Origin: Micavibrio sp.
Lineage (GTDB): Bacteria > Patescibacteriota > Minisyncoccia > Moranbacterales > GCA-2747515
Length of the DNA stretch: 64,000 nucleotides
Assembly: GCA_020718085.1 (NCBI GenBank)
Contig: DYDB01000001.1
Location: forward strand, 117,902-181,901
Direction: 5' to 3'
Part shown: one piece after another, positions 1 through 64,000 of the stretch
How the letters are laid out: each line of letters opens with the position of its first letter
Numbering within the stretch: the stretch's first letter is position 1
Made by a program: the position numbers and the translations under genes
The notes under the pieces: generated by a model
Database searches by the model: none
What the model was told of the DNA's origin: nothing
Seen by the model: only the letters and a program-made list of their open reading frames with translations

Positions 1-103
1 CTCCATGACATAGCTAAAGAGGATGACGAATCACGTCACGCATAAGAGGCGTGTCACACAAAAACAGGGAAACAAAATTGTATTTTTGTTTCCCTGTAAT
101 TTT

Positions 104-2317
104 TTATGAATTCTTTGCAAGTTTATCTGGACGATGATTCGGACAGGTTTTGTCACTGCATCTCTCGGGAATTGTTTTGGTGCCTTCCATCATGAGAGCG
201 CCACATGTCTGCCCATCCTTGTCTTCGCGTTTGTAGGCACATGTTTTTCCTGTTGGTTTGGTTTTGATCGCATTTTTACATGTTGGATATTCACTGCAAC
301 TATAAAAGATCCCAAATCGTCCACTACGCTCCACCATCTCACCCTTGCCACACATCGGACATTTCACGCCTGTTTTTTTCTTCTCAGCTTCCGTAGGATC
401 CTCTTTGATGTATTTGCATTTTGGGTAGTTGGCGCAGGAGATAAATTTACCAAACCGTCCCTCGCGTTCCACAAGTTTACCAGTTTCACACTTCGGACAA
501 GATTCGCCGGTTTCCTTGGGTCCTTGCATTTCTTTGCCATCGATCAATCGTGCACCATCGCAATCGGGGAATTTTTTGCAACTGAGAAATTTACCATTTT
601 TCCCGAGTTTAATGATCATTGGACCCTTGCATTTTGGACAGGTGAATTTGGGATCTGCTTCACCGAGATCAGTTGCCTTGTCCAACTTTGCTTTGGATTT
701 TACATCTTTATGAAACGGCTTATAAAAGTCAGTCAGTGTTTTGACATATTCGCGTTCTCCGCGAGCGATGTCATCAAGCTCATCTTCCATTTCTGCGGTA
801 AATGTATCACTGATATATGTGGCAAAATGTGCAGAGAGAAAATCACTGACAACCTCACCGGTATCAGTCGGTTTGAGAGAGCGTCCTTCTTTTTCTACAT
901 AGCCGCGTGTCTGAATGGTGCGGATAATAGAAGCATAGGTACTTGGACGGCCAATGCCACGTTTCTCCAATTCTTTTACAAGTCCGGCCTCACTATAACG
1001 TGGCGGTGGAGTAGTTTCTTTTTCATCTGAATGAAATTTCACGAGCTTCAATGATTCTTGTGGCGCGATCAGAGGCACTTCAACATCATCCTTGCGAGCT
1101 ACTGGGTCAGCAGAAAGCCATCCCAATGAAATGATACGAGATCCTGTTGTTGTAAAATCAGGGATCTCACCATTGGTGATGTTGGCGGTGATGCGCGTTT
1201 TTTTGATCTGTGCATCGATCATTTGTGATGCGAGTGTACGTGTGCGAATGAGCTCGTAGAGACGTTTTTGATCACTGGTCATACCAGCTTGTTCTACGCG
1301 TAGATCTGAAGGGCGAACGGCCTCATGCGCCTCCTGTGCATTTTTACTTTTTGTTTTGAACATGCGCAATTCATATTGATCTGCGCCGTAGGTAGATGTC
1401 ACAACATTTTTAATTGCTTTGAGAGCATCTTGTGAAAGAGTGGTAGAATCAGTGCGCATATATGTGATATGACCGGCTTCATAGAGTTTTTGTGCTGTTT
1501 GCATTGTGCGTGATGGAGAAAAGCCCAAACGTGATGAGGCAGTTTGCTGGAGCGTTGATGTTGTAAATGGTGCATAGGGGCGACGTTTTTGCATTGATTC
1601 TTTTACATCTGTAATGTGCCACACGCCTTTTTGTCCAACTTTTGCTATGCGCTGCGCCTCTTTTTCATCACGAGGCTCCTCTTTGCATGTGAGTGTGAGA
1701 GGGTCTTTTTTTGTGGTGAGAAAGTCTGCAGAGAGCGTCCAGTATTTTTCCGGGATGAATGCTTGGATTTCTTTTTCGCGTTCTACGATGATACGCAAAG
1801 CGGGAGACTGCACACGACCGGCGGAAAGTCCATAGCGCACTTTTTGCCAAATGATACCCGATAGGTCATATCCCACTAAACGATCCAAGACACGACGTGC
1901 TTCTTGTGCACGGCGCAAATTTTGATCGACTTTTTTGGGGTGGAGAAGAGCGTCATTTACAGCTGTTTTGGTGATCTCATGAAAAACAATGCGTTGCATT
2001 TCTGATTTGGGTATACCGGCATCCTTGAGAACTTCAGCAACATGCCATGCGATTGCCTCTCCCTCGCGGTCCGGATCTGTTGCCAAGTAGATCTCATCGG
2101 CTTTTTTGGCAAGTGATACGAGGTCTTTGACGACCTTTTCTTTGTCTGGAGAAATAACATAGCGCGGTTTGAAGTCATTTTCAATGTCAATTGCATCTTT
2201 ATTGGACTTTGGAAGGTCACGAATGTGGCCAACGCTGGAGGTTACTTGGTAACCTGTGCCGAGGTACTTCTTGATGGTTTTGGTCTTGGAAGGGGACTCT
2301 ACGATGAGGAGTTTCAT
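104..2317 (-). CDS. topA: DNA topoisomerase I; Toprim N-terminus plus four C-terminal C4 zinc-ribbon repeats
   Basis: 737 aa ORF with N-terminal MKLLIVESPSKTKTI...GHIRDLP Toprim signature; C-terminus has repeated CPKC...C..C zinc ribbons. Confidence 0.92.
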   Translation of the reverse strand: MKLLIVESPSKTKTIKKYLGTGYQVTSSVGHIRDLPKSNKDAIDIENDFKPRYVISPDKEKVVKDLVSLAKKADEIYLATDPDREGEAIAWHVAEVLKDAGIPKSEMQRIVFHEITKTAVNDALLHPKKVDQNLRRAQEARRVLDRLVGYDLSGIIWQKVRYGLSAGRVQSPALRIIVEREKEIQAFIPEKYWTLSADFLTTKKDPLTLTCKEEPRDEKEAQRIAKVGQKGVWHITDVKESMQKRRPYAPFTTSTLQQTASSRLGFSPSRTMQTAQKLYEAGHITYMRTDSTTLSQDALKAIKNVVTSTYGADQYELRMFKTKSKNAQEAHEAVRPSDLRVEQAGMTSDQKRLYELIRTRTLASQMIDAQIKKTRITANITNGEIPDFTTTGSRIISLGWLSADPVARKDDVEVPLIAPQESLKLVKFHSDEKETTPPPRYSEAGLVKELEKRGIGRPSTYASIIRTIQTRGYVEKEGRSLKPTDTGEVVSDFLSAHFATYISDTFTAEMEDELDDIARGEREYVKTLTDFYKPFHKDVKSKAKLDKATDLGEADPKFTCPKCKGPMIIKLGKNGKFLSCKKFPDCDGARLIDGKEMQGPKETGESCPKCETGKLVEREGRFGKFISCANYPKCKYIKEDPTEAEKKKTGVKCPMCGKGEMVERSGRFGIFYSCSEYPTCKNAIKTKPTGKTCAYKREDKDGQTCGALMMEGTKTIPERCSDKTCPNHRPDKLAKNS

Positions 2318-2453
2318 TATTTAGGGCATTTAAAAAGTAGTATGTGGTGAAGTAATAACTTCACGCACATTTATCTCACAAAATACAATCAAAGTAGTAA
2401 TTTGTCAAATTATTGGCAAAAAATGGTGATAATTACAAGTAGGAAATCTTTGA

Positions 2454-3572
2454 TTACAGAGCAATAAATGTTTGATTACCAATGTTTTTAATAATTCCGT
2501 CAATCTCAAGCATTGTGAGTGTGGTGGAAACCGTGGTTGTATCAAAGTTGGTCTTTTTGATGATATGGTTGATGGATATGCCATCATGTGAGGCAATCAT
2601 ATTATAGACGGTTTTGTGATCAGGATGAGAGAAAGTTCGTTCTTTTTCACTGATTGAAAGAAAAGTATTTTCTTCATGAAAAAGCGTTAATATTTCGGCG
2701 CTTGTGAATAGTGGCGTGGCAATGCCGTTTCTTATAAGCTCGTTGGAACCGGCTGCCTGTGGGGAAAAGATCGATCCGGGGAGTGCAAATGTTTTTTTGT
2801 TGTACGTATGCGCATATGCGGCAGTGATCAATGTGCCAGAGTCTTTGGCTGCTTCGGTGATGAGCGTTGCATCGGCAAGTCCTGCCATGAGGCGATTGCG
2901 GGCAGGAAATGTTCCACGGCTGGGTTTTGTGCCAATGGGATATTCTGATATAATCGTGCCACTGTGATCGAGGATCTTATGCGCAAGTGATAGATGCGAG
3001 CGCGGTGCAAGAGACGCATCATCTACACCGCCGGCAACGATAGCAATTGTTGTTCCGTTATTTTCCAACGTGGTGCGATGTGCGAGTGCGTCTGTGCCAA
3101 GGGCCAGTCCGGATAATACAGTGATGCCACTGCGTGCGATCTCACCTGTGAGTAGCGTGGTCGCGCGTATGCCGTATTCACTGATCTTGCGTGAACCAAC
3201 GATCGCTACAGATGGCGTGGAAAGAGCGTTGATATTGCCCCGTACATACAAGCAAAATGGCGGTTGGGGAATTTCTCTCAATTTTTTTGGGAAATGCGAT
3301 TCAGAGAACACAAGAAGTTTGGTATCTGATCGTGTCATTTTTTCCCATGAAGTGATCGGATCAATGTGTGATCTGTATAGAAGTGTTGCAGAGATCAATT
3401 TTGTAGAAAGTCCTGCAGCAGCCAGCTCTTCGGCAGGCGCATGCCAGGCTGTTTCAAAAGAATCAAAATGATTGGAAAGAAAAAATAATTTTTGTGCACC
3501 AATGCCGGGGATCATGTTGAACGCATTGATGTATATATGATCTTGTGACACGGGATTTGGCACAGTTGACAT
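2454..3572 (-). CDS. dprA: DNA processing protein A (Smf/DprA)
   Basis: 372 aa; Rossmann-like core with LSGLALGTDALAHRTTLE...TIAIVAGGVD motif typical of DprA. Confidence 0.85.
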   Translation of the reverse strand: MSTVPNPVSQDHIYINAFNMIPGIGAQKLFFLSNHFDSFETAWHAPAEELAAAGLSTKLISATLLYRSHIDPITSWEKMTRSDTKLLVFSESHFPKKLREIPQPPFCLYVRGNINALSTPSVAIVGSRKISEYGIRATTLLTGEIARSGITVLSGLALGTDALAHRTTLENNGTTIAIVAGGVDDASLAPRSHLSLAHKILDHSGTIISEYPIGTKPSRGTFPARNRLMAGLADATLITEAAKDSGTLITAAYAHTYNKKTFALPGSIFSPQAAGSNELIRNGIATPLFTSAEILTLFHEENTFLSISEKERTFSHPDHKTVYNMIASHDGISINHIIKKTNFDTTTVSTTLTMLEIDGIIKNIGNQTFIAL

Positions 3573-3773
3573 AAAGTAATAAATTTGTTATTATAGCGAA
3601 CTACCTTTTCAGCATAATATATGTACACAGTTCCGTCTACAGTGGGAAATGTGCAGGTTATCTCCTCCTTACCTGTACGTTCGTTTCCTCGTGACTTTAT
3701 GTGACGGGGAACTATATGTAGATGGAACTGTGGGTATATATGTGTATTTTTACATCAAAATAAGGAGACAAAG

Positions 3774-4271
3774 ATGCACGCGTTCGGAATGTTGATGTAT
3801 GGAGTGATATTTTTTATCCAAATTCATTATCCTATTTATATCATAGACAAATTGATCATTGATGATGATCAAGTACAAAGACGAGAATTTGACAGAGATC
3901 AAAAAGCCATGTCGGACGCATTGATGTTGATCAACGAACTTATGTTGGTACATGAGAACGCCCCTCTTGAAAAATGGCCGAAGGATGTGAATGTCAAGCA
4001 AGGAATTCGCTCTGCGTGCCAGGTGACACAGCCACAAGTGGAAAATATGCTTAGAACGCACGCCCTCACATATGAGGGTGGAGTTACTGCGGATCATATG
4101 AAACGAGTGGCTGATCGCATGTCCAAGGCAATCGGATTTTATGCGGATGCAACGGGAAATGATGACGGAAAAGTGTATCTCGGAGAGTTTGAAGACTTTC
4201 TTCGCAGTAAAAACGTTATAGAAAATAACGGCATGTTCTTTCTTCTTTGCTTCATTGAGACGTACAAGTAA
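3774..4271 (+). CDS. hypothetical protein
   Basis: 165 aa ORF with RBS-like AAGGAGA upstream; no recognisable motif; internal start possible. Confidence 0.4.
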   Translation: MHAFGMLMYGVIFFIQIHYPIYIIDKLIIDDDQVQRREFDRDQKAMSDALMLINELMLVHENAPLEKWPKDVNVKQGIRSACQVTQPQVENMLRTHALTYEGGVTADHMKRVADRMSKAIGFYADATGNDDGKVYLGEFEDFLRSKNVIENNGMFFLLCFIETYK

Positions 4272-4315
4272 AACTCAGATCGCTCCGTGCAATCATATTT
4301 GCATAGGGCGATCTT

Positions 4316-4864
4316 TCATTTTATGCAGAAAATTTGTGCGATGATCTCATCGTACACGCGAGTGCAGGTTTCTTGTTCTGCGGAAGAAAGATCTTGAAGT
4401 ACGTACGCTTCGCCGGAAATGTGGCCACGCTCTTTTTTGCCACCTGCGGATTCAATACCGATGCGAATACGCATGAAGTCTTGTGTGCCGAGAACATTGA
4501 TAATATTTTGTACGCCGTTGTGTCCCGCAGCGCGTGTATCATGGGACACCTTGTATTTACCAAGTGTAATGTCAAGGTCATCATGCACAATGATCAAGTC
4601 AGATGGAGATATTTTATAAAATTGCATCACAGAGGCAATCGCAATACCTGAACGGTTCATAAATGTTTGCGGCTTGAGAAGAATGATCTTATCTGTGTTA
4701 CATGGTATGAAACCCTCGCTGGTGTGTGCATCGTGTTTTTTATCGTGTGTGAAGGGTGGAAAATGAAAGTGGTGCGTAAAGTGATCTAAGAATAAAAAAC
4801 CGATATTATGTCGCGTATGTATATATTGCATACCGGGATTGCCGAGTCCGCAGATCAGTTTCAT
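4316..4864 (-). CDS. pth: peptidyl-tRNA hydrolase
   Basis: MKLICGLGNPG...HNIGF...NRSG motifs. ORF as given starts at 4879; the second Met at 4864 avoids overlap with the upstream gene and matches canonical Pth N-terminus. Confidence 0.88.
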   Translation of the reverse strand: MKLICGLGNPGMQYIHTRHNIGFLFLDHFTHHFHFPPFTHDKKHDAHTSEGFIPCNTDKIILLKPQTFMNRSGIAIASVMQFYKISPSDLIIVHDDLDITLGKYKVSHDTRAAGHNGVQNIINVLGTQDFMRIRIGIESAGGKKERGHISGEAYVLQDLSSAEQETCTRVYDEIIAQIFCIK

Positions 4865-4868
4865 AGAA

Positions 4869-6542
4869 TTATTGTTCATTAGTATTTAGGAGATTCTCTT
4901 GTTCCAGCTCATCACGAGATATTTCTGTATACGTGTATGTATTGAGGATATCATTTCCAAGCATGATCGCAAAATCTGATGTAATTTTTTTGTCGATGTC
5001 CGTAGCACCTTTTGTTGCAGGAACCTTTTTGATCAATTCATCCAAAGAGAAGGGTTTTGATCCGGATGTGCGATCAACGATCACTGTTGTTTCTTGTGGA
5101 ACAATTTTTTTATTCTTTGGATCAGAAAATACGGTGATACTTTGAAAGCCGATCTTTTTGAGAAGTCCGGATACACGCTCTGGAAGATCCGTGTCGGACG
5201 TAGTGTTGATGAGTGTGATCGTAGGTTCTTCGCCGTGGATGTCTTTTTCGCGTTGTGCAATTTTTTGGAGATCGAAAATGAGCTCTGCGCGTTCGCGAAT
5301 TTCTTTATAATTGCCTGTGCGTGGTGTGAGACCGGAAATGCCACCGCCGGATCCATATTGTCGCGTGCTCATAAGGAGGCTTCCGGGTTGCCATGCATCA
5401 ATTACAACAGTTGTAATGTTTTGGGTATCAAGTTTTTTGATCAAAGCGATGAACGGTTCAATTTCGTTGGGAGAGATATTGGTGTGAATATGATCGCCTA
5501 GTACATCAAATATTTCGGCAATGCGCATAGGATTTACGATTGTGCCAAGAGAGAATGCCTTGTTTTTGGCAGATTGCATGATCTGTTGTTGTCTTTTTGC
5601 GCGACCAAAATCACCTTCGGCATCATGACGTGTGCGAGCGTACTTGAGAGCGGTTTCGCCGTTGAATTTTTGTAATCCAGGATATACTTCGAATGTCTCG
5701 TAGCTGTATCCCGGTCCGGGATAGCGTTCGTCTTTGATATGACTGGGTACATCGACATTGATGCCCTCGAGCGTATCTATAATTTTAATAAAACCCTCAA
5801 AGTCCATGACAACATAATAGTGAATGGTTTGTCCGGTAATGTCTTGTACAATGTTGGTGATATGATCAGCGCCGACATTATTGCGCAGACCAGTTTGATA
5901 TACCGAGTTGATCTTGACATAGCCATAATCTGTTTGCACGAGGAGATCGCGCGGAATAGAAAAAAGTCCAATAGTATAATTTGTGGTGTTGATGCTTGCT
6001 ACCATGATCGTGTCGGTAAGATCTTTGCCGGATTTATGTGTATTCGCTCTGCCAAGAAGAAGAATGTTTATACGCCCACTATCAAATCCATTGAGCGTTT
6101 TGTATGAGTGCGGATTGGCGATATTGGCAAGTGCTTTCATAACTGACGGTTGTTCCTTATCGTCAGATATACGTGCAAGAGTCTCGTTGGTCTTGTGTAA
6201 CACGGCATATCCAGCCCATAGAATGCTTGCAAAAAATGCGATGAACGCAAGCCAAAAAATCCATTTTCCAAAAGAAAAACACCGTCGGGGCTTTTCAGTG
6301 ATCTTGGTGCGACGAATATATTCATCAAATGTCTCGACTGTATGATGCTGTGGTAACGCAGAGGGAGTTGGGGATGTGTTGTTTTTTTGAGATGAGATCG
6401 CTATGCGCGAGGATTGTGGCTGCCTAACGTTTTTGGCAAGTGATGCTGAACGATTGGGTATGGGCATTTTGGTAGATTGTGGGCGCTTAACAATGTCCAT
6501 TGCAGTGCAAATATAGTAACGAATATAATAATATTCTAGCAC
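4869..6542 (-). CDS. LytR-CpsA-Psr (LCP) family cell-envelope phosphotransferase with C-terminal extension
   Basis: 557 aa; N-terminal TM then LCP core INILLLGRANTHKSGKDLTDTIMVASIN...FSIPRDLLV. Confidence 0.8.
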   Translation of the reverse strand: MLEYYYIRYYICTAMDIVKRPQSTKMPIPNRSASLAKNVRQPQSSRIAISSQKNNTSPTPSALPQHHTVETFDEYIRRTKITEKPRRCFSFGKWIFWLAFIAFFASILWAGYAVLHKTNETLARISDDKEQPSVMKALANIANPHSYKTLNGFDSGRINILLLGRANTHKSGKDLTDTIMVASINTTNYTIGLFSIPRDLLVQTDYGYVKINSVYQTGLRNNVGADHITNIVQDITGQTIHYYVVMDFEGFIKIIDTLEGINVDVPSHIKDERYPGPGYSYETFEVYPGLQKFNGETALKYARTRHDAEGDFGRAKRQQQIMQSAKNKAFSLGTIVNPMRIAEIFDVLGDHIHTNISPNEIEPFIALIKKLDTQNITTVVIDAWQPGSLLMSTRQYGSGGGISGLTPRTGNYKEIRERAELIFDLQKIAQREKDIHGEEPTITLINTTSDTDLPERVSGLLKKIGFQSITVFSDPKNKKIVPQETTVIVDRTSGSKPFSLDELIKKVPATKGATDIDKKITSDFAIMLGNDILNTYTYTEISRDELEQENLLNTNEQ

Positions 6543-6689
6543 ATGTTCTTGTAATCAGTAAAAAATAGTCTGGAATAAATGAGGAATTCTTGCTCTAACA
6601 CGATCTCATATATTATGCTACTATAGTGAGGAACAATTTCATTTCAATAATTCACCAATTACTTGTTACCAGTTATTAGCTACTAAACT

Positions 6690-9035
6690 ATGTTTCTCAA
6701 AAGACTCGAAATTAAAGGATTCAAATCATTTGCTACGGAAACAACATTTGATTTTTCGCCGCGATGCATGGGTTCGCACAAGGACGGTGCGATGCACACG
6801 TGTGGCATTACGGCAATTGTTGGACCAAATGGTTCGGGAAAATCCAATGTGTCTGATGCAGTGCGCTGGGTGATGGGTGAACAATCCATGAAAACCTTGC
6901 GTGGTAAAAAGGGTGAGGATGTGATCTTCTCCGGATCTGAAAAGCGCGGCAAATTATCGATGGCGGAAGTATCTTTGGTTTTTGATAACGCGGACAAGGT
7001 GATGCCGATCGAATTTAATGAAGTGATCGTTTCGCGTAAAGTCTATCGCAATGGTGAGAGTGAATACTTGATCAATGATGCACATGTGCGACTTCTGGAT
7101 GTTGTGGATCTTTTGGCTCGTGTAGGCATCGGGAAAGAGAGTTATTGTGTGGTGGGACAGGGTATGACAGATGCGATCTTGAACGCAACTCCATTGGAGC
7201 GGCGCGAGATCATCGAGGATGCAGCAGGTGTGAAGCATTTTCAGATTCGTAAAGCACGTGCGATCAAAAAATTGGATCGTACAAAGGAAAATTTGGATCA
7301 AGTGCGTGCGATCATTACAGAAGTGACGCCGCATTTGCGTTCATTGCGCAGGCAGGCAGGTAAGGCAAAACAAGGAAAAGAAGTATATGAAGCTCTCAAA
7401 GAATCGCAACGAAATTATTTTGCATTTATGTGGAATAATTTATATGGCGAAAAAGTGCGCTTGGAAGATGAGCGTCAACGTATTGGCATTGAGCTCAAAA
7501 ATGCAGAGCGTGAAGTGGACAAGCTCAATGATCAGATCATGGCGGAGTCCAAGAAAGTAGAGGATGCTGAGAAAATAGAAATATATGAAAAAGAAAAACG
7601 TGCCGTGTATGTAAAACTGCAGTCATTGGAAAAAAAGATCGCAGTGGCGGAAGGACATATTGAAATACAAAAAGAACGGCGTAATCATGAAAAAAAAGTG
7701 CGCAGTATTCCTGTGGACTTGCAGTATGTGCAAAAACAACTGTCAGATATACGTGCCAAACAGGATGCACTCGTAGCGGAACTGGATGCGGTTTTGGACA
7801 TAGGTGAAATAAAAAACATCGTCAAAAAGCTCAAAGCGATCCATAAAGAAGTGGACAGACTTTATGATGATGCAGGAAAAAAGCATGTAGAAGTGGTTCA
7901 GGATGATTATGATGAGCGTGTGAAAAAATACGATGACAAAGTTGCGGAATTGGATGCGGAGATCGTGGAACACACAAAAAATATTGTAGAAATTCGTGCG
8001 GAAATTGAGCGATTGAACCATTTGATCACAGAGGCTGTTGCTGCCGATAAGCATGCGCGCATGCAATTTTTTGCTTTGGAAAAAGAATTGCGAGAAAAGC
8101 AGAGATTGCTTGATGCAATCCGCGAGCGATTTAACGATGTGAAGGTGGAAATTGCCCGTACGGAGGTCCGTGAGGAAGATGTGGTGACGGAGGTGCGGCA
8201 AGAGTTGGGTATCGAAGTGGATGCGCTTGGTGCATGTGTCGATGCAACGGCAACGCGTGAAGAGATGGAACGTGAGATGTATCGATTACGTGCCAAATAT
8301 GAACAGATTGGAGGAATCGATCCGATGGTAATCGAAGAATACGAAGAAATGCAGGAGCGTTTTGATGTACTTGCCAATGAATCAGAAGATCTCACACAAG
8401 CGATCGCGCAGCTGCGAGAAGTGATCAAAGAAATGGATCAAAAGATCCATACGGAATTTGTGTCCGCATATAAAGAAATTAATGTGGAATTCACAAAGTA
8501 CTTTCGTATTTTGTTCAACGGTGGAAATGCAAAATTGAGCAAAATAACCGTTGATGTAACGCCAAAACAAAAGAAAACAGATGAGATTGAGGGTGATGTG
8601 GAATTGGAAATATTGCAAGACGTTGTAGATGAGGAGGAGGGCGAAACACAAAAAACGCAGGGAAAGACCGAAGTGGGTATTGAGATCGTGGCATCCCCTC
8701 CAGGCAAAAAGATCAAGCACCTCTCATCACTTTCTGGTGGGGAGCGATCACTCACATCTGTTGCGATGCTATTGGCGATCATTTCTTACAATCCGCCACC
8801 ATTTACAATTTTAGATGAGGTGGAAGCGGCACTTGATGAGGCAAATTCTCGACGCTTGGCAAAGATCTTTGCAGAGCTTTCACACAAAACACAATTTATT
8901 ATCATTACACACAATCGGGAGACGATGCGACATTCCGATACGATGTATGGTGTAACGATGGGACACGATGGTGCGTCACAGATCCTTTCTGTCAAATTAG
9001 AGCAGATCAAAAATGACGGAGAGATCGAAGCTTGA
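6690..9035 (+). CDS. smc: SMC-family chromosome segregation ATPase, short form without evident hinge
   Basis: N-terminal IKGFKSF...GPNGSGKSN Walker A, RGKKGEDVIF, long coiled-coil, C-terminal LSGGERSLTSVAMLLAI signature and ILDEVEAALDEAN D-loop; only 781 aa. Confidence 0.8.
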   Translation: MFLKRLEIKGFKSFATETTFDFSPRCMGSHKDGAMHTCGITAIVGPNGSGKSNVSDAVRWVMGEQSMKTLRGKKGEDVIFSGSEKRGKLSMAEVSLVFDNADKVMPIEFNEVIVSRKVYRNGESEYLINDAHVRLLDVVDLLARVGIGKESYCVVGQGMTDAILNATPLERREIIEDAAGVKHFQIRKARAIKKLDRTKENLDQVRAIITEVTPHLRSLRRQAGKAKQGKEVYEALKESQRNYFAFMWNNLYGEKVRLEDERQRIGIELKNAEREVDKLNDQIMAESKKVEDAEKIEIYEKEKRAVYVKLQSLEKKIAVAEGHIEIQKERRNHEKKVRSIPVDLQYVQKQLSDIRAKQDALVAELDAVLDIGEIKNIVKKLKAIHKEVDRLYDDAGKKHVEVVQDDYDERVKKYDDKVAELDAEIVEHTKNIVEIRAEIERLNHLITEAVAADKHARMQFFALEKELREKQRLLDAIRERFNDVKVEIARTEVREEDVVTEVRQELGIEVDALGACVDATATREEMEREMYRLRAKYEQIGGIDPMVIEEYEEMQERFDVLANESEDLTQAIAQLREVIKEMDQKIHTEFVSAYKEINVEFTKYFRILFNGGNAKLSKITVDVTPKQKKTDEIEGDVELEILQDVVDEEEGETQKTQGKTEVGIEIVASPPGKKIKHLSSLSGGERSLTSVAMLLAIISYNPPPFTILDEVEAALDEANSRRLAKIFAELSHKTQFIIITHNRETMRHSDTMYGVTMGHDGASQILSVKLEQIKNDGEIEA

Positions 9036-9055
9036 TCCATAATAATGTGAATTTT

Positions 9056-9095
9056 AAAACATGATCCAGTGGTTTTGGATCATGTTTTTGTTTTG
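9056..9095 (+). terminator. rho-independent terminator after smc
   Basis: AAAACATGATCCAGTGGTTTTGGATCATGTTTTTGTTTTG hairpin plus T-tract. Confidence 0.7.
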
Positions 9096-9171
9096 ACAGG
9101 GCATAGATATGCATGATACGATGTGCTATTGTTCTTTTGTTTATCAATTTATACATACGGAGGATCCAGAA

Positions 9172-9447
9172 ATGCCGAATATTGAACTTCACGGTTTTGG
9201 AGCAGAAAATGGGAAAAACGCGATTCAATTGATGAAAAAAATTTTTACTGGTACGCCATGGCAAGATGATTATGTCACGACGCATGTATTATCTGAAGTG
9301 CAGGATCATCATAGTTGTGAACAGCCATACTTTCGGGTGTTTGGCACTAAGCAAAGTGAAATTGATGCTTTGGCGACAATCTTGGCACAATTGGGTTATG
9401 ACATTGAGCTTATGCCACCAATTAAATTCTTACCAAAGAAAAAGTAA
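9172..9447 (+). CDS. hypothetical small protein
   Basis: Start chosen at ATG 8 nt after GGAGGA (MPNIELHGF...); 91 aa; no known motif. Confidence 0.45.
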   Translation: MPNIELHGFGAENGKNAIQLMKKIFTGTPWQDDYVTTHVLSEVQDHHSCEQPYFRVFGTKQSEIDALATILAQLGYDIELMPPIKFLPKKK

Positions 9448-9525
9448 AGGTATTCTGTCGTACTCAGTAAAGATGAAAGGCTGCAAGAAAATTTTCTCGC
9501 AGCCTTTTACATTTTGTGTAAGATA

Positions 9526-10035
9526 TCACTCTTTTATACGGTTGCGCAAAAGTGAAACGTGATACAGAACACACCATATCATGCATGCAAGTAGCATACT
9601 ACAGCTAAAAATGAGTGCAGTTTTACGATCGATCAATGGTATGGCAAAATGGTGAATGGCCTCGGCTGCATCAACGAGAAAAAAGATCGCGATGCCAATG
9701 CTACACATTATGACCAATCCTTCACAAAATGTGATCAGTGCTATGAGACCCCCGTCATTTTCACAGATCTTCCCGAGGTTAAAATAATCTTTCAACCAAG
9801 GAGGCTGCAATACCGAAGTTTCTGAATTATGAAGAAATTTCCATAAAATGATACATGCGACGGTGATCTTTACAAAAAGCCATCCTGCGGATAACGTCCA
9901 AATGAAAAGGTCCATGACAATGTGCCTCCCGGTGATGAAGTTGATCTTTACATGATAAGAACGATGACATCGTGAATGTATCATTGCATAGTAAATTTTG
10001 CAAATAAAATTCACGATCTGTAAGGAGTGATGCAT
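9526..10035 (-). CDS. hypothetical membrane protein
   Basis: 169 aa ORF with several hydrophobic helices; start uncertain. Confidence 0.35.
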   Translation of the reverse strand: MHHSLQIVNFICKIYYAMIHSRCHRSYHVKINFITGRHIVMDLFIWTLSAGWLFVKITVACIILWKFLHNSETSVLQPPWLKDYFNLGKICENDGGLIALITFCEGLVIMCSIGIAIFFLVDAAEAIHHFAIPLIDRKTALIFSCSMLLACMIWCVLYHVSLLRNRIKE

Positions 10036-10081
10036 AATGAGATATAATTTGGTACAATGAGAACAATATATCAGTAATACA

Positions 10082-11095
10082 TTGCAAAATATGAAAATCT
10101 TAGTTACAGGTGGAGCAGGGTTTATCGGGAGTAATTATATTCAGTACATGTTGGAGAAATATCCAAATGTCACAATTGTTAATTTGGATCTTTTAACGTA
10201 TGCGGGAAATGTGGCAAATCTGGCTATTGTGGAAAATGATGCACGATATTTTTTTGTAAAAGGTGATATTTGTGATGCTAAGTTGGTAAATGATCTGGTA
10301 AAAGACGTGGATACGATCGTACATTTTGCTGCAGAATCACATGTGGATCGATCGATCATGGATAGTAGTTCATTCGTGCACACAAATGTTGTAGGGACTC
10401 TTACACTTCTTGAAGCAGCAAAGAACAACGGCAATAAGCGATTTCATCATGTATCAACAGATGAAGTTTTTGGCTCATTGGGGAAAAATGATCCGGCGTT
10501 CAACGAATCAACGCCATACGATCCGCGCAGTCCGTACAGTGCGTCCAAAGCGGGATCTGATCATCTCGTGCGTGCATATTTTCATACGCATGGACTACCT
10601 ATTACAATTTCCAATTGTTCCAATAATTATGGTCCGTATCAATTTCCAGAAAAGTTGATCCCGCTCTTCGTGTCAAATTTGATCGATGGCAAAAAGGTGC
10701 CAATATATGGTGCGGGAGATAATATTCGCGATTGGCTCCACGTGAGGGATCACTGTAGTGCAATTGATCGCGTTGTGCATGAGGGCAAGATCGGAGAGAC
10801 GTATTGTGTAGGAGGAAATGCTGAGCGTACAAATATGCAGATCACACAAATTATTCTTACGGCGATGAACATGAACGATGAGATGATCGAATTTGTGGAT
10901 GATCGCAAAGGACATGACAAGCGGTATGCAATTGATAATACAAAGATCAAAGCAGAGCTTGGATGGGAACCGTCTGTGACATTTGAAGAGGGGATCACAC
11001 AAACGATCCACTGGTACAAGGAAAATCAAAAATGGTGGCGTGATATCAAGAGTGGTGAATATCAGGAGTACTATAAAAAGCAATATAGTGTCTAA
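10082..11095 (+). CDS. rfbB: dTDP-glucose 4,6-dehydratase
   Basis: MKILVTGGAGFIGSN Rossmann start, SDR extended family, YSASKAGSDHLVRAY catalytic YxxxK. Confidence 0.9.
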   Translation: MQNMKILVTGGAGFIGSNYIQYMLEKYPNVTIVNLDLLTYAGNVANLAIVENDARYFFVKGDICDAKLVNDLVKDVDTIVHFAAESHVDRSIMDSSSFVHTNVVGTLTLLEAAKNNGNKRFHHVSTDEVFGSLGKNDPAFNESTPYDPRSPYSASKAGSDHLVRAYFHTHGLPITISNCSNNYGPYQFPEKLIPLFVSNLIDGKKVPIYGAGDNIRDWLHVRDHCSAIDRVVHEGKIGETYCVGGNAERTNMQITQIILTAMNMNDEMIEFVDDRKGHDKRYAIDNTKIKAELGWEPSVTFEEGITQTIHWYKENQKWWRDIKSGEYQEYYKKQYSV

Positions 11096-11175
11096 TATGA
11101 TGGCGTATTTTAGAAAATAAATATAATTATGCTATATTAATTATATAAGTAAATTAAATATTAATTAAAAAATCT

Positions 11176-11511
11176 ATGGAAAGAATGGGTATGCCACCGG
11201 TGGTTGGAGAAACGCCGGGAAAAAAAGAAGAAAAAAGAAGTGCTGATGCAATTGCTATGGGCTCTTTCAATGAGATGGGTCGCATGGCGATAGATGAAAT
11301 GAATGATCCAGTGGCACAAAAAGCTATGGATAAAGCTGTTGATGCAATGCATGAATTGGATATGGCAGAGATTGCAGCCAAGAAGGCTGAGGGTGGAAGT
11401 GGGCGAAGCCAGGAAGAAATTATAGCCTCATCTTTCTATTCTGCATCTGATGTTGCTAAGGAGGGACCAGAAAATGCAGAGGCTGACAGAAAATTTGCTA
11501 ACAATATGTAG
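11176..11511 (+). CDS. hypothetical acidic protein
   Basis: 111 aa ORF, Ala/Glu/Met-rich, no motif. Confidence 0.4.
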   Translation: MERMGMPPVVGETPGKKEEKRSADAIAMGSFNEMGRMAIDEMNDPVAQKAMDKAVDAMHELDMAEIAAKKAEGGSGRSQEEIIASSFYSASDVAKEGPENAEADRKFANNM

Positions 11512-11674
11512 GAAATAGGCCAGACAAAATATCTGGCTACGCAATTTTGAGCAATGAATAAAGCACTTCAAATCGGAGTGTTTTGTTTATTTCATAAGAA
11601 TAAATATTCGTATTTTGGCTTAAAAATGGTATTATATTTACAAGAGTCTAGATAATTTCTTTAAATAAAATACT

Positions 11675-12547
11675 ATGGGTGGTGGATTTGAGTTTTCATT
11701 AGGGGAGCAACCAAAGGCTGCTATAAAAAAAATAGAGAGAGCAGACATTTCTAGGGAGGTGATTGGAGAGGGGGAGACAGAAATAATAATGCAAAGGCAC
11801 GAAGCTTATATTCGCGATGTTGAGGATGAAAAAGCGGGAAGCTTAAAGGAAGAAGAGGCAAAAAAATCTTATGACCTGGCAGTTGAGATTTTCAAATCAA
11901 AGCTTGAAAGTTTGCTGGAAGATGAGCGGAGCACAGTAGACGTGCTAGTCATTGCCAGCAATACCCAATATGTAAAAGGCAGAAGAAGCGTTGAGACAGC
12001 AACTGAGGTTTTGAAAGGTGTCGAAGATGTTTTCAAGGCATATGGCCTTAATGAAAAACAAATTCTTAATTCCGGAGCAAGGCGCACAGGAGAAGAAAAT
12101 CGTCCAACAAAAAACACGGCTATATTGGAGCCTCAATTTATCGATCAATCTCCGGAGTTCAGGGAATTTCTGAAAGAAAAATATGGAGATGGAGCAATGA
12201 ACCAAAAATTTTGGCAAGCTTTTGAGGAGGATTGGGAAAAAGAAGAGCGTGAAAAAATCGGAGCTGAAGGTCCGGATGATATTTTGGAGCGCTATACTAA
12301 ATTTATGAATGTCTTGGCCAAGTTTTCTGAAGTGTATCACAAAAAACATCCCGGAAGACGTCTCATTATTTGGCCGACGTCCCACTATGACACCATTAGT
12401 CCATATGTTAAAAAAATGACTGGGATGGATACGAAAACAGATTACTTGCCGGTTGATTATGGTGCTGGGATTAGTTTGAAAATAGATAAAATGGGGAATA
12501 TGACAAGCAAGATAAAAGGTCAGGAATTTGTTGTTGAAAAAAATTAA
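11675..12547 (+). CDS. hypothetical protein, possibly histidine-phosphatase-like
   Basis: 290 aa; QRHEAY near N-terminus and TSHYD near C-terminus resemble the RHG...SHG motif pair of the PGM/SixA superfamily, weakly. Confidence 0.45.
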   Translation: MGGGFEFSLGEQPKAAIKKIERADISREVIGEGETEIIMQRHEAYIRDVEDEKAGSLKEEEAKKSYDLAVEIFKSKLESLLEDERSTVDVLVIASNTQYVKGRRSVETATEVLKGVEDVFKAYGLNEKQILNSGARRTGEENRPTKNTAILEPQFIDQSPEFREFLKEKYGDGAMNQKFWQAFEEDWEKEEREKIGAEGPDDILERYTKFMNVLAKFSEVYHKKHPGRRLIIWPTSHYDTISPYVKKMTGMDTKTDYLPVDYGAGISLKIDKMGNMTSKIKGQEFVVEKN

Positions 12548-12671
12548 ATTAAAAAATATGTTTCAAGTGTTTTGCGACAGGGAAGACATTTTAGAAAAAA
12601 TCAAAAAAGAATATGTTGTTCACAATAGAAGTTTCTTATCTTAGCTCCATCTGGAACTGGGAAGGCTTATT

Positions 12672-13250
12672 TTGTTAAAAACCAACTTAGGAAAGAGGGG
12701 TGTAATATCAAAAGTGGAGAATATCAGGAATATTATACAAGACAATATGATAAGTAATAAAATATACATGAATCAAAAATATCTAGGCATCTTAGTCGCG
12801 TGTCTTGTGGGAGTGATTGTGGTACCAGCGCATTATGTGGTTTCAAATCATTATGAAATTGATATACGAGCATACTTTTTACCATTTTTTGTCGGATATT
12901 TTTGGGGTGCTATTGCGCAAGAAAAAAGTACCTGGCTTGCGTATTTTTTTACGACGTTGATATGTGAGTTTTTTCTGATTGCAATAATTCCAATAATTCT
13001 ATTTGCATTTCCATTAATTTATGTTTTTATTTTATTCTGGGTTGTCGTAGGTCACTATATAGGTATTTTTTTAAAAAATATTGGCGGTAAGAAATGGTTA
13101 CTTGTGTTAGGAGGCATCTTTTTTTGGGTTTTTTTAACAGTTTTATTTACTTTGTTGGAAAGCTATCACGGTGATATCCAGGATCCAATAGGTAAGTTAG
13201 AGATGGATACACCACCTATTAACAGTATGAGAATTGAACATAATTATTAG
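12672..13250 (+). CDS. hypothetical polytopic membrane protein
   Basis: 192 aa, four or more hydrophobic helices, very AT-rich codons. Confidence 0.45.
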   Translation: MLKTNLGKRGVISKVENIRNIIQDNMISNKIYMNQKYLGILVACLVGVIVVPAHYVVSNHYEIDIRAYFLPFFVGYFWGAIAQEKSTWLAYFFTTLICEFFLIAIIPIILFAFPLIYVFILFWVVVGHYIGIFLKNIGGKKWLLVLGGIFFWVFLTVLFTLLESYHGDIQDPIGKLEMDTPPINSMRIEHNY

Positions 13251-13318
13251 GAGCACTCTATAAAAACGGGATAAATACACAAAAAACGCTAGAAGACATA
13301 AATATATATTATGAACGT

Positions 13319-14275
13319 ATGAATGATATTGATCAAAAGAAATTTGATGCGCCTCCAGAAATGGTCGTATATGCTGCGCCGATGCCGTTGAGTGCAAAGC
13401 TTGTCCTCATGATCGCCGGTTTAATTTTTTCTTTTTTTGTAAGTAAGCCGGTTTTTATTGTGGCATCTTGCATGTTGTGTATTTATTTTTACAATGTGAT
13501 CGCACAAAAGATCGTTTATCGACGAGCCTTCAAAGCATTGGAAAATCAACCGCCAGATGAATTGCGTCCGGCAGAGATTGGCATGCTTTATGATCATCGT
13601 CAAAGTGTGTGGGAAGTGGTATCAGTATATTTATATTTGATCGCACATAAATTTATTGACGTGGAAATTCGCAAGGTGGGAGAGGGATTGTTGGCCGGAG
13701 AACATGTATTGCGTGTAACTGACAAAGATCGTTCAGTATTGCGACAATATGAGCGTGATCTGCTTGCGAGTATTTTTGCTGAGGGTGCAGAAGTGACAAC
13801 AATGGATGTCCGCAACCAAGCAATTGTCAACGCACGTCTGACACATGGCATAAAGCAATTCATGCAACAACAAGGATATTACTTTTTTGACAATACATTC
13901 ACAATAGATACATACGAGCAGGCACAACGCAAGAAATTGACGCGTTTTTTCAGTAACTGGAAACATTTTTTTTCGATAGGCAAAGGTGATGCAATGTATG
14001 TAACACTGAAAGGAAAAGAATTGTGGATGCGCACTGCGGGATTTAAGCATTATCTGAAAGTTGCGGAAAAAACACGCGTTAAATTTCACACTGATCCAAA
14101 CCAAAAACAAAATATCTATATTGATGAGATGGCACCTTATGCCGTGGCCTTGGGTATAGATACGGAATGGACCAATGAACTTTTTGGTTGGGAAAAAGTG
14201 GAAAAAACGTCACAGCACAAAGGAGATTGGGGATATGTTTTGAAAAAGATCAAGGAGCAGCAGAATAAGAAATGA
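13319..14275 (+). CDS. hypothetical membrane-anchored protein
   Basis: 318 aa, two N-terminal TM helices then soluble domain; no confident family. Confidence 0.5.
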   Translation: MNDIDQKKFDAPPEMVVYAAPMPLSAKLVLMIAGLIFSFFVSKPVFIVASCMLCIYFYNVIAQKIVYRRAFKALENQPPDELRPAEIGMLYDHRQSVWEVVSVYLYLIAHKFIDVEIRKVGEGLLAGEHVLRVTDKDRSVLRQYERDLLASIFAEGAEVTTMDVRNQAIVNARLTHGIKQFMQQQGYYFFDNTFTIDTYEQAQRKKLTRFFSNWKHFFSIGKGDAMYVTLKGKELWMRTAGFKHYLKVAEKTRVKFHTDPNQKQNIYIDEMAPYAVALGIDTEWTNELFGWEKVEKTSQHKGDWGYVLKKIKEQQNKK

Positions 14276-14712
14276 GCATGGAAATGAAAAGAAATATACA
14301 TAAATTCTTCTACGATATTTATGTGGATGTGACAATTGTGCTTGCAGCATTGTTGTATGCGACATTGCATTACAAGGATAATATATGGAGCATTATCGGC
14401 ATTTGTCTTGTGTGTGTATCGGTAATATTGTGGATCATTGCCAGAACCCAGCTTGGAGATGCTTTTTCTGTTGAGCCGAAAGCACGTTCATTGGTAGTGA
14501 AAGGATTGTATGCAAAAATACAACACCCGATGTACATTTTTTCTTTTCTGGCGACAGTGGGGGTTTTGCTGATGTTACAAAATATGTATCTGTGCATAAT
14601 ATTGCCGGTCATGGCAGTAGTTCAGATCAAAAGAATAATGACGGAGAATGCACTCTTGAAAAAAATGCATGGTAGTGTATATGATACATATGTAAAGAAT
14701 ATATGGTTCTAA
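14272..14712 (+). CDS. isoprenylcysteine carboxyl methyltransferase / PEMT-family membrane methyltransferase
   Basis: GLYAKIQHPMYIFSFL (G-x-Y...HPxY) and C-terminal EN-LLKKMHGSVYDTYVKN match the ICMT/PEMT signature. Confidence 0.6.
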   Translation: MSMEMKRNIHKFFYDIYVDVTIVLAALLYATLHYKDNIWSIIGICLVCVSVILWIIARTQLGDAFSVEPKARSLVVKGLYAKIQHPMYIFSFLATVGVLLMLQNMYLCIILPVMAVVQIKRIMTENALLKKMHGSVYDTYVKNIWF

Positions 14713-14815
14713 AATTGATCTTGAGAGACATCTTTGAAAAACAATGAAAGTTTTCTTGATTGAAATATTGTCATAATTTTTTTATTATGATATTATATCA
14801 ATATAAATTGATATA

Positions 14816-15133
14816 ATGGTCATTGATATGTCATTAACGTGTTTTAAGAATAAAAAATCTGTACAGGAATTGTCGGAAACGGCGGATTTTTTGAAGGTGA
14901 TCGCGGAAGAAAACCGTCTCAAGATCTTATGTATGCTCAGAAATGGTGAAAAATGTGTATGTGAGATCTGGCAATATTTGGATCTGCCACAAAACCTCAC
15001 GTCACATCATCTCAAGATCTTGCGAGACCAGGGATTGATCAGTGCGCGCAAAGATGGACAAAAGATCTATTATGCGACTGATAAGGAAATCTTATCGCGA
15101 TATGCAAAATTGTTGCATAATTATTTAAAATAA
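14816..15133 (+). CDS. arsR: ArsR/SmtB family transcriptional regulator
   Basis: NRLKILCMLRNGEKCVCEIWQYLDLPQNLTSHHLKILRDQGLI wHTH with metal-binding Cys pair. Confidence 0.8.
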   Translation: MVIDMSLTCFKNKKSVQELSETADFLKVIAEENRLKILCMLRNGEKCVCEIWQYLDLPQNLTSHHLKILRDQGLISARKDGQKIYYATDKEILSRYAKLLHNYLK

Positions 15134-15143
15134 ATAGAAGATT

Positions 15144-16103
15144 ATGAATATTTTTTACCCCATTCAATTATTTTCAGACATTGTTACATATCATTTTTTA
15201 GGATTATCTCATGATGATGTATTGGGTGAGACAATAAACTATTTTATTTTTGACTCGATTAAGATATTTTTCCTTCTCGCGGTGATCATTTTTGTTGTGT
15301 CGATCATCCGAACATTTTTAGCACCTGCAAAGATTCGTGCTTTTTTGGCGGGACACAATAAATTTGTGGGGCATGTCATTGCAGCGGTGACTGGTGTTGT
15401 GACCCCGTTTTGTTCATGTAGCGCGGTGCCGCTATTTTTGGGATTCGTAGAGGCTGGTGTGCCATTGGGTATTACATTTTCATTTCTCATTGCTTCGCCG
15501 ATGATCAATGAAGTTGCGCTCGTCATGTTAATTGGCAGCTTTGGATTAAAAATCGCACTGATCTATATTGTGAGCGGATTTCTGATCTCTATCATAGCGG
15601 GATTGGTGATCGGGCGTATGCGTGTGGAACATTTGATTGAAGATCTTGGAAAGTATAAGGGTCAGGATAGCGATATGACATACACATCCTGGAAAAGTCG
15701 CATACAATATGCGCGAGGATATACATGGGACATTATTACAAAAGTTGGAGCATATATTATTATCGGTGTGGCAATTGGTGCGTGGATCCATGGTTATGTA
15801 CCGGCTGATTTTCTTGTGACGTATGCTGGCTCGAATGTGTGGTACGCCGTACCACTGGCAACGCTTGTGGGTATTCCGCTTTATGCTAATGCTGCGGGTG
15901 TCCTGCCAATTGTGAGCGCACTTTTTGCAAAGGGTGTGGCACTTGGTACGGTATTGGCATTTATGATGGCTGTGACAGCTTTGTCTTTGCCGGAATTCCT
16001 TATTTTGCGCAGGATCATGAAGCCAAAACTAATCGCGATCTTTGCGTGTGTCGTTGGTATGGGAATTATTTTTACAGGATATATATTTAATGCCATAATA
16101 TAA
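15144..16103 (+). CDS. permease, DUF318/ArsP-like
   Basis: 319 aa polytopic; TPFCSCSAVPLF motif characteristic of the ArsP/DUF318 permease family; adjacent to arsR. Confidence 0.6.
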   Translation: MNIFYPIQLFSDIVTYHFLGLSHDDVLGETINYFIFDSIKIFFLLAVIIFVVSIIRTFLAPAKIRAFLAGHNKFVGHVIAAVTGVVTPFCSCSAVPLFLGFVEAGVPLGITFSFLIASPMINEVALVMLIGSFGLKIALIYIVSGFLISIIAGLVIGRMRVEHLIEDLGKYKGQDSDMTYTSWKSRIQYARGYTWDIITKVGAYIIIGVAIGAWIHGYVPADFLVTYAGSNVWYAVPLATLVGIPLYANAAGVLPIVSALFAKGVALGTVLAFMMAVTALSLPEFLILRRIMKPKLIAIFACVVGMGIIFTGYIFNAII

Positions 16104-16125
16104 GCGCAAACATTGATAAGAAAAT

Positions 16126-16680
16126 ATGAAAAGATTGTTTATTATACATCGGTGGGATGGCTCACCGGAGAAGGATTGGCTGCCATGGGCAAAAGAAGCA
16201 TTTGAGAAAAAAGGCTTTGACGTGATCGTACCGCTTATGCCACATCCGGATGAACCAATGATTGAAGAGAGAGTTCCTTTTCTAGCACAACTTGTGGGTG
16301 AAATGGATGAGAACACATTTTTTATCGGACATTCTATAGGGTGTCAGACGATCATGCGTTGTATAGAAAGCGTGTCTCCCAAAAAAGTTGGGGGCATTAT
16401 TTTTGTGGCTGGTTGGTTTAATCTGATCAATCTTGAAGATGAGGAGAGCAAAAGAATTGCCAAACCATGGGTTGAGACACCGATTGATTGTGAAAAAATA
16501 AAAAATGCATGTGAAAATATCACAGCGTTCCTATCTGATGATGATCCGTTCGTGCCGCTTTCGGATAAAGAAATTTTTGAACAAAAATTGGATGCAAAAG
16601 TAATTATAGAAAAGAAAAAGGGTCATTACACAAAGCGTGACGGTGTGATAAAATTACCGGAAATTTTGGATATATTTTGA
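16126..16680 (+). CDS. alpha/beta serine hydrolase, RBBP9/YdeN-like
   Basis: 184 aa; FIIHRWDGSPEKDW N-terminus and GHSIG nucleophile elbow. Confidence 0.55.
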   Translation: MKRLFIIHRWDGSPEKDWLPWAKEAFEKKGFDVIVPLMPHPDEPMIEERVPFLAQLVGEMDENTFFIGHSIGCQTIMRCIESVSPKKVGGIIFVAGWFNLINLEDEESKRIAKPWVETPIDCEKIKNACENITAFLSDDDPFVPLSDKEIFEQKLDAKVIIEKKKGHYTKRDGVIKLPEILDIF

Positions 16681-16815
16681 GTTAGATACGCATTTGCTTT
16701 TTGGAAAAAGGTGAATAGTTAAGAATCTGATACTTGATTTTTCATATAAAGTATGATAGTGTACGCAGTCGGTTTTTGGAATGTTATTTAATAAGATCAC
16801 TTATCTTTTATAACC

Positions 16816-18033
16816 TTGGTGGAGGTGAACATGCTGAAAGACGGTACAGATTTGATCGTTTTGCCAAACAGTCCCTTTTGGGATGTGTTTAAGCGATTTG
16901 GCAGTGATGAGGTGTTGGCACTTATCATAAATTCCGGTGCAACCTTTCTGTTGGGATTGTATTTTGTACATACGCCGGGAACGGAAATTGTTGCAAACTT
17001 TGTCGGAGTGCATATCACGTTAAATGTTTTGTTTTCACTCATTGGTCCGGTTGTGGAAAAAGTTGGATTTTTCCCCTTGCATTTTTGGGAAGCATGGAAG
17101 ATCTACAGATCAACCGTGAAAGAAAATAGACGGAAGTTGTGTTATTATTTTCGCGGAGCATTAAAGAACGGCAGTAAAAGTTTGATGCAAGATGTTTTGG
17201 TGCATGATCCGGTGTATATCGCGATCATGTATGTGGGATTGTTTTGTCTACCGGAAACGCCTGCATGGCTTTTGTCCTTTTTTAGTTTTGTTGTAGCTGT
17301 GTTCATTGTGGCTGGTGGTGAGGTAAGTGTTGTGGAATTGCTTTATGTCAGATTTAAACGAGCGTTAAAAAAATTGGGATTTAGTGAGATATCCTATCTC
17401 GAATCTCGATTCTATTTTGATTCTCATACGTCGGCAAAAAACATATTCAACATGCTTGTTGCGCGATATGAGCTTGCCACTATGGGAGTTGATGGCACCG
17501 TCATTAGTCAGGGCCCATCTGTCAGTCAATATTGCGATCGCTATATTGGCAATAAACTGTCGGTTTATAATGCCAGAAGACCTCGCGTACGTTTCAGGCA
17601 ACGAGATTCGCGGGTGGACAAAAAAAGTTTGATGTCCATTCAGATCGTGTTTACGCTCACAAAGGAAATGGATCGGAGGGAGGTGACACAATATCGATAT
17701 TTTCCAATTCGGAAAGACAAGCTTTATTGCAGATTTCCCGGATGCATGTGTGAAAATGTCATTGACGCACTTGGTTCATCCACAAGAAAATTTCTGAAAA
17801 GATTTTTTGTTCCAACAGACGTGATCGATGTGCAGTTCTCTCGCATGGTCGCGAATAATCCGGAGACGATCCTTGTTTCATTGGATCAAGTTGGCGACGT
17901 GTCGATTCTGGAAATAAAAGCGTATGTGGGCAAAGAAGCAGTCTTGAAAGAGGCAATGCGCTTGGCCATGCATCATGGAGGTCAACAAACGACACATGAT
18001 AAACATATAATTATGTGTACGTGTACAAATTAA
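16816..18033 (+). CDS. hypothetical protein; N-terminal membrane region plus uncharacterised C-terminal domain
   Basis: 405 aa ORF; own promoter-like region upstream and strong terminator downstream. Confidence 0.5.
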   Translation: MVEVNMLKDGTDLIVLPNSPFWDVFKRFGSDEVLALIINSGATFLLGLYFVHTPGTEIVANFVGVHITLNVLFSLIGPVVEKVGFFPLHFWEAWKIYRSTVKENRRKLCYYFRGALKNGSKSLMQDVLVHDPVYIAIMYVGLFCLPETPAWLLSFFSFVVAVFIVAGGEVSVVELLYVRFKRALKKLGFSEISYLESRFYFDSHTSAKNIFNMLVARYELATMGVDGTVISQGPSVSQYCDRYIGNKLSVYNARRPRVRFRQRDSRVDKKSLMSIQIVFTLTKEMDRREVTQYRYFPIRKDKLYCRFPGCMCENVIDALGSSTRKFLKRFFVPTDVIDVQFSRMVANNPETILVSLDQVGDVSILEIKAYVGKEAVLKEAMRLAMHHGGQQTTHDKHIIMCTCTN

Positions 18034-18063
18034 GCACTCATGTAGTGATAAATACACATAAAT

Positions 18064-18104
18064 AGCACCAATTCTCTTGCTATGAGGATTGGTGCTTTTT
18101 CATT
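18064..18104 (+). terminator. rho-independent terminator
   Basis: AGCACCAATTCTCTTGCTATGAGGATTGGTGCTTTTTCATT. Confidence 0.7.
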
Positions 18105-18257
18105 GTAATGTATGTATAAAGGCCTTAAATGTATATTTTGATAATTTTTGTTGGAAAGGTTAATTAGATGTATTATATATGTAGTAATTAATGTGCGTGC
18201 AATTAAATATATTAAAAAAGTACGCAGAACAAGTCTAAATTTAGTTAATCAATAATA

Positions 18258-18647
18258 TTGAACTTTATGAATAAGCAAAAAATATTCATGATCATAACGA
18301 TCGCTATAGCATTGGTTGGAGTGGGATCATATTTTCTTTTGCCAGATGAATCGGCAAAGAATTCATTGCCGACTGATATTGTTTTCTATTATGGCGATAC
18401 ATGTCCACACTGCAAAAAGGTAGATGAATATGTAGTTCAGAACAATGTACAAGAAAAAATGCCTTTTGTGCAAAAGGAAGTGTATAATGATGAAAAAAAT
18501 TCTGCAGAGCTTGCAAAAATTGCGGAAAAATGCGGCATGGCTGCAGATGAGGTGGGTGTGCCGTTTCTATGGGCTGATCAGCAGTGTTTTGTGGGGGATA
18601 AAGATATCATTGATTATTTTTCACAGAAAATTGAAACACAACAATAA
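18258..18647 (+). CDS. membrane-anchored thioredoxin-fold protein
   Basis: N-terminal TM then YYGDTCPHCKK (CPHC active site). Confidence 0.65.
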   Translation: MNFMNKQKIFMIITIAIALVGVGSYFLLPDESAKNSLPTDIVFYYGDTCPHCKKVDEYVVQNNVQEKMPFVQKEVYNDEKNSAELAKIAEKCGMAADEVGVPFLWADQQCFVGDKDIIDYFSQKIETQQ

Positions 18648-18655
18648 TATATTTT

Positions 18656-18997
18656 ATGACGAATGCGAAAGATTTTTTACATAAACCTGTATCTGTGACA
18701 GTTGATCGACCGATGGGTTCACGCCATCCCACACACGGCTTTTTTTATCCTGTAAATTATGGCTACGTAAAAGATACGATCATGCCGGATGGGGAAGAAT
18801 TGGATGTCTATGTCCTAGGTATTTTTGCACCGTGTGATAAATTTGATGGTGTATGTATTGCATATATTCAAAGATTGGATGAAATGGATGATAAATTGAT
18901 CGTGGTACCTAAGGGAGTGACATATAACGATATGCAGATCCGTGCACTCACAGAATTCCAAGAACAATTTTTTCGCTCACGCATTATTCGTTTGTGA
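18656..18997 (+). CDS. inorganic pyrophosphatase-like protein, short
   Basis: YPVNYGYVKDTIMPDGEELDVYVL matches the family I PPase YPxNYGFIPxT..DGDPLDVLV core; only 113 aa. Confidence 0.45.
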   Translation: MTNAKDFLHKPVSVTVDRPMGSRHPTHGFFYPVNYGYVKDTIMPDGEELDVYVLGIFAPCDKFDGVCIAYIQRLDEMDDKLIVVPKGVTYNDMQIRALTEFQEQFFRSRIIRL

Positions 18998-19004
18998 TAT
19001 TTTT

Positions 19005-19550
19005 ATGAACATTCCAAAACAATATAGATCATTGCAATATGTACATGATATTGAATGGCGGGATGTTTTTGCTGTGTGGCGTTCTTATGAGGCTTATCAA
19101 AAAGGATGGGAGACGCATTGGGTGGAACGAGGATTTGATTCATGGGATGCATGGCGAGGTAATTATGCCGCACCACTTTTACCAGAAAAACGTGTATGGA
19201 AAGTATATCGAATTGCAGATCCCTTGTGTGATGTGCCGCTGATGTATGGTGTGCCGTCACGTGGATGGCAAGCAAAATGTTATGATGGCATGCCAACAAA
19301 AATGATTGCCGATATTTTATTACATTCGACCGTAGCAAATAATCCAAAAATATCCGCTGTGCAAGAGAATTTTCCGTTTCAAACAATGTTCACGGGCATA
19401 GTACACAAAGAAAAGATCATTCTGGTAGAAGGCATGCACCGTGCATGCGCATTGGCGCGCATGAGAGAATATGCAGGTGATGTGGTTATTGCTCTTGCAA
19501 TGTATGATGGTGACATTCCGTCAATCGGTAAGGGTGATGTGGTTTTGTAG
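19005..19550 (+). CDS. hypothetical protein
   Basis: Start chosen at ATG 19005 (MNIPKQ...) just after upstream stop; Trp-rich; no motif. Confidence 0.45.
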   Translation: MNIPKQYRSLQYVHDIEWRDVFAVWRSYEAYQKGWETHWVERGFDSWDAWRGNYAAPLLPEKRVWKVYRIADPLCDVPLMYGVPSRGWQAKCYDGMPTKMIADILLHSTVANNPKISAVQENFPFQTMFTGIVHKEKIILVEGMHRACALARMREYAGDVVIALAMYDGDIPSIGKGDVVL

Positions 19551-19603
19551 GGTTTTTGTGTGTTATAATAAAAAATGAAATACATAACTTTTAAAACAAA
19601 AAT

Positions 19604-21493
19604 ATGGACAAGCTCATAGAGCTCATTCTTGGTTTGCGTCAGGACGTTGCCAGCTTGCGATCTGATGTGCATACCTTGTCGGAGAAAGTGGATCATCTAT
19701 CCGCTCAACCGCAGGTGCAAAATGTGCAAACTGCACAATCTGTACAAGCACAGAATGTACAAAATACGCAACATGCAGGCTATGGACGAGAATTGTCGGC
19801 ATCAGAAAAAGCATATCTTGATCGGTTGCATGGTGTATCGCAACAAGGAGAAAGAACAATAGAAACTGAAAAGACCAATTTTGAAAACACAGATGTGCCA
19901 CAAGCACCTACAGCAATGACACAAACTCCGGCAATGCAATATGTTGCACCTTCCGGACCGAATGTTGTTGAACGATTTTTCATGTGGCTTCAAAAAGATT
20001 GGCCGATGAAAGTGGGTGGCTTCTTTGTCATTGCTGCTGTCGGATGGTTCGTGACATATGCTGCAAAAGTGGGATGGTTATCTGAAACGGCGCGAGTGGT
20101 TCTGGGTTACGGATTTGCGGTTGTGTGTATCACATTTGGTACACTGCGTGCAGAGAAAGAACGAGCACAAGGAAATGTGTTTTTGGTGATCGGTAGCGGT
20201 GCAATGCTTATCTCCACACTTGCCGGTATTTATTTTGATTTGATCGTGCACGGTGTGGGGCTTTTTGTGATGTTATTATCCGTCGGTTTTGTCACATTGG
20301 TTTCTCTAAAGCAAAAAAGTGCCGCACTTACATCATCGATGATCTTTTTTGGTGCGATCATTCCGCTGTTCTTTTTTTCCGGCGTGAGCATCAATACGAT
20401 CTTCGTATATCTTTTTATTTTGACGCTTGGCACACTGTGGATCGTGTCATTTATGCAGTGGCGTGGACTGACATTTCTCATGTTATGCGTCGTAGCATTT
20501 TATTCATTCGGATATATGATCGATGCCTATGATTCGATGGATATCGAAAGCGTGCGCAATATTATCATCGCTTTCCTTTTTACCGCAACATTTTATATCG
20601 CAAATGTGTCAGCTGTGATCAAATCACAAAAACCGCATGTATATGATCTGATGACCGCAATTGGTTTGGGATTTCTTTTCTTGGTGTGGATGTTGAGTTT
20701 TTCACCTGAAGCAGTGGAGGTTTTCTTACTTCTCATTGGTACGTTATTTTTTGCAATCGCTTCTTATATGGTCTTTGTACGTACAGAGCATAGGGCGCCG
20801 ACAGTAATCTATGGTGGTGTGGGTGCGATGCTTTTTGCTGTAGCAACAGCATTGCAATTTGACGGTCCGGTATTGGTCACTGCATACGCTACTGAAGCAG
20901 CTGCAGTCATTATCGTTGTATTATATTTTGTAAGACAAAATATCTCCAATGGAACGCGCACATTCCTTACATTACTTTATGGTGTGCCGGTGATCATGTC
21001 CTTGTATTATGTTGCGACAATTTTCGACTATCTGTTGTATCCGGATCATGACATTATGAGCCAGATGCCCGCACTCTTTGCCGTTTTTGTGATCTGTGTA
21101 ACAGCTTTTGGTGTGGCGGTGGGTATTTTGCGTCTTACAGGGGCACAAAATGGTGAAAATATGACATTTTTCCGCATATTTGCCTACTTGGGAGGTTTCT
21201 ATGCATTACTACTTGTATGGTTTGTGACGCACATTTTTATGCGTGATTATGATGTAGCGACGTTCATATCACTTGTGATCTATACGGTGGTTGGTGTAGC
21301 ATTTTATATCTTGGGCATACGTGAAAACTATAAACCATACATGACTGTGGGGGGCATGTTGTTTGGGCTTGTTGTCGCTCGCGTGCTTTTTGTGGAATTT
21401 TGGGAAATGGACATTGTCATGCGCATTATCACATCATTTGTGTTGGGTGCACTTCTGATCTCTACAGCGTTCATTCGTAAAAGTAAGAAATAA
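19604..21493 (+). CDS. DUF2339-like polytopic membrane protein with Gln-rich coiled-coil N-terminus
   Basis: 629 aa; N-terminal amphipathic/Q-rich segment then more than 12 hydrophobic helices. Confidence 0.55.
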   Translation: MDKLIELILGLRQDVASLRSDVHTLSEKVDHLSAQPQVQNVQTAQSVQAQNVQNTQHAGYGRELSASEKAYLDRLHGVSQQGERTIETEKTNFENTDVPQAPTAMTQTPAMQYVAPSGPNVVERFFMWLQKDWPMKVGGFFVIAAVGWFVTYAAKVGWLSETARVVLGYGFAVVCITFGTLRAEKERAQGNVFLVIGSGAMLISTLAGIYFDLIVHGVGLFVMLLSVGFVTLVSLKQKSAALTSSMIFFGAIIPLFFFSGVSINTIFVYLFILTLGTLWIVSFMQWRGLTFLMLCVVAFYSFGYMIDAYDSMDIESVRNIIIAFLFTATFYIANVSAVIKSQKPHVYDLMTAIGLGFLFLVWMLSFSPEAVEVFLLLIGTLFFAIASYMVFVRTEHRAPTVIYGGVGAMLFAVATALQFDGPVLVTAYATEAAAVIIVVLYFVRQNISNGTRTFLTLLYGVPVIMSLYYVATIFDYLLYPDHDIMSQMPALFAVFVICVTAFGVAVGILRLTGAQNGENMTFFRIFAYLGGFYALLLVWFVTHIFMRDYDVATFISLVIYTVVGVAFYILGIRENYKPYMTVGGMLFGLVVARVLFVEFWEMDIVMRIITSFVLGALLISTAFIRKSKK

Positions 21494-21498
21494 TTTTT

Positions 21499-22728
21499 AT
21501 GAAAAAATACATAGTTGGTGCAGCGTTGATGATGAGCAGTGTTTGTGTGGGAACATATACATATGCACAGTCATCCGTACAAGCTACAGCTGAACAGAAA
21601 AGCGCATTTATGTCACAGGCACACGTTGTGCCAAATGATGTTGTTGTGCCAAAGATGATCGATGTGCCATTGGCTTTCAACGAAAATAGTCAACTCACAA
21701 CTCTTGTGGTAGATGAGGCAGGAAATGTTACACCGTCTACAGTGATCACTCATACGCAACAGCAAGCTTTACATCTCACTGCAAAAGATTCCTTTGGCAA
21801 TCAGAATTCCACAAGGATGGTGGATGGTTCGCATGACACATTTACAGAATTTCCTTTTGTGGAGGGGCAGGTAGTAGATGAGAGCATTGTATCAATAACA
21901 GATCAAAATGATCACGAAACATTTGTAGGGGAGCGGGCAACCGTTTCTAATCCTGAAAATATTGTACAGATTGATGTAACTGCAGACAGGGCTTTTACAA
22001 CAGATCAAGTGTCCTTATATTTTGATGCGCATGTTACACAGCCGACACATGTGCGGATTGCCTCTGTAGATGCGGATGGTAAAGAGCATCTCTTGCTTCC
22101 GGAAAAGTTTTTTACACAAGCAAGCGTCAGTTTTCCCAAAGAAACAGCAGATCATTTTCGTATCACACTGAAATACGTGAAGCCATTGCGTATCAATGAG
22201 ATCAAGTTCTCCGAGCAAGGTGTACCACAAAAAGTAGATCGTCTCGTGCGATTTGTTGCGCAGCCGCAAAAAACCTATGATGTGTTTTTTAATGTGACAG
22301 AACATGTGGACATGCCTCAGCAAGAATCTCCGGATTTTCACAAGAACAGTGCCGTGATGATTGTTGCGCCGGAAAAAATGATGAATAATATGCTCTATAA
22401 GGGCGCCGATACGGACGAGGATGGCGTGATCGATCGTGAGGATAATTGTATCGGTATTGTAAATACTGATCAGATCGATAAGGACGGTAACAGCATCGGT
22501 GATGCATGTGAAGATTTTGACCATGACGGGATAATCAATGCCACAGACAATTGTCCTGATGTTGTCAATCGCATGCAGGATGATGAGGATATGGACAATG
22601 TCGGTGACGCATGTGATGGCATAGAAAGTCGATTTATGGAAAAATATCCGTGGATCCCATATGTTGCTCTGGTGGTGGTTTTTGGCGTTGTGACAACACT
22701 GATCATAAAAACACTAAAAAAGAATTGA
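21499..22728 (+). CDS. secreted calcium-binding protein with thrombospondin type-3-like repeats and C-terminal TM anchor
   Basis: Signal peptide; repeated DxDxDGxxDxxDNC units (DTDEDGVIDREDNC, DKDGNSIGDACEDFDHDGIINATDNC, DDEDMDNVGDACD); C-terminal hydrophobic helix. Confidence 0.65.
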   Translation: MKKYIVGAALMMSSVCVGTYTYAQSSVQATAEQKSAFMSQAHVVPNDVVVPKMIDVPLAFNENSQLTTLVVDEAGNVTPSTVITHTQQQALHLTAKDSFGNQNSTRMVDGSHDTFTEFPFVEGQVVDESIVSITDQNDHETFVGERATVSNPENIVQIDVTADRAFTTDQVSLYFDAHVTQPTHVRIASVDADGKEHLLLPEKFFTQASVSFPKETADHFRITLKYVKPLRINEIKFSEQGVPQKVDRLVRFVAQPQKTYDVFFNVTEHVDMPQQESPDFHKNSAVMIVAPEKMMNNMLYKGADTDEDGVIDREDNCIGIVNTDQIDKDGNSIGDACEDFDHDGIINATDNCPDVVNRMQDDEDMDNVGDACDGIESRFMEKYPWIPYVALVVVFGVVTTLIIKTLKKN

Positions 22729-22742
22729 TAAAGTGATGTGAT

Positions 22743-23084
22743 ATGAAAAAGGGAATTGTGATCGTATGTATTATTTTTTTGTTCCTGATCTGTTTTTATC
22801 TGATCTATAAAAATGCTTTTTTTGACAGTGAAGTTGATGTAGTTCAAAAGAGTGAATTGGAAACTAATGAAAGTGATGTGCGCATCGACGATCATATGAA
22901 ATGTACAAGTGATCAGGAATGTGTGCCGGCAACGTGTTGCCATCCAACAGAAGTGGTGAACAAGAACTTTTCTCCAAATTGTAGTGGAAGATTGTGCACG
23001 ATGTCATGTGAGACGATTCTTGACTGCGGACGTGGTAAACCTGTATGCAACAATGGTTTCTGTGACATAGATGTGCTACAGTGA
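22743..23084 (+). CDS. small Cys-rich secreted/membrane-anchored protein
   Basis: N-terminal TM/signal, about 12 Cys in 113 aa. Confidence 0.45.
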   Translation: MKKGIVIVCIIFLFLICFYLIYKNAFFDSEVDVVQKSELETNESDVRIDDHMKCTSDQECVPATCCHPTEVVNKNFSPNCSGRLCTMSCETILDCGRGKPVCNNGFCDIDVLQ

Positions 23085-23118
23085 TAATGTAAGTAGGGTT
23101 TTTATAGTTTGCAATGAT

Positions 23119-24063
23119 ATGAAGAGAATCTTGATCTTGGGGTCCAAAGGTATGCTTGGGCAAGAATTGTTGCGTGTTTTTCAACATGATAAGAAATATG
23201 ATGTTACGGCGTGGGATCGCGAGGACATCGATGTGACACAATTTGATGCATTATACCGCAGAGTTAGTGATATGTGGCCGGATGTGATCTTCAATGCAAT
23301 TGCGTACAACGCGGTGGATGCATGTGAAACAGATGATGATGAATATGCAAAAGCGCGTATGCTCAATAGTGATTTTCCGGGGGAATTGGCACGTGCAGCA
23401 AAGGCTGTTGATGCTGTGCTCGTACACTATTCTACGGATTATGTGTTTGACGGAGAACGTCCACAATATCCAGAAGGAAAAAATCCCGGATGTTGTGGCA
23501 GTGGATGTGCCGGATGTATGTATAAAGGTCCGGACGAAACGTTACCGTATTATTCTTACCATGAGGATGATATCGCGCGACCGCTATCTCGTTATGGCCA
23601 TACAAAATTAAAAGGAGAGCAAAATGTGATGAAAAATGTCAACAGACATTATATCATTCGGTTGTCAAAATTATTTGGCAAGCCGGCAGAAAGTGTATTG
23701 GGGAAACGAAGTTTTTTTGATGTCATGCGTGAATTGGGTGAAACAAAAAAAGAAGTGCAAGCGGTAGATGGAGAGATGAGCAAATTTACCTATGCACCGG
23801 ATCTCGCAAAAACAAGCAAAGAGATCGTGGAAAATAATCTTGCACCAGGAATTTATCACGTGGCAAATGATGGTGCGGCCACATGGTATGATGGCGTGAA
23901 AGAGTTCTATAAAATTCTGGGTATCAAAACAAAAGTTGTGTCTGTGCCACCGGAGACATTTCCTCGCCCAGCCAAACGTCCGAGTTCATCTGTGCTCAAA
24001 GTGACCAAGATCAAAAACCTGCGACATTACAGTGAGGCGTTAAAAGAATACTTAGAAAAATAA
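23119..24063 (+). CDS. rfbD: dTDP-4-dehydrorhamnose reductase with Cys-rich insertion
   Basis: MKRILILGSKGMLGQEL, YSTDYVFDG, YGHTKLKGE (RmlD YxxxK); about 27 aa insertion GKNPGCCGSGCAGCMYKGPDETLPYYS. Confidence 0.8.
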   Translation: MKRILILGSKGMLGQELLRVFQHDKKYDVTAWDREDIDVTQFDALYRRVSDMWPDVIFNAIAYNAVDACETDDDEYAKARMLNSDFPGELARAAKAVDAVLVHYSTDYVFDGERPQYPEGKNPGCCGSGCAGCMYKGPDETLPYYSYHEDDIARPLSRYGHTKLKGEQNVMKNVNRHYIIRLSKLFGKPAESVLGKRSFFDVMRELGETKKEVQAVDGEMSKFTYAPDLAKTSKEIVENNLAPGIYHVANDGAATWYDGVKEFYKILGIKTKVVSVPPETFPRPAKRPSSSVLKVTKIKNLRHYSEALKEYLEK

Positions 24064-24110
24064 GGGTGAAAATTCAAAAATATTTTCAGCGTAGCTTCAT
24101 GATGTGTATG

Positions 24111-24152
24111 AAAAACTGCCTACGAAAAAATTAATTTCATAGGCAGTTTTGG
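24111..24152. terminator. bidirectional rho-independent terminator
   Basis: AAAAACTGCCTA...TAGGCAGTTTTGG hairpin with A-tract upstream and T-tract downstream, between convergent genes. Confidence 0.7.
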
Positions 24153-24177
24153 TGAGCGCTATTACGTGCTTAGTGTT

Positions 24178-24819
24178 CTATTCCGTGATGACTTTGGGTG
24201 TGCCACTTTTTAATAGTGCCTCCCAAGTCATGTCTTTTGCAATATATGCAAGTGAATCCGAAATGGAGGTGATCAACACAGTTTTCTTTCCCGAAGGTCG
24301 TTCTTCCCAGAGTTTGAGAAACAATTGATAAATCCATTCACAAACCTTCGTTGCAGTCCAATAGGGCTCCTCGATAATTCCATTGACAAGATAATTTCCT
24401 GCGACACAGATATCCTCTCCTCGACGCAATCTTATTTGGTAGAAAAATCTTCCGAAATCATCATATGATTTTTCGATCACTTGTGCCGCACAGTGACTGC
24501 TCATCAAATGAGACGGAGCCACTTTACCACTCATGTAGTTTTCGCGACAATGTGTGTCTATCGTGAATAAGAGGCTGGTATTGTTTCTGGGAACACCGGC
24601 GAGGAAATAGACTGGCTTATTTTCATCTTCCACGATCAAAAATCGCCTATCCTTCTCATGACCATTGTGTACCGCAAAAATTTCTACACCAGATCCTACT
24701 CCCAGATCATATTCACTATGACTAGGGGTTGAATCATTTCCTTTTTTAGAAAAGTACAGAGAAATTAGATCTCCCATAATGCACCTCCTCGGTTGCGTTG
24801 ATAACATTGCTTCGCGCAC
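24178..24819 (-). CDS. hypothetical protein, orphan
   Basis: 213 aa ORF on opposite strand to neighbours; no motif. Confidence 0.45.
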   Translation of the reverse strand: MREAMLSTQPRRCIMGDLISLYFSKKGNDSTPSHSEYDLGVGSGVEIFAVHNGHEKDRRFLIVEDENKPVYFLAGVPRNNTSLLFTIDTHCRENYMSGKVAPSHLMSSHCAAQVIEKSYDDFGRFFYQIRLRRGEDICVAGNYLVNGIIEEPYWTATKVCEWIYQLFLKLWEERPSGKKTVLITSISDSLAYIAKDMTWEALLKSGTPKVITE

Positions 24820-25083
24820 ATGCTATCGCTTATGGATTTTTGGATGCAAAAAGCATCATTTTGTTACGACGATCGCAACCGATTATTATACCAAAAAATA
24901 AAAGATTTGTCAATATTGTGTGCAAAATGAGTGAGGTATATGATGAGTTATTGACAATATAAAGATTTTACAGTATCTTAGATAAAGCTATTTGCGAATA
25001 GTGTTTTTTGCTTATATTGGTATGGGTTACTGTATAAGCAAAAGAGTTGCAAGAAATTCTAATCAATATAACAGTAAATTATT

Positions 25084-25497
25084 GTGCCTACAATCAATCA
25101 ACTGAAACGTCGTGCGCGTAAAAGTCAAAGCAGAAAAAATACTGCACCAGCAATGACAAATGTTTTTAACACATTGCAAAACCGACCAATTAAATCACAA
25201 AGCCCGTTCAAACGCGGTGTGTGTTTGAAAGTGTCTACAACAACACCAAAAAAGCCGAACTCCGCTTTGCGAAAGATCGCGCGTGTGAAGCTTACCAACG
25301 GTATGGAAGTTACAGCATATATTCCAGGTGTTGGACACAACTTGCAGGAGCACTCCATTGTGATGATCCGTGGTGGTCGTGTAAAAGACTTGCCGGGTGT
25401 ACGTTATCACGTAGTGCGTGGCGTTCTTGACTGTGCCGGAGTGGATGGTCGCCGTCGTGGACGTTCAAAATACGGAGCAAAGAGACCACAAGCGTAG
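25084..25497 (+). CDS. rpsL: 30S ribosomal protein S12
   Basis: [14 protein letters not shown]...KPNSALRK...VRYHVVRG; GTG start. Confidence 0.95.
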
Positions 25498-25536
25498 TTT
25501 CATCTTTCAATATTTAGAAATCTAATTGTAAAAATT

Positions 25537-26004
25537 ATGCCAAGACGTAAAAGAGTTTATAGAAAGTCATGGCGACCTGATTCTCAGTATAATAATATAT
25601 TGGTTGGTCGTTTTATCGGACAGATCACATTAAGTGGAAAGAGATCAACTGCAGAGCGGTTGGTGTATGATGCATTTGATGTTATTCAACAACGTACAAA
25701 AAAAGGCGGTTTGAATGTTTTTGAACAAGCGATCAAAAATGTTTCTCCTCTTGTTGCACTTAAATCACGCCGTGTGGGTGGTGCAAACTATCAAGTTCCA
25801 GTGCCAGTTGTTGGTGAGCGTCGTCAAACCCTAGCGATGCGTTGGATTCGTGAAGCATGCCGTAAAGGAAAAGGAAAAGGTTTTGCCGATAAACTTGCCA
25901 CAGAATTGATCGCAGCTGCAGAAAAAGAAGGTTTGGCAATGAAAAAACGCGAAGAAACTCATCGTATGGCAGATGCAAACAAGGCTTTTGCACACTTTGC
26001 GTAG
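25537..26004 (+). CDS. rpsG: 30S ribosomal protein S7
   Basis: MPRRKRVYRK...NVSPLVALKSRRVGGANYQVPV. Confidence 0.95.
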   Translation: MPRRKRVYRKSWRPDSQYNNILVGRFIGQITLSGKRSTAERLVYDAFDVIQQRTKKGGLNVFEQAIKNVSPLVALKSRRVGGANYQVPVPVVGERRQTLAMRWIREACRKGKGKGFADKLATELIAAAEKEGLAMKKREETHRMADANKAFAHFA

Positions 26005-26184
26005 TAAGTAACTGTCTAAATATCTCACCGCCATAAAATGGCTTGCCGATTGAAATTCTAAAATTTCGGCTGCAAAACCTTCAGATCTCATCATGTTACC
26101 TACGGGTAGCATTCTCTCGATCTTCATATTTTTCGCTCGAAATTTTAGGATTTCAACCCGACATGAGATATTAGACAGTTACTA
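26005..26184. repeat. 180 bp nested imperfect palindrome (MITE-like element or long-hairpin attenuator) immediately after rpsG stop
   Basis: Outer arms 26005-26027 and 26164-26184 (TAAGTAACTGTCTAAATATCTCA / TGAGATATTAGACAGTTACTA); inner arms 26050-26068 and 26138-26156 (18/19 complementary). Confidence 0.6.
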
Positions 26185-26240
26185 AGAGAAATATTCTTTT
26201 CTTATACCATTTTTGTCATCTAACAAAATAAAAAAAACAT

Positions 26241-27140
26241 ATGAAGAAAGTATTGCGTCGCTTTGTGGACGTGTGGAAGCTAGATTTTTTGGCGAAGTTT
26301 TTTGCTGGGGAATATCGTGACACGCGGACAACAATCGTTTTTTGGATCCTTTCTAATATTATGGTGGTTTTTATTTTTACCATGCAGATCTTTTTTGGTT
26401 TGCTAATGGTGAAGGATGACCTCGTGAATGGTATACAGAAAAATGTCAATGATGGTGCGGCAGTCGCATTTTTTGACGGACAACTGACGATCGAAAACGT
26501 GGAAGATCCATTCTTTCGAGAAGTTAAGGCGACAAATGATGACGGACAAGGTGCAAACTTTGTAGTGATCATTGATCAACGTGCAGATACATATGATCTG
26601 AATGCGCTGGATGAGTATGCAAGTGGCATGATCTTTCTACATGATCGAGCATATATGAAAGATGGCAGTGACATTACGCAAGTGCTTTATGCGGATGTGC
26701 CAAATTTTTCACTATCCAAAGAGCAATTATTGGAATATTTTGATCGTTATTATATATTTCCATTTTCGATCGGTATTACGATCGTTGCGGGTGTTTTCAT
26801 GTTATTCTTCTTCTTGTGTCTGAGAACGATCGGGGCGTTGTGGTGGGCGCTTATGCTTTATGTGATCGGCTTGGTCATGAACGTGCATATGGCATATAGC
26901 GTTGCATATAAAAGCACGCTCAATCTGTATTTTGTACCAATGATCGTTGTGACACTGGTGACGGTTGTTGCAGGAACGCAAATCCCTCTTTTGACAACGG
27001 TAATTTTCATTGCAGTTTTTGTGGCAAATCTTCTGTGGTTCAAGAAACACATGAAGAAAGAAGAGACAGTGGAAAATGAGGTAATTATACCTGCACAAGT
27101 AAATACAGAAGAAAATATCAGTACCTCAGTGAAAAAATAG
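26241..27140 (+). CDS. hypothetical membrane protein inserted between rpsG and fusA
   Basis: 299 aa; N-terminal TM, periplasmic segment, C-terminal multi-TM bundle. Confidence 0.55.
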   Translation: MKKVLRRFVDVWKLDFLAKFFAGEYRDTRTTIVFWILSNIMVVFIFTMQIFFGLLMVKDDLVNGIQKNVNDGAAVAFFDGQLTIENVEDPFFREVKATNDDGQGANFVVIIDQRADTYDLNALDEYASGMIFLHDRAYMKDGSDITQVLYADVPNFSLSKEQLLEYFDRYYIFPFSIGITIVAGVFMLFFFLCLRTIGALWWALMLYVIGLVMNVHMAYSVAYKSTLNLYFVPMIVVTLVTVVAGTQIPLLTTVIFIAVFVANLLWFKKHMKKEETVENEVIIPAQVNTEENISTSVKK

Positions 27141-27249
27141 ATCAGCATTTGTCATGGATATATACCGTGACAAAGTTCATATGATGTGTTACAGTGATGC
27201 AATAATCAATTTTTTAGATATTTATAAATAAATCAATTAATCAATCATT

Positions 27250-29343
27250 ATGAGTAGGAAGACACCCCTTGATCAGTTACGTAATATTGGCATCATTGCA
27301 CACATCGATGCAGGAAAAACAACAACAACAGAACGCGTTCTGTATTATACGGGCATTTCGCATAAGATCGGTGAGGTGCATGAAGGTGAAGCAACCATGG
27401 ACTGGATGGAACAGGAGCGTGAACGTGGTATTACCATTACGTCGGCTGCAACAACAACATTTTGGAAAGATCATCAGATCAATATTATTGATACACCGGG
27501 ACACGTTGATTTTACTGTGGAGGTTGAACGCTCTATGCGCGTGCTTGACGGTGGTGTTGTAGTTTTCGACGGAAAAGAAGGTGTGGAACCACAGTCAGAG
27601 ACAGTGTGGCGCCAAGCAGATAAATACAAGGTGCCACGCATTTGTTTCATCAATAAGATCGACAAGGAGGGTGCGGATTTTGATCGTGCACTTACATCAA
27701 TTCATGAGCGTCTGACACCTCATGCAATTGCAGCGCAATTACCGGTTGGTGAGCGTAGCGGATTTGAAGGCGTGATCGATCTGATCACAATGAAAAAAGT
27801 GACATTTGGCGGTAAAATGGGTGAAGAGGTGATCACAGAAGAATGTCCGGAGGAATTAAAGGCAAAAGCTTTGGAATGGCGTGAAAAATTGGTAGAAAAA
27901 GCAGCTGAGCAAGATGATGATCTCATGGAAAAATATTTGGGCGGAGAAGAACTTAGCGAGGCAGAGATCAAGTCAGCTATTCGCAAGGGCGTGATCGCAA
28001 CAACACTCATCCCTGTGTTCACGGGAACAGCACTTCAGAATAAAGGCGTGCAGTTGGTTTTGGATGCAGTGGTGGATTATTTACCGGCACCAAATGAGAT
28101 CCCACCTATTATCGGTAAAGATCCACGTAATGCAGATAAAGAAATAATCCGTCAAGCGACAGATGAAGAACCTTTTGCTGCACTTGCATTTAAAGTCGCA
28201 ACAGATCCTTTCGTAGGACAGCTGATCTTCTTCCGCATCTATTCCGGTTCACTCCAATCCGGATCATATGTTGTAAACACTACAAGTGGCAAGAAAGAGC
28301 GTGTAGGACGTATCTTGCGCATGCATTCCAACAATCGTGAAGAGGTGCAAGAGTTGTTTGCTGGTGAAATTGGTGCGCTTGTAGGACTCAAGGCAACAAA
28401 AACAGGAGATACATTGTGTGATCCTGACAATCAAGTAGTACTTGAATCCATTGAATTTCCAGAACCGGTGATCGCAATTGCTGTAGAACCAAAGACAAAG
28501 GCTGATCAAGAAAAAATGGGCATTGCACTCGGCAAGCTCGCAGAAGAGGATCCAACATTTCGTGTGCGCACGGATGAAGAATCTGGTCAAACGATCATTT
28601 CTGGTATGGGCGAATTGCATTTGGATATTATTGTTGATCGTATGCGTCGTGAATTTAAAGTAGAAGCTAATATTGGGCAGCCACAAGTATCATATCGTGA
28701 AACGATCACACAAACGGCAGAAGGTGAAGGAAAGTTCATCAAGCAATCTGGTGGACGCGGACAATATGGTCATTGTTGGGTACGCATTTCACCACGTGAA
28801 CAAGGTCAGGGATTTGAATTTGTGGATGAGATCAAGGGCGGTGTAATTCCACAGGAATATATCAAACCTGTTCAACAAGGTGCTGCTGAGGCGATGAACA
28901 ATGGTGTGATTGCAGGTTATCCAATGGTTGATGTTTCCGTTGCCCTTTATGATGGTAGTTACCATGATGTGGACTCCTCTGAAGCAGCCTTCAAAGTTGC
29001 GGGATCCATGGCCTTCAAAGCCGCCGTGCGCAATGCAAAGCCGATCATTCTTGAGCCGATCATGGCAGTGGTGATCCTTACGCCGGAACAGTCCATGGGT
29101 GATGTTGTGGGTGATGTGAACGCAAAGCGTGGTGTAATCAAGGAAATGAATGATCGTGGAGAAGGTATGGCGATTCTCAAAGAGATCCACGCAGAAGTTC
29201 CACTTTCCGCAATGTTTGGATATGCAACACAATTACGCTCCATGTCACAGGGACGAGCAAGTTCCACGATGGAATTTAGTCACTATGCGGAAGTGCCAAA
29301 TAATATTGCACAAGAGATCATTGGAAACAGTGAAAAGAAATAG
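27250..29343 (+). CDS. fusA: elongation factor G
   Basis: [20 protein letters not shown]...[13 protein letters not shown]...[11 protein letters not shown]. Confidence 0.97.
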
Positions 29344-29369
29344 GCGATCATTTGAAACAGCTTTTTTGG

Positions 29370-29407
29370 GAACCCTGCACATCTTGTGCAGGGTTTTCTT
29401 TTTTTGG
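29370..29407 (+). terminator. rho-independent terminator after fusA
   Basis: GAACCCTGCACATCTTGTGCAGGGTTTTCTTTTTTTGG. Confidence 0.8.
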
Positions 29408-29670
29408 AATAGTCCTTGTGTACAGCTGTCGGCAAGTAGATTTAATAGTGCTCGTATAATGTCATTCTCGACTTCGATCAGGAATCTAGAAAATATTGCT
29501 ATAAATAATATTCTTCTGGATCTTCAGATTGAGTCTGTCTGCCGGTAAGGAGGGGTAACATATGATAAAAATGAGATGGTCTCTTATATTACGGAAAATC
29601 AAAAAAGCAGCGATTGCTCGCTGCTATTTGATTATTACAAGGATATTTTCATATCCTGTAAGAAGTCGTA

Positions 29671-29871
29671 TTACGCTCGGCTAACATTCACTGCGTTCTG
29701 GCCTTTTGGACCATCTGCAATTTCAAATGTTACGTCGTCACCTTCCTGTAGGTCATTGAATTCAACACCCTGCAATTCAGATGCATGAAAGAATAGATCT
29801 TTTTCTGCACCATCTTGAGAGATGAATCCAAAACCACGGTCTGTGAGACGAGCAATTTTTCCTTTGTTCAT
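29671..29871 (-). CDS. cspA: cold-shock protein CspA family
   Basis: 66 aa; GFGFI (RNP1) and FFH (RNP2) motifs. Confidence 0.92.
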   Translation of the reverse strand: MNKGKIARLTDRGFGFISQDGAEKDLFFHASELQGVEFNDLQEGDDVTFEIADGPKGQNAVNVSRA

Positions 29872-30045
29872 CGTTTGGAATAGCTTATATTTGTTACTTG
29901 TTCAAATACAGGGTTCTGTTTGATGAAACTCGACTACGATCTTCTTACAGTTCTGATTTGATTGCATCAAGCATAACAGTAAAATATAATTTTGTCAACC
30001 CTTGTGAATATGATATGATAAATGAGTAAAAAATAAACATAAAAA

Positions 30046-31014
30046 ATGGAAGAAGGCATGGATTTGGACAAGAAAGATGATGAACAAAATCCTCTACCAA
30101 TACCGCCACAAGCACAGAGCAATGATAATGATATGACAGAAGAAAATCGCTCTCCTGAAATGTTGTCAGACATTCCTATGACAGAAAATGCACAAAGTGA
30201 CATGCGATCTTCCGGAAAACTGATTGGCGTAATTGTGGGAATCGTAATATTTTTGATCCTACTCATCATCGTTGGTGTGGTTGGATTTTTCTTTTTTCGT
30301 GGAGGCATCATGGAGCGCTCGGGACAGGTTTTTGGCGATTCTGAGAATGTTGTTGAAAGTGATGTGCGTGCGGATCTGGGTGTGCGATCTGCAGCATGTA
30401 AGGATCTCATATCCAATGGCATTATGGGTGAAGATGTCGTTGAAAGTGAAATAAAAAATTTGCAAGAGGAGATCAATGACGCGTTACAAAATAATGGTGA
30501 TGGTGACATACAATTAACATCGGAGGAAGCATGTTTGGTTAGCATGGTCAGTACCGCTGTTGTTGCCGCTGGTGAACAGGAGAATCTTGAAAATATAGAT
30601 ATTGTAGAAATGAAAGCACTCATAAAATATAATACGCAATATGATGTGACGCAAAAATCGGCTGATCGTATTGCTCTTGCAACAAAGGTAGTCTTACAAA
30701 ATATGGCGGGTGATGCACTAACTGCATCAATTAAATCCATGATTTCCTCAACGGTTCCCGGCATGATCCTTTGTATGGAGGATAACGGATATTTAACAGA
30801 GCCGAAGGAGGGTCAAGAGATGTGCCGTGGAAATAGTGCATATGGTGTGTGGCCTGTGTTGAATGATAAGGGTGCCAAGTGGGGTGGGTGCAAAATGAGC
30901 GTAGAACGCGTGGGTGGTATGATAGAGCATTTTGCATATTGCGCAACAATGGCAGATGGTATGATTGTGATGTGCAGAGAGAGTGGTTGTGACTTTGACG
31001 GTAAAGATAGTTAA
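30046..31014 (+). CDS. membrane protein with disordered acidic N-terminus, one TM and C-terminal pilin-like Cys-containing domain
   Basis: 322 aa; C-terminal about 110 aa homologous to C-terminus of next gene (ASIKSMISSTVP..MILCMEDN..WPVLND..FAYCA..CRESGCDF). Confidence 0.6.
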   Translation: MEEGMDLDKKDDEQNPLPIPPQAQSNDNDMTEENRSPEMLSDIPMTENAQSDMRSSGKLIGVIVGIVIFLILLIIVGVVGFFFFRGGIMERSGQVFGDSENVVESDVRADLGVRSAACKDLISNGIMGEDVVESEIKNLQEEINDALQNNGDGDIQLTSEEACLVSMVSTAVVAAGEQENLENIDIVEMKALIKYNTQYDVTQKSADRIALATKVVLQNMAGDALTASIKSMISSTVPGMILCMEDNGYLTEPKEGQEMCRGNSAYGVWPVLNDKGAKWGGCKMSVERVGGMIEHFAYCATMADGMIVMCRESGCDFDGKDS

Positions 31015-31105
31015 AAAAAGTAATATGGATGACATATAACAGAAAAAGGGAACAATCAAGTAAAATAGCAATTTTAGATCATTTAATTTTTTAATTCTAA
31101 AAGTT

Positions 31106-32101
31106 ATGAATCAACAAATCATAGAATATCTTCAGACAAATAAAACGCAATACACCAAAGAATCGTTGGTTGCACAATTACGTGTTGCAGGGCATGGGGA
31201 AAATGACATTAATGAAGCAGTGAATATGGTCTATGGTGATATGTCTGTGGCACCGGTTAACGAACAACCTGTTAAATATGCAGGATTTTGGATTCGATGG
31301 GTTGCCGCTTTTGTTGATGGGCTCATTGTGGGTATTGCAAGTCTTCCGCTGAGGTTGCTTTTTGGCATTGTTTTGAGTGACATGCCAAGTGCGATCAATA
31401 GTATTTTGCAGAGCGTGATCGGTTTTGGATTACTATGGACATATTATGTTTTTATGACGCATAAGTATCAGGCAACAATAGGTAAGAAATTAGTTGGTAT
31501 TGAAGTGCGTGCAGTTGACGGTGTTGGTAAGGCGGCACTGGGTAACGTTGTGATTCGTGAAACTGTTGGCAAGCTCATTTCTGCAGTCGTTCTATATATT
31601 GGTTACATTATGGCAGGTTTCACATCAAAAAAGCAGGCGTTGCATGACATGATCGGAAGCACTGTTGTGGTGTACAAAGACCCACAGAAAAAAACAAATA
31701 CAGCCGTGATCGCAGTTGTGGTCATTGTTGTTGTTTTTGTGATGATCGCGATCATTGGCATACTTGCATCAATCGTACTTGTGTCACTTAACTCGGCTCG
31801 TGGCAAAGCACAAGATGCGTCTTTCAAAGCCACAGTATCATCAACTGTTCCGATGGCAATGATCTGTATGGATGAAAATCAAAATATTTTACCACCAAGT
31901 GAATATGCAAAAATGTGCAAAATGGGAACTGGTGAGGAATATATATGGCCAATGCTCGATGAAACTGGTGAGTGGGGTACATTGATCGATGGAAATGTGG
32001 CAGATGGCACATTCGCATATACGGCGGAGTTTGCGGAAAGTGGGTTAACGGCCACATGTACACAGCTAGGATGTGAATTTTCTGATGAATCTGTCTACTA
32101 G
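31106..32101 (+). CDS. RDD-family membrane protein fused to a type IV pilin-like C-terminal domain
   Basis: RDD core (WIRWVAAFVDGLIV...KKQALHDMIGSTVVV); then IIGILASIVLVSLNSARGKAQDASFKA (pilin alpha1-helix-like) and C-terminal C..GCEF disulfide-loop-like region. Confidence 0.65.
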   Translation: MNQQIIEYLQTNKTQYTKESLVAQLRVAGHGENDINEAVNMVYGDMSVAPVNEQPVKYAGFWIRWVAAFVDGLIVGIASLPLRLLFGIVLSDMPSAINSILQSVIGFGLLWTYYVFMTHKYQATIGKKLVGIEVRAVDGVGKAALGNVVIRETVGKLISAVVLYIGYIMAGFTSKKQALHDMIGSTVVVYKDPQKKTNTAVIAVVVIVVVFVMIAIIGILASIVLVSLNSARGKAQDASFKATVSSTVPMAMICMDENQNILPPSEYAKMCKMGTGEEYIWPMLDETGEWGTLIDGNVADGTFAYTAEFAESGLTATCTQLGCEFSDESVY

Positions 32102-32328
32102 ATCATGTGCTATATAAAGAAACGCTGTCATATAAAAAACGACCATGTTAGTCTATATGGTCGTTTATTGGTAGAACGTATTGTCGCGTAATATATTTTT
32201 TGTTACAATGGTCATATATGTGGACAAAGAAAAAAAGAAGAAAGATTGATGCAATCGGTTTTGTTTTTGCTATCCTTATGATCATTCTCATGGTGGGCTT
32301 TTTGCTTTTACCATTGTTGTATGTATAA

Positions 32329-32727
32329 ATGGATGCAATTACTATGAATCAAAAATTGCGTACGATCATCACAGCCCTATTATTTATTGGAAGTGTCGTT
32401 GTCATATCGGTAACGCTGGTTTTGGTCGTGAAAGAAAAACGACGTGCACGCGTAATTCAAGATGAGATCAGTGCATTACAGGAAGAAAAGAAATTATACG
32501 AACACGAAAATAGTGAATTGGCGGATCGTATTGCATATTTGCACTCGGAACACTCCTACGAAAAAGAAGCGAAGAATTTGAACTACAAAAATCCCGGGGA
32601 ACGTGTAGTTGTAATTCGTCGCTCACAAGGGAATAATGACAACGCGCAAATATTGGGTAGCGATACGCAGAAAAGTGATGATGTGGAAAAACCGCATTAT
32701 CGTGTTTGGTTTGATTATTTCTTTTAA
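32329..32727 (+). CDS. ftsB: septum formation initiator (FtsB/DivIC family)
   Basis: N-terminal TM then heptad coiled coil (RVIQDEISALQEEKKLYEHENSELADRIAYL). Confidence 0.7.
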   Translation: MDAITMNQKLRTIITALLFIGSVVVISVTLVLVVKEKRRARVIQDEISALQEEKKLYEHENSELADRIAYLHSEHSYEKEAKNLNYKNPGERVVVIRRSQGNNDNAQILGSDTQKSDDVEKPHYRVWFDYFF

Positions 32728-32739
32728 CAAAAAATTCAT

Positions 32740-33780
32740 ATGACAAGTGTGCACAAAAAGATCTTGGTAATTGGCGGAACGGTTCTTCTCATTTGCATCG
32801 TTTTTATCGGTGTGCTCACATACGTGTTTCGTGTGGACACACCATTGATCACTTATGCGCGACGCATTTTGCATCTACCTGCAATCGTTGTGAATACCAC
32901 GTCGATCTCGATGCAAGAAATAGAGGAAAACACCGCATCAATTAAAAAGTTCTATGAAAATCAGGATTTTTCTTCTTACGGTATTCGCATTGACTTTACA
33001 ACAGAGGATGGTCAAAAACGTCTCAAGATCCAACAAAAGAGAATGCTCAATAAATTGATCGAGGACATTGCAATTGAAGAGATGGCAAAAAAATGGAATA
33101 TCACCATCAGTGATGAGGCTGTGAAAACGGCGATGGATCGGCCGATGAGCGAGGTGGGAACGCGAGATAGTGTAACAGAAAACTTAGAAAATCTCTATGG
33201 ATGGACACTGGATGATTTTGGTCAAAAAGTTGTATATGGACAGTTGTTGCGTGAGAAAGTTACGGCAAAATTTGAGCAAGAAAATATTGCCACGCCTGAA
33301 ATGCATGACAAGATCGCTCAAGCCAAGAAAGAACTTGATGATGGAAGATCGTTTGTGGACACTGCAATGAAGTATTCTGATGGTTCCACTGCATCGGAGG
33401 GCGGTGTAATGGGATGGTTTGCGTCAAATGAATTACAAGATGAGATTGGGAAAAAGATCTTTACAATGGAGAAGGGTGCGTATACTGATGTGATCGAAAC
33501 ACAGTTGGGATTACACCTTGTACGTGTGAACGATATCTCAGAAAAAGATAATGTTAAGTTGGTGCATGTCTCGCAAATTGTCATAAAGAAGCAAAATTTT
33601 GCGCAATATCTCGAAGAATGGATCAAAAAGATGAATGTGAAAATATTTCTCCCACAATACGCGTGGGATGCGCAAACCGGTTTGCTGATCTTTGATGATG
33701 AAGAACTGCAGGTATTTGAAGAAAAAATGCGTGCAGAAGCACTTGAAATGCAAAAAAAAGTAAATCAAGAAAAGAAATAA
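32740..33780 (+). CDS. parvulin-type peptidyl-prolyl cis-trans isomerase (PrsA/SurA-like)
   Basis: N-terminal TM; PpiC domain RSFVDTAMKYSDGSTASEGGVMGWF...GLHLVRV. Confidence 0.75.
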   Translation: MTSVHKKILVIGGTVLLICIVFIGVLTYVFRVDTPLITYARRILHLPAIVVNTTSISMQEIEENTASIKKFYENQDFSSYGIRIDFTTEDGQKRLKIQQKRMLNKLIEDIAIEEMAKKWNITISDEAVKTAMDRPMSEVGTRDSVTENLENLYGWTLDDFGQKVVYGQLLREKVTAKFEQENIATPEMHDKIAQAKKELDDGRSFVDTAMKYSDGSTASEGGVMGWFASNELQDEIGKKIFTMEKGAYTDVIETQLGLHLVRVNDISEKDNVKLVHVSQIVIKKQNFAQYLEEWIKKMNVKIFLPQYAWDAQTGLLIFDDEELQVFEEKMRAEALEMQKKVNQEKK

Positions 33781-33787
33781 TAATTAT

Positions 33788-35041
33788 ATGGAAAACGAAA
33801 ATAATATTGATCAAACAATACACATGAACATGGAAAAAAAACCGGTCAGAGAATCGCGCGTGATGTCACTTATGCTCATGATCGCTATTAGTTTGCTTGT
33901 GAGCATTGTAGGTAGCGCGATCGTGTGCACCTTCGTTTTTGACCGTTATATTCAAAAGTTGGGCACGCAGCAATCAGATCCTGTTGTCAAAAAAGTTGTA
34001 CAAATGCAAGATGATAGTATTGTGGATATGGTGGAAAATGTATCGCCGGCAGTGGTGAGCATTGTAGCAAAAAAAGAAGTGGCACAATATCGTCAAATGA
34101 GCCCGTTCGATCTTTTTTTTGGTGTGCCGCAACAAGAGCAGCAAAATGGACCGAGTGAGAAGCAGAAGGTTGGTGGTGGTACAGGATTTTTTGTATCAGC
34201 AGATGGTATGATCATAACGAATCGTCATGTGGTGGTGGATGCTGATGCGGAATATACAGTTTTGACAAATGACGGCACAGAACATCCAGCTACAGTTCTG
34301 GCGCGTGATGAATATTTGGATTTCGCCGTATTAAAAGTGGAAGGAAATGATTTTACTGCAGTTGAATTGGGAGATTCCAGTGCTATTAAACTTGGGCAGA
34401 CGGTAGTTGCAATCGGCAACTCGTTGGGTGAGTTTTCCAACTCGGTCAGTCGCGGTATTGTTTCTGGTGTGCAAAGAAATATTGTTGCCGGTAGCGGTTT
34501 TGGTGACACAGAAGAATTGACCGATATCATACAAACAGATGCAGCGATCAATTTTGGCAATTCGGGCGGACCACTTCTCGACCTTAATGGAAAAGTGATC
34601 GGTATAAATACTGCTGTGGCGCAAGGTGCGGAGAATATCGGTTTTGCGATCCCGATCAGTCAAGTCATGCGACTGATCGATGATGTGAAGGCGACTGGTA
34701 AGATCTCACGTCCGTTCATTGGCGTGCGATATGTGGCAATGACAGACGAAATACGAAAAGCATTGAATGTATCATATGATTATGGCATTTTGGTTGTGCG
34801 TGGCGATAAGATCACAGATTTTGCGGTGTTACCAGGCTCACCGGCAGATGAAGCAGGTTTGATGGAAAATGATATCATTTTAGAGATAAATGGTGAAAAG
34901 ATCGATGAAACAAATACACTGACAAAAAAAATCGCTGAGCACAGCGTTGGTGATACGATCACATTGAAAATTTGGCATAAGGGTGAGGAAAAAGAAATAA
35001 AGGTCCTCTTGGAGGAAAAAATGGATCTCAACAAAAAATAA
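33788..35041 (+). CDS. htrA: HtrA/DegP family serine protease with PDZ domain
   Basis: TNRHVV (His), DFAVLKV (Asp), GNSGGP (Ser) catalytic motifs; C-terminal PDZ. Confidence 0.9.
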   Translation: MENENNIDQTIHMNMEKKPVRESRVMSLMLMIAISLLVSIVGSAIVCTFVFDRYIQKLGTQQSDPVVKKVVQMQDDSIVDMVENVSPAVVSIVAKKEVAQYRQMSPFDLFFGVPQQEQQNGPSEKQKVGGGTGFFVSADGMIITNRHVVVDADAEYTVLTNDGTEHPATVLARDEYLDFAVLKVEGNDFTAVELGDSSAIKLGQTVVAIGNSLGEFSNSVSRGIVSGVQRNIVAGSGFGDTEELTDIIQTDAAINFGNSGGPLLDLNGKVIGINTAVAQGAENIGFAIPISQVMRLIDDVKATGKISRPFIGVRYVAMTDEIRKALNVSYDYGILVVRGDKITDFAVLPGSPADEAGLMENDIILEINGEKIDETNTLTKKIAEHSVGDTITLKIWHKGEEKEIKVLLEEKMDLNKK

Positions 35042-35068
35042 GAATAAGATCATTTATCTTATGCACTT

Positions 35069-37660
35069 ATGAATATCGATCAATTTACTACAAAATCACA
35101 GGAAGCATTGCAATTGGCGCAGAGTGGTGCAACGCGACGTGAGCATCAGGCTGTTTTGCCATATCACCTTGCAGAGGCGTTGTTGACACAAGATGGCTCG
35201 ATCGTGCCGATCGTTCTCAAAAAAAATGATATTGCATATGCGGACCTTGTGCGAGAAGTTGGAGTGATCATTGATACTTCTGTACCAAAAGTTAAAACGG
35301 AGCAGGGGTCGTCACAAGTGTATATAGCACAGGAGCTGTCTCGCGTGCTTACACAGGCAGAAACAGAGATGAAATTAATGGGAGACACTTTTATTTCCAC
35401 AGAACATCTGATGCTGGGGCTTTTTTCTGCAGATCGTGCGGTACGCGATATGTTTGGGCGATATGGCATTACTTATGACCTTTTCAAAAAAGCGCTTGCA
35501 GATGTGCGCGGAACTGTGCATGTGGATAGTCAAAATCCTGAAGAGACCATGCACATGATCGAGAAGTTCACGATCAATCTTACGGACAAGGCGCGCAAAG
35601 ATGATCTGGATCCAATTATCGGTCGCGATGAAGAAGTGCGACGTGTGATGCAAATTCTTTCACGACGTACAAAAAATAATCCGGTGTTATTGGGTGAACC
35701 CGGTACGGGAAAAACAGCGATCGTGGAAGGGCTTGCACAGCGCATTGTTGCGGGTGATGTGCCAGAATCGCTCAAGGATAAGGAAATTCTCGCACTTGAT
35801 CTAGGTCAGCTTATTGCAGGTGCAAAATTTCGCGGTGAGTTTGAAGATCGTCTCAAAGCTCTCATCAAAGAATTGAACGGTGCATCAGGACGTATGATTC
35901 TCTTCATTGACGAATTGCACACATTGGTTGGCGCGGGAGCAAATGAGGGAGCGATGGATGCGTCAAATATGCTCAAACCGGCATTGGCGCGCGGCGAGAT
36001 TCGCACGATTGGTGCAACAACATTGAAAGAATATCAAAAATATATTGAAAAAGACGCTGCTTTGGAACGTCGCTTTCAACCGGTATATGTGACAGAACCA
36101 TCACCGCAGGATGCTATTGCCATTTTGCGTGGCGTGAAGGAAAAATATGAGTTACATCATGGTGTGCGTATTACAGATGATGCTGTTATTGCAGCGGTGG
36201 ATCTCTCACGTCGATATATTGCAGATCGATTTTTGCCGGACAAGGCAGTGGACTTGATCGATGAAGCAGCGTCTTCCTTGCGTATGGAGATCGATTCTAT
36301 GCCGGCGGAAGTGGATCAAATGGAGCGAAAAATTCGTCGCATGGAAATTGAAAAAAAAGCCTTGCAAAAGGAGAAAAAAAATGGCAATCAAGAAAAGATC
36401 GATAAGATCGATAAAGAGCTTTCAGAGTTGAAAGAACATTCAAAAAAAGTCTTGATGCAGTGGCAAGCGGAAAAAGATATCTTACGATCGATGCACAATT
36501 CAAAAGAATTGATCGAAAAATTGCGTATTGAGGCAGATAATTTGGAACGTACGGGCGATTTTGACAAGGTTGCCGAAATTCGTTACGGCAAGATCCCGGA
36601 AGCGGAACAGGAAATAAAGAAAATACAAGAAAAATTACATGATATTCAAGCGGATGGTGGCATGCTGCGTGAAGATGTAACTGAGAAGGATATTGCGCGG
36701 ATCGTATCCAAGTGGACCGGCGTACCTGTATCAAAAATGCTGGATTCAGAAAAAGATCGACTGACGACAATGGAAGATGTATTGGCACATCGTATTGTGG
36801 GACAAAAAGATGCTGTGAGCGCAGTGTCCAATGCGATTCGTCGTGCGAGAGCGGGTATTTCTGATGAAAGTCGTCCAATCGCCTCATTTATCTTTTTGGG
36901 ACCGACAGGTGTGGGAAAAACTGAGCTTGCGAAGGCATTGGCAGAGTTTCTTTTTGATGATGAGAGGTCACTTGTGAGAGTTGACATGAGCGAATATATG
37001 GAATCACATGCAGTTTCGCGACTGATCGGATCACCGCCGGGATATGTAGGGCATGAAGAAGGGGGACAACTGACAGAGATCATTCGACGCAAACCGTACA
37101 GCGTGATCTTGTTTGATGAGATCGAAAAAGCTCATCCTGATGTGTTCAATATTTTTCTGCAGATCCTGGATGATGGACAACTTACTGACAGCAAGGGACG
37201 TATGGTAAATTTCAAAAATACGGTGATCATCATGACATCCAATGTCGGCTCAGAGGAAATATTTGCCATGCAAAAAGAAGCACAGGAGATCGTGTATGAT
37301 TCTGTCATGCGAGAACTGCAAAGGCGATTTAAGCCGGAATTTTTGAATCGTATTGATGATATTATTGTCTTCCATGCGTTGACAGAAGAGATGATTCGGT
37401 ATATAGTGGATATTCAGTTGGACCATGTGCAAAAAAGATTGCTTGAAGAAAAAATAGGTGTTGAGATCTCGGAAAAAGTACGGATTTTTCTTGCGCAAAA
37501 AGGATTTGATCCGGCATATGGTGCACGACCGCTCAAGCGTGTCATTCAGCGATTGGTGTTGGATCCGCTTGCGATGAAAATTGTTGACGGCAGCATCGGT
37601 GCAGGAAAAAAGGCACAAATCGATGTTGACGGCGACCGTATCGTTATATCAGTAAAATAA
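35069..37660 (+). CDS. clpB: chaperone ClpB
   Basis: 863 aa; two AAA+ modules (GEPGTGKTA and GPTGVGKTE Walker A), middle coiled-coil domain. Confidence 0.95.
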
Positions 37661-37666
37661 ACCATC

Positions 37667-38416
37667 ATGATCGCTCATCTGCGTAGTTTGGTATTCACGA
37701 TCATTTTTTTTGTCGGCATGGAATTGATCATAGCGCTATCTCTTTTGGGTGAGCGTATGGGTCTTATATTGGGTATATCCATAATGCTTCTTGCATTATA
37801 CGCTGGATGGAATGTGGGCAGATCTTTCGTGTATGCATTTTTTCCGTTTGCACTGTCTGTTGCATCATTTGGGCTGCTATATTTCATTGATAATTTTCAT
37901 GAGAGGCAAATATTCGGTATTCTTGTTTCCTTATTGTATTACGCTACATTATTTGGCATCAAACGTATTCGTAAAAATCCATTCGATATGACTGCACGAA
38001 GTTTATTTTCAGCATCGCTCATCGCAACTGTGTTTTTGTTTTATGCTGTTGTATATGGGTTTTATATTAATTTCAATATCCCGATCTGGCTTTTTATGTT
38101 GACCCATTTTGTTTTTGTGGGTCTGATGACATTTGTTTCTTTGCGCGCGTATTCCAGTGATGTAAAGCGTACGATGGTGTACAGTGCCGTGATCGCATTT
38201 GCCATGATCCAATTTGTGTGGATGACAACATTTTGGCCGTTTGGATATCTTACTATGGCGGCGATCAATTTAATGTTCTATTATATATTATGGGATCTGG
38301 TGCAGATGGTCTTTTTGGAAACATTGTCAAAAAAACGAATTGTGATCTCAATTATCTATTGTGTGATATTGACGATCGCTGTTCTCGTAACAACCCAATG
38401 GTTATTAGTTGATTAA
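37667..38416 (+). CDS. hypothetical polytopic membrane protein
   Basis: 249 aa, about 8 hydrophobic helices. Confidence 0.5.
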   Translation: MIAHLRSLVFTIIFFVGMELIIALSLLGERMGLILGISIMLLALYAGWNVGRSFVYAFFPFALSVASFGLLYFIDNFHERQIFGILVSLLYYATLFGIKRIRKNPFDMTARSLFSASLIATVFLFYAVVYGFYINFNIPIWLFMLTHFVFVGLMTFVSLRAYSSDVKRTMVYSAVIAFAMIQFVWMTTFWPFGYLTMAAINLMFYYILWDLVQMVFLETLSKKRIVISIIYCVILTIAVLVTTQWLLVD

Positions 38417-38424
38417 TATTTTTT

Positions 38425-39573
38425 ATGAAAAAAATTGGAAAAATTTTTATGCTTGTAAGTGCTGTTCTGGTGATCGGTGGCATCGGTGGCATGTTCTTTG
38501 ATTATATCTTTTTTGCACAAATGGTGAACAATCCTACATGGGCCAATAACGATACTGTCAAAACAATGGCCAGTCGTTATCAAGTGATCAAAAATACAGA
38601 AAAAATTATTGTGGAAAATAGCGAATCGATTGCCGATATTGCTTCGCGTGCAGCAACATCTGTTGTATTCGTGGAAGCTGTGAATGCGGAAGGTGTAACA
38701 TCTGTTGGTAATGGTGTTGTGGTGAGCAGTGATGGTGTGATCGCGACAACAAAAACGGTTGTTCCGACAGGGTTTGATACGCAATATGTGAAATATGCCG
38801 ATGGAAAAGTATACACTGTCACAGATGCGTATACGGATGCGTATAGTGGTATTGTGTTTTTGAGAACAGAGGCAAAAGATCTTGCAACGATCTCATTTGC
38901 AAATTCTGACGATGCGCAAAGCGGTAAACAATTGATCAGTATCATGCAACCGCGTGCAGACAATGGTGCGCATTTTTCTGCCGGCGGACTTGTGGGAAAT
39001 ATATATGATTTTGCAACACAAAGTCCGGCAAGTGATCATTTGCAGGGGGTGCTGGATCTTGATTTTTCTGAAACTGTTTTGCAACAAAATATTGGTGCGC
39101 CGGTCGTGGACTATCAAGGTAATATGATCGGTATGATCTCTGTGAAGAAAGATCAGCCAACGGTAGAAGGTGAATATTATGCGATTGCAGCAAATGATAT
39201 CTATCATGCTTTTGAATCATATTTGCGTGCAAAAAATGTTACGGAGGGTGATACTGTCACACAGCCGCTGTTATTGGGCACAGATTATGAGATCATCAAT
39301 GCAATTGATGCACAGATCAAAAAGATCTCTGTGGATCGTGGAGCGATTATTCCTACGCCTGTCACATATCAAGAAAATGTATTATTCAATGCAACAGTAG
39401 CTGCAAAATCGGGCTTGCGTGCCGGTGATGTGATCATTATGGTAAATAACGATGAGGTGAGTCCAAAGAACAATCTCTCGCGTCTTTTGCATAAATATGA
39501 TCGATCACAAAGTGTGAATTTAACGGTTTTGCGTGCGGGAGAGATCATGACCGTGACAATTCCACAGATTTAA
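38425..39573 (+). CDS. HtrA-like pseudoprotease with PDZ domain; catalytic His and Ser replaced
   Basis: Trypsin-like fold alignable to htrA; His position reads TTKTVV (vs TNRHVV) and Ser position reads QNIGAP (vs GNSGGP); C-terminal PDZ GLRAGDVIIMVNNDEV. Confidence 0.65.
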   Translation: MKKIGKIFMLVSAVLVIGGIGGMFFDYIFFAQMVNNPTWANNDTVKTMASRYQVIKNTEKIIVENSESIADIASRAATSVVFVEAVNAEGVTSVGNGVVVSSDGVIATTKTVVPTGFDTQYVKYADGKVYTVTDAYTDAYSGIVFLRTEAKDLATISFANSDDAQSGKQLISIMQPRADNGAHFSAGGLVGNIYDFATQSPASDHLQGVLDLDFSETVLQQNIGAPVVDYQGNMIGMISVKKDQPTVEGEYYAIAANDIYHAFESYLRAKNVTEGDTVTQPLLLGTDYEIINAIDAQIKKISVDRGAIIPTPVTYQENVLFNATVAAKSGLRAGDVIIMVNNDEVSPKNNLSRLLHKYDRSQSVNLTVLRAGEIMTVTIPQI

Positions 39574-39680
39574 GGAGTCATATTGACAGAGAAAGAAAAA
39601 AGTAGTATATTTGAGGGACGCTGGTGACTTCAAAGTTCACTGTAGATTCAGAGCGTAATTTTTATGTTTATTTCAAGACC

Positions 39681-39989
39681 ATGTTAGCAATCATCAAAAC
39701 AGGCGGAAAACAATACAAAGTTGCAGAAGGTGACAAGATCAAAGTGGAAAAGCTCGCTGGGGAAGTGGGTGATTCCATCAAATTTGACGAGGTGCTTTTT
39801 GTAGGTGATGAGAAAAAAGTAGAAGTTGGTACACCAACAATTGTCAAAGCTACAGTGGAAGGTAAGATCATCGACCAAGACCGTCATGATAAAGTATGGG
39901 GTATCAAATTTAAAGCAAAAAAACGTTTCAAACTGAAGTTTGGTCACAAACAGGCATATACAGAGATTGAGATCACAAAAATTGCATAA
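39681..39989 (+). CDS. rplU: 50S ribosomal protein L21
   Basis: MLAIIKTGGKQYKVAEGD...KFGHKQ; start at ATG 39681. Confidence 0.93.
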   Translation: MLAIIKTGGKQYKVAEGDKIKVEKLAGEVGDSIKFDEVLFVGDEKKVEVGTPTIVKATVEGKIIDQDRHDKVWGIKFKAKKRFKLKFGHKQAYTEIEITKIA

Positions 39990-40001
39990 AGAATTTTACA
40001 G

Positions 40002-40030
40002 CCACCTCGCTCAAGCGGGGTGGTTTTTGT
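40002..40030 (+). terminator. rho-independent terminator after rplU
   Basis: CCACCTCGCTCAAGCGGGGTGGTTTTTGT. Confidence 0.7.
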
Positions 40031-40061
40031 ATTGACAAAAAATCATAACCGTGGTAGAGTC

Positions 40062-40217
40062 TAGTCAAGTAAAAACGTCCCGTGAGGGACACTGTAAACC
40101 GAGTGGCATGATTGACGGATGAGCAACTTCTCATCCACACACATTTCTCTCCCAAGAGTGCCTCTCAACAACCAAACCCCTGTGTCGACTGATGTTGACA
40201 CAGGGGTTTTTCTTTTA
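40062..40217 (+). ncRNA. candidate small RNA (unknown family) with its own promoter and terminator
   Basis: TTGACA(40032)-N17-TAGAGT(40055) promoter; internal hairpins GTCCCGTGAGGGAC and GGATGAGCAACTTCTCATCC; ends in AAACCCCTGTGTCGACTGATGTTGACACAGGGGTTTTTCTTTTAT; no ORF. Confidence 0.35.
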
Positions 40218-40260
40218 TCCTGCAGACAGGCCAGGCGAAGTGGTAATTTAAAAGGCAGAC

Positions 40261-41409
40261 TCAATCATTGATCCTCCAGTGTGTTTCCCAGATCAATTGA
40301 GTTAGTTTTGCATATATTTTTTCAGCATGAAGGCGTGTTTCGAGAGGGATGGTTGCGAGTGATCGCATGGCAAAAATGAGCTCACGCGCACCTTTTTCGA
40401 TATCCGTAGGACTCCAACTGATCGGGGCGGTTTCGATGAGTTTTGCTCTCGTTGACCACCACCACGCACAACTTGCCATTCCGCGATCTGCATGTTTACG
40501 AGCCGATATGTAATTTTTATCATCTGCGTGTGCAGTAACTGTCTCAAGTGTGAAGAGAACAAATTTCCATAGGGATGTATGGATCACATTGTCACTGGCG
40601 TTCCAGAGTTTAAATGGATTTTGTTCATTTAATTCTTCTTCAAGTGATTCCCAACTCGCTTCTCGCGGTGTAATTATTTTTTCCTGCTTTAAACTATTCA
40701 TATACTCGGATATAGTTGACATGACAATTGCAGGGTCGGTAAATGCTTTTTTGTAATATCCATGATCATCTTTATGCCAATGTCCGTAAAGTTCACCATC
40801 ATGGGCGATGATAAGTGTTTGGCCATCGATTTCGTCGCGCTGTTCGATGATGGATTGGGGTGGAAATGATTTTGAGAATGATCTGTCTCGAAAAAGCACA
40901 CGTAGACCGTTATGCGCAATTACATAGCGAACAGAATTATCTGGTTTACATTTAGAAATGTGGATCTCATCTAAAATAGTCCATTCAAAGCCCAGTGAAT
41001 ATATAATATCTGCAACCTTTTTACTGTAAGCCATTTCAGGGATGTAAAAACCCTTTGGCTTGTACGCATTTCCAAAAATCCTCTGACTGATCTCCGTATG
41101 TAAAGTGATTTGCCGACGTATTTCTTCATCTGAAAAAAAAGTGAGAATTGGGTGATACATGGCACTGCCAACAAGTTCTATTCTACCCGTTTCTACGAAT
41201 TCACGATATTCATTCAGGATTTTGTGATATCCGTGTGCTTCCATCAATTCCAACAATGAACCGGAAAAGTTCATGGTTAATCGAAGATGTGGGTATTGCC
41301 TCATCAGTTGTGGAATAAACGCGTATGATTCTTTGACGATCTGATCCACGATCTCCTTCGTTTGTGTTGGCGGCTGATAAAGGTGTAAAAAATTTATCCA
41401 TGTGATCAT
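40261..41409 (-). CDS. glycoside hydrolase family 57 (alpha-glucan branching/amylase-like)
   Basis: N-terminal WINFLHLYQPP (GH57 HQP motif region), about 380 aa catalytic domain. Confidence 0.7.
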   Translation of the reverse strand: MITWINFLHLYQPPTQTKEIVDQIVKESYAFIPQLMRQYPHLRLTMNFSGSLLELMEAHGYHKILNEYREFVETGRIELVGSAMYHPILTFFSDEEIRRQITLHTEISQRIFGNAYKPKGFYIPEMAYSKKVADIIYSLGFEWTILDEIHISKCKPDNSVRYVIAHNGLRVLFRDRSFSKSFPPQSIIEQRDEIDGQTLIIAHDGELYGHWHKDDHGYYKKAFTDPAIVMSTISEYMNSLKQEKIITPREASWESLEEELNEQNPFKLWNASDNVIHTSLWKFVLFTLETVTAHADDKNYISARKHADRGMASCAWWWSTRAKLIETAPISWSPTDIEKGARELIFAMRSLATIPLETRLHAEKIYAKLTQLIWETHWRIND

Positions 41410-42971
41410 GTGTGTGGTGTATTACGTAATAACTTAGATTTTCTGATTCGTTCCTGATGGTTCTGTTTTTTGAGTTGGATCGTTACTAAATATAGATCAA
41501 CATATTTCTGGGCAGGAAGTCGCCATGAATTAGCCTCAGAGAGTCCAAAAATACACAGATCCCTCCATGCACGTTTATGTTTAAAATTCTCCAGAGCGCG
41601 AATAATGGCGATGAGCAGATCGGTTGCGTTGTAGCGGTCAAAAGAAAAGCCATTTCCTGTTCTTGTCTGTGGGTCGTAGTCTTCTATGGTATCGGCAAGG
41701 CCGCCAATGTGATGCACAACAGGAATGCATCCATACCGCAAAGCGATCATCTGATTGATGCCGCATGGTTCAAAGCGAGACGGCAAAAGAAATATTTCCG
41801 CTCCGGCATACAATAATGTTTCTTCCTCTTGGTTGAATTTAGTATACGCAACTTGTCCAGGGAATTCTTTTTGCAATTCCTGAAATGATCTGACAGTTTG
41901 ATTGTCACCGTCACCCATAATCAGAAATTGCACACCACGTTGAAGAACATCACGGATAATTTCAAAGATCAGTTTAAACCCTTTTTGTTCGCATATGCGT
42001 GACGTTGTGCATATGAGCGGAATTTCTACATCAACAAAAAGTCCATATCGCATTTGCAGAGCTTTCTTATTGTACTTTTTCAGCCTTACGGATTTGCTAC
42101 TGTAATGTCGAACTAATCCTGGGTCTGTTAGTGGGTTAAAATCATCGTAATCAATGCCATTTACTATACCGAATAAGATATTTTTTTTGCTCTTGAGAAG
42201 TTGATCGAGATCTTCTCCAAATGGTTTTTTGAGTATTTCCTCACGATATGTTTCAGATACTGCATTGATCGCGTCTGCATAGAGAATGGCGCGTTTTGCG
42301 AAATTCAGTCGTTCTATTTTCTTCGTATTTGCAAATAGGGGGAGTTTTGAATGCCCATCGTCGATGCCTTTGGGTGGGATAGTGAACCAATCATGGCCTA
42401 GCTGAAAGGATAAATTATGGATGGTAAAAAGTGTTGCTGTCTTGTCCCAAAACGGATCTTTCTTATAGCGAGTTTTCAAAAGAAAGGGGATCATTCCTGC
42501 ATGCCAGTCATGACAGTGGATGATCGTAGGTGTGAAATTGATCTTTTTCAAGAGAAAAAGTGTCGCAATGTTGAAAAATAGAAATCGTGCATTATCATTA
42601 TCTGCACCATAATATTTTTTATGTTGTCCAAAATACTTTTTATTTTCTATAAAATACACAGGCACCTTTTCAGTTCCAAGTAAACCTTTGCGATAGTAGA
42701 CTTTTTCAAAAACTCCCGGCTCCACTTCAATTTTTTCTACACCTCCGACACGATCAATCGTATAGGTGGCGGTGTCGATCAATTTTTCATAATACGGTGT
42801 AATGATAATGGTATCAATACCCAGATCCTGCTGTGCTCGTGGTAAAGATCCAAGTACACTGGCAAGTCCGCCAGTTTTTGAGAATGGATCTACTTCCGAT
42901 GCGATATGGGCAACGCGCATTTTGAGCATGTTCCGAATGGGATTTTTTTTCATAATGTGTGATACATGCAT
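41406..42971 (-). CDS. glgA: glycogen synthase (GT5); true start probably about 42917
   Basis: MRVAHIASEVDPFSKTGGLASV (KTGGL motif). Confidence 0.85.
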   Translation of the reverse strand: MHVSHIMKKNPIRNMLKMRVAHIASEVDPFSKTGGLASVLGSLPRAQQDLGIDTIIITPYYEKLIDTATYTIDRVGGVEKIEVEPGVFEKVYYRKGLLGTEKVPVYFIENKKYFGQHKKYYGADNDNARFLFFNIATLFLLKKINFTPTIIHCHDWHAGMIPFLLKTRYKKDPFWDKTATLFTIHNLSFQLGHDWFTIPPKGIDDGHSKLPLFANTKKIERLNFAKRAILYADAINAVSETYREEILKKPFGEDLDQLLKSKKNILFGIVNGIDYDDFNPLTDPGLVRHYSSKSVRLKKYNKKALQMRYGLFVDVEIPLICTTSRICEQKGFKLIFEIIRDVLQRGVQFLIMGDGDNQTVRSFQELQKEFPGQVAYTKFNQEEETLLYAGAEIFLLPSRFEPCGINQMIALRYGCIPVVHHIGGLADTIEDYDPQTRTGNGFSFDRYNATDLLIAIIRALENFKHKRAWRDLCIFGLSEANSWRLPAQKYVDLYLVTIQLKKQNHQERIRKSKLLRNTPHT

Positions 42972-43313
42972 CTTATAAATTATTTTAGACCGATAGAAAT
43001 TATATCTAAAAGTGTGAAGTTATAAAAGGGCCGTTTTTTGTTTTTGTGTACAAGTAGAGAAATAGGGTTAAACAAATTTTATGCAATAAAAAGATAAATT
43101 TGGCAAATGATAATATAGTAAGCTTAGCATTGTTTTTAACTAAAGTATATGGGTACATCTCATATGCTTTATATCTAAAATTATATTTCTGTATAATTCA
43201 TTGACATATTCTATTTAGCATGGTATTGTTCAAAGTCTTTTATTTGGATAATGTGTTTTTTTAATAACGGTCAGGTATTTTTGACGTAATCTTATGTAAA
43301 GAAGGAGGGGTAT

Positions 43314-43820
43314 ATGGTCAGAATTGATATTATCAGCTTTGAACGTGAAACTGTAAATATCGGGCGCAGAGTATTGGAAATATTGCGCAAAATAGGCAAA
43401 GGTGAAAGCGATGTAACGGTTTTGGCACTTCCGCATAAAACGGAAGAAAATACAGAACCATATATCAAAATGGTCTGTGTTGAGTTGTCTCCAGTTATGG
43501 AGATTCTTTCTGCATTTAGGCAAGAAAAATATTTCCAGAATGTGTGTATTATTGCCGGCTCCATCTGTGGCATGAGGATTTCCGCATCAGAATTTGATCA
43601 AAAAATATCTGATATTGAGACCGCATGGAATAAAGGGCCACGATATGGTGTATCTGACAAGGTTCAATGTCATGGTCTTCCCGGTACTATCAAAGAAAGA
43701 CAGTTGATATACCACAATCGAGGCGAAACGTGGACATGGGGATATGACGTTGAATGGGACAAAGAAAAACCCAGTATTTCACTTGTATATCTGCCGGAAG
43801 GATATTTGCAAGATGCATAA
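43314..43820 (+). CDS. hypothetical protein (cassette A)
   Basis: 168 aa; RBS GAAGGAGGGG upstream; promoter-like TTGACA at 43203. Confidence 0.5.
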   Translation: MVRIDIISFERETVNIGRRVLEILRKIGKGESDVTVLALPHKTEENTEPYIKMVCVELSPVMEILSAFRQEKYFQNVCIIAGSICGMRISASEFDQKISDIETAWNKGPRYGVSDKVQCHGLPGTIKERQLIYHNRGETWTWGYDVEWDKEKPSISLVYLPEGYLQDA

Positions 43821-43847
43821 AGCAGTTTAGTCGGTGAAAAGATCGAC

Positions 43848-43889
43848 AAAACGACCCGCTTATAATAAGCAGGGTCGTTTTCTTTTTCC
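43848..43889 (+). terminator. terminator, member of conserved AAAACGACCC...GGGTCGTTT family
   Basis: AAAACGACCCGCTTATAATAAGCAGGGTCGTTTTCTTTTTCC. Confidence 0.75.
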
Positions 43890-43903
43890 TTATAAAAATC
43901 ACT

Positions 43904-43951
43904 GTCATCCCGCCACTACGCCTGCCTGCCGGTAGGCAGGGTCGGGATGAC
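43904..43951. repeat. hairpin repeat, CATCC...GGATG family (copy 0)
   Basis: TGTCATCCCGCCACTACGCCTGCCTGCCGGTAGGCAGGGTCGGGATGACA; shares CTGCCTG.CCGGTAGG core with copies at 46331 and 47150. Confidence 0.6.
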
Positions 43952-44018
43952 AAAAAAATCGTGTGATTGTTTATAGTTGTAGCTGTTTTTAGTTTTCAGA
44001 TTGTTTGACGCGATACTA

Positions 44019-44048
44019 TTGACAAAAACACAAAATTAATGTATAGTG
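44019..44048 (+). promoter_or_regulatory. sigma70-type promoter for cassette B
   Basis: TTGACA-N18-TATAGT. Confidence 0.6.
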
Positions 44049-44108
44049 GCAAGTTGGGTTTTTTAACAGAAGACAGCAAGTAATCACAAAAACACATTGA
44101 GGAGGATG

Positions 44109-44783
44109 GTCATGGTAGAGGACATTTTTTCTGGTGAAGTGATGGGAAGTCCTGCTTTTCCGAAAAAGGGTTTTTTGAACGCATGGGACAAGAGGGATTG
44201 GGGAATCAAAGTCCTGGAAGAGTACGTGAGGAAAATTCATGGACGTACGATCTCCGCCTATGACAACGGCAACAGGCAGGGTCGTTTGACCGGAATAAAA
44301 GCGTTTGTTCAGCTGGGTGAAAAACTGATCACATACGCCCTGATCGAGCCCAAAAAAAAGCAGGACCAGGTTCTGATCGTGCGCACAGAGTCGCATGTTG
44401 ATGAGCTCTCTACTGTCGAGTGCCTACCGTCCGAGAATGATAGTGTCAACACACTCGCAAGTGCGTTCACAAAAGCAAAGATCGATCCAGATCAGCTCAG
44501 GCAGGAACTTCCTTCCAAAGATGAGCTGATGGTTGTGGAGATCAATCACAATCGTAAAACCAACTCACTGGGAATTGCACCACAATATCTGGATGAGGAT
44601 CCTTTGTTGAGCGGTCAGAAATCCATGCGCGTTTTTTATCCCGTTTCGGTTAATGGTGAGCTGCAGATTGGCCAAAAATGGCGCTGTCGGCAGACAAAAA
44701 AACCTGTCGTTGCCGGTGCAAACAAGCATGGCGTCCCGATGATTCACATCAATGTGGAGCTCATGCGGGCCATGGCAGCTTAG
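44109..44783 (+). CDS. hypothetical protein (cassette B)
   Basis: Start at ATG after GAGGAGG; about 224 aa; higher GC than neighbours; no motif. Confidence 0.5.
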   Translation, partial: VMVEDIFSGEVMGSPAFPKKGFLNAWDKRDWGIKVLEEYVRKIHGRTISAYDNGNRQGRLTGIKAFVQLGEKLITYALIEPKKKQDQVLIVRTESHVDELSTVECLPSENDSVNTLASAFTKAKIDPDQLRQELPSKDELMVVEINHNRKTNSLGIAPQYLDEDPLLSGQKSMRVFYPVSVNGELQIGQKWRCRQTKKPVVAGANKHGVPMIHINVELMRAMAA

Positions 44784-45026
44784 ACAAAATTTCCACAAAG
44801 GAAAAATATACGACTCAGTCATCCGATGATGATTGGGTCGTATTTATTTTTGCAAATCGTATGTAATTGTAGGGTCTTTGCGAGAAACGGAGCAAAGCGT
44901 AGTGACGAAGCAATCTCAATTGATGTATGAGAAATTGCATATGTGAGATGGCTTCGTTGCCACACTCCTTCCGTCAGAAGTAAGACAAGTGTAAAGCTGT
45001 CAAAAAAGTGAACATTTTATACTGCA

Positions 45027-45054
45027 TTGACTATAAATATGTAGAGGATATAAT
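45027..45054 (+). promoter_or_regulatory. sigma70-type promoter for cassette C
   Basis: TTGACT-N16-TATAAT. Confidence 0.55.
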
Positions 45055-45113
45055 ATACGGAAATAGTATTATTAACAACAATATAATAAAAAATATCTGA
45101 AAAAGGAGCGAAG

Positions 45114-45392
45114 ATGTTTTCATCACAGAATATTATAATTCTCTGTATTTTTATCGGTCTTTTGCTCATTACGGCAGGAGCCATGTTCTATCTGGGTATG
45201 TGTTATGGCAAGGAGGAAGAAAAAGATGGATGGCATAAAAAATTTTTAAAAGATGTGGTCAAATCACAATCAAAAAAATGGGTGTGTACAGTTCTCATCA
45301 CATACCGCAAAGATTCAGATGTTGTACCCGATATCAACGTGGCCATCGGAAGCATGAAACCGGCTGATCCTGCATCCGATGGCAAAAAGTAA
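45114..45392 (+). CDS. small membrane protein (cassette C)
   Basis: 92 aa, one N-terminal TM; RBS AAGGAG. Confidence 0.5.
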   Translation: MFSSQNIIILCIFIGLLLITAGAMFYLGMCYGKEEEKDGWHKKFLKDVVKSQSKKWVCTVLITYRKDSDVVPDINVAIGSMKPADPASDGKK

Positions 45393-45436
45393 TATCAAAC
45401 CGCATATCAGATTTTTTTCAACAGATCTATTTTGCA

Positions 45437-45480
45437 AAACGACCCGATCACATAATGTGAGAGGGTCGTTTAATTTTTTT
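45437..45480 (+). terminator. conserved-family terminator (copy 1)
   Basis: AAAACGACCCGATCACATAATGTGAGAGGGTCGTTTAATTTTTTT. Confidence 0.75.
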
Positions 45481-45503
45481 ATAACAGTGGGACTTATGTG
45501 TTT

Positions 45504-45593
45504 GTCATCCTGAGCGAAGTCGAAGGATCTTAAAATGCAAAAAATACGATGGAGTGCCGTTGTAGGAGATTCCTCCACTTCGGTCGGAATGAC
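45504..45593. repeat. imperfect hairpin repeat GTCATCCTGAGCGAAGTCGAAGGATC ... TTCCTCCACTTCGGTCGGAATGAC
   Basis: 26 nt left arm nearly identical (24/26) to inverted copy at 51913-51938; right arm partially complementary. Confidence 0.6.
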
Positions 45594-45633
45594 ATAGACT
45601 CTCATATCGTAAGATGTATTAAAAAGTCGATAA

Positions 45634-45662
45634 TTGACAAGCGGTTGTAAAAATAGTACAAT
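45634..45662 (+). promoter_or_regulatory. sigma70-type promoter for cassette D
   Basis: TTGACA-N17-TACAAT. Confidence 0.55.
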
Positions 45663-45728
45663 GGTGAGTCTTTGGTCATTTAAAAAAGTATTTCTACAAA
45701 CAACGCTATATATTGTGGAGGTTCAAAA

Positions 45729-46235
45729 ATGGAATTGAAAGAGGGTCTCGTGTTAGTCCTTGATGATGGGAGTTATTCTTATGAATTAGAAAAAGATTTT
45801 GTCGCTTTTGCGGCAGATGAGCGATTGATCCATTATGCGTGCATGGCCGCGCGACCGGGATTTGAAGAATTATCAGCAAAGCTTGAACATACACATTACA
45901 AACCACTGACAGTGCGAAATGAGCTCATGAGTGTACGAGCGTTGTTGTGGAATGACATCACGTGGTTCGTGATCAGTATACCATCCAAAGAAAAACATCT
46001 TTTGGAGGATATGGCCGGAACGTATGGCATGCGAGTCGCCAACGGTGTTCCGATGATGTTCGGACATAATTGCCGTATGCATTTTCCGATACGCGGTAAA
46101 AATGTCTTTACATTGGAAAACGTGGCTGGCCATCCGGTGTATCGCAACGACGCTGCCATTAATTGTGCAATGCAACAAGCAGAGCGTGAGGCTGCGGAGA
46201 ACATCAGAGCCGACAAAGAACAAAAGCCAAGTTAA
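45729..46235 (+). CDS. hypothetical protein (cassette D)
   Basis: 168 aa; RBS GGAGG; no motif. Confidence 0.5.
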   Translation: MELKEGLVLVLDDGSYSYELEKDFVAFAADERLIHYACMAARPGFEELSAKLEHTHYKPLTVRNELMSVRALLWNDITWFVISIPSKEKHLLEDMAGTYGMRVANGVPMMFGHNCRMHFPIRGKNVFTLENVAGHPVYRNDAAINCAMQQAEREAAENIRADKEQKPS

Positions 46236-46279
46236 AAACCCACCAGCAGAAAATCTGCTTCGGTGGGTTTTCTGTTTTT
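46235..46279 (+). terminator. rho-independent terminator
   Basis: AAAAACCCACCAGCAGAAAATCTGCTTCGGTGGGTTTTCTGTTTTT. Confidence 0.75.
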
Positions 46280-46330
46280 ACAATATGATAAATAGAGGAT
46301 AATTACGAAAACTTAAAAAATCACATATGT

Positions 46331-46388
46331 CCCCATCCCTATGGGAGAGTCTGCCTGTCCTGCAGGGATGGGTTGGGGTGAGGGAAGT
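46331..46388. repeat. hairpin plus G-quadruplex-motif repeat (copy 1)
   Basis: CCCCATCCCTATGGGAGAGTCTGCCTGTCCTGCAGGGATGGGTTGGGGTGAGGGAAGT; contains GGG-AT-GGG-TT-GGGG-TGA-GGG. Confidence 0.65.
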
Positions 46389-46417
46389 TGAAAAGGGTTA
46401 GACATTATCGGCATGTA

Positions 46418-46446
46418 TTGACAATATATCAAAAATGTTCTATAAT
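46418..46446 (+). promoter_or_regulatory. consensus sigma70 promoter for cassette E
   Basis: TTGACA-N17-TATAAT exact consensus hexamers. Confidence 0.65.
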
Positions 46447-46514
46447 GTCCAGATGCTTAATAGTGAGCGGAATCTCGTTTCTTTACAATATCAACTTGAA
46501 TAAGGGGTGAAAAT

Positions 46515-47075
46515 ATGAAAAAAGGCGATATCATCATCAAAAGTACCAATCGTGGATACATGTCAATGAACTTTTGGGCAGTGTTATGGTGCGTTGGTTT
46601 TTATTTCATCGCCAGATGGGCGGATCTATATATGGAAGATGATTATATGAGTTATAGATTGTTTCCATGGCCGCCTCTCTGTGTGTATGGTTCGTATGTG
46701 GTAATGGGTATTATTGCAGTGGTTAATATATATACTATTATTTACTCTGCTAAAGAGGTGGGAATCATCTCATACGGGGAAAATGGTTTTTTGGAAAAAC
46801 TTTCTGCTTGGTCATATGGTTTTCCATTTTCCAAGCGAACCGTAGATTTACCATTCAATCGCATTATTGAAATTGAAGTCTCGCAAGGAAGCATTGACCG
46901 TTTGCTCAATACCGGTTCGCTGACTGTAAAATTCATTACATTTGCGAATGCAGAGACCTTGGAGAAAAAGTGGACATTTCCTGCGATCTGCGCTCCAGTA
47001 GCGAGAAAAAAAGAGATTGAAGAAGCCATAGCAGACCATGAGGGCCTGCTGGTCAAGTTGAAAACAGAGCAGTAA
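46515..47075 (+). CDS. bacterial PH-domain membrane protein (bPH_2/YdbS-like, DUF304) (cassette E)
   Basis: Two N-terminal TM helices followed by VDLPFNRIIEIEVSQGSIDRLLNTGSLTVKF, the characteristic bPH_2 core. Confidence 0.6.
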   Translation: MKKGDIIIKSTNRGYMSMNFWAVLWCVGFYFIARWADLYMEDDYMSYRLFPWPPLCVYGSYVVMGIIAVVNIYTIIYSAKEVGIISYGENGFLEKLSAWSYGFPFSKRTVDLPFNRIIEIEVSQGSIDRLLNTGSLTVKFITFANAETLEKKWTFPAICAPVARKKEIEEAIADHEGLLVKLKTEQ

Positions 47076-47106
47076 AATATCACTGCTCAAAAAAGAGAAA
47101 AGATCT

Positions 47107-47144
47107 CAAATCATAATGGTTTGAGATCTTTTTACTTTATGTAA
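47107..47144 (+). terminator. rho-independent terminator
   Basis: AAAAGATCTCAAATCATAATGGTTTGAGATCTTTTTAC. Confidence 0.7.
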
Positions 47145-47149
47145 AAAAA

Positions 47150-47210
47150 GCCCCTTCTCCCTATGGGAGAGCATGTCTGTCCGGTAGGGATGGGTTGGGA
47201 TGAGGGAAGT
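47150..47210. repeat. hairpin plus G-quadruplex-motif repeat (copy 2)
   Basis: CCCCTTCTCCCTATGGGAGAGCATGTCTGTCCGGTAGGGATGGGTTGGGATGAGGGAAGT. Confidence 0.65.
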
Positions 47211-47238
47211 CGAATTCGTTCGGATAGGATCAAAGAAA

Positions 47239-47268
47239 TTGACAAAAATAGAAATTTATGATATAATG
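47239..47268 (+). promoter_or_regulatory. consensus sigma70 promoter for cassette F
   Basis: TTGACA-N18-TATAAT. Confidence 0.65.
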
Positions 47269-47331
47269 GTCATTCAGAAAAACTCTGATTTTTATTATTT
47301 AAAAACCACCATAAGATAAAGGAGAGAAAAG

Positions 47332-47850
47332 ATGAAGAAGGTAATGATCAATACAAGCATTGTATGTGCAGCGATTATTATTTTATTTGGAGGAACTGGA
47401 ATTGTTTTTTTGAAGATCATGTGTAGCGACAAGATTTCTACGGAAATGCTTGTTGATATACACAATGATCCGTTCAAATTCCCACTGTGGGAAATGACAA
47501 AAAAAGATCTTCAAAAAGAAATACCGGCGATGTCAGGAAAAAATCTCGGAAAACTAATTCAGAACATGAACCAGTTTGCACGAGAACTATCGTCGAATGA
47601 GATCGTTAAGCGAATTTCTGCTTACAGTTCGGGAGATGTCATAACTTTAGGCAATGAAATCAATCGAATGGATGTTTGGGAGGTGCTAATCGCCAAAGAA
47701 ATATCTCCCAGAATTAAAGATCTTGATGCAATGGATCTTCATAGCTTGTCAAAAACTCCTTTGAGAGATTTGGCAATTGCTGAGATTCGTTATCGCATTA
47801 GCAACAGCACATTGGATCAGAAATTTCTTCAAATGTGCATGATAGATTGA
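47332..47850 (+). CDS. hypothetical secreted/membrane-anchored protein (cassette F)
   Basis: 172 aa; N-terminal signal/TM; low GC; RBS AGGAGAG. Confidence 0.5.
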   Translation: MKKVMINTSIVCAAIIILFGGTGIVFLKIMCSDKISTEMLVDIHNDPFKFPLWEMTKKDLQKEIPAMSGKNLGKLIQNMNQFARELSSNEIVKRISAYSSGDVITLGNEINRMDVWEVLIAKEISPRIKDLDAMDLHSLSKTPLRDLAIAEIRYRISNSTLDQKFLQMCMID

Positions 47851-47868
47851 AGAGCACTTCATTTTATC

Positions 47869-47912
47869 AAAACGACCCGATCACATAACTGTGGTTGGGT
47901 CGTTTAAATTTT
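47869..47912 (+). terminator. conserved-family terminator (copy 2)
   Basis: AAAACGACCCGATCACATAACTGTGGTTGGGTCGTTTAAATTTT. Confidence 0.75.
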
Positions 47913-48046
47913 AATAATATTATTAATGTGATAATAAGTATTTTGAACTTGTGTACCATGTTTGAACTTTTTATACAAAAACGAGGATATTCGACCACTT
48001 TAGATCGCGAATCAGAAAACCTAAAAAATCATCTATATATCAACAA

Positions 48047-48172
48047 ACCCCCTCTCCCTATGGGAGAGGGTTGGGGTGAGGGAATTAGTAAATTGTGCAA
48101 GAATGGCATATTTTTTGTGTATGAGAAATGTTATATCCCTCACCTCAGTCCTCTCCCATAGTGAGAGGAGGC
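48047..48172. repeat. G-rich repeat copy 3 (48047-48084) with diverged inverted partner (48135-48172) forming a large hairpin
   Basis: AACCCCCTCTCCCTATGGGAGAGGGTTGGGGTGAGGGAATT ... ATCCCTCACCTCAGTCCTCTCCCATAGTGAGAGGAGGC. Confidence 0.6.
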
Positions 48173-48197
48173 AATATTTTATTGGCAGGTTGGATAT

Positions 48198-48226
48198 TTG
48201 ACAAATCCAATATAATGGTATATAAT
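48198..48226 (+). promoter_or_regulatory. consensus sigma70 promoter for cassette G/H
   Basis: TTGACA-N17-TATAAT. Confidence 0.6.
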
Positions 48227-48259
48227 GCGAATTTGACGTGGTGTCAATTTATGAATTAA

Positions 48260-48757
48260 TTGTTCGTTGTCAAATTTTACTCAGGAGTGTATATGAAAGC
48301 TAAATATCTGCAATACTGCGTGTTATTGGCAATCTCATGTTTTATTATGGGAATTCATTCTATCGCTTGCGCCGATGATTTTAAAGCTATGTTGGCGCCA
48401 GCACCAGATCAAGAGATCTCTGTGAGAGGGCATCTGGAAAAGGATGGTAAAAAAATGATCGTGGAATATGTTTTTGATTTCCACAATCCTGATCAGCGCA
48501 ATCGTTCTCAAAAGATTTTTGATGACGTTTATCTCAGGTTGCTACGAAATAATTGGAAGCAATCGTTGAGTTTTAATGTCACTTTAGCCGACTATTATGT
48601 TTCGCTGACCTATGTATTCGAGAAGTCACCAAAACAATTGGCAGGCATTATGGTGGAGCGGTGTCAAAAAGGTGACATTAAAGAAAAGCAGATACTATTG
48701 CAATATGGTGCTAATGCCGCGGAACACGTAGTTTCAGCACTAGATAGTGTTAAGTAA
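48260..48757 (+). CDS. hypothetical secreted protein (cassette G)
   Basis: Signal peptide MKAKYLQYCVLLAISCFIMGIHSIACADD; 165 aa; no motif. Confidence 0.5.
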   Translation: MFVVKFYSGVYMKAKYLQYCVLLAISCFIMGIHSIACADDFKAMLAPAPDQEISVRGHLEKDGKKMIVEYVFDFHNPDQRNRSQKIFDDVYLRLLRNNWKQSLSFNVTLADYYVSLTYVFEKSPKQLAGIMVERCQKGDIKEKQILLQYGANAAEHVVSALDSVK

Positions 48758-48778
48758 TCATAGTACGTAATTCAACGG

Positions 48779-49198
48779 GTGAATTACGCTTCACAGCATC
48801 GCTCTTATAATGAGGGCACAGCACCGGAGGTAATGACAATGGAAAATTCAGTAAAGATCGAACAGGCAGAAGGTGATTTTCAAGTTCATGCACAATTATC
48901 TAGCGAATTGCTTAGCAACATTGATGACTTAAAGGCGCTATTAAATCAATCCTTGAGTCGGAACAACATACATGCGTGCATGTGTAGATTCAATGATGTT
49001 GTCGTATTTTCATCCTCTAATTTTGGGGGATGGTCAGAGAAGACGGCGCAGATCGTGTTTGGGAAAGTGGTTGAATGTTTACCGGTTTATGAACTGAGCA
49101 TAAAGCTGACCAAACGGAAAAGACAGGTTCGGGATGCACTGAACAAGTGCACTGATCCTACACTCATCGAAGAGATCGGACGCCTGTTAAGAGTCTAA
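48779..49198 (+). CDS. hypothetical protein (cassette H), co-transcribed with G
   Basis: 139 aa; start may be internal Met; no terminator between G and H. Confidence 0.45.
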   Translation: MNYASQHRSYNEGTAPEVMTMENSVKIEQAEGDFQVHAQLSSELLSNIDDLKALLNQSLSRNNIHACMCRFNDVVVFSSSNFGGWSEKTAQIVFGKVVECLPVYELSIKLTKRKRQVRDALNKCTDPTLIEEIGRLLRV

Positions 49199-49211
49199 TG
49201 ACTCACCAACG

Positions 49212-49255
49212 AACAACCCAATCACATAATGTGGCTGGGTCGTTTAATTTTTATT
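49212..49255 (+). terminator. conserved-family terminator (copy 3)
   Basis: AACAACCCAATCACATAATGTGGCTGGGTCGTTTAATTTTTATT. Confidence 0.7.
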
Positions 49256-49445
49256 GGACGATAAAATGCGAAAAATACGTAGTTGGCTCTATCGGAGGAA
49301 ATCCGAACTATTTTATGTAATTTATAGAAAATATTGTCAATTTCTGGTATACTTCAGCTATAAAAGTAAAGAGGTTTACTTTACTATATTGTATGATATT
49401 ATATTGTGTTACAATGCGATACATAGACATTAATTAGATGGTGAT

Positions 49446-49784
49446 ATGAGAATAGAAAATGGAAAAATTGAGGGAGATTTAATAGTTGATACAGGTATAG
49501 ATTTGCGCGGAATGGTCACTGGTAATGTTTTTGTAACGAATGGTTCAAATTTTATACTGCACGGTCAGGTGTGTGGAGATTTGATAATTGAAGATGATGC
49601 TAATGTTATGATATTTGGGCAAGTCGTTGGAGACGTTATCAATAATGGGAATAAACTTGAAGTCATGGGAGTAATTTCTGGATCTCTGATAAACAACTCT
49701 AGAAAATCAAAAATAGCATCAAGCGCAAGTATCGGTAAATTTATCGAATATGACAAAAAAATTCAATCCATTTGTACCACATAG
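49446..49784 (+). CDS. bactofilin-like beta-helical repeat protein (cassette I)
   Basis: 112 aa; repeated G-x-V/I-x-G-D/N-V/I units (GMVTGNVFV, GQVCGDLII, GQVVGDVIN, GVISGSLIN) resembling the bactofilin/CcmA DUF583 beta-helix. Confidence 0.45.
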   Translation: MRIENGKIEGDLIVDTGIDLRGMVTGNVFVTNGSNFILHGQVCGDLIIEDDANVMIFGQVVGDVINNGNKLEVMGVISGSLINNSRKSKIASSASIGKFIEYDKKIQSICTT

Positions 49785-51009
49785 TCCTGTTTATAATGAC
49801 ATGTTTGCTGGTAGAATGACGGAAATAGAACATATAGATAATGCATTATATCAAGCAAAGAAAGGAAATCCGACACATATAATGTTGACTGGCGAAAGAG
49901 GCATTGGTAAAACTTCTCTGCTTTTGTTAGCCAAATTCTTTGCAAATGGAGAAATTATTTATGATGATGCTTCGCATAATTTTCTGACTGTGCAAGTAAC
50001 GTTGACGAACAAAATGTCCATTGTTGATCTTGCTGTTTCTCTAAAAAAGAACATTAAACGTGAAATTGATAAACGAGATCCTGACAGCGCATTGATAAAA
50101 AAATGTTGGAATTATTTTTTAAAAATAGAAGCTTGTGGATTAGCTTTTAGGGGAGATAAAAGTGAGGAAACTACGTTTCAAAAAGATCAAGTAGTAGATG
50201 AATTTATATACGCATTAGTTGATACAGTAAAGAATGTCACGGGTGATTCATTAGCAACAGACATGGGATTGAAAAGTCCATTGGATGGCCTGGTGGTGTT
50301 AATTGATGAGGCAGATAATGCAAATGCGGATTTGGATCTCGGTGTATTTTTAAAGAAGGTTAACGAAACTCTTGTATCAGAGAGGTGTAATAATGTAATG
50401 TTTTTACTAGCAGGGTTGCCTAATCTACATGAGGTGTTAAGCAAAAGTCACGAATCATCTTTAAGATTATTTAAAAATTATAATTTGGATCCACTTACAA
50501 GAGCTGAGGTAACACAAGTAATGAAAAGTGGATTGAGCGAGTATTATGATGAGACTGGTGAAAAAGTTACAATTGATGACGATGCATTAAGACTCATATA
50601 TCTATATTCTGAAGGCTATCCTCATTTTGTCCAGCAAATTGGTCATTCAATATTTGAAAATTTAAAAGGAAATAAAATTATAGAAACTGATGTACGAAAA
50701 AGCTTTTTAGGAAAAAATGGTGCATTGAAACTTATTGGTGATCGATATTATTATAAGATTTTTTACATTGATATAAAAACAGATGTTCAGAGAAAAATAT
50801 TATCGATTATGGCAGAAAATTGGGATGAATGGGTGGATAGAGATTTTATTAAAAGGCGTTACAAAGGTAAAGTGGCAACATTAGATAGTGGATTAAAATC
50901 ACTGAGAGAAAAAAATATCATCTTATCTCGCAAAGGTAAGAGGGGTCAGTATAGGTTACAATGGGCAAGCTTTGCTTTTTGGATAAAAAAACATAAAGAA
51001 ATGCAGTAA
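49750..51009 (+). CDS. AAA+ ATPase, archaeal-ATPase/AAA_16-like, with C-terminal winged-helix-like region (cassette J)
   Basis: IMLTGERGIGKTSLL Walker A, VVLIDEADNA Walker B; N-terminal NPFVP..P....FAGR..E pattern of ATPase_2/AAA_16 proteins; 35-nt overlap with upstream gene; GC clearly lower than flanks. Confidence 0.6.
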   Translation: MTKKFNPFVPHSPVYNDMFAGRMTEIEHIDNALYQAKKGNPTHIMLTGERGIGKTSLLLLAKFFANGEIIYDDASHNFLTVQVTLTNKMSIVDLAVSLKKNIKREIDKRDPDSALIKKCWNYFLKIEACGLAFRGDKSEETTFQKDQVVDEFIYALVDTVKNVTGDSLATDMGLKSPLDGLVVLIDEADNANADLDLGVFLKKVNETLVSERCNNVMFLLAGLPNLHEVLSKSHESSLRLFKNYNLDPLTRAEVTQVMKSGLSEYYDETGEKVTIDDDALRLIYLYSEGYPHFVQQIGHSIFENLKGNKIIETDVRKSFLGKNGALKLIGDRYYYKIFYIDIKTDVQRKILSIMAENWDEWVDRDFIKRRYKGKVATLDSGLKSLREKNIILSRKGKRGQYRLQWASFAFWIKKHKEMQ

Positions 51010-51275
51010 GTAAAAATCTTGCATTTTTCCTTCATTCGAATACTATATTAGTCATAATTATATAGTATGTTTTACAATCCTAATAAGTTATGCGAAGAAG
51101 CACTTATCGATATATTCCAGATAATGAAGTAAATTCGAAAAGTGCAACAATTAAAGCAGAAAAATAAATTCTGTTTTCTTATTCGTGATTATGAATATAG
51201 CTATTTGAAGAAAAATTAAACTCTTCTTCAAAACAAAAAAACGTTCCGAAAGGATAGGTTGATAGGATTCGAACT

Positions 51276-51866
51276 CTATGAAATCTTCTCACGATTGTTA
51301 ATCGCACTACGAATTGTCATGTCGTCTGCATATTCAATATCCGAGCCTGTGGCGAGTCCACGCACAAGTCGTGAAATGTGAATATCTTTATTTGCACGCA
51401 CGAACATATCTTGTAAATACATTGCTGTCAGATCTCCTTCTGTGGTGAAATTGGTCGCGATAATGATCTCTGTGAAACCATTTTGTAGCACTCTCTTGAG
51501 AAGTGGTTCGATTGAGAGGTGATGCGTGTCCTGTTTTTTGATCGTGCCACCGAGGACGTGATACATGCCATTGTATGCACGAGATCGTTCGATCGGGAGA
51601 ATGTCCAACGATTCTTCCACAATGCATAACTGCGTATGATCACGCGAAGAATCTGCACAGATCTTGCATTGGTCACTTTCAGCGATATTGAAACACGTTT
51701 TGCATGATGTGATGTCTTTGATGCGGAGCAGGTCACGTGCAAAATCATCTATGCGATCTGAACTGTTTTTGTACAGATGAAGCACGAGTCGTTCCGCCAT
51801 TTTGGGACCGATGCCTGGGAGACTGTTGAAATGATCGATCAATTTTTGAAATGATGAGGGGTACAT
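51276..51866 (-). CDS. recR: recombination protein RecR
   Basis: HhH (LPGIGPKMAERL), C4 zinc finger (CKTCFNIAESDQCKIC), Toprim domain. Confidence 0.92.
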   Translation of the reverse strand: MYPSSFQKLIDHFNSLPGIGPKMAERLVLHLYKNSSDRIDDFARDLLRIKDITSCKTCFNIAESDQCKICADSSRDHTQLCIVEESLDILPIERSRAYNGMYHVLGGTIKKQDTHHLSIEPLLKRVLQNGFTEIIIATNFTTEGDLTAMYLQDMFVRANKDIHISRLVRGLATGSDIEYADDMTIRSAINNREKIS

Positions 51867-51912
51867 TTTTATTAATGAATAATTAATAATGAAAAATGAT
51901 ATTTACATGTGA

Positions 51913-51938
51913 GATCTTTCGACTTCGCTCAAGATGAC
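51913..51938. repeat. inverted copy of the GTCATCCTGAGCGAAGTCGAAGGATC repeat
   Basis: GATCTTTCGACTTCGCTCAAGATGAC is the reverse complement of 45504-45529 with 2 mismatches. Confidence 0.6.
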
Positions 51939-51986
51939 ACGCTCTTTTGTAAACTGTAAATTGAGAATTGAAAATTATTGCACATG

Positions 51987-53336
51987 TTATTCGTGGTGTT
52001 GCATCATGTGGTGTTTTTCGAGACTTTTGTATGATGCGGCTTCTTCGTGGAAGTAGAGTTGTTTGGAACCTACTGGGCCGTTACGGTGTTTAGCGATGAT
52101 GATCTCTGCAACCCCTTTATTTTCTGTGTCGGGATTGACGCGGTCTTCACGATAGATGAACATAACCACGTCAGCATCCTGCTCGATGGATCCGGATTCA
52201 CGAAGGTCGGAGAGTTTTGGACGTTGATCGGGACGTGATTCTACAGCACGGGACAACTGGGAGAGTGCAACGATTGGGATATTTAATTCTTTGGCGAGCA
52301 TTTTGAGACCGCGGGAAATTTCGGAGATCTCTTGTACGCGGTTTTCATTGCCTCTGCCTTCCATAAGCTGGAGGTAGTCGATGATGATGAGTCCCAGATT
52401 ATGTTCTGCCTGGAGACGACGTGCCATTGTGCGCATTTCCATGATATTGGCACTTGAGGTGTCATCGATGAAGATCGGTGCTTCGGACAGTGTGCCCATT
52501 GCTTCGTTGATTTTGGTAAAATCAGAATCCTTGAGATTGCCGGTGCGAAGTCGCCAGAGGTCGAGATTGGACTCAGCGGCGATCATACGATCGACCAACT
52601 GGTCCGCGGACATTTCCAGTGAGAAGATGCCCACAGGAATGCGTGCGAGCGTGCCTACTTGGCGTGCGATATCAAGCGCGAGCGATGTCTTACCGACAGA
52701 TGGACGGGCAGCGAGGATGATGAGATCGGATTTTTGCAGTCCGGAAAGAAGATCATCCAAATCAGGAAATCCCGTAGGTACACCGCGCATGACGCCTTTA
52801 TTTTTATGTAGATCATCCAAACGATCAAATGCCTCACCCAAAATTGTTTTGATGGAGGTGAATTCTTGCTTGAGTGATTTTTGAGAAACGCTGAAGATCT
52901 TTTGTTCCGCATCATCCAAAACCTTTTCAATATCTTCCGCTTCATTGTAGCCAAGTTCATTGATCTCTGACGCAACGCCGATGAGACGTCGCAATACGGA
53001 TTTTTTTTGAATGATCTTTGCATAGTACGTGATATTGGATGCGCTAGTGACACCACGTACAAGAGAGGCGAGATAGGATGCACCACCGATCGACTCGATG
53101 CGCTTTGTTTCTTCGAGCGCATTGGAAAGACTGAGCACATCGATGGGATCATTGTGTTCGTAGAGTTTGAGCATCGCATCATAAATGACATTGTGGGCTT
53201 CTTTGTAAAAATCACCAACGCCAATCGTATCTGCAATTTTTGTGATCGCGTCTTTGTCGACCATGAGGGCGCCAAGAACGGTTTTTTCTGCTTCCATCGC
53301 ATGCGGGGGCATGCGTGTGTCTGTATTTTCTGCCAT
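51987..53336 (-). CDS. dnaB: replicative DNA helicase DnaB
   Basis: N-terminal PHAMEAEKTVLGALM; RecA-like domain with ARPSVGKTSLAL Walker A and IIIDYLQLM. Confidence 0.93.
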   Translation of the reverse strand: MAENTDTRMPPHAMEAEKTVLGALMVDKDAITKIADTIGVGDFYKEAHNVIYDAMLKLYEHNDPIDVLSLSNALEETKRIESIGGASYLASLVRGVTSASNITYYAKIIQKKSVLRRLIGVASEINELGYNEAEDIEKVLDDAEQKIFSVSQKSLKQEFTSIKTILGEAFDRLDDLHKNKGVMRGVPTGFPDLDDLLSGLQKSDLIILAARPSVGKTSLALDIARQVGTLARIPVGIFSLEMSADQLVDRMIAAESNLDLWRLRTGNLKDSDFTKINEAMGTLSEAPIFIDDTSSANIMEMRTMARRLQAEHNLGLIIIDYLQLMEGRGNENRVQEISEISRGLKMLAKELNIPIVALSQLSRAVESRPDQRPKLSDLRESGSIEQDADVVMFIYREDRVNPDTENKGVAEIIIAKHRNGPVGSKQLYFHEEAASYKSLEKHHMMQHHE

Positions 53337-53580
53337 AGGGGAACGGTTTTATAAACTAGTGTATTTATTATAGCAGAAATACCCAGAAACCGTCTGTTCA
53401 CAACGTGTGTACAGAATGTGGGTATTTTTTTGGCTTAAATGGTCGATTTTTGGTCATTTTGCCATGAAGATATTGACAGAACTAGTACTTCATGATACAA
53501 TACACAGTCATCTTTATAAGAGTGATTTTCTTATGGAATTTTGCTATTATAAGATAAATTATTCATTAGTATATGTATAT

Positions 53581-54117
53581 ATGCAAAAAATGAACATTAT
53601 AGTTGCGATTTGTGCAGCTTTTATCGGTACAGTGATCGCTACACAGGTCCATGCGGCAACAATTGGAAATACTGTGTGGCATGATCGCAATGCAAACGGC
53701 GTACAAGATGCCGGAGAAGAAGGTATTGCAAATGTGCGCGTAAAACTCTACAACGGTGACGAAGTAGAGACAGATCGCACAAATTCTTCTGGGCGATATA
53801 AATTTGATGATCTTGAACCGGGACAATATACGATCGTTGTGGCACAAGAAACATTGCCAGCAGGTTGTCGTCCAACATATGATCGTGATGGAAATAAAAA
53901 TGGTGTGTACAGCGATAAATATCTTCATGAGGAAGACAAATTTACGCATGCAGACTTTGGGTACAAATGTACACAAGCAACAACATCACATGCACGTAAG
54001 ATCTCTCCTGCAACAGGTGCAGGCACTGTATCTGCGGTAATTGCAACAGCTGTTGCTGTAGCTATTGGTGCATATGTATATCGTCGTCGTACGATCAAAA
54101 ATATTCTACAAAAATAA
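53581..54117 (+). CDS. SdrD B-like (Cna-B-type) domain surface protein with sortase-type tripartite C-terminal signal
   Basis: Signal peptide; GNTVWHDRNANGVQDAGEEGIANVRVKLYNGD...SSGRYKFDDLEPGQYTIVV; C-terminus SPATGAG plus hydrophobic helix plus RRRTIKN. Confidence 0.6.
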   Translation: MQKMNIIVAICAAFIGTVIATQVHAATIGNTVWHDRNANGVQDAGEEGIANVRVKLYNGDEVETDRTNSSGRYKFDDLEPGQYTIVVAQETLPAGCRPTYDRDGNKNGVYSDKYLHEEDKFTHADFGYKCTQATTSHARKISPATGAGTVSAVIATAVAVAIGAYVYRRRTIKNILQK

Positions 54118-54231
54118 TTACACAGAGAACAAAAAATGCAACAAAAGACTTGCTATAATAGGCAAGTCTTTTGTATAGCACGCTTTATGATCATGGTGTA
54201 TAATTGAAAACACATGTTCGTTGATATTATT

Positions 54232-54591
54232 GGAAGTTCGTCGGATGACAGCTCTACGGAGAGGAAAGTCCGGACACCTGCACGCCTTTGGCGTGTATAA
54301 CGGTAGTGGGTAATACCCACCTAGAGTGATCTACGAGGTGCGAGCAGTGACGCATAGAACCGCAAGGTTGTATGACCCAGTTTCTCTTTGAGACGGGGAT
54401 ATGCTCATAGTAATATGAGAGTGAAACGGCTAAATCTTTACCAAGGTGCAAGATCGTGTCACGCACCCAAAAACACCAAAGTTTTTTGATGTTCTTGGGT
54501 GCGTGAAGAATCGCAAAGACGCATATGGCAACATAGGCGCAAGACAGATTGTCATCTTCAACGACAGAATCCGGCTTACAGATGATCTTCC
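54232..54591 (+). ncRNA. rnpB: RNase P RNA (bacterial type A)
   Basis: P4 strands GAGAGGAAAGTCCGGACACC (5-prime) and ACAGAATCCGGCTTACAG (3-prime) match universally conserved RNase P RNA sequences; GGAAG...CTTCC P1 pairing; TATAAT at about 54199. Confidence 0.85.
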
Positions 54592-54652
54592 AATAATGCA
54601 AATGAACAAGTATATATAATTATGATCGATATTTGATAGAATATTTATTTTT

Positions 54653-56077
54653 ATGAAAAAATCAGAATTACTTTTTAGTATCATGCAGGTATTCATGGAC
54701 TTCGCACTTCTCGTTTGTGGTGCGCTTGTGGCCTATAGATTACGTGACACGACACAGATCCAAAGTTTGATCAATAAGGAGGGTTTGTACAATGTATCAC
54801 TTGAACAATATGTACAACTCACCATACTGGTGGCGATCGTTGCTGTGATCGTTTATGCATTTGAGGGCTTGTACAATATACGTTCCACGAGACATTTTTG
54901 GCAGGAATCTTATGCGGTCTTCAAAGGATCGACGATCGTCATCGTGATGGTGATGATCGGGTTCTTCTTGCAACGTGAGTGGTTTTCTTCTCGATTTATC
55001 ATCGTTTCGGCGTGGGGATTGGCAATTGTTTTTGTATGTTTTGGTCGCGTATTTTTGCATGGATTGCAAAAATACTTTTTGGTATACAAGGGCATCGGTG
55101 TGCATCGCGTGCTTCTCGTGGGAGCAGGTGAAAAAATGAAATACATTTGCAGTGTGATCCGCGCACAGAAACATTTGGGTTATCGCATTGTGGACCATGT
55201 AGAGTACATCAATATTCCACAGATCAAGAGCATTCACAAGTTACAAGGCATTGATGAGGTGATCGTACATGAATCATCACTTCCGGATGATCTTTTGATC
55301 AAGCTGCATGACTTTTGTGAGATCAATAATATTACGTATAAATATATGCCGTCATCTTTGCAGGCGACGCGCTTTGAGATGTCCATGTTTGCCGGTGAAC
55401 CATTAATTGAACATTTGCATACACCGCTTGACGGATGGGGAAAGATCATCAAGAGAGTGATGGATATCATCATTTCCGGTGTACTTATCATATTCACGAG
55501 TCCGATCATGCTCATCTCCGCTCTTTTGGTAAAGCTGGAAAATGTGCATGCGCCGATCGTATTCAAAAATGCCCGTATCGGTGCCGATGGAAAAGAATTT
55601 AACGTCTACAAATTTCGTTATATGAAATGGCAGTGGTGTACAACAAAGAAAAATCCCGACTGGGAAAAGGCAATGGCTTATGAAAAAGAACTGATCGCAA
55701 AACGATCTGTGCGCGTAGGTCCGATTTACAAGATCAAAGATGATCCGCGAAAGTCATGGATCGGCAAATTTCTCGAGAGATTCTCACTTGATGAGTTCCC
55801 ACAATTTTTTAATGTATTTTTGGGTGATATGAGCTTGGTGGGACCGCGACCGCATCAAGGACGTGAAGTGGAAAAATATCGTGAATATCATCGTCGTCTC
55901 CTCACGATCAAGCCGGGTATTTCTGGTATGGCACAAATTTCCGGACGTAGTGATCTGAATTTTGAAGATGAATATCGATTGGATGTGTATTACATCGAAC
56001 ATTGGTCGATCCTTCTTGATCTCAAAATACTTCTCAAAACACCATTTGCTGTTTTGCGTTCACGCAACAATTCATAG
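54653..56077 (+). CDS. polyprenyl-phosphate hexose-1-phosphate transferase (WbaP/WcaJ-like bacterial sugar transferase)
   Basis: 474 aa; N-terminal multi-TM; C-terminal domain with FRYMKW, LDEFPQFFNVFLGDMSLVGPRP motifs. Confidence 0.85.
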   Translation: MKKSELLFSIMQVFMDFALLVCGALVAYRLRDTTQIQSLINKEGLYNVSLEQYVQLTILVAIVAVIVYAFEGLYNIRSTRHFWQESYAVFKGSTIVIVMVMIGFFLQREWFSSRFIIVSAWGLAIVFVCFGRVFLHGLQKYFLVYKGIGVHRVLLVGAGEKMKYICSVIRAQKHLGYRIVDHVEYINIPQIKSIHKLQGIDEVIVHESSLPDDLLIKLHDFCEINNITYKYMPSSLQATRFEMSMFAGEPLIEHLHTPLDGWGKIIKRVMDIIISGVLIIFTSPIMLISALLVKLENVHAPIVFKNARIGADGKEFNVYKFRYMKWQWCTTKKNPDWEKAMAYEKELIAKRSVRVGPIYKIKDDPRKSWIGKFLERFSLDEFPQFFNVFLGDMSLVGPRPHQGREVEKYREYHRRLLTIKPGISGMAQISGRSDLNFEDEYRLDVYYIEHWSILLDLKILLKTPFAVLRSRNNS

Positions 56078-56085
56078 TATAATGG

Positions 56086-56457
56086 ATGCATAATTATAAA
56101 TATGCATATTATATGAGATATGTTATCAAACTCCTTCTCGTTGCTGGATCATTACTGGTCGCTTCGCATTTTGTAGACGGAATCACAATTGATCGTTTTT
56201 GGCCAACGGCGATCATCGCTGCGCTTGTCCTTGGATTCTTGAATAGTGTGCTCAGGCCTATATTAAAGACCCTATCTTTGCCAATCAATGTGCTTACACT
56301 TGGTCTGTTTGGTTTTTTGATCAATATTTTTATATTTTGGCTTTTGACATTTGTACCGGGCGTTGCGATCGACGGTTTCATGGCGGCGATGTGGGGCGTG
56401 ATCATTGTGTCAATTATGGGATGGGTGATCGATATGGTTACGCAAAAGAAAGAATAA
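56086..56457 (+). CDS. small membrane protein, DUF360/holin-family-IV-like
   Basis: 123 aa, 4 TM, GFLNSVLRPIL...LTLGLFGFLIN pattern. Confidence 0.5.
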   Translation: MHNYKYAYYMRYVIKLLLVAGSLLVASHFVDGITIDRFWPTAIIAALVLGFLNSVLRPILKTLSLPINVLTLGLFGFLINIFIFWLLTFVPGVAIDGFMAAMWGVIIVSIMGWVIDMVTQKKE

Positions 56458-56458
56458 C

Positions 56459-57577
56459 ATGAAAATTGCATTGGTACATGATTATCTCGTACAACACGGA
56501 GGCGCGGAAAAAGTGTTGGAATGTTTTTGTGAACTTTTTCCTACGGCGCCTGTTTTTACATTGATCTATGATCGTGATGCGATGGGCAAAACATTTGCAG
56601 ATCGTACGATCTACACATCGCGTTTGCAAAAAATACCTTTTGCACAAAAAAAACATCGTATCTTTCCACTTCTTATGCCTATGGCAATCGAGGAGTTTGA
56701 TCTATCGCAGTATGACATCGTCCTATCTGACTCTTCCAGTTTTGCAAAGGGTATTATCACGCGACCGGAAACCCTGCACGTGTCATATGTGCATACGCCG
56801 ATGCGTTATGCATGGGACGATTGTCAGAAATACACAACCGATTTCGGTTTCCCAAAAATAGTGGAGCGCATTGTGCCGTTCATGATGAATGTCGTACGTG
56901 TGTGGGATCGTGTGAGCAGTGATCGTGTCGACCAGTATATCGCAAATTCAAAATTCGTCTCGCGACGCATTAAAAAATATTACAATAAGGATGCGATAGT
57001 CATAAATCCTCCCGTGGATACAAAGAACTTTTATGTAGATCACGCCACGGAGCATGAGGAATACTACTTGATGGTGGGACGATTGATCGCATATAAAAGA
57101 CATGACATTGCCATTGAGGCATTTAATCGTTCCGGTTTACCGCTGAAGATCATCGGACGTGGACCGGAGTTGGCTGCTCTCAAGCGCATTGCCAAACCAA
57201 ATATTGAGTTTTTGGAACGTGTGGATGACAAAGCACTTGCACGGTATTATGCACACGCCAAGGCATTTATTTTTCCACAGGAAGAGGATTTCGGCATTGT
57301 TGCGATCGAAGCGATGGCCTCAGGCAGGCCGATCATTGCATACCATGGAGGAGATATTGTGGAAAATCTGGAAGAAGGGAAGACAGGAGTTTTCTTTTAC
57401 GAGCAAACACCGGAAGCTCTGATAGAAGCGGTAAAAAAAGCGGAGACATGTACTTTTGATAGGGATTATATCAGAAAGCACGCACTGCAATTTGACAGAG
57501 AAATTTTTAAGCGTACAATGAAAGACTACATTGGCGCTGCATATGAAAAGCATATGCAAAAAAGAGCACAATATTAA
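56459..57577 (+). CDS. GT4-family glycosyltransferase
   Basis: 372 aa GT-B fold; C-terminal E-x7-E-like region (EEDFGIVAIEAMASGRPII). Confidence 0.8.
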   Translation: MKIALVHDYLVQHGGAEKVLECFCELFPTAPVFTLIYDRDAMGKTFADRTIYTSRLQKIPFAQKKHRIFPLLMPMAIEEFDLSQYDIVLSDSSSFAKGIITRPETLHVSYVHTPMRYAWDDCQKYTTDFGFPKIVERIVPFMMNVVRVWDRVSSDRVDQYIANSKFVSRRIKKYYNKDAIVINPPVDTKNFYVDHATEHEEYYLMVGRLIAYKRHDIAIEAFNRSGLPLKIIGRGPELAALKRIAKPNIEFLERVDDKALARYYAHAKAFIFPQEEDFGIVAIEAMASGRPIIAYHGGDIVENLEEGKTGVFFYEQTPEALIEAVKKAETCTFDRDYIRKHALQFDREIFKRTMKDYIGAAYEKHMQKRAQY

Positions 57578-57588
57578 AAATAATATCT

Positions 57589-58170
57589 ATGGAATTATAT
57601 AATTTTTTTGACATTTTTTGTGTTCATAAGAAACTTTTTTGGGGCATTATCCTTGTAAGCGTTGTGTGTGGCGCTCTCTATTTTTTATTGCAAGAGCAGA
57701 ATTATAAGACATCATTGGTCCTCAATGTAACGCGTGATGTGTCAAATGTGCAGCAAAATGAATACACATATGATGATTTTTATCGCTTACAAGCAGATGA
57801 GCGCTTTGCCGATACGGTTGTGCAGTGGATCAAGTCTCCTTTTATAAGAGCGGAAATTAAAAATGTACAAGGTAAAATGACCGCCAAAAGACTCTCATCA
57901 CAAGTGATCGATGTGCGTTTTACGACGGCAACGCGTGCACATGCAGAAACTGTCGCTCATGATCTGATAGATGTGCTCAATCAAGAGTCGCATAAGTTAA
58001 ATGATAAGCAGGCGCAAGATCACTGGTTTATTATCCAAGGAAGCACACCGACCGTCACCGATGGTCGTTACACGCTGTTTTTTCTTACAGGGCTAAGCGG
58101 AGCGTTGGGATTTTTTGTGGCATTTTGGGCTGTGTTGTTGCGACATTATGTCAATGGATTTAGGAAATAA
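57589..58170 (+). CDS. Wzz-like polysaccharide chain-length-determinant-type membrane protein (tentative)
   Basis: 193 aa; TM at each end with soluble middle; position within glycosyltransferase cluster. Confidence 0.35.
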   Translation: MELYNFFDIFCVHKKLFWGIILVSVVCGALYFLLQEQNYKTSLVLNVTRDVSNVQQNEYTYDDFYRLQADERFADTVVQWIKSPFIRAEIKNVQGKMTAKRLSSQVIDVRFTTATRAHAETVAHDLIDVLNQESHKLNDKQAQDHWFIIQGSTPTVTDGRYTLFFLTGLSGALGFFVAFWAVLLRHYVNGFRK

Positions 58171-58182
58171 GAATCGTGTGTT

Positions 58183-59337
58183 ATGAGAATAGGTATTGAT
58201 GTGCGTTGTTTCGCACGTGGCAAAACAACCGGTGTAGAAGGATACACACAAAAAATGTTGGCAACGCTCTTTCGTAATGATCCGCATAATGAATATGTGC
58301 TTTTTTTTAATGCTTTGAGACATAAGGATGTGGATTGGACATGGATTGATGAATTTTCGCATGTGTCACTCAAAACATTTGCCGTACCAAACAAATTGCT
58401 CAATCTGTCTTTTTGGTTATTACAATATCCAAAGGTCGATCGCTTGTGTGGCGGTGTAGACCTTTTTTTCATGCCAAATATCAATTTCATTGCACTGTCT
58501 TCGCATGTGCCATTGGTCCTCACGGTACATGACCTTTCCTTTGAACATTACAAAGAAACTTTTTCATTCAAGCGGCGGATGTGGCATTACTTTGTGAATC
58601 CTCGCAAGCTTGTTGCGCGTGCAGTGCATATTATTGCTGTGTCGGAATATACAAAGGAAGACATATGTAAAACGTATCAAAGAAAAACGGATACAGTCAC
58701 GGTGTTATTAAATGGTCTGACATCGATCATGGGGGATCTGGATCGCAATAGCATTGAGCTGATTAACGTAAAGGAAAAATATGAACTGCCATATAATTTT
58801 ATTTTATATTTTGGTACGATCGAGCCACGGAAGAACATCGGCGGATTGATTCGTGCATATACAATGTTGAGACAGACAGATGATACGATCACGCAACATC
58901 TTGTACTTGCCGGATCATGTGGATGGGGAAGAGGTGAGATTGATCAGGAGATCACAGCATCGCCTTTCTCTGCAGATATCCATATGATCACAGATATTCC
59001 GGAAGAAGACAAAGAGGCTTTTTACACCCTCTGTGCAGTTTTCGTATACCCTTCATTTTTCGAAGGATTTGGTTTTCCTCCTCTGGAAGCCGCGATGTGC
59101 AAAAAACCGGTGATCACATCTCACACATCAGCATTATCGGAAGTTGTGGGCGAACAGGCGATTATGATCGATCCGTTTCGTATAGAAGAGTTGATGGAAG
59201 CTATGCGAGCTGTGTTGACACAAAAAGATCTGGCAGAAAGAAGCGCACAAACGAATGAAACGGTTTTTTTGCGCAAGTTCAATTGGGAGCATAATGTGCA
59301 TGATTTTTTGCATATCGTGCACACATTGCAGGATTGA
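58183..59337 (+). CDS. GT4-family glycosyltransferase
   Basis: VYPSFFEGFGFPPLEAAMCKKPVITS signature. Confidence 0.85.
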   Translation: MRIGIDVRCFARGKTTGVEGYTQKMLATLFRNDPHNEYVLFFNALRHKDVDWTWIDEFSHVSLKTFAVPNKLLNLSFWLLQYPKVDRLCGGVDLFFMPNINFIALSSHVPLVLTVHDLSFEHYKETFSFKRRMWHYFVNPRKLVARAVHIIAVSEYTKEDICKTYQRKTDTVTVLLNGLTSIMGDLDRNSIELINVKEKYELPYNFILYFGTIEPRKNIGGLIRAYTMLRQTDDTITQHLVLAGSCGWGRGEIDQEITASPFSADIHMITDIPEEDKEAFYTLCAVFVYPSFFEGFGFPPLEAAMCKKPVITSHTSALSEVVGEQAIMIDPFRIEELMEAMRAVLTQKDLAERSAQTNETVFLRKFNWEHNVHDFLHIVHTLQD

Positions 59338-59385
59338 TCCCATCTCCTCCCATTTTTTCGCAAATTTTGTTATACTTAGAGGCAT

Positions 59386-60510
59386 ATGCGCATAGGTATT
59401 GATGCACGGTTCTTTGGTCCGGATAGCAAAGGTTTGGGGCGATACACACAGAAGTTGATCACCCATATGGAGCAGATCGACCAAAAGAACGAATATATCA
59501 TTTTTTTGCGAAAGAGCAATTATGATAGCTACGTGCCACAAAATTCTCATTTCAAAAAAGTAATTGCCGATTACCAATGGTATAGTTTTGGTGAGCAGAT
59601 ATTTTTTCCCTTCATACTCTATAAATATAAATGCGACCTCGTGCATTTTATTCATTTTAATGTGCCACTTTTCTATTTCAAACGATCGATCGTCACAATA
59701 CATGATCTGATTCTTTTGCGTTATCCGACGCGTAAGGCATCAACGCGCAACAGATTATTCTATTGGATCAAATTCTTATGTTATCGCACGGTGATATCTT
59801 CTGCTGTAAAAAAAGCATGGAAGATCATCGCTGTGTCGCAATTTACCAAAATGGAGATCTGCAATCAATACCCGTACGCGCGTGAAAAAACGACTGTTGT
59901 ATATGAATCTGCTGAAATATTTATGCAAAATAAGCCGCAAGATCATGAGGATTTTTTTGCTAAATATGGTATAATGAAACCGTACATGCTCTATGTCGGG
60001 AATGCATATCCACACAAAAATCTTCATAATCTTGTGGATGCATTTGCGTTGTATGTTGCAGATGGTGGGGCTGTACGACAGTTGATCCTGGTTGGACGTG
60101 ACGACTATTTCTATGCGCGGTTAGAAGAATATATTGCGGAAAAAAAGATCGCGAATATTATCATTTTGCATACGATCAGTGATGAGTTGTTGTACATATT
60201 GTACAGACATGCGATCATATTTGTCTTTCCTTCCTTATATGAAGGATTTGGACTCCCACCTCTCGAAGCGCAACTGCTTAAGGTGCCTGTGTTGTCATCG
60301 GAGCATCCATGTATGAAAGAAGTTTTGTCACAGGAGGGTGCATTTTTTACAGATGCATCGGATGTGCGTGCGTTTGCTCGAGCGATGAACTGCGTTATTA
60401 CAGATACGTCCATGCGCAAGGAGCTGATCGTGCGCGGTTACGACAATGCGCGAAGATATTCGTGGCATGCAATGGCACAAGAAATACATAATATATATAT
60501 GCAAAAATAA
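59386..60510 (+). CDS. GT4-family glycosyltransferase
   Basis: VFPSLYEGFGLPPLEAQLLKVPVLSS signature. Confidence 0.85.
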   Translation: MRIGIDARFFGPDSKGLGRYTQKLITHMEQIDQKNEYIIFLRKSNYDSYVPQNSHFKKVIADYQWYSFGEQIFFPFILYKYKCDLVHFIHFNVPLFYFKRSIVTIHDLILLRYPTRKASTRNRLFYWIKFLCYRTVISSAVKKAWKIIAVSQFTKMEICNQYPYAREKTTVVYESAEIFMQNKPQDHEDFFAKYGIMKPYMLYVGNAYPHKNLHNLVDAFALYVADGGAVRQLILVGRDDYFYARLEEYIAEKKIANIIILHTISDELLYILYRHAIIFVFPSLYEGFGLPPLEAQLLKVPVLSSEHPCMKEVLSQEGAFFTDASDVRAFARAMNCVITDTSMRKELIVRGYDNARRYSWHAMAQEIHNIYMQK

Positions 60511-60512
60511 AA

Positions 60513-62996
60513 ATGGACGGTGTTTCTCGTAAAAAATATCATACGCACAGTGCATTTGATCGTGGCATGTCTGCCAAAACGATCGCGCATCAGCAAAAGA
60601 TCATACAAAAAGAAACTCCGATCGTGCAATATCATTTGTATCAATTGGGAAAACCCTATGCTACGTGTTTTGACGATTGCATTGGCAGTGATGTGCGCGA
60701 AGGATGCACGATGACATTTGATGCGCGAACCGCACTCATGCAAAAAGAAGGGGATTTTTTTCCGTCAGAAACAATGACACCGGGAGCGGCAACATTTACG
60801 GAGATTACCGAATATCTGGAGGATCATAAAGAAGAATATGTGCAGAAAGAATCGGTCTTTCAACAAGATCATAGATCACAAGATGGTGTGCACTTTCATT
60901 TGCGCGATATTCCAATTTTTGTACATGAAAGCGTCTTGCATCCGCATCATATATCTTTTCGTTATGCATTCGCGATGACGGCGATGTTTATTGCAGTGGG
61001 ATCATTGATCTTTATGGGTACTGCATATGCGGTCAAAGAACGCGTGGATGATGCTTCACTAGATGCTGTGCGATCTTTGAGATCGGCGATGGGCAGTATT
61101 GCACAAAATGATTTTTCATCATCAAGTGAGGAATTGGATAAAGCGTATCAAGATTTTGCATTTGCGTCGTCGGAATTAGGGAGGATCAACATGCTCGCAA
61201 AGTATATTTCCCAGTTCGTGCCTGGTGCATCGCGCTTGGCAAGTGGCAGCCACATTATAGAAGCGGGAAAATATCTAACGCATACCGCAAAGGAACTGCA
61301 TAGTATTATTCCGGAGGTAATTGGCGATGATCATAAGTTAGTGTCCACAGATGGTGTGCATGTATCTTTCTTGGCATTTTATCAAATACTGGCAGATCGC
61401 ATGGATATTGCGCGGTATGATCTTGCAGAAGCGCAAAAACATCTTGATCAGGTATACATTGATGATGTGCCGGATGAATATCGTGATACATTTGTACAAA
61501 TGAAAGAGATTTTACCCGAGATCAATACATCTTTGCGCATCATTACGGAATCGCGCGCAACTGTTGAGGAAATGCTTGGAGCAAAAGGTCCGCGTACATA
61601 TCTCTTTTTGTTCCAAAACAATCATGAAATGCGTGCTACTGGTGGTTTTATCGGTAGCTATGGAATTATAAAGATCAATAATGGACGTATTACACAGATG
61701 ATGATCGATGATGTCTATAATCCGGATGGTCAATTGATCGATCGCATTGTACCACCACTGCCAATCCAGAAGGTTTCAGCGGATTGGAGCATGCATGACA
61801 GTAATTGGTTTGCTGATTTTCCCGTTTCAGCACAAAAGACAATGGATTTTTATGAACGTACGGGAGGTGCAACGGTAGATGGTGTGATTGCGGTAACACC
61901 TGAAATGATGCGAAAATTTCTCACAATTTCCGGCCCAATTGTTGTGGAATCTCACAATGTGACATTGACAAGTGATAATTTTATGCAGGTTTTACAAAGT
62001 GAGATCGAGGATGTAAACAATTATCAAACAGCAGATGCGACTATAAATGATAGTGAATTAATAAAAAAACAAGGTCCGCAAGAAGAGAAAAAGACAGAAA
62101 ATAATATTGCGGAAGGAAAAAAAGAAACGTCAAAGAAGATCTTGGCCGATGTCATGCCTATCATGATCGACAAATTATTTGACCGCAAAAACCCCGAGCA
62201 TCTCTCCGCTGTTGCACAAGCAATTTCTCTCGGCTTGAAAGAAAAGCATATCGTAATGTATATGAAAAAAACGGAGGCGCAGACAATTATCGAAAATAAT
62301 GATTGGGGTGGAACAATCACAGATACGGATAAGGATTATCTCAGTGTGATCAATACCAATATAAATGGATTTAAGACAGACGGTGTGATTACGGAAACGA
62401 TCTCACATACAGCAACTATTGATGCTGATGGTGAGGTCATTGATACCGTGCAGATCAAAAGGAAACATACGGGAGGACAGACCGGATATCCGTGGTGGGA
62501 CGCTGTGAATGCAAATTATATGCGTGTGTATGTGCCAAAAGGATCGGAGTTGATCTCTGTGGAAGGGCATACGCGAGAGCTAAACGTGGAACGATTGGAT
62601 TATGATACACTTGGTTATGAACGAGATAAAGATGTTGTAGAGGAAGAAAAAAATATGCACATTGATGAGGAAACAGGTACGCGTATTTATGAACAATCTG
62701 ATAAAACGGTTTTTGCAAATTGGGTGTATGTTTCGCCACAAGAGAGCGTGACCGTAACCTATACATATCGATTACCGTTTCGTGTAAGTTTTGACGAAGA
62801 TCGTGAAGGAAAATTTGGTTCATATGCAGTTTTGTTTCAGAAACAATCCGGCAGTATAAACTCAACTATAGAGAGTGATATTCACCTTGATGATGATTTT
62901 TCTTCTGTGTGGCATGCACATGATAATAAAGATCTCACAATGCAAGGTGCGCTGACCACAGATCGATATAATGGAACAGTTTTTCGTGTGAAGTGA
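60513..62996 (+). CDS. large membrane-anchored extracytoplasmic protein, DUF4012-like
   Basis: 827 aa; single N-terminal TM; central RATGGFIGSYGIIKINNG segment reminiscent of DUF4012 proteins that accompany polysaccharide loci. Confidence 0.45.
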   Translation: MDGVSRKKYHTHSAFDRGMSAKTIAHQQKIIQKETPIVQYHLYQLGKPYATCFDDCIGSDVREGCTMTFDARTALMQKEGDFFPSETMTPGAATFTEITEYLEDHKEEYVQKESVFQQDHRSQDGVHFHLRDIPIFVHESVLHPHHISFRYAFAMTAMFIAVGSLIFMGTAYAVKERVDDASLDAVRSLRSAMGSIAQNDFSSSSEELDKAYQDFAFASSELGRINMLAKYISQFVPGASRLASGSHIIEAGKYLTHTAKELHSIIPEVIGDDHKLVSTDGVHVSFLAFYQILADRMDIARYDLAEAQKHLDQVYIDDVPDEYRDTFVQMKEILPEINTSLRIITESRATVEEMLGAKGPRTYLFLFQNNHEMRATGGFIGSYGIIKINNGRITQMMIDDVYNPDGQLIDRIVPPLPIQKVSADWSMHDSNWFADFPVSAQKTMDFYERTGGATVDGVIAVTPEMMRKFLTISGPIVVESHNVTLTSDNFMQVLQSEIEDVNNYQTADATINDSELIKKQGPQEEKKTENNIAEGKKETSKKILADVMPIMIDKLFDRKNPEHLSAVAQAISLGLKEKHIVMYMKKTEAQTIIENNDWGGTITDTDKDYLSVINTNINGFKTDGVITETISHTATIDADGEVIDTVQIKRKHTGGQTGYPWWDAVNANYMRVYVPKGSELISVEGHTRELNVERLDYDTLGYERDKDVVEEEKNMHIDEETGTRIYEQSDKTVFANWVYVSPQESVTVTYTYRLPFRVSFDEDREGKFGSYAVLFQKQSGSINSTIESDIHLDDDFSSVWHAHDNKDLTMQGALTTDRYNGTVFRVK

Positions 62997-63086
62997 TCGC
63001 ATGGTTTTTATGCTTGCAAAACGTCAGAAAAATGCGTATAGTATGATTTGATCCGTGGATAATTATTTTTTTTAAACCATTCTGTT

Positions 63087-64000
63087 GTGATCGCAAATAT
63101 CAAAAAATTTGTTACACAGTCATCCCAAGAATCGATTGCGGTAGCGGCACTTATTGTCGCATTTTTTGGTATTGCCAGTCGCTTACTGGGAGTGGTGCGT
63201 GATCGTGTTTTGGCAGCACAATATGGCGCCGGAGATGCGTTGGACGTATATTATGCTGCGTTTCGTTTGCCAGATCTTACGTTTGAGATCTTGGTTGTCG
63301 GTGCACTTGGAGCTGCATTTATACCAATTTTTAGCAAATTGATCACACAAGAAGATCGTGAGCGAGCATGGGAATGCGCCAACGGGGTCATGCTGGTCAT
63401 TGTGATATCGCTCATCTTTCTTTCAGTGATCGGTATTGTATTTGCACCATTTTTTATTCATATCATCGCACCGGGATTCCCAGCAGAAAAAATGATGGAG
63501 ACGGTGAAGTTGTCTCGCATCATGTTCATCAGTCCGATCTTCCTTTCCGCAAGTGCTGTTTTGGGGGGAGTACTGGTCTCATTTCGTCGTTTCGTGATCT
63601 ATTCGATGGCACCGATCTTTTATAACATTGGCATTATTATTGGTGCGACAGTTTTTACAAAATACATTGGCACAATTGGATTGGCATGGGGCGTTGTCAT
63701 TGGATCAATTTTACATTTCGTCATTCATGTGATCGCAGTAAAAGCGGTTCAATTTCGATTTGTACATAGTAATCCGTATCGCAATGTTGATGTACGCAAA
63801 ACGATCATGCTCATGGCCCCACGAATGTTTTCCAGTGCGTCGAGCCAGCTTTCTCTTCTTCTTGTAACATTTTTTGCTTCTACTCTTGCAGCGGGCAGTG
63901 TAACCGTATTTACATTTGCCAATAATGTACAGGGTGTGGTTTTGGGCCTTATTGGTGTTCCATTTGCGTTAGCCGCTTTTCCTGTGCTGAGTAATAAATT
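63087..64000 (+). CDS. murJ: lipid II flippase MurJ (N-terminal part; continues beyond window)
   Basis: GTG start; SRLLGVVRDRVLAAQYGAGDALDVYYAAFRLPDLTFEILVVGALGAAFIPIF matches MurJ/MviN N-terminus; open to end of window. Confidence 0.8.
   Translation, partial: MIANIKKFVTQSSQESIAVAALIVAFFGIASRLLGVVRDRVLAAQYGAGDALDVYYAAFRLPDLTFEILVVGALGAAFIPIFSKLITQEDRERAWECANGVMLVIVISLIFLSVIGIVFAPFFIHIIAPGFPAEKMMETVKLSRIMFISPIFLSASAVLGGVLVSFRRFVIYSMAPIFYNIGIIIGATVFTKYIGTIGLAWGVVIGSILHFVIHVIAVKAVQFRFVHSNPYRNVDVRKTIMLMAPRMFSSASSQLSLLLVTFFASTLAAGSVTVFTFANNVQGVVLGLIGVPFALAAFPVLSNK

Follow-up and report, generated by a model that had tools for sequence, protein, structure and literature searches.

A new occurrence of the BoxC/PIT/TM_ECO repeat family in the spacers of an orphan-gene island

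The intergenic repeat found in a 64,000-nt stretch of DNA (the window) is a new occurrence of the already described BoxC family (PIT, TM elements, G-quadruplex-hairpin switch). Its host is probably an uncultivated, CPR-like groundwater bacterium. We put at roughly 0.6 the probability that the copies are BoxC/PIT/TM_ECO members present as selfish or neutral dispersed repeats in the terminator-to-promoter spacers of an orphan-gene island. Although known for over 30 years, the family lacks an accepted function and an accepted copying mechanism. Its presence in a small, moderately AT-rich and probably CPR-type genome is new, and since G-rich sequences are few in this genome, every copy stands out. 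Also new are a composite variant that shows the second loop as a landing site for another mini-element and the direct observation that, of two near-identical strains, one has this mini-element and the other does not.

We picture the units as short, non-coding, GC-rich sequences made of a pyrimidine block, a purine block complementary to it and a third, G-rich block mirroring the purine block. A single-stranded unit could adopt a hairpin, an intrastrand purine-motif triplex or a G-quadruplex (G4); we infer this here, and the literature reports all three folds in vitro for E. coli units. The repeats would have come to rest in the untranscribed stretch that separates a terminator from the following promoter, the only DNA able to tolerate them, and would neither drive nor tune the neighbouring promoters. 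Their main consequence would be structural, namely inverted pairs, nested insertions (the palindrome in loop 2) and assembly breaks, and they may promote local indels during replication or repair.

Repeat copies and their assignment to the BoxC family

Three direct copies (46331-46388, 47150-47210 and 48047-48084) and a diverged inverted partner were found where the preliminary description had placed them (Table 1). With up to three mismatches allowed, GGGTTGGGGTGAGGGAA gave three hits against 0.10 expected from shuffles; CTCCCTATGGGAGAG gave six matches at five distinct sites, four of them within copies, against 0.34 expected. The repeats are far more frequent than chance would give. All copies lie in spacers of the orphan-gene island and none in genes.

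Table 1. Features of the window discussed in the text.
Feature	Position	Strand	Basis or remark
Short canonical BoxC/PIT/TM unit	48048-48084	+	Sequence; 89.5% identity to E. coli copies; PMC4666352 Table 1
Diverged inverted partner	48136-48171	-	86% complementary to 48048-48083
Long copy 1	46331-46388	+	88% identical to copy 2; aligns with intact composites
Long copy 2	47150-47210	+	Sequence, folding, alignment with intact composites
Different hairpin element	43904-43951	+	Stem GTCATCCCG 43904-43912 / CGGGATGAC 43943-43951
Hairpin of GTCATC..GAGCGAAGTCGAA family, recR-dnaB spacer	51912-51939	-	93% complementary to 45503-45530
Island of ten co-directional orphan genes, glgA to recR	43314-51009	+	ORF, profile and defence/phage searches
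Promoter of 186-aa gene, TTGACA-17-TATAAT	46418-46446	+	12/12 sigma-70-type consensus
Promoter of 172-aa gene	47239-47267	+	12/12 consensus, TG extension
Promoter of 154-aa gene	48198-48226	+	12/12 consensus
Terminator-like hairpin of 186-aa gene	47097-47133	+	About 17 nt before copy 2
Terminator-like hairpin of 172-aa gene	47870-47905	+	AACGACCCGATCACAT..GGGTCGTTT family

The short unit consists of CCCTCTCCC (48050-48058), a TAT loop, GGGAGAGGG (48062-48070), a TT loop and GGGGTGAGGG (48073-48082). The string CCCTCTCCC-TAT-GGGAGAGGG-TT-GGGGTGAGGG is the BoxC/PIT/TM_ECO intrastrand-triplex motif of E. coli (Holder 2015, PMC4666352), and the same motif has been described as a G-quadruplex-hairpin-duplex switch, HPG1/HPG2 (Kaplan 2016, PMC5100583). 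The short copy agrees block for block with the published TM_ECO units (PMC4666352 Table 1), with which it shares the three blocks CCCTCTCCC, GGGAGAGGG and GGGTGAGGG nearly base for base. Copies matching it at 89.5% identity over 38 nt were present in all E. coli genomes searched (5,426/5,426), at a median of 14 places per genome, and in the E. coli hrpB-mrcB spacer a forward and an inverted unit are arranged as at 48048-48171. BoxC is not annotated in RefSeq K-12.

The third G-block mirrors the second, which makes the unit a classical intrastrand-triplex motif. The ITxF definition describes a pyrimidine block, a Watson-Crick-complementary purine block and a mirroring third purine-rich block (G*G, A*A and T*A triads), with stems of 6-15 nt, at most one mismatch and loops of 1-6 nt. 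Positions 48050-48082 conform to it, with nine of nine triads allowed. The long copies fall outside the definition, as their second loop measures 20 nt or more and their outer stem CCCATCCC/GGGATGGG is not homopurine.

BoxC/PIT/TM_ECO elements are known from E. coli and more than 260 other genomes (Bergler 1992; Hoyne and Maher 2000, 2002; Holder 2015, PMC4666352). Like them, the window copies have short variable loops, and they show the intergenic location and the forward-plus-inverted pairing typical of BoxC. The present case differs in its host, an uncultivated groundwater bacterium with a genome of about 40% GC, and in having just one cluster of copies in 64 kb, with a degenerate partner unit. 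Two of the window copies also differ from BoxC in a 20-nt loop-2 insert that exceeds the ITxF loop limit of 1-6 nt (Holder 2015) and places a T in the purine block. A pattern scan found the family at more than 119 loci across many phyla, among them Proteobacteria, Chloroflexi, Cyanobacteria, Planctomycetes, Nitrospira, Ignavibacteria and Levyibacteriota (CPR). In 103 copies, the length of the G-run closing block 2 covaried with that of the G-run opening block 3 (Spearman 0.61, p about 1e-11), in support of a three-block unit.

Predicted folds and the promoter question

The preliminary description had reported a C-rich/G-rich hairpin combined with a textbook G4 motif upstream of strong promoters. 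This held up as a genuine repeat family, its copies following a terminator and preceding the next strong promoter. Motifs of the G3+N1-7 type were found at 46365-46384, 47187-47206 and 48062-48082, one per direct copy. These are the only canonical G4 motifs on both strands of the 64 kb, where first-order Markov simulations averaged 0.13 and never exceeded 1. The G4Hunter scoring that it had proposed was run and returned 1.64-1.80 for the direct copies. All three direct copies have the HPGQ features (four G-runs of at least 3, loops of 1-7 nt and a C-rich 5' flank), and the partner does not; its G-runs are broken, so it holds only two G3 runs and no G4 motif.

The window copies resemble HPG1/HPG2 (Kaplan 2016) in their four G-runs, conserved loops, C-rich 5' flank permitting a hairpin and opposite-strand pairs. 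In contrast to HPG1/HPG2, the G-runs of the long copies (GGG-AT-GGG-TT-GGGG-TGA-GGG) lie wholly 3' of the insert, so the predicted competition between the G4 and the outer hairpin differs. The hairpin-plus-G4 reading of the preliminary description amounts to an independent re-derivation of the Kaplan 2016 switch (PMC5100583); the mirrored third G-block and the existing family name had both escaped it.

Fold prediction, which covers Watson-Crick hairpins only, reproduced the hairpins as they had been described, with single copies just modestly better than shuffles (z from -0.6 to -2.0). The forward and inverted units together gave a predicted fold of -28.3 kcal/mol (z = -4.96). They are separated by 52 nt, and the partner reads CCTCCTCTCACTATGGGAGAGGACTGAGGTGAGGGA on the minus strand. 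By this prediction, 48048-48084 and its partner are a cruciform-capable pair, as in classical palindromic BoxC.

The proposed position of the copies upstream of -35 boxes is real in the window, where the distances are 30, 29 and 26 nt (the 26 nt being counted from the inverted partner to the third promoter), but it is not a property of the family. The regulatory link drawn from it was not borne out: among 107 copies from other genomes, a promoter-like site of at least 10/12 lay downstream in 3%, against 1-3% of control flanks. In E. coli, elements lie 10 to 310 nt from ORFs without any trend, and PIT elements showed neither promoter nor terminator activity (Holder 2015, PMC4666352). Only position ties the repeat to its neighbouring promoters.

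We regard as unlikely a promoter-proximal switch in which the G-rich non-template strand just upstream of the -35 box would flip between duplex, hairpin, triplex and G4 and so modulate RNA polymerase or UP-element contacts. The 26-30 nt spacing to three perfect promoters speaks for such a switch, as do the placement of the G-rich strand on the coding strand in the three direct copies, their possession of the sole G4 motifs of the 64 kb, and the finding that E. coli units change topology in vitro depending on K+/Mg2+, from which work a regulatory role was proposed (Kaplan 2016, PMC5100583). Against it, besides the missing enrichment at the 107 copies and the inactivity of E. coli PIT, the triplex went undetected in duplex DNA and in in vivo DMS footprinting (Holder 2015). 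The partner, with no G4, is the unit closest to the third promoter, and in three other spacers of the array equally strong promoters follow unrelated hairpins at 38-67 nt. The element also occurs inside coding regions of other genomes.

Among these in-gene copies is a unit lying in frame inside AlaRS of a metagenome-assembled CPR genome (Levyibacteriota), and six Pseudanabaena genomes carry one in frame inside LeuRS. The in-gene copies, the lack of promoter enrichment and the literature indicate that the family behaves like an insertion, not a regulator. In the literature the family has no fixed distance to genes and is associated with higher local variability (Holder 2015, PMC4666352). Rickettsia palindromic elements (RPEs) likewise can be placed in frame inside essential genes; they are 100-150 bp long and lineage-restricted, and the window copies, by contrast, are all intergenic. 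Each of the three promoter-proximal ends in the window is 26-30 nt from a perfect -35 box; a random scatter would be less tidy, and this counts against a selfish or neutral repeat. Copies are also missing from about 15 other window spacers of 120 bp or more, so settlement in any free space is not the whole story.

A nested palindrome in the second loop

Long copy 1 begins with the C-block CCCCATCCC (46331-46339), a TAT loop and GGGAGAG (46343-46349), followed by the 20-nt insert TCTGCCTGTCCTGCAGGGAT (46350-46369), a degenerate nested palindrome, and GGGTTGGGGTGAGGG (46370-46384). Long copy 2 has the C-block CCCCTTCTCCC (47151-47161), a TAT loop and GGGAGAG (47165-47171), then the 20-nt insert CATGTCTGTCCGGTAGGGAT (47172-47191), which retains CCGGTAGG of the palindrome, and GGGTTGGGATGAGGG (47192-47206). 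The two are 88% identical over 57 nt, and their flanks do not align. A composite of 57-60 nt was thus copied between two adjacent spacers without its flanks, which makes the element itself the unit of spread. Both long copies align with intact BoxC-plus-palindrome composites from elsewhere, and judged by this alignment they are BoxC units whose loop 2 contains a degenerate 20-nt palindrome (CCTGCCTGCCGGYAGGCAGG). One contig of another genome carries seven empty and three filled BoxC units. The composite element had no match in plasmid and phage collections.

The intact palindrome CCTGCCTGCCGGTAGGCAGG was found at 43921-43940, inside the element at 43904-43951 that the preliminary description had called a related copy. 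The link is real, but the element is not a family member: it is a different hairpin, of the 'GTCAT...' kind (predicted fold -18.3 kcal/mol, z = -5.06), that shares only the nested palindrome with the two long copies. The palindrome at 43921-43940 matches 54 copies in viral contigs and an insert that is polymorphic between strains. This insert lies in the hairpin at 51912-51939, an inverted copy of 45503-45530: two strains that are 98.7% identical differ in the presence of the palindrome at 51917, where the related strain has CCTGCCTGCCGGCAGGCAGG inserted with no target-site duplication. The palindrome occurs across phyla, in 47 stretches of viral-contig DNA of 33-70% GC, and at the variable-loop position of a phage tRNA-Met.

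It is conceivable, with the odds against it, that the 20-nt perfect palindrome CCTGCCTGCCGG(C/T)AGGCAGG is a distinct ultra-small mobile element that inserts into structured-DNA loops without target-site duplication. Target-site duplication was considered and dropped, as the first cases seen by eye (7-8 nt) were tandem-repeat contexts and there was no general signal; the flanks of 5 of 52 other copies had at least 6/7 identity, and the four viewed by eye were in tandem-repeat contexts. A literature search on the palindrome and the other two hairpin families returned nothing relevant, and as far as that search went the palindrome may be undescribed. If the palindrome is such an element, the orphan-gene island would shelter several hairpin parasites that nest in one another and cross phyla, namely BoxC, the palindrome and the GTCATCCTGAGCGAAG... 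and ...CGACGAAGCAATCTC families, and their copying mechanism would be new.

The occurrence in this genome, the composite variant, the strain polymorphism and the in-frame synthetase copies together favour a mobile structured DNA over a gene-regulatory view. Concrete filled and empty sites are now available for studying the insertion mechanism. A MITE was rejected for the BoxC copies, which have no flanking direct repeats, and the palindrome insertion at 51917 is likewise without duplication.

The orphan-gene island and other candidate origins of the repeats

The genes of the island are mostly monocistronic, each with its own promoter and its own terminator. The AACGACCCGATCACAT..GGGTCGTTT terminator family also occurs at 45438 and 49212, and a similar terminator hairpin at 43848. 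A defence island or prophage was rejected as a description, as PADLOC gave zero matches and PHROGs only a match of unknown function to the 419-aa ATPase.

We judged it distinctly unlikely that the hairpins are cassette-array junction sites marking boundaries for the gain, loss or shuffling of single genes, by an integron-like or novel system. Such an array would fit the six consecutive spacers that each hold one GC-rich hairpin between terminator and promoter, the unrelated orphan genes (no paralogy was found among the cassette proteins), the seemingly standardised terminators and promoters, and the absence of the island beside glgA in the nearest relatives found, which have 72% (1.1 kb flank only, different content) and 48% amino-acid identity. 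However, no attC-type RYYYAAC...GTTRRRY cores were found on either strand of 8 spacers, Pfam searches of the 64 kb found no integrase, tyrosine recombinase or other recombinase, and the elements fall into three or more unrelated families. An integron attC or CALIN was accordingly rejected, the cores 50-150 nt apart and the nearby integrase being absent. No cassette was gained or lost between the two strains over 48181-51009, and exact copies of the cassette proteins were found in this context only, in the same population (99.9%) and the one 98.7% strain, with no alternative contexts. None of the 80 metagenome loci of glgA relatives contained a hairpin motif, BoxC or other; sampling of the lineage is too sparse for an island comparison through glgA relatives.

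A REP-like origin, in which the elements are mobilised by a RAYT (Y1 HUH transposase) encoded elsewhere and the inverted pair is a REPIN, seems comparably improbable. REP/BIME/REPIN elements, like the window repeats, are short, GC-rich, palindromic and intergenic, often in inverted pairs and often after terminators, so size and inverted-pair architecture fit, and ten BoxC-like units of one other genome all have a 5' GAGTGTAGC flank containing GTAG, the hallmark of REPs. The window copies, by contrast, have no GTAG or CTAC at either end. REPs are species-specific, whereas the BoxC sequence is conserved across phyla; the genome is small, with one cluster of copies seen. Profile searches of the 64 kb found no Y1 transposase, nor any other transposase or copying enzyme, and this lack also counts against the selfish or neutral repeat.

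Least probable, and very much so, are 3'-end structures of the upstream transcripts, acting as back-up terminators or as mRNA-stabilising hairpins of the kind proposed for REP/BIME. The copies do follow a terminator by about 17-140 nt on the strand of the upstream gene, but the hairpins have no following T-run (the gene-strand 3' sequences are AAGTTGAA, AAGTCGAA and AATTAGTA) and E. coli units have no terminator activity. That purine-motif triplexes do not form in RNA (PMC4666352) also counts against 3'-end structures, and because the units sit after strong intrinsic terminators they should rarely be transcribed. As intrinsic terminators the copies were rejected, the one match being weak and on the minus strand (48070-48050).

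The units may still be recombination elements, as the preliminary description had also suggested; the literature ties the BoxC family to local instability, and the one strain-level indel that we saw was of the nested palindrome. Against the selfish or neutral repeat, a second assembly of the same population has the copies unchanged, and the island differs between the two strains by 1 SNP in 3.3 kb; with the island near-invariant, the BoxC units themselves showed no instability here. In its favour, the forward-plus-inverted pair or the DNA next to it is where three independent assemblies break. For annotation, the units are a warning, as they yield spurious small ORFs and break assemblies. Rfam was searched with E up to 1 on the island and at the gathering threshold across the whole window, and the inverted pair returned only a sub-threshold match to plant MIR1507 (31 bits, 73 needed), which reflects its long hairpin. 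Elsewhere in the window, RNase P was an Rfam match.

Repeat copies in the window and their folding

The repeat finder returned two 57-nt copies (46336-46392 and 47158-47214) that were 88% identical, and each half of the motif formed a three-member family in the window. The inverted partner (48136-48171) and 48048-48083 lie 52 nt apart and are complementary at 86%. Chance expectation was 0.10 for the 3' half, which was found 3 times, and 0.34 for the 5' half, which gave 6 matches at 5 distinct sites, 4 of them within the copies. No further copies of the repeat were found elsewhere in the 64 kb. The sequence of the region reads exactly as the preliminary description had it.

Only three canonical G-quadruplex (G4) motifs were present in the window, counting either strand, all inside the three direct copies, against a chance level from Markov simulations of 0.13 on average and 1 at most. 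G4Hunter scores of the direct copies were 1.64-1.80. The proposed hairpins were seen in ssDNA folding, but single copies beat shuffled sequences only modestly (z -0.6 to -2.0), whereas strong structure was predicted for the pair of forward and inverted units (z -4.96).

The short unit (48050-48082) reads CCCTCTCCC / TAT / GGGAGAGGG / TT / GGGGTGAGGG, a perfect 9/9/9 purine-motif triplex design in which block 2 is mirrored by block 3; the description as hairpin plus G4 was correct but overlooked this mirroring. In 103 short-loop copies drawn from many phyla, G-run lengths at the end of block 2 and the start of block 3 covaried (Spearman 0.61, p about 1e-11). This is expected of a triplex-type unit and not of a hairpin with an arbitrary G-rich tail, but because the copies are not independent the covariation is only suggestive of a three-block triplex-type unit.

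Table: Coordinates of features in the window and in comparison loci (L-numbers; other genomes or contigs).
Feature	Coordinates	Remarks
Orphan-gene island	43314-51009	ten co-directional genes between glgA and recR
Terminator-hairpin family	43848-43882, 45438-45478, 47871-47911, 49212-49252	
Second hairpin family, TGTCATCCTGAGCGAAGTCGAAGGATC	45503-45595 and 51912-51939	inverted, diverged partner (TGTCATTCCGACCGAAGTGGAGGAATC)
Third hairpin family	44870-44975	inverted pair on ...GCGTAGTGACGAAGCAATCTC / GAGATGGCTTCGTTGCC...
Palindrome, T variant	43921-43940	inner hairpin of 43904-43951
Palindrome sites outside the window	L233:977; L234:332 and 4512; L239:2239-2330	
Pseudanabaena LeuRS loci	L052, L080, L093, L096, L102, L119	
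Difference patches	39456-39590, 51513-51822, 52017-52092, 52500-53200, others	

Family identity and distribution

Two reports were found by full-text searching with the two G-blocks. Holder et al. (2015; PMC4666352) listed 23 units in E. coli K-12, e.g. CCCTCTCCC-TGT-GGGAGAGGG-CCG-GGGTGAGGG, and equated them both with the BoxC repeats known earlier and with Hoyne and Maher's PIT (potential intrastrand triplex) elements. Kaplan et al. (2016; PMC5100583) reached the same units by a G4 search and named them the G-quadruplex-hairpin-duplex switch. Since the repeat matches these units, what had been described is a known family, to which the window repeat, a genuine feature, adds a new member. As in the window, a forward-plus-inverted arrangement is classical for BoxC in E. 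coli, e.g. in the hrpB-mrcB spacer, where the pair has no RefSeq annotation. The triplex was found in isolated single strands only and was not detected in duplex DNA or by in vivo footprinting (Holder et al., 2015; PMC4666352).

The short copy was matched in all 5,426 of 5,426 complete E. coli genomes, at a median of 14 places per genome. A pattern derived from the four window copies matched more than 119 loci, a lower bound, in a collection of species-representative genomes. Among the matches listed were Acinetobacter, Pseudomonas, Serratia, Nannocystis, Chloroflexi, Cyanobacteria, Planctomycetes, Nitrospira, Ignavibacteria, WOR-3, Bipolaricaulota and a Levyibacteriota (CPR) metagenome-assembled genome. 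In this last genome a BoxC-like unit lies in frame in AlaRS (L098:2262-2335) and encodes ...SLTPTLSHRERIKGEGVG..., and six Pseudanabaena genomes carry one at a single conserved site in the LeuRS editing domain (...SPLPMGEGQGVRES...), so outside E. coli the rule "always intergenic" does not hold for the family. In other genomes (L029:7617-7669, L074, L114, L084) block 3 had grown to (GGGTGA)n runs or units were tandemly duplicated, which indicates slippage-type growth of the element.

The second hairpin family had no literature match; its motif (gtcatcctgagcgaagcgaaggat) was also present in a Dehalococcoidia locus (L097), and this family is therefore cross-phylum too. Units related to the third (...CGACGAAGCAATCTC and ...CTCGCAATGAC) were located close to BoxC ones in loci of Chloroflexi and Vampirovibrionales (L064, L075, L079, L108).

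The orphan-gene island and its promoters

The window is ordinary chromosome, with TopA, DprA, SMC, EF-G, two HtrA-like proteases, ClpB, L21, GH57, starch synthase, RecR, DnaB, RNase P RNA and a glycosyltransferase cluster, and its sequence is also present in a groundwater metagenome assembly. DUF5656, DUF4012 and the compactness of the gene set suggest that the bacterium belongs to the candidate phyla radiation (CPR, Patescibacteria). In 40033-40212, downstream of L21, about 150 nt without an ORF lie between a promoter-like site (TTGACA...) and a strong hairpin terminator (aaacccctgtgtcgactgatgttgacacaggggttttt); this could be a small RNA or leader, and no Rfam family matched at threshold.

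Pfam and PADLOC matched none of the island proteins and PHROG none informatively, the exceptions being an AAA ATPase, a weak bPH_2 and a bactofilin match below threshold; the genes showed no similarity to one another. Most had their own near-perfect sigma-70 promoter (three 12/12, three 11/12) and terminator hairpin. The promoters were alike beyond the two hexamers (TATTGACAA...), and the terminator hairpins of four genes were themselves related repeats (AACGACCCGATCACATAATGTG..GGGTCGTTTAATTTTT, with identities reaching 88%); the cassettes look as if their regulatory parts were standardised. There is no support for an integron-like array of cassettes: attC cores were not found in any of eight spacers, nor a recombinase in the 64 kb.

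In each of six consecutive spacers a single GC-rich hairpin element lay between the terminator and the promoter; three of these elements are the repeat under study, and three belong to other families. The repeat ends 26-30 nt ahead of three perfect -35 boxes, the position from which a regulatory switch had been proposed. However, the other three spacers had equally strong promoters 38-67 nt from unrelated hairpins, and among 107 copies in other genomes a downstream same-strand promoter-like site (>=10/12) followed 3%, against 1-3% in three control flanks. In E. coli the units lie 10 to 310 nt from ORFs without trend, and PIT elements acted neither as promoters nor as terminators (Holder et al., 2015; PMC4666352). 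We consider a switch improbable. A terminator or mRNA-stabiliser role is also unlikely, because the hairpins have no subsequent T-run and lie downstream of strong terminators. Most likely, the repeat is a selfish or neutral, structure-prone element lodged in permissive spacers of the island.

Composite copies, the nested palindrome and strain differences

Compared with the short unit, the two long copies had exactly 20 additional bases between GGGAGAG and GGGTTGGG. They aligned (alignment A1) to BoxC-plus-palindrome composites of a viral contig (L233/L234), and copy 2 retained CCGGTAGG intact. Given the 20 bases and this alignment, each long copy is a BoxC unit carrying a nested, now degenerate, palindrome. 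Both share the decayed insert and have unrelated flanks, so the composite was copied in one piece from one spacer to its neighbour. REP/RAYT mobilisation is unsupported for the window copies, which lack GTAG, and no RAYT was found in the 64 kb. The route may apply elsewhere, as a GAGTGTAGC flank, absent from the window copies, precedes most BoxC-like units of L234 (IMGVR_UViG_2848964341_000001; about ten within 8 kb, 276-7361) and contains GTAG, the hallmark of RAYT-mobilised REP elements.

The palindrome (consensus CCTGCCTGCCGG(C/T)AGGCAGG) occurred in 54 copies in 47 DNA stretches from viral contigs of 33-70% GC, where a rough estimate of chance expectation is <1. Three of the 54 lie at precisely the loop 2 position of BoxC-like units on the L233/L234 contig, which has seven empty and three filled units. 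It also nests in other hairpins; the supposed related copy at 43904-43951 is linked to the repeat through this passenger palindrome but in no other way. One palindrome is tolerated in a tRNA-Met, where it makes up a long variable arm and ARAGORN still predicts the tRNA. No consistent target-site duplication was found across the viral-contig copies, nor any description in the searchable literature. With its strain presence/absence polymorphism and its cross-phylum and phage distribution, the palindrome is the more novel by-product of the analysis.

The polymorphism came from a related strain (L202; NCBI GCA_017973895.1), which was 98.7% identical over 48181-57272 with two indels only in 9 kb. 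One was the 20-nt perfect palindrome CCTGCCTGCCGGCAGGCAGG, inserted at 51917 inside another hairpin element in the recR-dnaB spacer, with no target-site duplication. This was the sole dynamic event seen here; the island was nearly invariant between the two strains, and a second assembly from the window's own population carried the BoxC copies unchanged. Three assemblies are interrupted at the inverted pair or right next to it, an effect that repeated k-mers would have. The assembly and strain differences fell in clusters, as short patches in HtrA, RecR and DnaB with most changes at every third base, and look like recombination tracts or mixed-strain consensus.
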